Made by a program: the position numbers and the translations under genes
Notes under the pieces: generated by a model
The model's database searches: none
What the model was told of the DNA's origin: nothing
What the model saw: only the letters and a program-made list of their open reading frames with translations
In this document: positions 1 through 64,000 of the stretch, piece after piece
How positions within the stretch are numbered: the first letter of the stretch is position 1
Layout: the number at the start of each line of letters is the position of its first letter
DNA from: Auanema rhodensis
Taxonomy: Eukaryota > Animalia > Nematoda
Assembly (NCBI GenBank): GCA_964057225.1
Contig: OZ059896.1
Location: 23,513,665-23,577,664, forward strand
DNA: 64,000 bases
Direction of reading: 5' to 3'

Positions 1-332
1 ACAATGATAGTGAGCAGCACTACTTGTTTGTTAAGGTTTTGAATCAGTTCTAGTTTGATAAAGAAGAGTTGATTTGTTCAGTGTAGATCACTGACCTCTA
101 TAGTATTCTGACAGGTACGGTGGAACTCTTGATGTGAGTCAAGCCCGTTCTGACAGCAAGAGGTAACTATCGTTCTATCCGTATGACTAATGTCTATAGG
201 ATAAAATGCGTAGTAACAGGTCTCAGAGGTAAACTAGGGAACTGTCTAACTTTAACATAGCTTGAGGCTTAAATGCTTGTAAATAGAAGAATATACATAA
301 ACAAGATTTCAAGTTACAATAACAGAGAAAGG
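1..332 (-). other. Probable LINE 3' UTR (incomplete)
   Basis: Non-coding sequence after the ORF2 stop, with no tail or return to satellite. Part of it could be unique flanking DNA. Confidence 0.55.
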
Positions 333-3200
333 TTAAATATTGTTAAGATTAATAGAAAGATGTTTTCTGAAGCTGGAAGTGTTTCTTAGTTGAACGATGT
401 TTTCAGGGAGTGTGTTCCAGATTTGAATAGCTCTGTATTCTATTCCAGTTCTTGTTTCGCTCTTCCAAAGATCAGGGTATTCAACATTCCATAGATGTCT
501 ACGTAGTGAATGAGCATAGTGCTTGGTAGTAAAAAAGTTAAGGTTGTTTTCTGGAACATTTTTAGTAATCTGATTATGATAAAAAACGAGATCAATTAGT
601 AGTCTTCTAAACGTTAGCTCCTCGGCTCCAAGAAACAATAGCTGGTTCTTGTAATCCAAAGCTATTTCGGCTCTCTTAAAAATAGCGTTTAAAAACTTTT
701 TTTGGACAGACTCAATGCGCGCTTTATCTTTGTTATTCTGAGGAGACCATACAACTGAAGCATATTCTAAAATCGGTCGGATATAGCAGCAAAAAAGTTT
801 GAACATCAAAGTTGGTGATCTTGAGTAAAAACAACGCAAAATAACACGACATTTGTGAGCAGCAATGTTAGAAATTCTGTCTATATGACTGTTAAAAGAG
901 AGATTATAGTCTGTACACACACCTAGATCTTTATATGATGATACTGTAGCTAAAGAAATGTCTCCAAATTTGAAAATTGTGTTTGTTCTTGGTGTAGTGG
1001 TACTCGATATAATCATAATTTTGGATTTGGAAGTATTAACTTTCATACCGTTAGATAGACACCAGTTTTTGAGAATATTCAAAGCTAGTTGTAAACTTAC
1101 CGGATTTGTGCTGCTTAGTTTAAGATCGTCTGCATAAAGAGTTGGATGTACATCATCAGGTAAATTTGATGTAATATCATTTATATAAAATAAAAAAAGA
1201 AGAGGACCCAGTACTGTCCCCTGTGGAACTCCACAGGGCAAAGAATTTGTGACGGATAGAGAGTAATTAACTAATACAGAGAAAGATCTATTAGTAATGA
1301 AGTTTTTGAGAAAAGTGAGAATACAGCCGTCAATGCCAATTGATTTTAATTTAGCTAACAGAACGGAATGATTTATGAGATCAAAAGCCTTAGAAAAGTC
1401 AATAAAGGCAACATAAACAGGTTTTTTCTTGTCTACAGCAGATCTCCAGAGAACATGACTACTAAGAATTGCCGATACAGTATTGCGTTTTGGAAGAAAA
1501 GCAAACTGATTAGGAGAAATAAAGCCGGAGGAAATACCAAAGTCAAGAAGAGGTGAACGCAGGAGACGTTCAAAAACTTTAGACAGACTGGATGTGAGAG
1601 AAATAGGACGATAATTAGCCGGGTTAGAAGAAAGTCCTGATTTATGAACGGGACGAATCCAAGCTGTTTTCCAGTCAGGAGGACAAGAGGAGGAAACAAG
1701 TAGATTGTGGAAAACAAAGGCCAGAGGCTGAGAGAGAGTAGAAGCACAATTTTTTAGGAAGAAATAAGGGATTCCGTCTGGGGATGTTGATACCCGAAGA
1801 GGTAACTGACAGAGAATTTTGTGAACGTTGAGAGGGGAGACATCAATAAAGTCGATAATAGTAGAAGAAGAGGAATGAGGAGCATGTGGTAGAGAGATAG
1901 GAAGGGGGCGAACAGAGAAGGTGGTAGCAAAGATAGAGGCTTTGTCAGAATCAGACGAAACAGAATCATTATCTATTTTGAGATTTGGGATATCTGAAGT
2001 GCTGCCAACCAAACGGGTTCTGCAAAAGCGATTAAGAAGTTTTGAATTATTATAGTTGGCAATACGTTCCTCTTCCGAAGCCAATCTATTCTTGATAAGT
2101 TTATCAAGAGAATGTGAAAGTTTTTTACGACGAGATTCATCATGATGATGATAAGAACAACTGAGTTTTTTTATATGAGATGAGAGTTTTAAAATATCTC
2201 GGTCAATCTTCTTTGTTCTTCTTTCTTTTTTTTTGGGAACGCAGCTATCAATGACCGAGTGAAGAATGTGAACAAGTTTAGAGTAAGAATCTAAAGGAGT
2301 GAGACCGGAGAGATGATTAGCGAAATCAATTTTGGCTAGTCTATGATTGATGAGATTGTAGTCAGCAGCTTGAAAATTGCGATCAGAAAACATAGGTAAT
2401 GCTACCGGAGACAAAGTATTAGAAGAGCTGATTGTGTTAGCTAACTGAAAAGAGTCTGAAACAATTTGGAAAACCACAGAATGGTGATCCGAGGAGCCGA
2501 GGGGGGAAGAACGGGATATGTTGCCTACACTGGATATGTTATCAGTGATAACATAATCAAGAATGTTCTTGCCTCTGGTAGGGAACTTTACCAACTGATG
2601 AGAACAGCTATCGTTGAGAAATTGAAGAATAGATCTACTAGAGGAGCATGGTTGAGAGCAAATACCGAGGTCCCAGTTGATTTTAGGAAAATTTAGATCG
2701 CCCGTTAGGAAGAACGATCGTTTGGAAATTTGTTTACGTAGATCAGAAAGAAACGAAATGAAATCTGAATGAGAAGCTGTTGGAGGACGATAACAAAGTG
2801 AGAAAACAGCATTAAGTGAAGGTATGAGTAAGTTAATGAATTGTATAGAAGATTGAGGAGAAGAACAGGAAAGAAGAAAAGGTTTGATATGACTTTTAAT
2901 ATAGAGGACAACACCACCACCACGTGAGAGACACCTATCGGCTCTAAAAATAGTGTAAGTATCTTTACATGGGAGTAGGTGGGTATCGAACTCAGGAAAA
3001 AGCCATGATTCTGATATTGCAATTATATCAGGAGTGGATAAAGAAATAACGTGGGATAGTATATGAAGTTTGTTAAGAATAGAACGTGCATTAAAACACT
3101 GAACTGAGAGGCTGGTAGGATGTGAGACAGGGGGGGTTGAAGACGTGACAGTGTTAACGAAAGGACATTTTGTCAGACGTGAGACGTTGAGATGTATTGT
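333..3200 (-). CDS. LINE ORF2: apurinic-like (APE) endonuclease + reverse transcriptase; stop-to-stop open frame of 955 sense codons, no AUG start
   Basis: Hand translation upstream of the track's TTG start (2594) finds no stop until TGA at 3203-3201. APE motifs: CFNARSILNK, DIIAISESWL, FRADR..RGGGVVLYI, LCYRPP, LTGDLNFPKINW, PTRGKNILDYVIT, SSDH. RT motifs: SPDGI, NYRPISLTS, FIDFSKAFD, GVPQGTVLGPLLF, YADD (1136-1125), DLGV. Confidence 0.95.
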   Translation of the reverse strand, partial: TIHLNVSRLTKCPFVNTVTSSTPPVSHPTSLSVQCFNARSILNKLHILSHVISLSTPDIIAISESWLFPEFDTHLLPCKDTYTIFRADRCLSRGGGVVLYIKSHIKPFLLSCSSPQSSIQFINLLIPSLNAVFSLCYRPPTASHSDFISFLSDLRKQISKRSFFLTGDLNFPKINWDLGICSQPCSSSRSILQFLNDSCSHQLVKFPTRGKNILDYVITDNISSVGNISRSSPLGSSDHHSVVFQIVSDSFQLANTISSSNTLSPVALPMFSDRNFQAADYNLINHRLAKIDFANHLSGLTPLDSYSKLVHILHSVIDSCVPKKKERRTKKIDRDILKLSSHIKKLSCSYHHHDESRRKKLSHSLDKLIKNRLASEEERIANYNNSKLLNRFCRTRLVGSTSDIPNLKIDNDSVSSDSDKASIFATTFSVRPLPISLPHAPHSSSSTIIDFIDVSPLNVHKILCQLPLRVSTSPDGIPYFFLKNCASTLSQPLAFVFHNLLVSSSCPPDWKTAWIRPVHKSGLSSNPANYRPISLTSSLSKVFERLLRSPLLDFGISSGFISPNQFAFLPKRNTVSAILSSHVLWRSAVDKKKPVYVAFIDFSKAFDLINHSVLLAKLKSIGIDGCILTFLKNFITNRSFSVLVNYSLSVTNSLPCGVPQGTVLGPLLFLFYINDITSNLPDDVHPTLYADDLKLSSTNPVSLQLALNILKNWCLSNGMKVNTSKSKIMIISSTTTPRTNTIFKFGDISLATVSSYKDLGVCTDYNLSFNSHIDRISNIAAHKCRVILRCFYSRSPTLMFKLFCCYIRPILEYASVVWSPQNNKDKARIESVQKKFLNAIFKRAEIALDYKNQLLFLGAEELTFRRLLIDLVFYHNQITKNVPENNLNFFTTKHYAHSLRRHLWNVEYPDLWKSETRTGIEYRAIQIWNTLPENIVQLRNTSSFRKHLSINLNNI
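910..1790 (-). other. Reverse transcriptase domain of ORF2
   Basis: Runs from SPDGI through YRPISL, DFSKAFD, PQG and YADD to YKDLGV. Boundaries approximate. Confidence 0.92.
2470..3110 (-). other. APE endonuclease domain of ORF2 (mostly missed by the ORF track)
   Basis: Catalytic-motif residues are all present and in order: N (FNARS), E (ISESW), Y (CYRPP), GDxN (GDLN), D (ILDY), SDH (2492-2484). Boundaries approximate. Confidence 0.9.
3154..3165 (-). promoter_or_regulatory. Candidate +1 programmed ribosomal frameshift site UCC_UUU_CGU_UAA
   Basis: The last three ORF1 codons plus stop read TCC TTT CGT TAA (3165-3154). The ORF2 frame reads TTC GTT AAC, shifted by +1. Confidence 0.7.
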
Positions 3201-4218
3201 TCATGCTAACAGATCTGGTAATTTGATCTGTGGTTAATTTTGCGGATCGTGGTGGATTTTTGCGACGTCTTGGGCTAACAGAAGAACGCTTGTCTTTTGA
3301 CGTGCGGTTCTGTCTTTCCTTCGACCGGCTCATTCTACCAGATTTACAAGGGGGGCTAGAAAAAAGAGTTGGGGATGTGAGAGTTTGAGAATGGAGTGTT
3401 GGTAATGGAACGTTGTGAATAGATGGTATTTTAGGAGTTTGATTACAAGAAGAAGTGGGAGCTATTTTAGGGTTTGGAGGATCGGCTGGATTGCGGGAAA
3501 CTTCAATAAGTCGAAGATCTCGTACCAAAAAGACAGACTTAGTGTTGTTTTTGTTTTTTTCTTTTGCTTCCTCGCGAAGGTTGTTTTCCAGTTGAATTTC
3601 AAAAGGCAGATAGTCGCGACGTACAAAAGTTTTAGATAAAGATTCGAAACATTTAGTCTTATTTGCTTTGATAGATGTTATGATCTTATCCCGCAATTCA
3701 ACCGATGGACAAGTAATAATGAGTGGGCCTGGGGATTTAGATTTAAGGATGCAACGTGTAATGGTTATTTGGTTAGTGTTAAGGAGAGTTGACAAAGTAG
3801 TGTCGTTGGATTTCTCAATGACCAGTTTCAGTAAAGAAGAAGGGTCAGAAGGTAAATCCGGGCAAGAGACTGGTACACGGAACCAGAGGGCTCTCTTACA
3901 ACGATAATCGTACTTTGTCTCCTCTGATCTAATTTTTTGGATTTGGCATGCAACATTGGAAGAAGAAAGAAGAGGTGAGTTATGGGTGGTGTTAGGAATA
4001 GTGCAAGAGAGTTGAGTTAACTTCTGCTCCAACTTATCGAGACGCGATTTGAAATCGGTTTCGATGAGTTTTATGCGTGAGTCATGCGATGCAACTGCGG
4101 TTTTGATACTACTGAGCTCGTGTCTTATTTGTACTGAAAGTTCAGCAAAAGAGTTATGTAAAGAATCGGAAAGTGATTCGAGGGCAGTAGTAAGAAACTC
4201 GTTAGTTACGTGAGACAT
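3154..4218 (-). CDS. LINE ORF1 protein (354 aa), putative nucleic-acid chaperone
   Basis: ATG-initiated ORF directly upstream of ORF2. It has an N-terminal heptad-like coiled-coil region (LESLSDSLHNSF...LDKLEQKLTQL), a central globular segment (PLIITC...FVRRDYLPFEIQLENNLREEA) and a basic, S/P/R-rich low-complexity C-terminal tail. Function is inferred from position and architecture. Confidence 0.85.
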   Translation of the reverse strand: MSHVTNEFLTTALESLSDSLHNSFAELSVQIRHELSSIKTAVASHDSRIKLIETDFKSRLDKLEQKLTQLSCTIPNTTHNSPLLSSSNVACQIQKIRSEETKYDYRCKRALWFRVPVSCPDLPSDPSSLLKLVIEKSNDTTLSTLLNTNQITITRCILKSKSPGPLIITCPSVELRDKIITSIKANKTKCFESLSKTFVRRDYLPFEIQLENNLREEAKEKNKNNTKSVFLVRDLRLIEVSRNPADPPNPKIAPTSSCNQTPKIPSIHNVPLPTLHSQTLTSPTLFSSPPCKSGRMSRSKERQNRTSKDKRSSVSPRRRKNPPRSAKLTTDQITRSVSMNNTSQRLTSDKMSFR

Positions 4219-4393
4219 AGTTAAGTAATAGAAGGTAAAAAGAATGAAATAAGAGACAAGTAAGGAGAGAAAAAAAAAAGAAGAGTTTTGGAAAAAAAGA
4301 AAGATAGAAATGGGAAAAAAAAGAGCGTACCTTGAAAAACCAGTCCGGCGTTAGTATTAAACTGAGAGTACGAGTAGGAGCCGACCAACCAGG
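4219..4393 (-). other. LINE 5' UTR with a long U/C-rich tract
   Basis: Plus strand 4221-4325 is dominated by A/G, so the transcript is pyrimidine-rich immediately before the ORF1 ATG. Confidence 0.65.
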
Positions 4394-4519
4394 ATGAGGT
4401 CAAATCGCGGAATGAGGTCAAATCGCGGAATGCGGTCAAATCGCGGAATGAGGTCAAATCGCGGAATGTGGTCAAATCGCGGAATGAGGTCAAATCGCGG
4501 AATGAGGTCAAATCGCGGA
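4394..4519. repeat. Minisatellite, 7 x 18 bp (ATG[A/C/T]GGTCAAATCGCGGA)
   Basis: Units start at 4394, 4412, 4430, 4448, 4466, 4484 and 4502. Only position 4 varies (A,A,C,A,T,A,A). Confidence 0.98.
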
Positions 4520-4521
4520 AA

Positions 4522-7500
4522 TGCACTTGGTATGTAACTCGCTTCACGTGAAAGATAAAGAGATGCGGTTTTCAAAATTAGATTCCCCATGTCCATATTA
4601 GTCTAAAAACAAATTTTTATTGATATTGGTTCATGGTAACCATGACTTTGAAATTTACGTGAACTTTAATTTATGCTAATTAAATGTACACTTGATGTAC
4701 ACTTGGTATGTAACTCGCTTCACGTGAAAGATAAAGAGATGCGGTTTTCAAAATTAGATTCCCCATGTCCATATTAGTCTAAAAACAAATTTTTATTGAT
4801 ATTGGTGCATGGTAACCTTGACTTTGAAATTTACGTGAACTTTAATTTATGCTAATTAAATGTACACGTGATGTGCACTTGGTATGTAACTCGCTTCACG
4901 TGAAAGATAAAGAGATGCGGTTTTCAAAATTAGATTCCCCATGTCCATATTAGTCTAAAAACAAATTTTTATTGATATTGGTTCATGGTAACCATGACTT
5001 TGAAATTTACGTGAACTTTAATTTATGCTAATTAAATGTACACGTGATGTGCACTTGGTATGTAACTCGCTTCACGTGAAAGATAAAGAGATGCGGTTTT
5101 CAAAATTAGATTCCCCATGTCCATATTAGTCTAAAAACAAATTTTTATTGATATTGGTGCATGGTAACCATGACTTTGAAATTTACGTGAACTTTAATTT
5201 ATGCTAATTAAATGTACACGTGATGTGCACTTGGTATGTAACTCGCTTCACGTGAAAGATAAAGAGATGCGGTTTTCAAAATTAGATTCCCCATGTCCAT
5301 ATTAGTCTAAAAACACATTTTTATTGATATTGGTTCATGGTAACCATGACTTTGAAATTTACGTGAACTTTAATTTATGCTAATTAAATGTACACGTGAT
5401 GTGCACTTGGTATGTAACTCGCTTCACGTGAAAGATAAAGAGATGCGGTTTTCAAAATTAGATTCCCCATGTCCATATTAGTCTAAAAACAAATTTTTAT
5501 TGATATTGCTTCATGGTAACCATGACTTTGAAATTTACGTGAACTTTAATTTATGCTAATTAAATGTACACGTGATGTGCACTTGGTATGTAACTCGCTT
5601 CACGTGAAAGATAAAGAGATGCGGTTTTCAAAATTAGATTCCCCATGTCCATATTAGTCTAAAAACAAATTTTTATTGATATTGGTGCATGGTAACCATG
5701 ACTTTGAAATTTACGTGAACTTTAATTTATGCTAATTAAATGTACACGTGATGTGCACTTGGTATGTAACTCGCTTCACGTGAAAGATAAAGAGATGCGG
5801 TTTTCAAAATTAAATTCCCCATGTCCATATTAGTCTAAAAACAAATTTTTATTGATATTGGTGCATGGTAACCATGACTTTGAATTTTACGTGAACTTTA
5901 ATTTATGCTAATTAAATGTACACGTGATGTGCACTTGGTATGGAACTCGCTTCACGTGAAAGATAAAGAGATGCGGTTTTCAAAATTAGATTCCCCATGT
6001 CCATATTAGTCTAAAAACAAATTTTTATTGATATTGGTTCATGGTAACCATGACTTTGAAATTTACGTGAACTTTAATTTATGCTAATTAAATGTACACG
6101 TGATGTGCACTTGGTATGTAACTCGCTTCACGTGAAAGATAAAGAGATGCGGTTTTCAAAATTAGATTCCCCATGTCCATATTAGTCTAAAAACAAATTT
6201 TTATTGATATTGCTTCATGGTAACCATGACTTTGAAATTTACGTGAACTTTAATTTATGCTAATTAAATGTACACGTGATGTGCACTTGGTATGTAACTC
6301 GCTTCACGTGAAAGATAAAGAGATGCGGTTTTCAAAATTAGATTCCCCATGTCCATTTTAGTCTAAAAACAAATTTTTATTGATATTGGTTCATGGTAAC
6401 CATGACTTTGAAATTTACGTGAACTTTAATTTATGCTAATTAAATGTACACGTGATGTGCACTTGGTATGTAACTCGCTTCACGTGAAAGATAAAGAGAT
6501 GCGGTTTTCAAAATTAGATTCCCCATGTCCATATTAGTCTAAAAACAAATTTTTATTGATATTGCTTCATGGTAACCATGACTTTGAAATTTACGTGAAC
6601 TTTAATTTATGCTAATTAAATGTACACGTGATGTGCACTTGGTATGTAACTCGCTTCACGTGAAAGATAAAGAGATGCGGTTTTCAAAATTAGATTCCCC
6701 ATGTCCATATTAGTCTAAAAACAAATTTTTATTGATATTGGTTCATGGTAACCATGACTTTGAAATTTACGTGAACTTTAATTTATGCTAATTAAATGTA
6801 CACTTGATGTACACTTGGTATGTAACTCGCTTCACGTGAAAGATAAAGAGATGCGGTTTTCAAAATTAGATTCCCCATGTCCATATTAGTCTAAAAACAA
6901 ATTTTTATTGATATTGCTTCATGGTAACCATGACTTTGAAATTTACGTGAACTTTAATTTATGCTAATTAAATGTACACGTGATGTGCACTTGGTATGTA
7001 ACTCGCTTCACGTGAAAGATAAAGAGATGCGGTTTTCAAAATTAGATTCCCCATGTCCATATTAGTCTAAAAACAAATTTTTATTGATATTGGTGCATGG
7101 TAACCATGACTTTGAAATTTACGTGAACTTTAATTTATGCTAATTAAATGTACACGTGATGTGCACTTGGTAAGTAACTCGCTTCACGTGAAAGATAAAG
7201 AGATGCGGTTTTCAAAATTAGATTCCCCATGTCCATATTAGTCTAAAAACAAATTTTTATTGATATTGGTGCATGGTAACCATGACTTTGAAATTTACGT
7301 GAACTTTAATTTATGCTAATTAAATGTACACGTGATGTGCACTTGGTATGTAACTCGCTTCACGTGAAAGATAAAGAGATGCAGTTTTCAAAATTAGATT
7401 CCCCATGTCCATATTAGTCTAAAAACAAATTTTTATTGATATTGGTGCATGGTAACCATGACTTTGAAATTTACGTGAACTTTAATTTATGCTAATTAAA

Positions 7501-10500
7501 TGTACACTTGATGTACACTTGGTATGTAACTCGCTTCACGTGAAAGATAAAGAGATGCGGTTTTCAAAATTAGATTCCCCATGTCCATATTAGTCTAAAA
7601 ACAAATTTTTATTGATATTGCTTCATGGTAACCATGACTTTGAAATTTACGTGAACTTTAATTTATGCTAATTAAATGTACACGTGATGTGCACTTGGTA
7701 TGTAACTTGCTTCACGTGAAAGATAAAGAGATGCGGTTTTCAAAATTAGATTCCCCATGTCCATATTAGTCTAAAAACAAATTTTTATTGATATTGGTTC
7801 ATGGTAACCATGACTTTGAAATTTACGTGAACTTTAATTTATGCTAATTAAATGTACACGTGATGTGCACTTGGTATGTAACTCGCTTCACGTGAAAGAT
7901 AAAGAGATGCGGTTTTCAAAATTAGATTCCCCATGTCCATATTAGTCTAAAAACAAATTTTTATTGATATTGGTGCATGGTAACCATGACTTTGAAATTT
8001 ACGTGAACTTTAATTTATGCTAATTAAATGTACACGTGATGTGCACTTGGTATGTAACTCGCTTCACGTGAAAGATAAAGAGATGCGGTTTTCAAAATTA
8101 GATTCCCCATGTCCATATGAGTCTAAAAACAAATTTTTATTGATATTGGTGCATGGTAACCATGACTTTGAAATTTACGTGAACTTTAATTTATGCTAAT
8201 TAAATGTACACGTGATGTGCACTTGGTAAGTAACTCGCTTCACGTGAAAGATAAAGAGATGCGGTTTTCAAAATTAGATTCCCCATGTCCATATTAGTCT
8301 AAAAACAAATTTTTATTGATATTGCTTCATGGTAACCATGACTTTGAAATTTACGTGAACTTTAATTTATGCTAATTAAATGTACACGTGATGTGCACTT
8401 GGTATGTAACTCGCTTCACGTGAAAGATAAAGAGATGCGGTTTTCAAAATTAGATTCCCCATGTCCATATTAGTCTAAAAACAAATTTTTATTGATATTG
8501 GTGCATGGTAACCATGACTTTGAAATTTACGTGAACTTTAATTTATGCTAATTAAATGTACACTTGATGTACACTTGGTATGTAACTCGCTTCACGTGAA
8601 AGATAAAGAGATGCGGTTTTCAAAATTAGATTCCCCATGTCCATATTAGTCTAAAAACAAATTTTTATTGATATTGGTGCATGGTAACCTTGACTTTGAA
8701 ATTTACGTGAACTTTAATTTATGCTAATTAAATGTACACGTGATGTGCACTTGGTATGTAACTCGCTTCACGTGAAAGATAAAGAGATGCGGTTTTCAAA
8801 ATTAGATTCCCCATGTCCATATTAGTCTAAAAACAAATTTTTATTGATATTGGTTCATGGTAACCATGACTTTGAAATTTACGTGAACTTTAATTTATGC
8901 TAATTAAATGTACACGTGATGTGCACTTGGTATGTAACTCGCTTCACGTGAAAGATAAAGAGATGCGGTTTTCAAAATTAGATTCCCCATGTCCATATTA
9001 GTCTAAAAACAAATTTTTATTGATATTGCTTCATGGTAACCATGACTTTGAAATTTACGTGAACTTTAATTTATGCTAATTAAATGTACACGTGATGTGC
9101 ACTTGGTATGTAACTCGCTTCACGTGAAAGATAAAGAGATGCGGTTTTCAAAATTAGATTCCCCATGTCCATATTAGTCTAAAAACAAATTTTTATTGAT
9201 ATTGGTTCATGGTAACCATGACTTTGAAATTTACGTGAACTTTAATTTATGCTAATTAAATGTACACGTGATGTGCACTTGGTATGTAACTCGCTTCACG
9301 TGAAAGATAAAGAGATGCGGTTTTCAAAATTAGATTCCCCATGTCCATATTAGTCTAAAAACAAATTTTTATTGATATTGGTTCATGGTAACCATGACTT
9401 TGAAATTTACGTGAACTTTAATTTATGCTAATTAAATGTACACGTGATGTGCACTTGGTATGTAACTCGCTTCACGTGAAAGATAAAGAGATGCGGTTTT
9501 CAAAATTAGATTCCCCATGTCCATATTAGTCTAAAAACAAATTTTTATTGATATTGGTTCATGGTAACCATGACTTTGAAATTTACGTGAACTTTAATTT
9601 ATGCTAATTAAATGTACACGTGATGTGCACTCGGTATGTAACTTGCTTCACGTGAAAGATAAAGAGATGCGGTTTTCAAAATTAGATTCCCCATGTCCAT
9701 ATTAGTCTAAAAACAAATTTTTATTGATATTGGTTCATGGTAACCATGACTTTGAAATTTACGTGAACTTTAATTTATGCTAATTAAATGTACACGTGAT
9801 GTGCACTTGGTATGTAACTCGCTTCACGTGAAAGATAAAGAGATGCGGTTTTCAAAATTAGATTCCCCATGTCCATATTAGTCTAAAAACAAATTTTTAT
9901 TGATATTGGTGCATGGTAACCATGACTTTGAAATTTACGTGAACTTTAATTTATGCTAATTAAATGTACACTTGATGTACACTTGGTATGTAACTCGCTT
10001 CACGTGAAAGATAAAGAGATGCGGTTTTCAAAATTAGATTCCCCATGTCCATATTAGTCTAAAAACAAATTTTTATTGATATTGCTTCATGGTAACCATG
10101 ACTTTGAAATTTACGTGAACTTTAATTTATGCTAATTAAATGTACACGTGATGTGCACTTGGTATGTAACTCGCTTCACGTGAAAGATAAAGAGATGCGG
10201 TTTTCAAAATTAGATTCCCCATGTCCATATTAGTCTAAAAACAAATTTTTATTGATATTGGTGCATGGTAACCATGACTTTGAAATTTACGTGAACTTTA
10301 ATTTATGCTAATTAAATGTACACTTGATGTACACTTGGTATGTAACTCGCTTCACGTGAAAGATAAAGAGATGCGGTTTTCAAAATTAGATTCCCCATGT
10401 CCATATTAGTCTAAAAACAAATTTTTATTGATATTGGTGCATGGTAACCTTGACTTTGAAATTTACGTGAACTTTAATTTATGCTAATTAAATGTACACG

Positions 10501-13500
10501 TGATGTGCACTTGGTATGTAACTCGCTTCACGTGAAAGATAAAGAGATGCGGTTTTCTAAATTAGATTCCCCATGTCCATATTAGTCTAAAAACAAATTT
10601 TTATTGATATTGGTGCATGGTAACCATGACTTGGAAATTAACGTGAACTTTAATTTATGCTAATTAAATGTACACGTGATGTACACTTGGTATGTAACTT
10701 GCTTCACGTGAAAGATAAAGAGATGCGGTTCTCAAAATTAGATTCCCCATGTCCATATTAGTCTAAAAACAAATTTTTATTGATATTGGTGCATGGTAAC
10801 CATGACTTTGAAATTTACGTGAACTTTAATTTATGCTAATTAAATGTACACGTGATGTGCACTTGGTAAGTAACTCGCTTCACGTGAAAGATAAAGAGAT
10901 GCGGTTTTCCAAATTAGATTCCCCATGTCCATATTAGTCTAAAAACAAATTTTTATTGATATTGGTGCATGGTAACCATGACTTGGAAATTAACGTGAAC
11001 ATTAATTTATGCTAATTAAATGTACACGTGATGTACACTTGGTATGTAACTTGCTTCACGTGAAAGATAAAGAGATGCGGTTTTCAAAATTAGATTCCCC
11101 ATGTCCATATTAGTCTAAAAACAAATTTTTATTGATATTGGTGCATGGTAACCATGACTTTGAAATTTACGTGAACTTTAATTTATGCTAATTAAATGTA
11201 CACGTGATGTGCACTTGGTAAGTAACTCGCTTCACGTGAAAGATAAAGAGATGCGGTTTTCAAAATTAGATTCCCCATTTCCATATTAGTCTAAAAACAA
11301 ATTTTTATTGATATTGGTTCATGGTAACCATGACTTTGAAATTTACGTGAACTTTAATTTATGCTAATTAAATGTACACGTGATGTGCACTTGGTATGTA
11401 ACTCGCTTCACGTGAAAGATAAAGAGATGCGGTTTTCAAAATTAGATTCCCCATGTCCATATTAGTCTAAAAACAAATTTTTATTGATATTGCTTCATGG
11501 TAACCATGACTTTGAAATTTACGTGAACTTTAATTTATGCTAATTAAATGTACACGTGATGTGCACTTGGTATGTAACTCGCTTCACGTGAAAGATAAAG
11601 AGATGCGGTTTTCAAAATTAGATATCCCATGTCCATATTAGTCTAAAAACAAATTTTTATTGATATTGGTTCATGGTAACCATGACTTTGAAATTTACGT
11701 GAACTTTAATTTATGCTAATTAAATGTACACGTGATGTGCACTTGGTATGTAACTCGCTTCACGTGAAAGATAAAGAGATGCGGTTTTCAAAATTAGATT
11801 CCCCATGTCCATATTAGTCTAAAAACAAATTTTTATTGATATTGGTTCATGGTAACCATGACTTTGAAATTTACGTGAACTTTAATTTATGCTAATTAAA
11901 TGTACACGTGATGTGCACTTGGTATGTAACTCGCTTCACGTGAAAGATAAAGAGATGCGGTTTTCAAAATTAGATTCCCCATGTCCATATTAGTCTAAAA
12001 ACAAATTTTTATTGATATTGGTGCATGGTAACCATGACTTTGAAATTTACGTGAACTTTAATTTATGCTAATTAAATGTACACGTGATGTGCACTTGGTA
12101 TGTAACTCGCTTCACGTGAAAGATAAAGAGATGCGGTTTTCAAAATTAGATTCCCCATGTCCATATTAGTCTAAAAACAAATTTTTATTGATATTGCTTC
12201 ATGGTAACCATGACTTTGAAATTTACGTGAACTTTAATTTATGCTAATTAAATGTACACGTGATGTGCACTCGGTATGTAACTCGCTTCACGTGAAAGAT
12301 AAAGAGATGCGGTTTTCAAAATTAGATTCCCCATGTCCATATTAGTCTAAAAACAAATTTTTATTGATATTGGTTCATGGTAACCATGACTTTGAAATTT
12401 ACGTGAACTTTAATTTATGCTAATTAAATGTACACGTGATGTGCACTTGGTATGTAACTCGTTTCACGTGAAAGATAAAGAGATGCGGTTTTCAAAATTA
12501 GATTCCCCATGTCCATATTAGTCTAAAAACAAATTTTTATTGATATTGGTTCATGGTAACCATGACTTTGAAATTTACGTGAACTTTAATTTATGCTAAT
12601 TAAATGTACACGTGATGTGCACTTGGTATGTAACTCGTTTCACGTGAAAGATAAAGAGATGCGGTTTTCAAAATTAGATTCCCCATGTCCATATTAGTCT
12701 AAAAACAAATTTTTATTGATATTGGTGCATGGTAACCTTGACTTTGAAATTAACGTGAACTTTAATTTATGCTAATTAAATGTACACGTGATGTACACTT
12801 GGTATGTAACTTGCTTCACGTGAAAGATAAAGAGATGCGGTTTTCAAAATTAGATTCCCCATGTCCATATTAGTCTAAAAACAAATTTTTATTGATATTG
12901 GTTCATGGTAACCATGACTTTGAAATTTACGTGAACTTTAATTTATGCTAATTAAATGTACACGTGATGTGCACTTGGTAAGTAACTCGCTTCACGTGAA
13001 AGATAAAGAGATGCGGTTTTCAAAATTAGATTCCCCATGTCCATATTAGTCTAAAAACAAATTTTTATTGATATTGGCGCATGGTAACCATGACTTTGAA
13101 TTTTACGTGAACTTTAATTTATGCTAATTAAATGTACACGTGATGTGCACTTGGTATGTAACTCGCTTCACGTGAAAGATAAAGAGATGCGGTTTTCAAA
13201 ATTAGATTCCCCATGTCCATATTAGTCTAAAAACAAATTTTTATTGATATTGGTGCATGGTAACCATGACTTTGAATTTTACGTGAACTTTAATTTATGC
13301 TAATTAAATGTACACGTGATGTGCACTTGGTATGTAACTCGCTTCGCGTGAAAGATAAAGAGATGCGGTTTTCAAAATTAGATTCCCCATGTCCATATTA
13401 GTCTAAAAACAAATTTTTATTGATATTGCTTCATGGTAACCATGACTTTGAAATTTACGTGAACTTTAATTTATGCTAATTAAATGTACACGTGATGTGC

Positions 13501-16500
13501 ACTTGGTATGTAACTCGCTTCACGTGAAAGATAAAGAGATGCGGTTTTCAAAATTAGATTCCCCATGTCCATATTAGTCTAAAAACAATTTTTTATTGAT
13601 ATTGGTGCATGGTAACCATGACTTTGAAATTTACGTGAACTTTAATTTATGCTAATTAAATGTACACGTGATGTGCACTTGGTATGTAACTCGTTTCACG
13701 TGAAAGATAAAGAGATGCGGTTTTCAAAATTAGATTCCCCATGTCCATATTAGTCTAAAAACAAATTTTTATTGATATTGGTGCATGGTAACCTTGACTT
13801 TGAAATTAACGTGAACTTTAATTTATGCTAATTAAATGTACACGTGATGTACACTTGGTATGTAACTTGCTTCACGTGAAAGATAAAGAGATGCGGTTTT
13901 CAAAATTAGATTCCCCATGTCCATATTAGTCTAAAAACAAATTTTTATTGATATTGGTTCATGGTAACCATGACTTTGAAATTTACGTGAACTTTAATTT
14001 ATGCTAATTAAATGTACACGTGATGTGCACTTGGTAAGTAACTCGCTTCACGTGAAAGATAAAGAGATGCGGTTTTCAAAATTAGATTCCCCATGTCCAT
14101 ATTAGTCTAAAAACAAATTTTTATTGATATTGGCGCATGGTAACCATGACTTTGAATTTTACGTGAACTTTAATTTATGCTAATTAAATGTACACGTGAT
14201 GTGCACTTGGTATGTAACTCGCTTCACGTGAAAGATAAAGAGATGCGGTTTTCAAAATTAGATTCCCCATGTCCATATTAGTCTAAAAACAAATTTTTAT
14301 TGATATTGGTGCATGGTAACCATGACTTTGAATTTTACGTGAACTTTAATTTATGCTAATTAAATGTACACGTGATGTGCACTTGGTATGTAACTCGCTT
14401 CGCGTGAAAGATAAAGAGATGCGGTTTTCAAAATTAGATTCCCCATGTCCATATTAGTCTAAAAACAAATTTTTATTGATATTGCTTCATGGTAACCATG
14501 ACTTTGAAATTTACGTGAACTTTAATTTATGCTAATTAAATGTACACGTGATGTGCACTTGGTATGTAACTCGCTTCACGTGAAAGATAAAGAGATGCGG
14601 TTTTCAAAATTAGATTCCCCATGTCCATATTAGTCTAAAAACAATTTTTTATTGATATTGGTGCATGGTAACCATGACTTTGAAATTTACGTGAACTTTA
14701 ATTTATGCTAATTAAATGTACACGTGATGTGCACTTGGTATGTAACTCGCTTCACGTGAAAGATAAAGAGATGCGGTTTTCAAAATTAGATTCCCCATGT
14801 CCATATTAGTCTAAAAACAAATTTTTATTGATATTGGTGCATGGTAACCATGACTTTGAAATTTACGTGAACTTTAATTTATGCTAATTAAATGTACACT
14901 TGATGTACACTTGGTATGTAACTCGCTTCACGTGAAAGATAAAGAGATGCGGTTTTCAAAATTAGATTCCCCATGTCCATATTAGTCTAAAAACAAATTT
15001 TTATTGATATTGGCGCATGGTAACCATGACTTTGAATTTTACGTGAACTTTAATTTATGCTAATTAAATGTACACGTGATGTGCACTTGGTATGTAACTC
15101 GCTTCACGTGAAAGATAAAGAGATGCGGTTTTCAAAATTAGATTCCCCATGTCCATATTAGTCTAAAAACAATTTTTTATTGATATTGGTGCATGGTAAC
15201 CATGACTTTGAATTTTACGTGAACTTTAATTTATGCTAATTAAATGTACACGTGATGTGCACTTGGTATGTAACTCGCTTCACGTGAAAGATAAAGAGAT
15301 GCGGTTTTCAAAATTAGATTCCCCATGTCCATATTAGTCTAAAAACAAATTTTTATTGATATTGGTGCATGGTAACCATGACTTTGAATTTTACGTGAAC
15401 TTTAATTTATGCTAATTAAATGTACACGTGATGTGCACTTGGTATGTAACTCGCTTCGCGTGAAAGATAAAGAGATGCGGTTTTCAAAATTAGATTCCCC
15501 ATGTCCATATTAGTCTAAAAACAAATTTTTATTGATATTGCTTCATGGTAACCATGACTTTGAAATTTACGTGAACTTTAATTTATGCTAATTAAATGTA
15601 CACGTGATGTGCACTTGGTATGTAACTCGCTTCACGTGAAAGATAAAGAGATGCGGTTTTCAAAATTAGATTCCCCATGTCCATATTAGTCTAAAAACAA
15701 TTTTTTATTGATATTGGTGCATGGTAACCATGACTTTGAAATTTACGTGAACTTTAATTTATGCTAATTAAATGTACACGTGATGTGCACTTGGTATGTA
15801 ACTCGCTTCACGTGAAAGATAAAGAGATGCGGTTTTCAAAATTAGATTCCCCATGTCCATATTAGTCTAAAAACAAATTTTTATTGATATTGGTGCATGG
15901 TAACCATGACTTTGAAATTTACGTGAACTTTAATTTATGCTAATTAAATGTACACTTGATGTACACTTGGTATGTAACTCGCTTCACGTGAAAGATAAAG
16001 AGATGCGGTTTTCAAAATTAGATTCCCCATGTCCATATTAGTCTAAAAACAAATTTTTATTGATATTGGTGCATGGTAACCTTGACTTTGAAATTTACGT
16101 GAACTTTAATTTATGCTAATTAAATGTACACGTGATGTGCACTTGGTATGTAACTCGCTTCACGTGAAAGATAAAGAGATGCGGTTTTCAAAATTAGATT
16201 CCCCATGTCCATATTAGTCTAAAAACAAATTTTTATTGATATTGGTTCATGGTAACCATGACTTTGAAATATACGTGAACTTTAATTTATGCTAATTAAA
16301 TGTACACGTGATGTGCACTTGGTATGGAACTCGCTTCACGTGAAAGATAAAGAGATGCGGTTTTCACAATTAGATTCCCCATGTCCATATTAGTCTAAAA
16401 ACAAATTTGTATTGATATTGGTTCATGGTAACCATGACTTTGAAATTTACGTGAACTTTAATTTATGCTAATTAAATGTACACGTGATGTGCACTTGGTA

Positions 16501-19500
16501 TGTAACTCGCTTCACGTGAAAGATAAAGAGATGCGGTTTTCAAAATTAGATTCCCCATGTCCATATTAGTCTAAAAACAAATTTTTATTGATATTGCTTC
16601 ATGGTAACCATGACTTTGAAATTTACGTGAACTTTAATTTATGCTAATTAAATGTACACGTGATGTGCACTTGGTATGTAACTCGCTTCACGTGAAAGAT
16701 AAAGAGATGCGGTTTTCAAAATTAGATTCCCCATGTCCATATTAGTCTAAAAACAAATTTTTATTGATATTGGTGCATGGTAACCATGACTTTGAAATTT
16801 ACGTGAACTTTAATTTATGCTAATTAAATGTACACTTGTTGTACACTTGGTATGTAACTCGCTTCACGTGAAAGATAAAGAGATGCGGTTTTCAAAATTA
16901 GATTCCCCATGTCCATATTAGTCTAAAAACAAATTTTTATTGATATTGGTGCATGGTAACCTTGACTTTAAATTTACGTGAACTTTAATTTATGCTAATT
17001 AAATGTACACGTGATGTGCACTTGGTATGTAACTCGCTTCACGTGAAAGATAAAGAGATGCGGTTTTTAAAATTAGATTCCCCATGTCCATATTAGTCTA
17101 AAAACAAATTTTTATTGATATTGGTGCATGGTAACCATGACTTTGAAATTTACGTGAACTTTAATTTATGCTAATTAAATGTACACTTGATGTACACTTG
17201 GTATGTAACTCGCTTCACGTGAAAGATAAAGAGATGCGGTTTTCAAAATTAGATTCCCCATGTCCATATTAGTCTAAAAACAAATTTTTATTGATATTGG
17301 TGCATGGTAACCTTGACTTTGAAATTTACGTGAACTTTAATTTATGCTAATTAAATGTACACGTGATGTGCACTTGGTATGTAACTCGCTTCACGTGAAA
17401 GATAAAGAGATGCGGTTTTCAAAATTAGATTCCCCATGTCCATATTAGTCTAAAAACAAATTTTTATTGATATTGGTGCATGGTAACCATGACTTTGAAT
17501 TTTACGTGAACTTTAATTTATGCTAATTAAATGTACACGTGATGTGCACTTGGTATGGAACTCGCTTCACGTGAAAGATAAAGAGATGCGGTTTTCAAAA
17601 TTAGATTCCCCATGTCCATATTAGTCTAAAAACAAATTTTTATTGATATTGGTTCATGGTAACCATGACTTTGAAATTTACGTGAACTTTAATTTATGCT
17701 AATTAAATGTACACGTGATGTGCACTTGGTATGTAACTCGCTTCACGTGAAAGATAAAGAGATGCGGTTTTCAAAATTAGATTCCCCATGTCCATATTAG
17801 TCTAAAAACAAATTTTTATTGATATTGCTTCATGGTAACCATGACTTTGAAATTTACGTGAACTTTAATTTATGCTAATTAAATGTACACGTGATGTGAA
17901 CTTGGTATGTAACTCGCTTCACGTGAAAGATAAAGAGATGCGGTTTTCAAAATTAGATTCCCCATGTCCATATTAGTCTAAAAACAAATTTTTATTGATA
18001 TTGGTGCATGGTAACCATGACTTTGAAATTTACGTGAACTTTAATTTATGCTAATTAAATGTACACGTGATGTGCACTTGGTATGTAACTCGCTTCACGT
18101 GAAAGATAAAGAGATGCGGTTTTCAAAATTAGATTCCCCATGTCCATATTAGTCTAAAAACAAATTTTTATTGATATTGGTGCATGGTAACCTTGACTTT
18201 GAAATTTACGTGAACTTTAATTTATGCTAATTAAATGTACACGTGATGTACACTTGGTATGTAACTTGCTTCACGTGAAAGATAAAGAAATGCGGTTTTC
18301 AAAATTAGATTCCCCATGTCCATATTAGTCTGAAAACAAATTTTTATTGATATTGGTGCATGGTAACCATGACTTTGAAATTAACGTGAACTTTAATTTA
18401 TGCTAATTAAATGTACACGTGATGTACACTTGGTATGTAACTTGCTTCACGTGAAAGATAAAGAGATGCGGTTTTCAAAATTAGATTCCCCATGTCCATA
18501 TTAGTCTAAAAACAAATTTTTATTGATATTGCTTCATGGTAACCATGACTTTGAAATTTACGTGAACTTTAATTTATGCTAATTAAATGTACACGTGATG
18601 TGAACTTGGTATGTAACTCGCTTCACGTGAAAGATAAAGAGATGCGGTTTTCAAAATTAGATTCCCCATGTCCATATTAGTCTAAAAACAAATTTTTATT
18701 GATATTGGTGCATGGTAACCATGACTTTGAAATTTACGTGAACTTTAATTTATGCTAATTAAATGTACACGTGATGTGCACTTGGTATGTAACTCGCTTC
18801 ACGTGAAAGATAAAGAGATGCGGTTTTCAAAATTAGATTCCCCATGTCCATATTAGTCTAAAAACAAATTTTTATTGATATTGGTGCATGGTAACCTTGA
18901 CTTTGAAATTTACGTGAACTTTAATTTATGCTAATTAAATGTACACGTGATGTACACTTGGTATGTAACTTGCTTCACGTGAAAGATAAAGAAATGCGGT
19001 TTTCAAAATTAGATTCCCCATGTCCATATTAGTCTAAAAACAAATTTTTATTGATATTGGTGCATGGTAACCATGACTTTGAAATTAACGTGAACTTTAA
19101 TTTATGCTAATTAAATGTACACGTGATGTACACTTGGTATGTAACTTGCTTCACGTGAAAGATAAAGAGATGCGGTTTTCAAAATTAGATTCCCCATGTC
19201 CATATTAGTCTAAAAACAAATTTTTATTGATATTGGTGCATGGTAACCATGACTTTGAATTTTACGTGAACTTTAATTTATGCTAATTAAATGTACACGT
19301 GATGTGCACTTGGTATGTAACTCGCTTCACGTGAAAGATAAAGAGATGCGGTTTTCAAAATTAGATTACCCATGTCCATATTAGTCTAAAAACAAATTTT
19401 TATTGTTATTGGTGCATGGTAACCATGACTTTGAATTTTACGTGAACTTTAATTTATGCTAATTAAATGTACACGTGATGTGCACTTGGTATGTAACTCG

Positions 19501-22500
19501 CTTCACGTGAAAGATAAAGAGATGCGGTTTTCAAAATTAGATTACCCATGTCCATATTAGTCTAAAAACAAATTTTTATTGATATTGGTGCATGGTAACC
19601 ATGACTTTGAATTTTACGTGAACTTTAATTTATGCTAATTAAATGTACACGTGATGTGCACTTGGTATGTAACTCGCTTCACGTGAAAGATAAAGAGATG
19701 CGGTTTTCAAAATTAGATTACCCATGTCCATATTAGTCTAAAAACAAATTTTTATTGTTATTGGTGCATGGTAACCATGACTTTGAATTTTACGTGAACT
19801 TTAATTTATGCTAATTAAATGTACACGTGATGTGCACTTGGTATGTAACTCGCTTCACGTGAAAGATAAAGAGATGCGGTTTTCAAAATTAGATTCCCCA
19901 TGTCCATATTAGTCTAAAAACAAATTTTTATTGATATTGCTTCATGGTAACCATGACTTTGAAATTTACGTGAACTTTAATTTATGCTAATTAAATGTAC
20001 ACGTGATGTGCACTTGGTATGTAACTCGCTTCACGTGAAAGATAAAGAGATGCGGTTTTCAAAATTAGATTCCCCATGTCCATATTAGTCTAAAAACAAA
20101 TTTTTATTGATATTGGTGCATGGTAACCATGACTTTGAAATTTACGTGAACTTTAATTTATGCTAATTAAATGTACATTTGATGTACACTTGGTATGTAA
20201 CTCGCTTCACGTGAAAGATAAAGAGATGCGGTTTTCCAAATTAGATTCCCCATGTCCATATTAGTCTAAAAACAAATTTTTATTGATATTGGTGCATGGT
20301 AACCATGACTTGGAAATTAACGTGAACTTTAATTTATGCTAATTAAATGTACACGTGATGTACACTTGGTATGTAACTTGCTTCACGTGAAAGATAAAGA
20401 AATGCGGTTTTCAAAATTAGATTCCCCATGTCCATATTAGTCTAAAAACAAATTTTTATTGATATTGGTGCATGGTAACCATGACTTTGAAATTAACGTG
20501 AACTTTAATTTATGCTAATTAAATGTACACGTGATGTACACTTGGTATGTAACTTGCTTCACGTGAAAGATAAAAAGATGCGGTTTTCAAAATTAGATTC
20601 CCCATGTCCATATTAGTTTAAAAACAAATTTTTATTGATATTGGTGCATGGTAACCATGACTTTGAATTTTACGTGAACTTTAATTTATGCTAATTAAAT
20701 GTACACGTGATGTGCACTTGGTATGTAACTCGCTTCACGTGAAAGATAAAGAGATGCGGTTTTCAAAATTAGATTACCCATGTCCATATTAGTCTAAAAA
20801 CAAATTTTTATTGTTATTGGTGCATGGTAACCATGACTTTGAATTTTACGTGAACTTTAATTTATGCTAATTAAATGTACACGTGATGTGCACTTGGTAT
20901 GTAACTCGCTTCACGTGAAAGATAAAGAGATGCGGTTTTCAAAATTAGATTACCCATGTCCATATTAGTCTAAAAACAAATTTTTATTGATATTGGTGCA
21001 TGGTAACCATGACTTTGAATTTTACGTGAACTTTAATTTATGCTAATTAAATGTACACGTGATGTGCACTTGGTATGTAACTCGCTTCACGTGAAAGATA
21101 AAGAGATGCGGTTTTCAAAATTAGATTACCCATGTCCATATTAGTCTAAAAACAAATTTTTATTGTTATTGGTGCATGGTAACCATGACTTTGAATTTTA
21201 CGTGAACTTTAATTTATGCTAATTAAATGTACACGTGATGTGCACTTGGTATGTAACTCGCTTCACGTGAAAGATAAAGAGATGCGGTTTTCAAAATTAG
21301 ATTCCCCATGTCCATATTAGTCTAAAAACAAATTTTTATTGATATTGCTTCATGGTAACCATGACTTTGAAATTTACGTGAACTTTAATTTATGCTAATT
21401 AAATGTACACGTGATGTGCACTTGGTATGTAACTCGCTTCACGTGAAAGATAAAGAGATGCGGTTTTCAAAATTAGATTCCCCATGTCCATATTAGTCTA
21501 AAAACAAATTTTTATTGATATTGGTGCATGGTAACCATGACTTTGAAATTTACGTGAACTTTAATTTATGCTAATTAAATGTACACTTGATGTACACTTG
21601 GTATGTAACTCGCTTCACGTGAAAGATAAAGAGATGCGGTTTTCAAAATTAGATTCCCCATGTCCATATTAGTCTAAAAACAAATTTTTATTGATATTGG
21701 TGCATGGTAACCTTGACTTTGAAATTTACGTGAACTTTAATTTATGCTAATTAAATGTACACGTGATGTGCACTTGGTATGTAACTCGCTTCACGTGAAA
21801 GATAAAGAGATGCGGTTTTCCAAATTAGATTCCCCATGTCCATATTAGTCTAAAAACAAATTTTTATTGATATTGGTGCATGGTAACCATGACTTGGAAA
21901 TTAACGTGAACTTTAATTTATGCTAATTAAATGTACACGTGATGTACACTTGGTATGTAACTTGCTTCACGTGAAAGATAAAGAGATGCGGTTTTCAAAA
22001 TTAGATTCCCCATGTCCATATTAGTCTAAAAACAAATTTTTATTGATATTGGTGCATGGTAACCATGACTTTGAAATTTACGTGAACTTTAATTTATGCT
22101 AATTAAATGTACACGTGATGTGCACTTGGTAAGTAACTCGCTTCACGTGAAAGATAAAGAGATGCGGTTTTCAAAATTAGATTCCCCATTTCCATATTAG
22201 TCTAAAAACAAATTTTTATTGATATTGGTTCATGGTAACCATGACTTTGAAATTTACGTGAACTTTAATTTATGCTAATTAAATGTACACGTGATGTGCA
22301 CTTGGTATGTAACTCGCTTCACGTGAAAGATAAAGAGATGCGGTTTTCAAAATTAGATTCCCCATGTCCATATTAGTCTAAAAACAAATTTTTATTGATA
22401 TTGCTTCATGGTAACCATGACTTTGAAATTTACGTGAACTTTAATTTATGCTAATTAAATGTACACGTGATGTGCACTTGGTATGTAACTCGCTTCACGT

Positions 22501-25500
22501 GAAAGATAAAGAGATGCGGTTTTCAAAATTAGATTCCCCATGTCCATATTAGTCTAAAAACAAATTTTTATTGATATTGGTTCATGGTAACCATGACTTT
22601 GAAATTTACGTGAACTTTAATTTATGCTAATTAAATGTACACGTGATGTGCACTTGGTATGTAACTCGCTTCACGTGAAAGATAAAGAGATGCGGTTTTC
22701 AAAATTAGATTCCCCATGTCCATATTAGTCTAAAAACAAATTTTTATTGATATTGGTTCATGGTAACCATGACTTTGAAATTTACGTGAACTTTAATTTA
22801 TGCTAATTAAATGTACACGTGATGTGCACTTGGTATGTAACTCGCTTCACGTGAAAGATAAAGAGATGCGGTTTTCAAAATTAGATTCCCCATGTCCATA
22901 TTAGTCTAAAAACAAATTTTTATTGATATTGGTGCATGGTAACCATGACTTTGAAATTTACGTGAACTTTAATTTATGCTAATTAAATGTACACGTGATG
23001 TGCACTTGGTATGTAACTCGCTTCACGTGAAAGATAAAGAGATGCGGTTTTCAAAATTAGATTCCCCATGTCCATATTAGTCTAAAAACAAATTTTTATT
23101 GATATTGCTTCATGGTAACCATGACTTTGAAATTTACGTGAACTTTAATTTATGCTAATTAAATGTACACGTGATGTGCACTCGGTATGTAACTCGCTTC
23201 ACGTGAAAGATAAAGAGATGCGGTTTTCAAAATTAGATTCCCCATGTCCATATTAGTCTAAAAACAAATTTTTATTGATATTGGTTCATGGTAACCATGA
23301 CTTTGAAATTTACGTGAACTTTAATTTATGCTAATTAAATGTACACGTGATGTGCACTTGGTATGTAACTCGCTTCACGTGAAAGATAAAGAGATGCGGT
23401 TTTCAAAATTAGATTCCCCATGTCCATATTAGTCTAAAAACAATTTTTTATTGATATTGGTGCATGGTAACCATGACTTTGAAATTTACGTGAACTTTAA
23501 TTTATGCTAATTAAATGTACACGTGATGTGCACTTGGTATGTAACTCGCTTCACGTGAAAGATAAAGAGATGCGGTTTTCAAAATTAGATTCCCCATGTC
23601 CATATTAGTCTAAAAACAAATTTTTATTGATATTGGTGCATGGTAACCTTGACTTTGAAATTTACGTGAACTTTAATTTATGCTAATTAAATGTACACGT
23701 GATGTGCACTTGGTATGTAACTCGCTTCACGTGAAAGATAAAGAGATGCGGTTTTCAAAATTAGATTCCCCATGTCCATATTAGTCTAAAAACAAATTTT
23801 TATTGATATTGGTGCATGGTAACCTTGACTTTGAAATTAACGTGAACTTTAATTTATGCTAATTAAATGTACACGTGATGTACACTTGGTATGTAACTTG
23901 CTTCACGTGAAAGATAAAGAGATGCGGTTTTCAAAATTAGATTCCCCATGTCCATATTAGTCTAAAAACAAATTTTTATTGATATTGGTTCATGGTAACC
24001 ATGACTTTGAAATTTACGTGAACTTTAATTTATGCTAATTAAATGTACACGTGATGTGCACTTGGTAAGTAACTCGCTTCACGTGAAAGATAAAGAGATG
24101 CGGTTTTCAAAATTAGATTCCCCATGTCCATATTAGTCTAAAAACAAATTTTTATTGATATTGCTTCATGGTAACCATGACTTTAAAATTTACGTGAACT
24201 TTAATTTATGCTAATTAAATGTACACGTGATGTGCACTCGGTATGTAACTCGCTTCACGTGAAAGATAAAGAGATGCGGTTTTCAAAATTAGATTCCCCA
24301 TGTCCATATTAGTCTAAAAACAAATTTTTATTGATATTGGTTCATGGTAACCATGACTTTGAAATTTACGTGAACTTTAATTTATGCTAATTAAATGTAC
24401 ACGTGATGTGCACTTGGTATGTAACTCGCTTCACGTGAAAGATAAAGAGATGCGGTTTTCAAAATTAGATTCCCCATGTCCATATTAGTCTAAAAACAAT
24501 TTTTTATTGATATTGGTGCATGGTAACCTTGACTTTGAAATTTACGTGAACTTTAATTTATGCTAATTAAATGTACACGTGATGTGCACTTGGTATGTAA
24601 CTCGCTTCACATGAAAGATAAAGAGATGCGGTTTTCAAAATTAGATTCCCCATGTCCATATTAGTCTAAAAACAAATTTTTATTGATATTGGTGCATGGT
24701 AACCTTGACTTTGAAATTTACGTGAACTTTAATTTATGCTAATTAAATGTACACGTGATGTGCACTTGGTATGTAACTCGCTTCACGTGAAAGATAAAGA
24801 GATGCGGTTTTCAAAATTAGATTCCCCATGTCCATATTAGTCTAAAAACAAATTTTTATTGATATTGGTGCATGGTAACCTTGACTTTGAAATTAACGTG
24901 AACTTTAATTTATGCTAATTAAATGTACACGTGATGTACACTTGGTATGTAACTTGCTTCACGTGAAAGATAAAGAGATGCGGTTTTCAAAATTAGATTT
25001 CCCATGTCCATATTAGTCTAAAAACAAATTTTTATTGATATTGGTTCATGGTAACCATGACTTTGAAATTTACGTGAACTTTAATTTATGCTAATTAAAT
25101 GTACACGTGATGTGCACTTGGTAAGTAACTCGCTTCACGTGAAAGATAAAGAGATGCGGTTTTCAAAATTAGATTCCCCATGTCCATATTAGTCTAAAAA
25201 CAAATTTTTATTGATATTGCTTCATGGTAACCATGACTTTGAAATTTACGTGAACTTTAATTTATGCTAATTAAATGTACACGTGATGTGCACTCGGTAT
25301 GTAACTCGCTTCACGTGAAAGATAAAGAGATGCGGTTTTCAAAATTAGATTCCCCATGTCCATATTAGTCTAAAAACAAATTTTTATTGATATTGGTTCA
25401 TGGTAACCATGACTTTGAAATTTACGTGAACTTTAATTTATGCTAATTAAATGTACACGTGATGTGCACTTGGTATGTAACTCGCTTCACGTGAAAGATA

Positions 25501-28500
25501 AAGAGATGCGGTTTTCAAAATTAGATTCCCCATGTCCATATTAGTCTAAAAACAATTTTTTATTGATATTGGTGCATGGTAACCATGACTTTGAAATTTA
25601 CGTGAACTTTAATTTATGCTAATTAAATGTACACGTGATGTGCACTTGGTATGTAACTCGCTTCACATGAAAGATAAAGAGATGCGGTTTTCAAAATTAG
25701 ATTCCCCATGTCCATATTAGTCTAAAAACAAATTTTTATTGATATTGGTGCATGGTAACCTTGACTTTGAAATTTACGTGAACTTTAATTTATGCTAATT
25801 AAATGTACACGTGATGTGCACTTGGTATGTAACTCGCTTCACGTGAAAGATAAAGAGATGCGGTTTTCAAAATTAGATTCCCCATGTCCATATTAGTCTA
25901 AAAACAAATTTTTATTGATATTGGTGCATGGTAACCTTGACTTTGAAATTAACGTGAACTTTAATTTATGCTAATTAAATGTACACGTGATGTACACTTG
26001 GTATGTAACTTGCTTCACGTGAAAGATAAAGAGATGCGGTTTTCAAAATTAGATTTCCCATGTCCATATTAGTCTAAAAACAAATTTTTATTGATATTGG
26101 TTCATGGTAACCATGACTTTGAAATTTACGTGAACTTTAATTTATGCTAATTAAATGTACACGTGATGTGCACTTGGTAAGTAACTCGCTTCACGTGAAA
26201 GATAAAGAGATGCGGTTTTCAAAATTAGATTCCCCATGTCCATATTAGTCTAAAAACAAATTTTTATTGATATTGGCGCATGGTAACCATGACTTTGAAT
26301 TTTACGTGAACTTTAATTTATGCTAATTAAATGTACACGTGATGTGCACTTGGTATGTAACTCGCTTCACGTGAAAGATAAAGAGATGCGGTTTTCAAAA
26401 TTAGATTCCCCATGTCCATATTAGTCTAAAAACAAATTTTTATTGATATTGGTGCATGGTAACCATGACTTTGAATTTTACGTGAACTTTAATTTATGCT
26501 AATTAAATGTACACGTGATGTGCACTTGGTATGTAACTCGCTTCGCGTGAAAGATAAAGAGATGCGGTTTTCAAAATTAGATTCCCCATGTCCATATTAG
26601 TCTAAAAACAAATTTTTATTGATATTGCTTCATGGTAACCATGACTTTGAAATTTACGTGAACTTTAATTTATGCTAATTAAATGTACACGTGATGTGCA
26701 CTTGGTATGTAACTCGCTTCACGTGAAAGATAAAGAGATGCGGTTTTCAAAATTAGATTCCCCATGTCCATATTAGTCTAAAAACAAATTTTTATTGATA
26801 TTGGTGCATGGTAACCATGACTTTGAATTTTACGTGAACTTTAATTTATGCTAATTAAATGTACACGTGATGTGCACTTGGTATGTAACTCGCTTCACGT
26901 GAAAGATAAAGAGATGCGGTTTTCAAAATTAGATTCCCCATGTCCATATTAGTCTAAAAACAAATTTTTATTGATATTGGTGCATGGTAACCTTGACTTT
27001 GAAATTTACGTGAACTTTAATTTATGCTAATTAAATGTACACGTGATGTGCACTTGGTATGTAACTCGCTTCACGTGAAAGATAAAGAGATGCGGTTTTC
27101 AAAATTAGATTCCCCATGTCCATATTAGTCTAAAAACAAATTTTTATTGATATTGGTGCATGGTAACCTTGACTTTGAAATTAACGTGAACTTTAATTTA
27201 TGCTAATTAAATGTACACGTGATGTACACTTGGTATGTAACTTGCTTCACGTGAAAGATAAAGAGATGCGGTTTTCAAAATTAGATTCCCCATGTCCATA
27301 TTAGTCTAAAAACAAATTTTTATTGATATTGGTTCATGGTAACCATGACTTTGAAATTTACGTGAACTTTAATTTATGCTAATTAAATGTACACGTGATG
27401 TGCACTTGGTAAGTAACTCGCTTCACGTGAAAGATAAAGAGATGCGGTTTTCAAAATTAGATTCCCCATGTCCATATTAGTCTAAAAACAAATTTTTATT
27501 GATATTGGCGCATGGTAACCATGACTTTGAATTTTACGTGAACTTTAATTTATGCTAATTAAATGTACACGTGATGTGCACTTGGTATGTAACTCGCTTC
27601 ACGTGAAAGATAAAGAGATGCGGTTTTCAAAATTAGATTCCCCATGTCCATATTAGTCTAAAAACAAATTTTTATTGATATTGGTGCATGGTAACCATGA
27701 CTTTGAATTTTACGTGAACTTTAATTTATGCTAATTAAATGTACACGTGATGTGCACTTGGTATGTAACTCGCTTCGCGTGAAAGATAAAGAGATGCGGT
27801 TTTCAAAATTAGATTCCCCATGTCCATATTAGTCTAAAAACAAATTTTTATTGATATTGCTTCATGGTAACCATGACTTTGAAATTTACGTGAACTTTAA
27901 TTTATGCTAATTAAATGTACACGTGATGTGCACTTGGTATGTAACTCGCTTCACGTGAAAGATAAAGAGATGCGGTTTTCAAAATTAGATTCCCCATGTC
28001 CATATTAGTCTAAAAACAAATTTTTATTGATATTGGTGCATGGTAACCATGACTTTGAATTTTACGTGAACTTTAATTTATGCTAATTAAATGTACACGT
28101 GATGTGCACTTGGTATGTAACTCGCTTCACGTGAAAGATAAAGAGATGCGGTTTTCAAAATTAGATTACCCATGTCCATATTAGTCTAAAAACAAATTTT
28201 TATTGTTATTGGTGCATGGTAACCATGACTTTGAAATTTACGTGAACTTTAATTTATGCTAATTAAATGTACACGTGATGTGCACTTGGTATGTAACTCG
28301 CTTCACGTGAAAGATAAAGAGATGCGGTTTTCAAAATTAGATTCCCCATGTCCATATTAGTCTAAAAACAAATTTTTATTGATATTGGTTCATGGTAACC
28401 ATGACTTTGAAATTTACGTGAACTTTAATTTATGCTAATTAAATGTACACGTGATGTGCACTTGGTATGTAACTCGCTTCACGTGAAAGATAAAGAGATG

Positions 28501-31500
28501 CGGTTTTTAAAATTAGATTCCCCATGTCCATATTAGTCTAAAAACAAATTTTTATTGCTATTGGTTCATGGTAACCATGACTTTGAAATTTACGTGAACT
28601 TTAATTTATGCTAATTAAATGTACACGTGATGTGCAGTTGGTATGTAACTCGCTTCACGTGAAAGATAAAGAGATGCGGTTTTCAAAATTAGATTCCCCA
28701 TGTCCATATTAGTCTAAAAACAAATTTTTATTGATATTGGTGCATGGTAACCATGACTTTGAAATTAACGTGAACTTTAATTTATGCTAATTAAATGTAC
28801 ACGTGATGTACACTTGGTATGTAACTCGCTTCACGTGAAAGATAAAGAGATGCGGTTTTCAAAATTAGATTCCCCATGTCCATATTAGTCTAAAAACAAA
28901 TTTTTATTGATATTGGTGCATGGTAACCATGACTTTGAAATTCACGTGAACTTTAATTTATGCTAATTAAATGTACACGTGATATGCACTTGGTATGTAA
29001 CTCGCTTCACGTGAAAGATAAAGAGATGCGGTTTTCAAAATTAGATTCCCCATGTCCATATTAGTCTAAAAACAAATTTTTATTGATATTGCTTCATGGT
29101 AACCATGACTTTGAAATTTACGTGAACTTTAATTTATGCTAATTAAATGTACACGTGATGTGAACTTGGTATGTAACTCGCTTCACGTGAAAGATAAAGA
29201 GATGCGGTTTTCAAAATTAGATTCCCCATGTCCATATTAGTCTAAAAACAAATTTTTATTGATATTGGTGCATGGTAACCATGACTTTGAAATTTACGTG
29301 AACTTTAATTTATGCTAATTAAATGTACACGTGATGTGCACTTGGTATGTAACTCGCTTCACGTGAAAGATAAAGAGATGCGGTTTTCAAAATTAGATTC
29401 CCCATGTCCATATTAGTCTAAAAACAAATTTTTATTGATATTGGTGCATGGTAACCTTGACTTTGAAATTTACGTGAACTTTAATTTATGCTAATTAAAT
29501 GTACACGTGATGTACACTTGGTATGTAACTTGCTTCACGTGAAAGATAAAGAAATGCGGTTTTCAAAATTAGATTCCCCATGTCCATATTAGTCTAAAAA
29601 CAAATTTTTATTGATATTGGTGCATGGTAACCATGACTTTGAAATTAACGTGAACTTTAATTTATGCTAATTAAATGTACACGTGATGTACACTTGGTAT
29701 GTAACTTGCTTCACGTGAAAGATAAAGAGATGCGGTTTTCAAAATTAGATTCCCCATGTCCATATTAGTCTAAAAACAAATTTTTATTGATATTGCTTCA
29801 TGGTAACCATGACTTTGAAATTTACGTGAACTTTAATTTATGCTAATTAAATGTACACGTGATGTGAACTTGGTATGTAACTCGCTTCACGTGAAAGATA
29901 AAGAGATGCGGTTTTCAAAATTAGATTCCCCATGTCCATATTAGTCTAAAAACAAATTTTTATTGATATTGGTGCATGGTAACCATGACTTTGAAATTTA
30001 CGTGAACTTTAATTTATGCTAATTAAATGTACACGTGATGTGCACTTGGTATGTAACTCGCTTCACGTGAAAGATAAAGAGATGCGGTTTTCAAAATTAG
30101 ATTCCCCATGTCCATATTAGTCTAAAAACAAATTTTTATTGATATTGGTGCATGGTAACCTTGACTTTGAAATTTACGTGAACTTTAATTTATGCTAATT
30201 AAATGTACACGTGATGTACACTTGGTATGTAACTTGCTTCACGTGAAAGATAAAGAAATGCGGTTTTCAAAATTAGATTCCCCATGTCCATATTAGTCTA
30301 AAAACAAATTTTTATTGATATTGGTGCATGGTAACCATGACTTTGAAATTAACGTGAACTTTAATTTATGCTAATTAAATGTACACGTGATGTACACTTG
30401 GTATGTAACTTGCTTCACGTGAAAGATAAAGAGATGCGGTTTTCAAAATTAGATTCCCCATGTCCATATTAGTCTAAAAACAAATTTTTATTGATATTGG
30501 TGCATGGTAACCATGACTTTGAATTTTACGTGAACTTTAATTTATGCTAATTAAATGTACACGTGATGTGCACTTGGTATGTAACTCGCTTCACGTGAAA
30601 GATAAAGAGATGCGGTTTTCAAAATTAGATTACCCATGTCCATATTAGTCTAAAAACAAATTTTTATTGTTATTGGTGCATGGTAACCATGACTTTGAAT
30701 TTTACGTGAACTTTAATTTATGCTAATTAAATGTACACGTGATGTGCACTTGGTATGTAACTCGCTTCACGTGAAAGATAAAGAGATGCGGTTTTCAAAA
30801 TTAGATTACCCATGTCCATATTAGTCTAAAAACAAATTTTTATTGATATTGGTGCATGGTAACCATGACTTTGAATTTTACGTGAACTTTAATTTATGCT
30901 AATTAAATGTACACGTGATGTGCACTTGGTATGTAACTCGCTTCACGTGAAAGATAAAGAGATGCGGTTTTCAAAATTAGATTACCCATGTCCATATTAG
31001 TCTAAAAACAAATTTTTATTGTTATTGGTGCATGGTAACCATGACTTTGAATTTTACGTGAACTTTAATTTATGCTAATTAAATGTACACGTGATGTGCA
31101 CTTGGTATGTAACTCGCTTCACGTGAAAGATAAAGAGATGCGGTTTTCAAAATTAGATTCCCCATGTCCATATTAGTCTAAAAACAAATTTTTATTGATA
31201 TTGGTTCATGGTAACCATGACTTTGAAATTTACGTGAACTTTAATTTATGCTAATTAAATGTACACGTGATGTGCACTTGGTATGTAACTCGCTTCACGT
31301 GAAAGATAAAGAGATGCGGTTTTCAAAATTAGATTCCCCATGTCCATATTAGTCTAAAAACAAATTTTTATTGATATTGGTGCATGGTAACCATGACTTT
31401 GAAATTTACGTGAACTTTAATTTATGCTAATTAAATGTACACGTGATGTGCACTTGGTATGTAACTCGCTTCACGTGAAAGATAAAGAGATGCGGTTTTC

Positions 31501-34500
31501 AAAATTAGATTCCCCATGTCCATATTAGTCTAAAAACAAATTTTTATTGATATTGGTTCATGGTAACCATGACTTTGAAATTTACGTGAACTTTAATTTA
31601 TGCTAATTAAATGTACACGTGATGTGCACTTGGTATGTAACTCGCTTCACGTGAAAGATAAAGAGATGCGGTTTTCAAAATTAGATTCCCCATGTCCATA
31701 TTAGTCTAAAAACAAATTTTTATTGATATTGCTTCATGGTAACCATGACTTTGGAATTTACGTGAACTTTAATTTATGCTAATTAAATGTACACGTGATG
31801 TGCACTTGGTATGTAACTCGCTTCACGTGAAAGATAAAGAGATGCGGTTTTCAAAATTAGATTCCCCATGTCCATATTAGTCTAAAAACAAATTTTTATT
31901 GATATTGGTTCATGGTAACCATGACTTTGAAATTTACGTGAACTTTAATTTATGCTAATTAAATGTACACGTGATGTACACTTGGTATGTAACTTGCTTC
32001 ACGTGAAAGATAAAGAGATGCGGTTTTCAAAATTAGATTCCCCATGTCCATATTAGTCTAAAAACAAATTTTTATTGATATTGCTTCATGGTAACCATGA
32101 CTTTGAAATTTACGTGAACTTTAATTTATGCTAATTAAATGTACACGTGATGTGAACTTGGTATGTAACTCGCTTCACGTGAAAGATAAAGAGATGCGGT
32201 TTTCAAAATTAGATTCCCCATGTCCATATTAGTCTAAAAACAAATTTTTATTGATATTGGTGCATGGTAACCATGACTTTGAAATTTACGTGAACTTTAA
32301 TTTATGCTAATTAAATGTACACGTGATGTGCACTTGGTATGTAACTCGCTTCACGTGAAAGATAAAGAGATGCGGTTTTCAAAATTAGATTCCCCATGTC
32401 CATATTAGTCTAAAAACAAATTTTTATTGATATTGGTGCATGGTAACCTTGACTTTGAAATTTACGTGAACTTTAATTTATGCTAATTAAATGTACACGT
32501 GATGTACACTTGGTATGTAACTTGCTTCACGTGAAAGATAAAGAAATGCGGTTTTCAAAATTAGATTCCCCATGTCCATATTAGTCTAAAAACAAATTTT
32601 TATTGATATTGGTGCATGGTAACCATGACTTTGAAATTAACGTGAACTTTAATTTATGCTAATTAAATGTACACGTGATGTACACTTGGTATGTAACTTG
32701 CTTCACGTGAAAGATAAAGAGATGCGGTTTTCAAAATTAGATTCCCCATGTCCATATTAGTCTAAAAACAAATTTTTATTGATATTGGTGCATGGTAACC
32801 ATGACTTTGAATTTTACGTGAACTTTAATTTATGCTAATTAAATGTACACGTGATGTGCACTTGGTATGTAACTCGCTTCACGTGAAAGATAAAGAGATG
32901 CGGTTTTCAAAATTAGATTACCCATGTCCATATTAGTCTAAAAACAAATTTTTATTGTTATTGGTGCATGGTAACCATGACTTTGAATTTTACGTGAACT
33001 TTAATTTATGCTAATTAAATGTACACGTGATGTGCACTTGGTATGTAACTCGCTTCACGTGAAAGATAAAGAGATGCGGTTTTCAAAATTAGATTACCCA
33101 TGTCCATATTAGTCTAAAAACAAATTTTTATTGATATTGGTGCATGGTAACCATGACTTTGAATTTTACGTGAACTTTAATTTATGCTAATTAAATGTAC
33201 ACGTGATGTGCACTTGGTATGTAACTCGCTTCACGTGAAAGATAAAGAGATGCGGTTTTCAAAATTAGATTACCCATGTCCATATTAGTCTAAAAACAAA
33301 TTTTTATTGTTATTGGTGCATGGTAACCATGACTTTGAATTTTACGTGAACTTTAATTTATGCTAATTAAATGTACACGTGATGTGCACTTGGTATGTAA
33401 CTCGCTTCACGTGAAAGATAAAGAGATGCGGTTTTCAAAATTAGATTCCCCATGTCCATATTAGTCTAAAAACAAATTTTTATTGATATTGGTTCATGGT
33501 AACCATGACTTTGAAATTTACGTGAACTTTAATTTATGCTAATTAAATGTACACGTGATGTGCACTTGGTATGTAACTCGCTTCACGTGAAAGATAAAGA
33601 GATGCGGTTTTCAAAATTAGATTCCCCATGTCCATATTAGTCTAAAAACAAATTTTTATTGATATTGGTGCATGGTAACCATGACTTTGAAATTTACGTG
33701 AACTTTAATTTATGCTAATTAAATGTACACGTGATGTGCACTTGGTATGTAACTCGCTTCACGTGAAAGATAAAGAGATGCGGTTTTCAAAATTAGATTC
33801 CCCATGTCCATATTAGTCTAAAAACAAATTTTTATTGATATTGGTTCATGGTAACCATGACTTTGAAATTTACGTGAACTTTAATTTATGCTAATTAAAT
33901 GTACACGTGATGTGCACTTGGTATGTAACTCGCTTCACGTGAAAGATAAAGAGATGCGGTTTTCAAAATTAGATTCCCCATGTCCATATTAGTCTAAAAA
34001 CAAATTTTTATTGATATTGCTTCATGGTAACCATGACTTTGGAATTTACGTGAACTTTAATTTATGCTAATTAAATGTACACGTGATGTGCACTTGGTAT
34101 GTAACTCGCTTCACGTGAAAGATAAAGAGATGCGGTTTTCAAAATTAGATTCCCCATGTCCATATTAGTCTAAAAACAAATTTTTATTGATATTGGTTCA
34201 TGGTAACCATGACTTTGAAATTTACGTGAACTTTAATTTATGCTAATTAAATGTACACGTGATGTGCACTTGGTATGTAACTCGCTTCACGTGAAAGATA
34301 AAGAGATGCGGTTTTCAAAATTAGATTCCCCATGTCCATATTAGTCTACAAACAAATTTTTATTGATATTGGTGCATGGTAACCATGACTTTGAAATTTA
34401 CGTGAACTTTAATTTATGCTAATTAAATGTACACGTGATGTGCACTTGGTATGTAACTCGCTTCACGTGAAAGATAAAGAGATGCGGTTTTCAAAATTAG

Positions 34501-37500
34501 ATTCCCCATGTCCATATTAGTCTAAAAACAAATTTTTATTGATATTGGTTCATGGTAACCATGACTTTGAAATTTACGTGAACTTTAATTTATGCTAATT
34601 AAATGTACACGTGATGTGCACTTGGTATGTAACTCGCTTCACGTGAAAGATAAAGAGATGCGGTTTTTAAAATTAGATTCCCCATGTCCATATTAGTCTA
34701 AAAACAAATTTTTATTGCTATTGGTTCATGGTAACCATGACTTTGAAATTTACGTGAACTTTAATTTATGCTAATTAAATGTACACGTGATGTGCAGTTG
34801 GTATGTAACTCGCTTCACGTGAAAGATAAAGAGATGCGGTTTTCAAAATTAGATTCCCCATGTCCATATTAGTCTAAAAACAAATTTTTATTGCTATTGG
34901 TTCATGGTAACCATGACTTTGAAATTTACGTGAACTTTAATTTATGCTAATTAAATGTACACGTGATGTGCAGTTGGTATGTAACTCGCTTCACGTGAAA
35001 GATAAAGAGATGCGGTTTTCAAAATTAGATTCCCCATGTCCATATTAGTCTAAAAACAAATTTTTATTGATATTGGTGCATGGTAACCATGACTTTGAAA
35101 TTAACGTGAACTTTAATTTATGCTAATTAAATGTACACGTGATGTACACTTGGTATGTAACTCGCTTCACGTGAAAGATAAAGAGATGCGGTTTTCAAAA
35201 TTAGATTCCCCATGTCCATATTAGTCTAAAAACAAATTTTTATTGATATTGGTGCATGGTAACCTTGACTTTGAAATTTACGTGAACTTTAATTTATGCT
35301 AATTAAATGTACACGTGATGTACACTTGGTATGTAACTTGCTTCACGTGAAAGATAAAGAAATGCGGTTTTCAAAATTAGATTCCCCATGTCCATATTAG
35401 TCTAAAAACAAATTTTTATTGATATTGGTGCATGGTAACCTTGACTTTGAAATTTACGTGAACTTTAATTTATGCTAATTAAATGTACACGTGATGTACA
35501 CTTGGTATGTAACTTGCTTCACGTGAAAGATAAAGAAATGCGGTTTTCAAAATTAGATTCCCCATGTCCATATTAGTCTAAAAACAAATTTTTATTGATA
35601 TTGGTGCATGGTAACCATGACTTTGAAATTTACGTGAACTTTAATTTATGCTAATTAAATGTACACGTGATGTGCACTTGGTATGTAACTCGCTTCACGT
35701 GAAAGATAAAGAGATGCGGTTTTCAAAATTAGATTCCCCATGTCCATATTAGTCTAAAAACAAATTTTTATTGTTATTGGTGCATGGTAACCATGACTTT
35801 GAATTTTACGTGAACTTTAATTTATGCTAATTAAATGTACACGTGATGTGCACTTGGTATGTAACTCGCTTCACGTGAAAGATAAAGAGATGCGGTTTTC
35901 AAAATTAGATTCCCCATGTCCATATTAGTCTAAAAACAAATTTTTATTGATATTGGTTCATGGTAACCATGACTTTGAAATTTACGTGAACTTTAATTTA
36001 TGCTAATTAAATGTACACGTGATGTGCACTTGGTATGTAACTCGCTTCACGTGAAAGATAAAGAGATGCGGTCTTCAAAATTAGATTCCCCATGTCCATA
36101 TTAGTCTAAAAACAAATTTTTATTGATATTGGTGCATGGTAACCATGACTTTGAAATTTACGTGAACTTTAATTTATGCTAATTAAATGTACACGTGATG
36201 TGCACTTGGTATGTAACTCGCTTCACGTGAAAGATAAAGAGATGCGGTTTTCAAAATTAGATTCCCCATGTCCATATTAGTCTAAAAACAAATTTTTATT
36301 GTTATTGGTGCATGGTAACCATGACTTTGAATTTTACGTGAACTTTAATTTATGCTAATTAAATGTACACGTGATGTGCACTTGGTATGTAACTCGCTTC
36401 ACGTGAAAGATAAAGAGATGCGGTTTTCAAAATTAGATTCCCCATGTCCATATTAGTCTAAAAACAAATTTTTATTGATATTGGTTCATGGTAACCATGA
36501 CTTTGAAATTTACGTGAACTTTAATTTATGCTAATTAAATGTACACGTGATGTGCACTTGGTATGTAACTCGCTTCACGTGAAAGATAAAGAGATGCGGT
36601 TTTCAAAATTAGATTCCCCATGTCCATATTAGTCTAAAAACAAATTTTTATTGATATTGGTGCATGGTAACCATGACTTTGAAATTTACGTGAACTTTAA
36701 TTTATGCTAATTAAATGTACACGTGATGTGCACTTTGTATGTAACTCGCTTCACGTGAAAGATAAAGAGATGCGGTTTTCAAAATTAGATTCCCCATGTC
36801 CATATTAGTCTAAAAACAAATTTTTATTGATATTGGTGCATGGTAACCATGACTTTGAAATTTACGTGAACTTTAATTTATGCTAATTAAATGTACACGT
36901 GATGTGCACTTGGTATGTAACTCGCTTCACGTGAAAGATAAAGAGATGCGGTTTTCAAAATTAGATTCCCCATGTCCATATTAGTCTAAAAACAAATTTT
37001 TATTGATATTGGTTCATGGTAACCATGACTTTGAAATTTACGTGAACTTTAATTTATGCTAATTAAATGTACACGTGATGTGCACTTGGTATGTAACTCG
37101 CTTCACGTGAAAGATAAAGAGATGCGGTTTTCAAAATTAGATTCCCCATGTCCATATTAGTCTAAAAACAAATTTTTATTGATATTGGTGCATGGTAACC
37201 ATGACTTTGAAATTTACGTGAACTTTAATTTATGCTAATTAAATGTACACGTGATGTGCACTTGGTATGTAACTCGCTTCACGTGAAAGATAAAGAGATG
37301 CGGTTTTCAAAATTAGATTCCCCATGTCCATATTAGTCTAAAAACAAATTTTTATTGATATTGGTGCATGGTAACCATGACTTTGAAATTTACGTGAACT
37401 TTAATTTATGCTAATTAAATGTACACGTGATGTGCACTTGGTATGTAACTCGCTTCACGTGAAAGATAAAGAGATGCGGTTTTCAAAATTAGATTCCCCA

Positions 37501-40500
37501 TGTCCATATTAGTCTAAAAACAAATTTTTATTGATATTGGTGCATGGTAACCATGACTTTGAAATTTACGTGAACTTTAATTTATGCTAATTAAATGTAC
37601 ACGTGATGTGCACTTGGTATGTAACTCGCTTCACGTGAAAGATAAAGAGATGCGGTTTTCAAAATTAGATTCCCCATGTCCATATTAGTCTAAAAACAAA
37701 TTTTTATTGATATTGGTGCATGGTAACCATGACTTTGAAATTTACGTGAACTTTAATTTATGCTAATTAAATGTACACGTGATGTGCACTTTGTATGTAA
37801 CTCGCTTCACGTGGAAGATAAAGAGATGCGGTTTTCAAAATTAGATTCCCCATGTCCATATTAGTCTAAAAACAAATTTTTATTGATATTGGTGCATGGT
37901 AACCATGACTTTGAAATTTACGTGAACTTTAATTTATGCTAATTAAATGTACACGTGATGTGCACTTGGTATGTAACTCGCTTCACGTGAAAGATAAAGA
38001 GATGCGGTTTTCAAAATTAGATTCCCCATGTCCATATTAGTCTAAAAACAAATTTTTATTGATATTGGTTCATGGTAACCATGACTTTGAAATTTACGTG
38101 AACTTTAATTTATGCTAATTAAATGTACACGTGATGTGCACTTGGTATGTAACTCGCTTCACGTGAAAGATAAAGAGATGCGGTTTTCAAAATTAGATTC
38201 CCCATGTCCATATTAGTCTAAAAACAAATTTTTATTGATATTGGTGCATGGTAACCATGACTTTGAAATTTACGTGAACTTTAATTTATGCTAATTAAAT
38301 GTACACGTGATGTGCACTTTGTATGTAACTCGCTTCACGTGAAAGATAAAGAGATGCGGTTTTCAAAATTAGATTCCCCATGTCCATATTAGTCTAAAAA
38401 CAAATTTTTATTGATATTGGTGCATGGTAACCATGACTTTGAAATTTACGTGAACTTTAATTTATGCTAATTAAATGTACACGTGATGTGCACTTGGTAT
38501 GTAACTCGCTTCACGTGAAAGATAAAGAGATGCGGTTTTCAAAATTAGATTCCCCATGTCATATTAGTCTAAAAACAAATTTTTATTGATATTGGTGCAT
38601 GGTAACCATGACTTTGAAATTTACGTGAACTTTAATTTATGCTAATTAAATGTACACGTGATGTGCACTTTGTATGTAACTCGCTTCACGTGAAAGATAA
38701 AGAGATGCGGTTTTCAAAATTAGATTCCCCATGTCCATATTAGTCTAAAAACAATTTTTATTGATATTGGTGCATGGTAACCATGACTTTGAAATTTACG
38801 TGAACTTTAATTTATGCTAATTAAATGTACACGTGATGTGCACTTGGTATGTAACTCGCTTCACGTGAAAGATAAAGAGATGCGGTTTTCAAAATTAGAT
38901 TCCCATGTCCATATTAGTCTAAAAACAAATTTTTATTGATATTGGTGCATGGTAACCATGACTTTGAAATTTACGTGAACTTTAATTTATGCTAATTAAA
39001 TGTACACGTGATGTGCACTTGGTATGTAACTCGCTTCACGTGAAAGATAAAGAGATGCGGTTTTCAAAATTAGATTCCCCATGTCCATATTAGTCTAAAA
39101 ACAAATTTTTATTGATATTGGTTCATGGTAACCATGACTTTGAAATTTACGTGAACTTTAATTTATGCTAATTAAATGTACACGTGATGTGCACTTGGTA
39201 TGTAACTCGCTTCACGTGAAAGATAAAGAGATGCGGTTTTCAAAATTAGATTCCCCATGTCCATATTAGTCTAAAAACAAATTTTTATTGATATTGGTTC
39301 ATGGTAACCATGACTTTGAAATTTACGTGAACTTTAATTTATGCTAATTAAATGTACACGTGATGTGCACTTGGTATGTAACTCGCTTCACGTGAAAGAT
39401 AAAGAGATGCGGTTTTCAAAATTAGATTCCCCATGTCCATATTAGTCTAAAAACAAATTTTTATTGATATTGGTTCATGGTAACCATGACTTTGAAATTT
39501 ACGTGAACTTTAATTTATGCTAATTAAATGTACACGTGATGTGCACTTGGTATGTAACTCGCTTCACGTGAAAGATAAAGAGATGCGGTTTTCAAAATTA
39601 GATTCCCCATGTCCATATTAGTCTAAAAACAAATTTTTATTGATATTGGTGCATGGTAACCATGACTTTGAAATTTACGTGAACTTTAATTTATGCTAAT
39701 TAAATGTACACGTGATGTGCACTTGGTATGTAACTCGCTTCACGTGAAAGATAAAGAGATGCGGTTTTCAAAATTAGATTCCCCATGTCCATATTAGTCT
39801 AAAAACAAATTTTTATTGATATTGGTGCATGGTAACCATGACTTTGAAATTTACGTGAACTTTAATTTATGCTAATTAAATGTACACGTGATGTGCACTT
39901 GGTATGTAACTCGCTTCACGTGAAAGATAAAGAGATGCGGTTTTCAAAATTAGATTCCCCATGTCCATATTAGTCTAAAAACAAATTTTTATTGATATTG
40001 GTGCATGGTAACCATGACTTTGAAATTTACGTGAACTTTAATTTATGCTAATTAAATGTACACGTGATGTGCACTTTGTATGTAACTCGCTTCACGTGAA
40101 AGATAAAGAGATGCGGTTTTCAAAATTAGATTCCCCATGTCCATATTAGTCTAAAAACAAATTTTTATTGATATTGGTGCATGGTAACCATGACTTTGAA
40201 ATTTACGTGAACTTTAATTTATGCTAATTAAATGTACACGTGATGTGCACTTGGTATGTAACTCGCTTCACGTGAAAGATAAAGAGATGCGGTTTTCAAA
40301 ATTAGATTCCCCATGTCCATATTAGTCTAAAAACAAATTTTTATTGATATTGGTGCATGGTAACCATGACTTTGAAATTTACGTGAACTTTAATTTATGC
40401 TAATTAAATGTACACGTGATGTGCACTTGGTATGTAACTCGCTTCACGTGAAAGATAAAGAGATGCGGTTTTCAAAATTAGATTCCCCATGTCCATATTA

Positions 40501-43500
40501 GTCTAAAAACAAATTTTTATTGATATTGGTTCATGGTAACCATGACTTTGAAATTTACGTGAACTTTAATTTATGCTAATTAAATGTACACGTGATGTGC
40601 ACTTGGTATGTAACTCGCTTCACGTGAAAGATAAAGAGATGCGGTTTTCAAAATTAGATTCCCCATGTCCATATTAGTCTAAAAACAAATTTTTATTGAT
40701 ATTGGTGCATGGTAACCATGACTTTGAAATTTACGTGAACTTTAATTTATGCTAATTAAATGTACACGTGATGTGCACTTGGTATGTAACTCGCTTCACG
40801 TGAAAGATAAAGAGATGCGGTTTTCAAAATTAGATTCCCCATGTCCATATTAGTCTAAAAACAAATTTTTATTGATATTGGTGCATGGTAACCATGACTT
40901 TGAAATTTACGTGAACTTTAATTTATGCTAATTAAATGTACACGTGATGTGCACTTTGTATGTAACTCGCTTCACGTGAAAGATAAAGAGATGCGGTTTT
41001 CAAAATTAGATTCCCCATGTCCATATTAGTCTAAAAACAAATTTTTATTGCTATTGGTTCATGGTAACCATGACTTTGAAATTTACGTGAACTTTAATTT
41101 ATGCTAATTAAATGTACACGTGATGTGCACTTGGTATGTAACTCGCTTCACGTGAAAGATAAAGAGATGCGGTTTTCAAAATTAGATTCCCCATGTCCAT
41201 ATTAGTCTAAAAACAAATTTTTATTGATATTGGTTCATGGTAACCATGACTTTGAAATTTACGTGAACTTTAATTTATGCTAATTAATGTACACGTGATG
41301 TGCACTTGGTATGTAACTCGCTTCACGTGAAAGATAAAGAGATGCGGTTTTCAAATTAGATTCCCCATGTCCATATTAGTCTAAAAACAAATTTTTATTG
41401 ATATTGGCGCATGGTAACCATGACTTTGAAATTTACGTGAACTTTAATTTATGCTAATTAAATGTACACGTGATGTGCACTTGGTATGTAACTCGCTTCA
41501 CGTGAAAGATAAAGAGATGCGGTTTTCAAAATTAGATTCCCCATGTCCATATTAGTCTAAAAACAAATTTTTATTGATATTGGTGCATGGTAACCATGAC
41601 TTTGAAATTTACGTGAACTTTAATTTATGCTAATTAAATGTACACGTGATGTGCACTTGGTATGTAACTCGCTTCACGTGAAAGATAAAGAGATGCGGTT
41701 TTCAAAATTAGATTCCCCATGTCCATATTAGTCTAAAAACAAATTTTTATTGATATTGGTGCATGGTAACCATGACTTTGAAATTTACGTGAACTTTAAT
41801 TTATGCTAATTAAATGTACACGTGATGTGCACTTTGTATGTAACTCGCTTCACGTGAAAGATAAAGAGATGCGGTTTTCAAAATTAGATTCCCCATGTCC
41901 ATATTAGTCTAAAAACAAATTTTTATTGATATTGGTGCATGGTAACCATGACTTTGAAATTTACGTGAACTTTAATTTATGCTAATTAAATGTACACGTG
42001 ATGTGCACTTGGTATGTAACTCGCTTCACGTGAAAGATAAAGAGATGCGGTTTTCAAAATTAGATTCCCCATGTCCATATTAGTCTAAAAACAAATTTTT
42101 ATTGATATTGGTGCATGGTAACCATGACTTTGAAATTTACGTGAACTTTAATTTATGCTAATTAAATGTACACGTGATGTGCACTTGGTATGTAACTCGC
42201 TTCACGTGAAAGATAAAGAGATGCGGTTTTCAAAATTAGATTCCCCATGTCCATATTAGTCTAAAAACAAATTTTTATTGATATTGGTTCATGGTAACCA
42301 TGACTTTGAAATTTACGTGAACTTTAATTTATGCTAATTAAATGTACACGTGATGTGCACTTGGTATGTAACTCGCTTCACGTGAAAGATAAAGAGATGC
42401 GGTTTTCAAAATTAGATTCCCCATGTCCATATTAGTCTAAAAACAAATTTTTATTGATATTGGTTCATGGTAACCATGACTTTGAAATTTACGTGAACTT
42501 TAATTTATGCTAATTAAATGTACACGTGATGTGCACTTGGTATGTAACTCGCTTCACGTGAAAGATAAAGAGATGCGGTTTTCAAAATTAGATTCCCCAT
42601 GTCCATATTAGTCTAAAAACAAATTTTTATTGATATTGGTGCATGGTAACCATGACTTTGAAATTTACGTGAACTTTAATTTATGCTAATTAAATGTACA
42701 CGTGATGTGCACTTGGTATGTAACTCGCTTCACGTGAAAGATAAAGAGATGAGGTTTTCAAAATTAGATTCCCCATGTCCATATTAGTCTAAAAACAAAT
42801 TTTTATTGATATTGGTTCATGGTAACCATGACTTTGAAATTTACGTGAACTTTAATTTATGCTAATTAAATGTACACGTGATGTGCACTTGGTATGTAAC
42901 TCGCTTCACGTGAAAGATAAAGAGATGCGGTTTTCAAAATTAGATTCCCCATGTCCATATTAGTCTAAAAACAAATTTTTATTGATATTGCTTCATGGTA
43001 ACCATGACTTTGAAATTTACGTGAACTTTAATTTATGCTAATTAAATGTACACGTGATGTGCACTTGGTATGTAACTCGCTTCACGTGAAAGATAAAGAG
43101 ATACGGTTTTCAAAATTAGATTCCCCATGTCCATATTAGTCTAAAAACAAATTTTTATTGATATTGGTTCATGGTAACCATGACTTTGAAATTTACGTGA
43201 ACTTTAATTTATGCTAATTAAATGTACACGTGATGTGCACTTGGTATGTAACTCGCTTCACGTGAAAGATAAAGAGATGCGGTTTTCAAAATTAGATTCC
43301 CCATGTCCATATTAGTCTAAAAACAAATTTTTATTGATATTGGTGCATGGTAACCATGACTTTGAAATTTACGTGAACTTTAATTTATGCTAATTAAATG
43401 TACACGTGATGTGCACTTGGTATCTAACTCGCTTCACGTGAAAGATAAAGAGATACGGTTTTCAAAATTAGATTCCCCATGTCCATATTAGTCTAAAAAC

Positions 43501-46500
43501 AAATTTTTATTGATATTGGTTCATGGTAACCATGACTTTGAAATTTACGTGAACTTTAATTTATGCTAATTAAATGTACACGTGATGTGCACTTGGTATG
43601 TAACTCGCTTCACGTGAAAGATAAAGAGATACGGTTTTCAAAATTAGATTCCCCATGTCCATATTAGTCTAAAAACAAATTTTTATTGATATTGGTGCAT
43701 GGTAACCATGACTTTGAAATTTACGTGAACTTTAATTTATGCTAATTAAATGTACACGTGATGTGCACTTGGTATGTAACTCGCTTCACGTGAAAGATAA
43801 AGAGATACGGTTTTCAAAATTAGATTCCCCATGTCCATATTAGTCTAAAAACAAATTTTTATTGATATTGGTTCATGGTAACCATGACTTTGAAATTTAC
43901 GTGAACTTTAATTTATGCTAATTAAATGTACACGTGATGTGCACTTGGTATGTAACTCGCTTCACGTGAAAGATAAAGAGATGCGGTTTTCAAAATTAGA
44001 TTCCCCATGTCCATATTAGTCTAAAAACAAATTTTTATTGATATTGGTGCATGGTAACCATGACTTTGAAATTTACGTGAACTTTAATTTATGCTAATTA
44101 AATGTACACGTGATGTGCACTTGGTATGTAACTCGCTTCACGTGAAAGATAAAGAGATGCGGTTTTCAAAATTAGATTCCCCATGTCCATATTAGTCTAA
44201 AAACAAATTTTTATTGATATTGGTGCATGGTAACCATGACTTTGAAATTTACGTGAACTTTAATTTATGCTAATTAAATGTACACGTGATGTGCACTTGG
44301 TATGTAACTCGCTTCACGTGAAAGATAAAGAGATGCGGTTTTCAAAATTAGATTCCCCATGTCCATATTAGTCTAAAAACAAATTTTTATTGATATTGGT
44401 GCATGGTAACCATGACTTTGAAATTTACGTGAACTTTAATTTATGCTAATTAAATGTACACGTGATGTGCACTTGGTATGTAACTCGCTTCACGTGAAAG
44501 ATAAAGAGATACGGTTTTCAAAATTAGATTCCCCATGTCCATATTAGTCTAAAAACAAATTTTTATTGATATTGGTTCATGGTAACCATGACTTTGAAAT
44601 TTACGTGAACTTTAATTTATGCTAATTAAATGTACACGTGATGTGCACTTGGTATGTAACTCGCTTCACGTGAAAGATAAAGAGATACGGTTTTCAAAAT
44701 TAGATTCCCCATGTCCATATTAGTCTAAAAACAAATTTTTATTGATATTGGTGCATGGTAACCATGACTTTGAAATTTACGTGAACTTTAATTTATGCTA
44801 ATTAAATGTACACGTGATGTGCACTTGGTATGTAACTCGCTTCACGTGAAAGATAAAGAGATACGGTTTTCAAAATTAGATTCCCCATGTCCATATTAGT
44901 CTAAAAACAAATTTTTATTGATATTGGTTCATGGTAACCATGACTTTGAAATTTACGTGAACTTTAATTTATGCTAATTAAATGTACACGTGATGTGCAC
45001 TTGGTATGTAACTCGCTTCACGTGAAAGATAAAGAGATGCGGTTTTCAAAATTAGATTCCCCATGTCCATATTAGTCTAAAAACAAATTTTTATTGATAT
45101 TGGTGCATGGTAACCATGACTTTGAAATTTACGTGAACTTTAATTTATGCTAATTAAATGTACACGTGATGTGCACTTGGTATGTAACTCGCTTCACGTG
45201 AAAGATAAAGAGATGCGGTTTTCAAAATTAGATTCCCCATGTCCATATTAGTCTAAAAACAAATTTTTATTGATATTGGTGCATGGTAACCATGACTTTG
45301 AAATTTACGTGAACTTTAATTTATGCTAATTAAATGTACACGTGATGTGCACTTGGTATGTAACTCGCTTCACGTGAAAGATAAAGAGATGCGGTTTTCA
45401 AAATTAGATTCCCCATGTCCATATTAGTCTAAAAACAAATTTTTATTGATATTGGTGCATGGTAACCATGACTTTGAAATTTACGTGAACTTTAATTTAT
45501 GCTAATTAAATGTACACGTGATGTGCACTTGGTATGTAACTCGCTTCACGTGAAAGATAAAGAGATGCGGTTTTCAAAATTAGATTCCCCATGTCCATAT
45601 TAGTCTAAAAACAAATTTTTATTGATATTGGTTCATGGTAACCATGACTTTGAAATTTACGTGAACTTTAATTTATGCTAATTAAATGTACACGTGATGT
45701 GCACTTGGTATGTAACTCGCTTCACGTGAAAGATAAAGAGATGCGGTTTTCAAAATTAGATTCCCCATGTCCATATTAGTCTAAAAACAAATTTTTATTG
45801 ATATTGGTTCATGGTAACCATGACTTTGAAATTTACGTGAACTTTAATTTATGCTAATTAAATGTACACGTGATGTGCACTTGGTATGTAACTCGCTTCA
45901 CGTGAAAGATAAAGAGATGCGGTTTTCAAAATTAGATTCCCCATGTCCATATTAGTCTAAAAACAAATTTTTATTGATATTGGTGCATGGTAACCATGAC
46001 TTTGAAATTTACGTGAACTTTAATTTATGCTAATTAAATGTACACGTGATGTGCACTTGGTATGTAACTCGCTTCACGTGAAAGATAAAGAGATGCGGTT
46101 TTCAAAATTAGATTCCCCATGTCCATATTAGTCTAAAAACAAATTTTTATTGATATTGGTGCATGGTAACCATGACTTTGAAATTTACGTGAACTTTAAT
46201 TTATGCTAATTAAATGTACACGTGATGTGCACTTGGTATGTAACTCGCTTCACGTGAAAGATAAAGAGATACGGTTTTCAAAATTAGATTCCCCATGTCC
46301 ATATTAGTCTAAAAACAAATTTTTATTGATATTGGTTCATGGTAACCATGACTTTGAAATTTACGTGAACTTTAATTTATGCTAATTAAATGTACACGTG
46401 ATGTGCACTTGGTATGTAACTCGCTTCACGTGAAAGATAAAGAGATACGGTTTTCAAAATTAGATTCCCCATGTCCATATTAGTCTAAAAACAAATTTTT

Positions 46501-49500
46501 ATTGATATTGGTGCATGGTAACCATGACTTTGAAATTTACGTGAACTTTAATTTATGCACATACCATGTACACGTGATGTGCACTTGGTATGTAACTCGC
46601 TTCACGTGAAAGATAAAGAGATACGGTTTTCAAAATTAGATTCCCCATGTCCATATTAGTCTAAAAACAAATTTTTATTGATATTGGTTCATGGTAACCA
46701 TGACTTTGAAATTTACGTGAACTTTAATTTATGCTAATTAAATGTACACGTGATGTGCACTTGGTATGTAACTCGCTTCACGTGAAAGATAAAGAGATGC
46801 GGTTTTCAAAATTAGATTCCCCATGTCCATATTAGTCTAAAAACAAATTTTTATTGATATTGGTGCATGGTAACCATGACTTTGAAATTTACGTGAACTT
46901 TAATTTATGCTAATTAAATGTACACGTGATGTGCACTTGGTATGTAACTCGCTTCACGTGAAAGATAAAGAGATGCGGTTTTCAAAATTAGATTCCCCAT
47001 GTCCATATTAGTCTAAAAACAAATTTTTATTGATATTGGTGCATGGTAACCATGACTTTGAAATTTACGTGAACTTTAATTTATGCTAATTAAATGTACA
47101 CGTGATGTGCACTTGGTATGTAACTCGCTTCACGTGAAAGATAAAGAGATGCGGTTTTCAAAATTAGATTCCCCATGTCCATATTAGTCTAAAAACAAAT
47201 TTTTATTGATATTGGTGCATGGTAACCATGACTTTGAAATTTACGTGAACTTTAATTTATGCTAATTAAATGTACACGTGATGTGCACTTGGTATGTAAC
47301 TCGCTTCACGTGAAAGATAAAGAGATGCGGTTTTCAAAATTAGATTCCCCATGTCCATATTAGTCTAAAAACAAATTTTTATTGATATTGGTGCATGGTA
47401 ACCATGACTTTGAAATTTACGTGAACTTTAATTTATGCTAATTAAATGTACACGTGATGTGCACTTGGTATGTAACTCGCTTCACGTGAAAGATAAAGAG
47501 ATACGGTTTTCAAAATTAGATTCCCCATGTCCATATTAGTCTAAAAACAAATTTTTATTGATATTGGTGCATGGTAACCATGACTTTGAAATTTACGTGA
47601 ACTTTAATTTATGCTAATTAAATGTACACGTGATGTGCACTTGGTATGTAACTCGCTTCACGTGAAAGATAAAGAGATACGGTTTTCAAAATTAGATTCC
47701 CCATGTCCATATTAGTCTAAAAACAAATTTTTATTGATATTGGTTCATGGTAACCATGACTTTGAAATTTACGTGAACTTTAATTTATGCTAATTAAATG
47801 TACACGTGATGTGCACTTGGTATGTAACTCGCTTCACGTGAAAGATAAAGAGATGCGGTTTTCAAAATTAGATTCCCCATGTCCATATTAGTCTAAAAAC
47901 AAATTTTTATTGATATTGGTGCATGGTAACCATGACTTTGAAATTTACGTGAACTTTAATTTATGCTAATTAAATGTACACGTGATGTGCACTTGGTATG
48001 TAACTCGCTTCACGTGAAAGATAAAGAGATGCGGTTTTCAAAATTAGATTCCCCATGTCCATATTAGTCTAAAAACAAATTTTTATTGATATTGGTGCAT
48101 GGTAACCATGACTTTGAAATTTACGTGAACTTTAATTTATGCTAATTAAATGTACACGTGATGTGCACTTGGTATGTAACTCGCTTCACGTGAAAGATAA
48201 AGAGATGCGGTTTTCAAAATTAGATTCCCCATGTCCATATTAGTCTAAAAACAAATTTTTATTGATATTGGTGCATGGTAACCATGACTTTGAAATTTAC
48301 GTGAACTTTAATTTATGCTAATTAAATGTACACGTGATGTGCACTTGGTATGTAACTCGCTTCACGTGAAAGATAAAGAGATGCGGTTTTCAAAATTAGA
48401 TTCCCCATGTCCATATTAGTCTAAAAACAAATTTTTATTGATATTGGTGCATGGTAACCATGACTTTGAAATTTACGTGAACTTTAATTTATGCTAATTA
48501 AATGTACACGTGATGTGCACTTGGTATGTAACTCGCTTCACGTGAAAGATAAAGAGATGCGGTTTTCAAAATTAGATTCCCCATGTCCATATTAGTCTAA
48601 AAACAAATTTTTATTGATATTGGTGCATGGTAACCATGACTTTGAAATTTACGTGAACTTTAATTTATGCTAATTAAATGTACACGTGATGTGCACTTGG
48701 TATGTAACTCGCTTCACGTGAAAGATAAAGAGATGCGGTTTTCAAAATTAGATTCCCCATGTCCATATTAGTCTAAAAACAAATTTTTATTGATATTGGT
48801 GCATGGTAACCATGACTTTGAAATTTACGTGAACTTTAATTTATGCTAATTAAATGTACACGTGATGTGCACTTGGTATGTAACTCGCTTCACGTGAAAG
48901 ATAAAGAGATGCGGTTTTCAAAATTAGATTCCCCATGTCCATATTAGTCTAAAAACAAATTTTTATTGATATTGGTTCATGGTAACCATGACTTTGAAAT
49001 TTACGTGAACTTTAATTTATGCTAATTAAATGTACACGTGATGTGCACTTGGTATGTAACTCGCTTCACGTGAAAGATAAAGAGATGCGGTTTTCAAAAT
49101 TAGATTCCCCATGTCCATATTAGTCTAAAAACAAATTTTTATTGATATTGGTTCATGGTAACCATGACTTTGAAATTTACGTGAACTTTAATTTATGCTA
49201 ATTAAATGTACACGTGATGTGCACTTGGTATGTAACTCGCTTCACGTGAAAGATAAAGAGATGCGGTTTTCAAAATTAGATTCCCCATGTCCATATTAGT
49301 CTAAAAACAAATTTTTATTGATATTGGTGCATGGTAACCATGACTTTGAAATTTACGTGAACTTTAATTTATGCTAATTAAATGTACACGTGATGTGCAC
49401 TTGGTATGTAACTCGCTTCACGTGAAAGATAAAGAGATGAGGTTTTCAAAATTAGATTCCCCATGTCCATATTAGTCTAAAAACAAATTTTTATTGATAT

Positions 49501-52500
49501 TGGTTCATGGTAACCATGACTTTGAAATTTACGTGAACTTTAATTTATGCTAATTAAATGTACACGTGATGTGCACTTGGTATGTAACTCGCTTCACGTG
49601 AAAGATAAAGAGATGCGGTTTTCAAAATTAGATTCCCCATGTCCATATTAGTCTAAAAACAAATTTTTATTGATATTGGTTCATGGTAACCATGACTTTG
49701 AAATTTACGTGAACTTTAATTTATGCTAATTAAATGTACACGTGATGTGCACTTGGTATGTAACTCGCTTCACGTGAAAGATAAAGAGATGCGGTTTTCA
49801 AAATTAGATTCCCCATGTCCATATTAGTCTAAAAACAAATTTTTATTGATATTGGTGCATGGTAACCATGACTTTGAAATTTACGTGAACTTTAATTTAT
49901 GCTAATTAAATGTACACGTGATGTGCACTTGGTATGTAACTCGCTTCACGTGAAAGATAAAGAGATGAGGTTTTCAAAATTAGATTCCCCATGTCCATAT
50001 TAGTCTAAAAACAAATTTTTATTGATATTGGTTCATGGTAACCATGACTTTGAAATTTACGTGAACTTTAATTTATGCTAATTAAATGTACACGTGATGT
50101 GCACTTGGTATGTAACTCGCTTCACGTGAAAGATAAAGAGATGCGGTTTTCAAAATTAGATTCCCCATGTCCATATTAGTCTAAAAACAAATTTTTATTG
50201 ATATTGCTTCATGGTAACCATGACTTTGAAATTTACGTGAACTTTAATTTATGCTAATTAAATGTACACGTGATGTGCACTTGGTATGTAACTCGCTTCA
50301 CGTGAAAGATAAAGAGATACGGTTTTCAAAATTAGATTCCCCATGTCCATATTAGTCTAAAAACAAATTTTTATTGATATTGGTTCATGGTAACCATGAC
50401 TTTGAAATTTACGTGAACTTTAATTTATGCTAATTAAATGTACACGTGATGTGCACTTGGTATGTAACTCGCTTCACGTGAAAGATAAAGAGATGCGGTT
50501 TTCAAAATTAGATTCCCCATGTCCATATTAGTCTAAAAACAAATTTTTATTGATATTGGTGCATGGTAACCATGACTTTGAAATTTACGTGAACTTTAAT
50601 TTATGCTAATTAAATGTACACGTGATGTGCACTTGGTATGTAACTCGCTTCACGTGAAAGATAAAGAGATACGGTTTTCAAAATTAGATTCCCCATGTCC
50701 ATATCAGTCTAAAAACAAATTTTTATTGATATTGGTTCATGGTAACCATGACTTTGAAATTTACGTGAACTTTAATTTATGCTAATTAAATGTACACGTG
50801 ATGTGCACTTGGTATGTAACTCGCTTCACGTGAAAGATAAAGAGATGCGGTTTTCAAAATTAGATTCCCCATGTCCATATTAGTCTAAAAACAAATTTTT
50901 ATTGATATTGGTTCATGGTAACCATGACTTTGAAATTTACGTGAACTTTAATTTATGCTAATTAAATGTACACGTGATGTGCACTTGGTATGTAACTCGC
51001 TTCACGTGAAAGATAAAGAGATGCGGTTTTCAAAATTAGATTCCCCATGTCCATATTAGTCTAAAAACAAATTTTTATTGATATTGGTGCATGGTAACCA
51101 TGACTTTGAAATTTACGTGAACTTTAATTTATGCTAATTAAATGTACACGTGATGTGCACTTGGTATGTAACTCGCTTCACGTGAAAGATAAAGAGATAC
51201 GGTTTTCAAAATTAGATTCCCCATGTCCATATCAGTCTAAAAACAAATTTTTATTGATATTGGTTCATGGTAACCATGACTTTGAAATTTACGTGAACTT
51301 TAATTTATGCTAATTAAATGTACACGTGATGTGCACTTGGTATGTAACTCGCTTCACGTGAAAGATAAAGAGATGCGGTTTTCAAAATTAGATTCCCCAT
51401 GTCCATATTAGTCTAAAAACAAATTTTTATTGATATTGGTGCATGGTAACCATGACTTTGAAATTTACGTGAACTTTAATTTATGCTAATTAAATGTACA
51501 CGTGATGTGCACTTGGTATGTAACTCGCTTCACGTGAAAGATAAAGAGATGCGGTTTTCAAAATTAGATTCCCCATGTCCATATTAGTCTAAAAACAAAT
51601 TTTTATTGATATTGGTGCATGGTAACCATGACTTTGAAATTTACGTGAACTTTAATTTATGCTAATTAAATGTACACGTGATGTGCACTTGGTATGTAAC
51701 TCGCTTCACGTGAAAGATAAAGAGATGCGGTTTTCAAAATTAGATTCCCCATGTCCATATTAGTCTAAAAACAAATTTTTATTGATATTGGTGCATGGTA
51801 ACCATGACTTTGAAATTTACGTGAACTTTAATTTATGCTAATTAAATGTACACGTGATGTGCACTTGGTATGTAACTCGCTTCACGTGAAAGATAAAGAG
51901 ATACGGTTTTCAAAATTAGATTCCCCATGTCCATATCAGTCTAAAAACAAATTTTTATTGATATTGGTTCATGGTAACCATGACTTTGAAATTTACGTGA
52001 ACTTTAATTTATGCTAATTAAATGTACACGTGATGTGCACTTGGTATGTAACTCGCTTCACGTGAAAGATAAAGAGATACGGTTTTCAAAATTAGATTCC
52101 CCATGTCCATATCAGTCTAAAAACAAATTTTTATTGATATTGGTTCATGGTAACCATGACTTTGAAATTTACGTGAACTTTAATTTATGCTAATTAAATG
52201 TACACGTGATGTGCACTTGGTATGTAACTCGCTTCACGTGAAAGATAAAGAGATGCGGTTTTCAAAATTAGATTCCCCATGTCCATATTAGTCTAAAAAC
52301 AAATTTTTATTGATATTGGTGCATGGTAACCATGACTTTGAAATTTACGTGAACTTTAATTTATGCTAATTAAATGTACACGTGATGTGCACTTTGTATG
52401 TAACTCGCTTCACGTGAAAGATAAAGAGATGCGGTTTTCAAAATTAGATTCCCCATGTCCATATTAGTCTAAAAACAAATTTTTATTGATATTGGTGCAT

Positions 52501-55500
52501 GGTAACCATGACTTTGAAATTTACGTGAACTTTAATTTATGCTAATTAAATGTACACGTGATGTGCACTTGGTATGTAACTCGCTTCACGTGAAAGATAA
52601 AGAGATGCGGTTTTCAAAATTAGATTCCCCATGTCCATATTAGTCTAAAAACAAATTTTTATTGATATTGGTGCATGGTAACCATGACTTTGAAATTTAC
52701 GTGAACTTTAATTTATGCTAATTAAATGTACACGTGATGTGCACTTGGTATGTAACTCGCTTCACGTGAAAGATAAAGAGATGCGGTTTTCAAAATTAGA
52801 TTCCCCATGTCCATATTAGTCTAAAAACAAATTTTTATTGATATTGGTGCATGGTAACCATGACTTTGAAATTTACGTGAACTTTAATTTATGCTAATTA
52901 AATGTACACGTGATGTGCACTTGGTATGTAACTCGCTTCACGTGAAAGATAAAGAGATGAGGTTTTCAAAATTAGATTCCCCATGTCCATATTAGTCTAA
53001 AAACAAATTTTTATTGATATTGGTTCATGGTAACCATGACTTTGAAATTTACGTGAACTTTAATTTATGCTAATTAAATGTACACGTGATGTGCACTTGG
53101 TATGTAACTCGCTTCACGTGAAAGATAAAGAGATGCGGTTTTCAAAATTAGATTCCCCATGTCCATATTAGTCTAAAAACAAATTTTTATTGATATTGCT
53201 TCATGGTAACCATGACTTTGAAATTTACGTGAACTTTAATTTATGCTAATTAAATGTACACGTGATGTGCACTTGGTATGTAACTCGCTTCACGTGAAAG
53301 ATAAAGAGATACGGTTTTCAAAATTAGATTCCCCATGTCCATATTAGTCTAAAAACAAATTTTTATTGATATTGGTTCATGGTAACCATGACTTTGAAAT
53401 TTACGTGAACTTTAATTTATGCTAATTAAATGTACACGTGATGTGCACTTGGTATGTAACTCGCTTCACGTGAAAGATAAAGAGATGCGGTTTTCAAAAT
53501 TAGATTCCCCATGTCCATATTAGTCTAAAAACAAATTTTTATTGATATTGGTGCATGGTAACCATGACTTTGAAATTTACGTGAACTTTAATTTATGCTA
53601 ATTAAATGTACACGTGATGTGCACTTGGTATGTAACTCGCTTCACGTGAAAGATAAAGAGATACGGTTTTCAAAATTAGATTCCCCATGTCCATATCAGT
53701 CTAAAAACAAATTTTTATTGATATTGGTTCATGGTAACCATGACTTTGAAATTTACGTGAACTTTAATTTATGCTAATTAAATGTACACGTGATGTGCAC
53801 TTGGTATGTAACTCGCTTCACGTGAAAGATAAAGAGATACGGTTTTCAAAATTAGATTCCCCATGTCCATATCAGTCTAAAAACAAATTTTTATTGATAT
53901 TGGTTCATGGTAACCATGACTTTGAAATTTACGTGAACTTTAATTTATGCTAATTAAATGTACACGTGATGTGCACTTGGTATGTAACTCGCTTCACGTG
54001 AAAGATAAAGAGATGCGGTTTTCAAAATTAGATTCCCCATGTCCATATTAGTCTAAAAACAAATTTTTATTGATATTGGTGCATGGTAACCATGACTTTG
54101 AAATTTACGTGAACTTTAATTTATGCTAATTAAATGTACACGTGATGTGCACTTGGTATGTAACTCGCTTCACGTGAAAGATAAAGAGATGCGGTTTTCA
54201 AAATTAGATTCCCCATGTCCATATTAGTCTAAAAACAAATTTTTATTGATATTGGTGCATGGTAACCATGACTTTGAAATTTACGTGAACTTTAATTTAT
54301 GCTAATTAAATGTACACGTGATGTGCACTTGGTATGTAACTCGCTTCACGTGAAAGATAAAGAGATACGGTTTTCAAAATTAGATTCCCCATGTCCATAT
54401 CAGTCTAAAAACAAATTTTTATTGATATTGGTTCATGGTAACCATGACTTTGAAATTTACGTGAACTTTAATTTATGCTAATTAAATGTACACGTGATGT
54501 GCACTTGGTATGTAACTCGCTTCACGTGAAAGATAAAGAGATACGGTTTTCAAAATTAGATTCCCCATGTCCATATCAGTCTAAAAACAAATTTTTATTG
54601 ATATTGGTTCATGGTAACCATGACTTTGAAATTTACGTGAACTTTAATTTATGCTAATTAAATGTACACGTGATGTGCACTTGGTATGTAACTCGCTTCA
54701 CGTGAAAGATAAAGAGATGCGGTTTTCAAAATTAGATTCCCCATGTCCATATTAGTCTAAAAACAAATTTTTATTGATATTGGTGCATGGTAACCATGAC
54801 TTTGAAATTTACGTGAACTTTAATTTATGCTAATTAAATGTACACGTGATGTGCACTTGGTATGTAACTCGCTTCACGTGAAAGATAAAGAGATACGGTT
54901 TTCAAAATTAGATTCCCCATGTCCATATTAGTCTAAAAACAAATTTTTATTGATATTGGTTCATGGTAACCATGACTTTGAAATTTACGTGAACTTTAAT
55001 TTATGCTAATTAAATGTACACGTGATGTGCACTTGGTATGTAACTCGCTTCACGTGAAAGATAAAGAGATGCGGTTTTCAAAATTAGATTCCCCATGTCC
55101 ATATTAGTCTAAAAACAAATTTTTATTGATATTGCTTCATGGTAACCATGACTTTGAAATTTACGTGAACTTTAATTTATGCTAATTAAATGTACACGTG
55201 ATGTGCACTTGGTATGTAACTCGCTTCACGTGAAAGATAAAGAGATACGGTTTTCAAAATTAGATTCCCCATGTCCATATTAGTCTAAAAACAAATTTTT
55301 ATTGATATTGGTTCATGGTAACCATGACTTTGAAATTTACGTGAACTTTAATTTATGCTAATTAAATGTACACGTGATGTGCACTTGGTATGTAACTCGC
55401 TTCACGTGAAAGATAAAGAGATGCGGTTTTCAAAATTAGATTCCCCATGTCCATATTAGTCTAAAAACAAATTTTTATTGATATTGGTGCATGGTAACCA

Positions 55501-58500
55501 TGACTTTGAAATTTACGTGAACTTTAATTTATGCTAATTAAATGTACACGTGATGTGCACTTGGTATGTAACTCGCTTCACGTGAAAGATAAAGAGATAC
55601 GGTTTTCAAAATTAGATTCCCCATGTCCATATTAGTCTAAAAACAAATTTTTATTGATATTGGTTCATGGTAACCATGACTTTGAAATTTACGTGAACTT
55701 TAATTTATGCTAATTAAATGTACACGTGATGTGCACTTGGTATGTAACTCGCTTCACGTGAAAGATAAAGAGATGCGGTTTTCAAAATTAGATTCCCCAT
55801 GTCCATATTAGTCTAAAAACAAATTTTTATTGATATTGCTTCATGGTAACCATGACTTTGAAATTTACGTGAACTTTAATTTATGCTAATTAAATGTACA
55901 CGTGATGTGCACTTGGTATGTAACTCGCTTCACGTGAAAGATAAAGAGATACGGTTTTCAAAATTAGATTCCCCATGTCCATATTAGTCTAAAAACAAAT
56001 TTTTATTGATATTGGTTCATGGTAACCATGACTTTGAAATTTACGTGAACTTTAATTTATGCTAATTAAATGTACACGTGATGTGCACTTGGTATGTAAC
56101 TCGCTTCACGTGAAAGATAAAGAGATACGGTTTTCAAAATTAGATTCCCCATGTCCATATTAGTCTAAAAACAAATTTTTATTGATATTGGTGCATGGTA
56201 ACCATGACTTTGAAATTTACGTGAACTTTAATTTATGCTAATTAAATGTACACGTGATGTGCACTTGGTATGTAACTCGCTTCACGTGAAAGATAAAGAG
56301 ATGCGGTTTTCAAAATTAGATTCCCCATGTCCATATTAGTCTAAAAACAAATTTTTATTGATATTGGTTCATGGTAACCATGACTTTGAAATTTACGTGA
56401 ACTTTAATTTATGCTAATTAAATGTACACGTGATGTGCACTTGGTATGTAACTCGCTTCACGTGAAAGATAAAGAGATGCGGTTTTCAAAATTAGATTCC
56501 CCATGTCCATATTAGTCTAAAAACAAATTTTTATTGGTATTGGTGCATGGTAACCATGACTTTGAAATTTACGTGAACTTTAATTTATGCTAATTAAATG
56601 TACACGTGATGTGCACTTGGTATGTAACTCGCTTCACGTGACAGATAAAGAGATGCGGTTTTCAAAATTAGATTCCCCATGTCCATATTAGTCTAAAAAC
56701 AAATTTTTATTGATATTGGTGCATGGTAACCATGACTTTGAAATTTACGTGAACTTTAATTTATGCTAATTAAATGTACACGTGATGTGCACTTGGTATG
56801 TAACTCGCTTCACGTGAAAGATAAAGAGATGCGGTTTTCAAAATTAGATTCCCCATGTCCATATTAGTCTAAAAACAAATTTTTATTGATATTGGTGCAT
56901 GGTAACCATGACTTTGAAATTTACGTGAACTTTAATTTATGCTAATTAAATGTACACGTGATGTGCACTTGGTATGTAACTCGCTTCACGTGAAAGATAA
57001 AGAGATGCGGTTTTCAAAATTAGATTCCCCATGTCCATATTAGTCTAAAAACAAATTTTTATTGATATTGGTGCATGGTAACCATGACTTTGAAATTTAC
57101 GTGAACTTTAATTTATGCTAATTAAATGTACACGTGATGTGCACTTGGTATGTAACTCGCTTCACGTGAAAGATAAAGAGATGCGGTTTTCAAAATTAGA
57201 TTCCCCATGTCCATATTAGTCTAAAACAAATTTTTATTGATATTGGTTCATGGTAACCATGACTTTGAAATTTACGTGAACTTTAATTTATGCTAATTAA
57301 ATGTACACGTGATGTGCACTTGGTATGTAACTCGCTTCACGTGAAAGATAAAGAGATGCGGTTTTCAAAATTAGATTCCCCATGTCCATATTAGTCTAAA
57401 AACAAATTTTTATTGATATTGGTTCATGGTAACCATGACTTTGAAATTTACGTGAACTTTAATTTATGCTAATTAAATGTACACGTGATGTGCACTTGGT
57501 ATGTAACTCGCTTCACGTGAAAGATAAAGAGATGCGGTTATCAAAATTAGATTCCCCCATGTCCATATTAGTCTAAAAACAAATTTTTATTGATATTTGT
57601 GCATGGTAACCATGACTTTGAAATTTAGGTGAACTTTAATTTATGCTAATTAAATGTACACGTGATGTGCACTTGGTATGTAACTCGCTTCACGTGAAAG
57701 ATGAAGAGATGCGGTTTTCAAAATTAGATTCCCCATGTCCATATTAGTCTAAAAACAAATTTTTATTGATATTGGTTCATGGTAACCATGACTTTGAAAT
57801 TTACGTGAACTTTAATTTATGCTAATTAAATGTACACGTGATGTGCACTTGGTATGTAACTCGCTTCACGTGAAAGATAAAGAGATGCGGTTTTCAAAAT
57901 TAGATTCCCCATGTCCATATTAGTCTAAAAACAAATTTTTATTGATATTGGTTCATGGTAACCATGACTTTGAAATTTACGTGAACTTTAATTTATGCTA
58001 ATTAAATGTACACGTGATGTGCACTTGGTATGTAACTCGCTTCACGTGAAAGATAAAGAGATGCGGTTTTCAAAATTAGATTCCCCATGTCCATATTAGT
58101 CTAAAAACAAATTTTTATTGATATTGGTTCATGGTAACCATGACTTTGAAATTTACGTGAACTTTAATTTATGCTAATTAAATGTACACGTGATGTGCAC
58201 TTGGTATGTAACTCGCTTCACGTGAAAGATAAAGAGATGCGGTTTTCAAAATTAGATTCCCCATGTCCATATTAGTCTAAAAACAAATTTTTATTGATAT
58301 TGCTTCATGGTAACCATGACTTTGAAATTTACGTGAACTTTAATTTATGCTAATTAAATGTACACGTGATGTGCACTTGGTATGTAACTCGCTTCACGTA
58401 AAAGATAAAGAGATGCGGTTTTCAAAATTAGATTCCCCATGTCCATATTAGTCTAAAAACAAATTTTTATTGATATTGCTTCATGGTAACCATGACTTTG

Positions 58501-61500
58501 AAATTTACGTGAACTTTAATTTATGCTAATTAAATGTACACGTGATGTGCACTTGGTATGTAACTCGCTCCACGTGAAAGATAAAGAGATGCGGTTTTCA
58601 AAATTAGATTCCCCATGTCCATATTAGTCTAAAAACAAATTTTTATTGATATTTGTGCATGGTAACCATGACTTTGAAATTTAGGTGAACTTTAATTTAT
58701 GCTAATTAAATGTACACGTGATGTGCACTTGGTATGTAACTCGCTTCACGTGAAAGATGAAGAGATGCGGTTTTCAAAATTAGATTCCCCATGTCCATAT
58801 TAGTCTAAAAACAAATTTTTATTGATATTGGTTCATGGTAACCATGACTTTGAAATTTACGTGAACTTTAATTTATGCTAATTAAATGTACACGTGATGT
58901 GCACTTGGTATGTAACTCGCTTCACGTGAAAGATAAAGAGATGCGGTTTTCAAAATTAGATTCCCCATGTCCATATTAGTCTAAAAACAAATTTTTATTG
59001 ATATTGGTTCATGGTAACCATGACTTTGAAATTTACGTGAACTTTAATTTATGCTAATTAAATGTACACGTGATGTGCACTTGGTATGTAACTCGCTTCA
59101 CGTGAAAGATAAAGAGATGCGGTTTTCAAAATTAGATTCCCCATGTCCATATTAGTCTAAAAACAAATTTTTATTGATATTGGTGCATGGTAACCATGAC
59201 TTTGAAATTTACGTGAACTTTAATTTATGCTAATTAAATGTACACGTGATGTGCACTTGGTATGTAACTCGCTTCACGTGAAAGATAAAGAGATGCGGTT
59301 TTCAAATTAGATTCCCCATGTCCATATTAGTCTAAAAACAAATTTTTATTGATATTGGTGCATGGTAACCATGACTTTGAAATTTACGTGAACTTTAATT
59401 TATGCTAATTAAATGTACACGTGATGTGCACTTGGTATGTAACTCGCTTCACGTGAAAGATAAAGAGATGCGGTTTTCAAAATTAGATTCCCCATGTCCA
59501 TATTAGTCTAAAAACAAATTTTTATTGATATTGGTTCATGGTAACCATGACTTTGAAATTTACGTGAACTTTAATTTATGCTAATTAAATGTACACGTGA
59601 TGTGCACTTGGTATGTAACTCGCTTCACGTGAAAGATAAAGAGATGCGGTTTTCAAAATTAGATTCCCCATGTCCATATTAGTCTAAAAACAAATTTTTA
59701 TTGATATTGGTGCATGGTAACCATGACTTTGAAATTTACGTGAACTTTAATTTATGCTAATTAAATGTACACGTGATGTGCACTTGGTATGTAACTCGCT
59801 TCACGTGAAAGATAAAGAGATGCGGTTTTCAAAATTAGATTCCCCATGTCCATATTAGTCTAAAAACAAATTTTTATTGATATTGGTGCATGGTAACCAT
59901 GACTTTGAAATTTACGTGAACTTTAATTTATGCTAATTAAATGTACACGTGATGTGCACTTGGTATGTAACTCGCTTCACGTGAAAGATAAAGAGATGCG
60001 GTTTTCAAAATTAGATTCCCCATGTCCATATTAGTCTAAAAACAAATTTTTATTGATATTGGTGCATGGTAACCATGACTTTGAAATTTACGTGAACTTT
60101 AATTTATGCTAATTAAATGTACACGTGATGTGCACTTGGTATGTAACTCGCTTCACGTGAAAGATAAAGAGATGCGGTTTTCAAAATTAGATTCCCCATG
60201 TCCATATTAGTCTAAAAACAAATTTTTATTGATATTGGTGCATGGTAACCATGACTTTGAAATTTACGTGAACTTTAATTTATGCTAATTAAATGTACAC
60301 GTGATGTGCACTTGGTATGTAACTCGCTTCACGTGAAAGATAAAGAGATACGGTTTTCAAAATTAGATTCCCCATGTCCATATTAGTCTAAAAACAAATT
60401 TTTATTGATATTGGTTCATGGTAACCATGACTTTGAAATTTACGTGAACTTTAATTTATGCTAATTAAATGTACACGTGATGTGCACTTGGTATGTAACT
60501 CGCTTCACGTGAAAGATAAAGAGATACGGTTTTCAAAATTAGATTCCCCATGTCCATATTAGTCTAAAAACAAATTTTTATTGATATTGGTGCATGGTAA
60601 CCATGACTTTGAAATTTACGTGAACTTTAATTTATGCTAATTAAATGTACACGTGATGTGCACTTGGTATGTAACTCGCTTCACGTGAAAGATAAAGAGA
60701 TACGGTTTTCAAAATTAGATTCCCCATGTCCATATTAGTCTAAAAACAAATTTTTATTGATATTGGTTCATGGTAACCATGACTTTGAAATTTACGTGAA
60801 CTTTAATTTATGCTAATTAAATGTACACGTGATGTGCACTTGGTATGTAACTCGCTTCACGTGAAAGATAAAGAGATGCGGTTTTCAAAATTAGATTCCC
60901 CATGTCCATATTAGTCTAAAAACAAATTTTTATTGATATTGGTGCATGGTAACCATGACTTTGAAATTTACGTGAACTTTAATTTATGCTAATTAAATGT
61001 ACACGTGATGTGCACTTGGTATGTAACTCGCTTCACGTGAAAGATAAAGAGATGCGGTTTTCAAAATTAGATTCCCCATGTCCATATTAGTCTAAAAACA
61101 AATTTTTATTGATATTGGTGCATGGTAACCATGACTTTGAAATTTACGTGAACTTTAATTTATGCTAATTAAATGTACACGTGATGTGCACTTGGTATGT
61201 AACTCGCTTCACGTGAAAGATAAAGAGATGCGGTTTTCAAAATTAGATTCCCCATGTCCATATTAGTCTAAAAACAAATTTTTATTGATATTGGTGCATG
61301 GTAACCATGACTTTGAAATTTACGTGAACTTTAATTTATGCTAATTAAATGTACACGTGATGTGCACTTTGTATGTAACTCGCTTCACGTGAAAGATAAA
61401 GAGATGCGGTTTTCAAAATTAGATTCCCCATGTCCATATTAGTCTAAAAACAAATTTTTATTGATATTGGTGCATGGTAACCATGACTTTGAAATTTACG

Positions 61501-64000
61501 TGAACTTTAATTTATGCTAATTAAATGTACACGTGATGTGCACTTGGTATGTAACTCGCTTCACGTGAAAGATAAAGAGATGCGGTTTTCAAAATTAGAT
61601 TCCCCATGTCCATATTAGTCTAAAAACAAATTTTTATTGATATTGGTGCATGGTAACCATGACTTTGAAATTTACGTGAACTTTAATTTATGCTAATTAA
61701 ATGTACACGTGATGTGCACTTGGTATGTAACTCGCTTCACGTGAAAGATAAAGAGATGCGGTTTTCAAAATTAGATTCCCCATGTCCATATTAGTCTAAA
61801 AACAAATTTTTATTGATATTGGTGCATGGTAACCATGACTTTGAAATTTACGTGAACTTTAATTTATGCTAATTAAATGTACACGTGATGTGCACTTGGT
61901 ATGTAACTCGCTTCACGTGAAAGATAAAGAGATGCGGTTTTCAAAATTAGATTCCCCATGTCCATATTAGTCTAAAAACAAATTTTTATTGATATTGGTT
62001 CATGGTAACCATGACTTTGAAATTTACGTGAACTTTAATTTATGCTAATTAAATGTACACGTGATGTGCACTTGGTATGTAACTCGCTTCACGTGAAAGA
62101 TAAAGAGATGCGGTTTTCAAAATTAGATTCCCCATGTCCATATTAGTCTAAAAACAAATTTTTATTGATATTGGTTCATGGTAACCATGACTTTGAAATT
62201 TACGTGAACTTTAATTTATGCTAATTAAATGTACACGTGATGTGCACTTGGTATGTAACTCGCTTCACGTGAAAGATAAAGAGATGCGGTTTTCAAAATT
62301 AGATTCCCCATGTCCATATTAGTCTAAAAACAAATTTTTATTGATATTGGTGCATGGTAACCATGACTTTGAAATTTACGTGAACTTTAATTTATGCTAA
62401 TTAAATGTACACGTGATGTGCACTTGGTATGTAACTCGCTTCACGTGAAAGATAAAGAGATGAGGTTTTCAAAATTAGATTCCCCATGTCCATATTAGTC
62501 TAAAAACAAATTTTTATTGATATTGGTTCATGGTAACCATGACTTTGAAATTTACGTGAACTTTAATTTATGCTAATTAAATGTACACGTGATGTGCACT
62601 TGGTATGTAACTCGCTTCACGTGAAAGATAAAGAGATGCGGTTTTCAAAATTAGATTCCCCATGTCCATATTAGTCTAAAAACAAATTTTTATTGATATT
62701 GCTTCATGGTAACCATGACTTTGAAATTTACGTGAACTTTAATTTATGCTAATTAAATGTACACGTGATGTGCACTTGGTATGTAACTCGCTTCACGTGA
62801 AAGATAAAGAGATACGGTTTTCAAAATTAGATTCCCCATGTCCATATTAGTCTAAAAACAAATTTTTATTGATATTGGTTCATGGTAACCATGACTTTGA
62901 AATTTACGTGAACTTTAATTTATGCTAATTAAATGTACACGTGATGTGCACTTGGTATGTAACTCGCTTCACGTGAAAGATAAAGAGATGCGGTTTTCAA
63001 AATTAGATTCCCCATGTCCATATTAGTCTAAAAACAAATTTTTATTGATATTGGTGCATGGTAACCATGACTTTGAAATTTACGTGAACTTTAATTTATG
63101 CTAATTAAATGTACACGTGATGTGCACTTGGTATGTAACTCGCTTCACGTGAAAGATAAAGAGATACGGTTTTCAAAATTAGATTCCCCATGTCCATATC
63201 AGTCTAAAAACAAATTTTTATTGATATTGGTTCATGGTAACCATGACTTTGAAATTTACGTGAACTTTAATTTATGCTAATTAAATGTACACGTGATGTG
63301 CACTTGGTATGTAACTCGCTTCACGTGAAAGATAAAGAGATGCGGTTTTCAAAATTAGATTCCCCATGTCCATATTAGTCTAAAAACAAATTTTTATTGA
63401 TATTGGTTCATGGTAACCATGACTTTGAAATTTACGTGAACTTTAATTTATGCTAATTAAATGTACACGTGATGTGCACTTGGTATGTAACTCGCTTCAC
63501 GTGAAAGATAAAGAGATGCGGTTTTCAAAATTAGATTCCCCATGTCCATATTAGTCTAAAAACAAATTTTTATTGATATTGGTGCATGGTAACCATGACT
63601 TTGAAATTTACGTGAACTTTAATTTATGCTAATTAAATGTACACGTGATGTGCACTTGGTATGTAACTCGCTTCACGTGAAAGATAAAGAGATACGGTTT
63701 TCAAAATTAGATTCCCCATGTCCATATTAGTCTAAAAACAAATTTTTATTGATATTGGTTCATGGTAACCATGACTTTGAAATTTACGTGAACTTTAATT
63801 TATGCTAATTAAATGTACACGTGATGTGCACTTGGTATGTAACTCGCTTCACGTGAAAGATAAAGAGATGCGGTTTTCAAAATTAGATTCCCCATGTCCA
63901 TATTAGTCTAAAAACAAATTTTTATTGATATTGCTTCATGGTAACCATGACTTTGAAATTTACGTGAACTTTAATTTATGCTAATTAAATGTACACGTGA
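4522..64000. repeat. 176-bp AT-rich tandem satellite array, ~338 monomers, continues past the right edge
   Basis: Consensus TGCACTTGGTATGTAACTCGCTTCACGTGAAAGATAAAGAGATGCGGTTTTCAAAATTAGATTCCCCATGTCCATATTAGTCTAAAAACAAATTTTTATTGATATTGGT(G/T)CATGGTAACCATGACTTTGAAATTTACGTGAACTTTAATTTATGCTAATTAAATGTACACGTGATG. The 176 period is confirmed by ORF-track offsets (51835 to 52011). Monomers differ by only a few bases and all share one orientation. Confidence 0.99.

Follow-up and report, generated by a model that had tools for sequence, protein, structure and literature searches.

A candidate influenza PA-X-type +1 frameshift site at the ORF1-ORF2 junction of a nematode LINE

A script run on the window (the whole 64-kb stretch of DNA analysed) found an APE-RT LINE on its minus strand, in which two frames are open. 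ORF1 (3154..4218, minus strand) codes for 354 aa, from an ATG at 4218 to a TAA at 3154..3156 (minus strand; read 3156-3154) followed in the window sequence by a C. ORF2 (333..3200, minus strand) is an open frame of 955 codons, directly preceded by a TGA at 3203-3201; it lies in +1 relative to ORF1 and overlaps it by 47 nt (3154..3200, minus strand), as the initial annotation had stated. The frame holds, in order and on the minus strand, an S/T/P-rich linker (3114..3158), also reported earlier, an APE endonuclease domain (2475..3110; motifs FNARS, SESW, YRPP, GDLN, and SDH), and a reverse transcriptase domain (999..1643; RVT_1, YADD); Pfam matches on ORF2 cover residues 43-239 and 133-242 for the endonuclease and 520-734 for RVT_1. 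The first ATG of ORF2 is at 2393 (residue 270), 3' of both endonuclease matches, which bears out the earlier claim that it lies beyond this domain, and a whole ORF2p cannot be made from any AUG. At the 5' end of the element an 18-bp unit, repeated 7.1 times (4394..4520, no strand assigned), abuts a 176-bp satellite array of 338 copies with 98% matches (4522..64000, no strand assigned). On the 3' side, no poly(A), simple-repeat tail, or target-site duplication was seen in the 332 nt that separate ORF2 from the window end.

The ORF1 product is predicted to consist of a coiled coil, an RRM, and a CTD, resembling L1 ORF1p, and in the predicted model residues 255-354 form a disordered tail (pLDDT under 50) that ends in S-F-R. 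A Foldseek search with this model returned L1 ORF1p as the top matches (E 8.2e-6), and the central domain gave a weak family-profile match (E 0.006); judged by the model, ORF1 would thus be the RNA-binding protein of a LINE. A Baculo_PEP_C match on ORF1 fell below the cut-off and was taken as coiled-coil noise. In ORF2, an APE endonuclease is followed by a non-LTR reverse transcriptase whose best PDB match is L1 ORF2p (E 1.1e-18). The ORF2 proteins of the CR1 clade are without RNase H and without a C-terminal zinc knuckle, and neither was found in ORF2 of the window; Pfam revealed no protease in the element. In a tree of 114 reverse transcriptases, built with no named references, the window sequence formed a long branch that joined none of the well-supported groups.

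The 3' end of ORF1 reads ATG TCC TTT CGT TAA, in agreement with the initial annotation. The candidate +1 shift site TCC TTT CGT (3157..3165, minus strand, ORF1 frame, P-site UUU to UUC) lies two codons ahead of the ORF1 stop, and TCCTTTCGT, at 3165-3157, occurs only once across the 64-kb window. These nine letters are those of the PA-X site; UUU_CGN is in the zero frame, UCC (stimulatory, not essential) occupies the E site, where relatives show Ser, Thr, and Ser at the amino acid level, and a long +1 frame without other normal access extends past the site. From the base composition of the window, the chance of finding TCC TTT CGT within the 15 in-frame overlap codons is ~1e-4, and that of TTT CGN is ~0.018 (~0.012 when calculated from 6 occurrences among 7752 ORF1 codons of other LINEs). 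Since these figures are post hoc, relatives serve as the independent tests. No stem-loop was predicted after or across the site (z-scores 0.45, -0.29, and -0.02; upstream, -1.4). A -1 frameshift at an X_XXY_YYZ site was ruled out, as ORF2 is in +1, and inspection disposed of a -2 slip, which allows no re-pairing.

We consider it likely that a low-level +1 ribosomal slip on UUU_C produces an ORF1-ORF2 fusion of 1294 aa, the size recomputed here (353 residues of ORF1 plus the 941 ORF2 residues after the shift site) and identical to that given earlier. By analogy with PA-X and PLEKHM2, tRNA-Phe in the P site would slip from UUU to UUC with CGU waiting in the A site, and ~1% of ribosomes would read ...KMSF-VNTVT... 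into the flexible linker and then into the APE domain; the predicted transframe tryptic peptide is MSFVNTVTSSTPPVSHPTSLSVQCFNAR. The remaining ribosomes would terminate, releasing ORF1p. A slip of this kind would set a ratio of products like that of Gag to Gag-Pol, and the fusion would tether the enzyme to ORF1p trimers via the coiled coil. The UUU_CGN slip is preferred because the PA-X nine letters stand in the right frame and ORF2 lies in the frame that is reached.

The initial annotation had called for excluding a 1-nt assembly error. Contigs from runs X1, X2, X3, and X4 span the junction gap-free with 0, 0, 1, and 0 differing letters, respectively, and a contig from X6 likewise spans it without a gap; the support consists of contigs, not raw reads, of five runs from three studies, one of them possibly the source of the window. 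With no indel in the contigs of five runs, an assembly slip is ruled out. The ORF1 and ORF2 frames would merge if the T run differed in length by one base. On this rests a reading in which insertion of a T split a formerly single ORF1-ORF2 frame, leaving a dead or non-autonomous family and a motif that is accidental. That reading is largely refuted and has a very slim chance of being correct: two subfamilies that have diverged by about 11% show the same arrangement, ORF2 is open throughout its length, relatives too stop right after F-R, and 17 of 31 ORF1 differences in a partial list of changes between the subfamilies fall on third positions.

The second of these subfamilies (B; the window copy is A) was seen in runs X1, X2, and X6, and partly in X10. 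Over the stretch examined, 3050-3280, it differs from A at 25 of 231 letters (89% identity near the junction). It keeps the +1 frame and an unchanged motif and has gained no ATG within these bounds, which is what the initial annotation expected of a sister copy. No A/B changes are listed at 3152-3179, and the sole indel is a 3-nt in-frame insertion downstream of the motif, near 3117-3123. Taken alone, the invariant stretch of 28 nt does not reach significance: the probability is 0.08 for a stretch that covers the motif and 0.47 for one at any position. The linker past the ORF1 stop accepts non-synonymous A/B changes freely. Two contigs in X1 represent a third, more distant subfamily, which likewise spans the junction, with a joint at 3034-3334.

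Five A/B changes at 3198-3180, just upstream of the motif, count against the slip. Each of the five is non-synonymous in the ORF1 frame; read in the ORF2 frame, three are silent and the other two convert ATA to CTG, and four of the five fall on ORF2 third positions. The absence of changes at ORF1 third positions has a p value of 0.13 under neutrality, and of 0.02 at the ORF1 rate of 17/31, which is the third-position share in the partial list. The pattern is consistent with translation in the ORF2 frame from around 3197 onward, and would suit a separate ORF2p made by termination-reinitiation or by leaky initiation at near-cognate codons, S/T-F-R then being a protein motif or part of a coupling signal. 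Two such codons lie in the overlap in the ORF2 frame on the minus strand, ATA at 3197-3195 and CTG at 3176-3174; the former is CTG in B and the latter is kept, so initiation at a non-AUG codon is possible. According to the parts of the literature available, reinitiation in caliciviruses tolerates non-AUG starts, and a reinitiation model has been put forward for L1 and SART1; moreover, a distant LINE locus (L001) and others are AUG-less yet have no recognisable shift site. However, a separately made ORF2p leaves unexplained both the exact in-frame PA-X site and the F-R ending of three distant ORF1 tails. The TURBS core UGGGA does not occur in the 110 nt ahead of the ORF1 stop, no ORF2 AUG of the SART1 type was found overlapping or beside that stop, and the nearest downstream near-cognate, ACG at 3146, 7 nt past the stop, is TCG in B. 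With the linker so freely non-synonymous, constraint on the ORF2 frame farther upstream is unexpected. We regard separate initiation, the main rival of the slip, as improbable, though it keeps some weight.

Relatives of ORF1 also bear on the motif. A HMMER search with ORF1 yielded 28 matches, the top three of which (E 8.5e-24 to 5.7e-20; next match, 6.8e-9) are proteins of Auanema sp. JU1783: CAI4220742.1, CAI4220829.1, and CAI4221027.1. These names point to a nematode as the probable host. By BLAST they are 36-44% identical mutually and 31-33% identical to the query, and the stretch ahead of S/T-F-R is unlike among them and varies in length by up to 11 residues. Their C-termini are SFRK, TFRK, and SFR. 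An ending in FR or FRx, which would arise by chance in about 0.002-0.005 of proteins, was found in none of the 25 weaker HMMER matches and in none of 69 other fetched proteins. The comparison is at the amino acid level, and the three proteins are kin and do not represent three independent events. In two of them, P0042 and P0043, a Lys separates the Arg from the stop, and in P0044 the stop follows the Arg directly. Because of this Lys in two of the three relatives, the UAA after CGU, which had been proposed to contribute to the signal, is not a fixed part of it.

The same Lys speaks against a +1 shift at the next codon, on a shifty stop with CGU in the P site and UAA in the A site, which would give ...MSFR-NTVT... 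in the style of antizyme. The stop follows the Arg directly in the window, in the sister subfamily, and in P0044, and C after TAA is reported, in the portion of the source available, as the rarest context for termination in C. elegans (PMC1874602); but CGU cannot re-pair on GUU by established pairing rules and the conserved Phe is left unexplained, making this shift very unlikely. The F-R-Lys endings are compatible with a UUU_CGN slip. A further route to ORF2, splicing that would connect it with part of ORF1 or with an ATG farther upstream, for example through the acceptor-like GTTCAG at 3104-3099, is likewise very unlikely. The phase of GTTCAG|T relative to ORF2 is 0, but the site deviates from the nematode acceptor consensus TTTCAG, its use would cut the first APE strand, and intron-less copies would be expected if the LINE RNA were spliced; intron-like ends were found at none of eight joints in four DNA runs, bearing in mind that contigs show presence, not absence. 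With no AUG for a whole ORF2p, an influenza-type site, and conservation of its DNA in the sister subfamily and of matching amino acids in three relatives, fusion by the +1 slip is the likely outcome; the slip reading of the initial annotation is supported to the degree that sequence comparison permits. The refuting outcomes it had named for sequence comparison did not arise: the motif is kept in the sister DNA (the invariant run adding nothing significant alone), and S/T-F-R ends all three close relatives. TTT CGN was present at none of six +1 junctions of distant LINEs, and the site is therefore not general.

Among other LINE junctions, 17 of 24 are AUG-less, and an in-frame X_XXY_YYZ was found at four of seven AUG-less -1 junctions (0.7 expected). 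Recoding into ORF2 looks common among AUG-less LINE elements. Word-index protein searches revealed no relative of ORF1, and the relatives they gave for ORF2 did not exceed 36% identity. A metagenome scan produced a single distant locus, the L001 mentioned above, which is AUG-less, probably in -1, and without the motif; viral scans gave no relevant match, tblastn against plasmids found mostly group II introns, an ORF1 profile run against 44 LINE-contaminated genomes gave one weak match, on the contig of L043, and the ESM Atlas returned only unnamed clusters under 0.9. We tentatively propose, while giving it somewhat less than even weight, that a nematode LINE clade keeps the influenza-type +1 site across ~70% protein divergence as one of several interchangeable signals (+1 slip, -1 slip, stop readthrough) for Gag-Pol-like fusion in CR1-like LINEs.

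In the accessible parts of the literature, only a very small number of LINEs have a known mode of ORF2p production, and these reinitiate. If the interchangeable-signal proposal is true, the separately initiated ORF2p of textbooks would be the case of L1 and SART1 and not the rule. If the slip is real, it would be the first PA-X-type site in a transposon, as far as our literature search reaches, and the enzyme would be fused to a trimer-forming protein that packages RNA; a protease that could release it was not found. Such a fusion would account in simple physical terms for the ORF1:ORF2 ratio and for action of the enzyme on its own RNA, and shifts in host translation (tRNA-Arg supply, polyamines) could tune transposition. 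For annotation there is a warning, as such junctions get read as broken copies. The novelty claimed initially holds in part: no report of a UUU_CGN-type site in any LINE was found in the literature searched, but frameshifting in non-LTR elements has precedents (PMC5911963, PMC5405496, as far as the available text goes).

These precedents, described here from the available portions of their sources, are the Dictyostelium elements TRE5-A and TRE3-A, for which a -1 frameshift is stated (PMC5911963), and Paramecium LINE groups 1-2, for which a +1 frameshift or reinitiation is suggested (PMC5405496). Both are APE-type non-LTR elements with an out-of-frame ORF2 and proposed frameshifting; they belong, however, to other lineages, and the direction differs or the accessible text names no shift motif. 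L1 and SART1 share two ORFs and APE and RT domains with the present element, which is also predicted to have their L1-fold ORF1p and proposed to make ORF2 at their low level, and are described as using termination-reinitiation (PMC5972666, PMC2881922, PMC5009743), L1 initiation being reported as independent of the AUG that is present. They have an ORF2 AUG and a separate ORF2p, whereas the present LINE is without such an AUG. The yeast LTR elements Ty1 and Ty3 also join structural protein and enzyme (gag-pol) by a +1 shift (PMC7175516, PMC5911963, in the text available), but their motifs are different and the fusion is cleaved by a protease.

As to the motif itself, the accessible parts of the sources place it in viruses and cellular genes. 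The PA-X site UCC_UUU_CGU was mapped by mass spectrometry (PMC3498833) and shares with the present site its nine letters, zero-frame phasing, and +1 product; a 3' structure is not predicted here and none is evident in the available text on PA-X. The PA-X slip gives an endonuclease a different, short C-terminal tail, while the candidate slip would add a 941-aa polymerase where the first gene ends, in a DNA-encoded transposon. Human PLEKHM2, in which UCC_UUU_CGG shifts at about 1% (PMC11451614), and ASXL1, with a predicted site of the same class (PMC5644247), carry the motif on nuclear mRNA but are cellular genes, not mobile elements. The closest layout is that of amalgaviruses, where a UUU_CGN fusion of ORF1 and ORF2 was inferred from conservation (PMC5052127) and a coiled-coil ORF1 of similar size is joined to a +1 polymerase ORF2; as RNA viruses, they carry an RdRp, and their ORFs overlap by ~290-970 nt, while in the LINE the overlap is 47 nt and the site stands at the end of ORF1.

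A single LINE lies on the minus strand at the left end of the window. By repeat analysis of the window, it is abutted by a 176-bp satellite array (4522-64000; 338 copies, 98% matches), while its 3' flank inside the window is non-satellite. The satellite is separated from the 5' end of the element by seven repeats of an 18-bp unit (4394-4520), which may represent either a 5' promoter of the monomer type or an independent repeat. ORF1 (4218-3154, minus strand) codes for 354 aa and ends with the codons ATG TCC TTT CGT TAA. The ORF2 frame, open from 3200 to 333 on the same strand, is in +1 relative to ORF1 and overlaps it by 47 nt; its earliest ATG, at residue 270, is downstream of the endonuclease matches. 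The frames are as described in the initial annotation, and the fusion length claimed there for a UUU to UUC slip, 353 + 941 = 1294 aa, was reproduced from the window. ORF2 contains APE and RT domains with the expected motifs; a domain and motif search found neither RNase H nor a zinc knuckle in it. In the AlphaFold model of ORF1, based on a 22-sequence alignment, a coiled coil is followed by a core resembling an RRM, and the last 100 residues are disordered; the model's best PDB matches are L1 ORF1p. The element, which we take to be CR1-like from its clade features, occupies a long branch in an RT tree built without named references.

The element was present in ten sequencing runs from three studies, in nine of them at at least half of its words; no RNA run was among those listed. 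Six of the ten were aligned to the element. Contigs from five (X1, X2, X3, X4 and X6), one of which may be the window's own source, span the junction ungapped and differ from the window by one letter at most; at the level of contigs, this excludes a 1-nt assembly error, which had been raised as a concern. A sister subfamily, B, found in X1, X2 and X6, and in X10 at depth 2, has 25 other letters in 231 compared with the window's subfamily, A, and its linker, downstream of the motif, carries an insertion of net +3. Nineteen of these differences were placed and the remaining six inferred near stretch ends; none of the listed positions falls within 3152-3179, motif included, an invariant run that is not significant by itself (0.08). 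Frame and motif are thus retained in sister copies. That the element belongs to a dead lineage is very improbable. In X1, two contigs of a third and more distant subfamily join across 3034-3334; in X2 and X4 this subfamily shows up as loose ends.

ORF1 had 28 matches in a full HMMER search. Three, all named Auanema sp. JU1783, are clearly separated from the rest (E 1e-23 to 1e-19; next, 7e-9); among the weaker matches looked up, four were named Ancylostoma or Pristionchus, so that the host is probably a nematode. Identity to the query is 31-33% for the three relatives, and 36-44% when they are compared with one another, and the stretch preceding the motif varies in length and sequence in all four. 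Their C-termini are SFRK, TFRK and SFR, and that of the window ORF1 is SFR. An FR or FRx end was seen in 0 of the 25 remaining matches, several of which are fragments or gene models running into ORF2, and in 0 of 69 other fetched proteins; its chance is 0.002-0.005 per protein. The shared S/T-F-R ends, compared at the protein level in three kin, match the prediction of a conserved NCN UUU CGN signal; a C-terminal protein motif would give the identical pattern. The Lys that precedes the stop in two relatives favours slippage at UUU_C over slippage at the stop, and a shifty stop, from which this Lys separates the Arg, is most unlikely. Two ORF1-frame ATGs near the junction are retained in B: the one at 3204-3201 overlaps an ORF2-frame TGA, and the one at 3168-3166, for which the relatives have no Met at the equivalent position, immediately precedes the motif. 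Restart at the latter plus a slip would produce ORF2p without ORF1.

We propose that ribosomes would translate ORF1 up to UCC_UUU_CGU (3165-3157), where a small share would slip +1 and read on through the linker, APE and RT. Judged from sequence, the junction arrangement is real, and a +1 slip, as first suggested, is the best supported explanation and probably carries ORF1 ribosomes into ORF2. No 3' structure was predicted at the shift site; as sites of the PA-X type seem able to work without one, this counts neither for nor against a slip. Production of ORF2p through splicing has very little probability. Non-AUG reinitiation as its source is unlikely, though less so than the other alternatives. 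Upstream of the motif, 5/5 A/B changes in the overlap are non-synonymous in ORF1, and four of them hit third positions of ORF2 codons. Just before the ORF2-frame stop 4/5 changes are synonymous in ORF1. The overlap pattern would have a chance of 0.13 if changes were neutral, and of 0.02 given the partial ORF1 rate. The pattern is compatible with an ORF2 start at AUA/CUG 3197. Among near-cognate codons, B has lost ACG 3146, retained CTG 3176 and changed ATA 3197 to CTG. We consider the substitutions a real but weak objection to the slip, as they number five, lie in a disordered tail and come from a single pair.

Several hundred GTDB contigs (loci L002-L081) and plasmid record NZ_CP104070.1 carry LINE-like RT sequence, probably through eukaryotic host contamination, the contigs probably being eukaryotic contaminants of bacterial assemblies. 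The GTDB scan contributed its best 80 out of 542 contigs with LINE-like sequence, and the whole set comprised 85 loci, 41 with an APE start. Of these, 17 were dropped: 8 lacked an ORF1 candidate, 4 had their ORFs separated by a gap, and 5 were near-copies, which left 24. Junctions were AUG-less in 17 of the 24 (7 in -1, 6 in frame with one stop between the ORFs, 4 in +1), each a single contig and some perhaps broken copies. An in-frame slippery heptamer occurs in 4/7 AUG-less -1 junctions (0.7 expected, Poisson p 0.006); L061 and L072 resemble one-base variants of -1 families. TTT CGN was found in 0/6 +1 junctions (4 AUG-less, 2 with AUG) among the kept loci. Judged from these contigs, junctions that lack an AUG and resemble recoding sites are common in this LINE group, and the PA-X motif seems confined to the window element's clade. 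L037, L057, L064 and L066 have an AUG-less ORF2 in -1 and, in phase with ORF1, the heptamer T TTT TTA or T TTA AAC; these heptamers may act as -1 shift sites in further LINE families. The single-stop contexts (L005, L017, L026, L028, L030 and L080) are candidate readthrough signals: L017 and L080 read TGA CAA, and L026, L028 and L030 share stop-GAY-x-TGT-TTT. Two weak ORF1 relatives have ORF2 in +1: L020, whose ORF1 ends CCC TTT CAG TAA, could slip on UUU_C, yet has an upstream ATG, and L043 has no AUG for ORF2 and reads CCC TCA ahead of the ORF1 end.

The initial annotation knew of no description of this motif in LINEs, and a literature search, covering few subscription papers, found no report of UUU_CGN in any retrotransposon; by title, none of the papers containing the nine letters was on retrotransposons among the matches listed (40 of 62). 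Frameshifting may be mentioned in earlier accounts of CR1 elements from insects, turtles and C. elegans, or in reports of repeat databases. LINE reviews describe reinitiation (PMC5972666, PMC2881922, PMC5009743), TRE5-A/TRE3-A are stated to use a -1 frameshift (PMC5911963), +1 frameshift or reinitiation is suggested for Paramecium elements (PMC5405496), and Ty elements are treated in PMC7175516. Nematode antizymes use a UUU-UGA +1 site (PMC1874602), and UUU_CGN has been proposed for amalgaviruses (PMC5052127). The UUU_CGN-type motif is established in influenza and PLEKHM2, with reported +1 levels of 0.74-1.3% for PA-X (PMC3498833) and about 1.1-1.3% for PLEKHM2 (PMC11451614).
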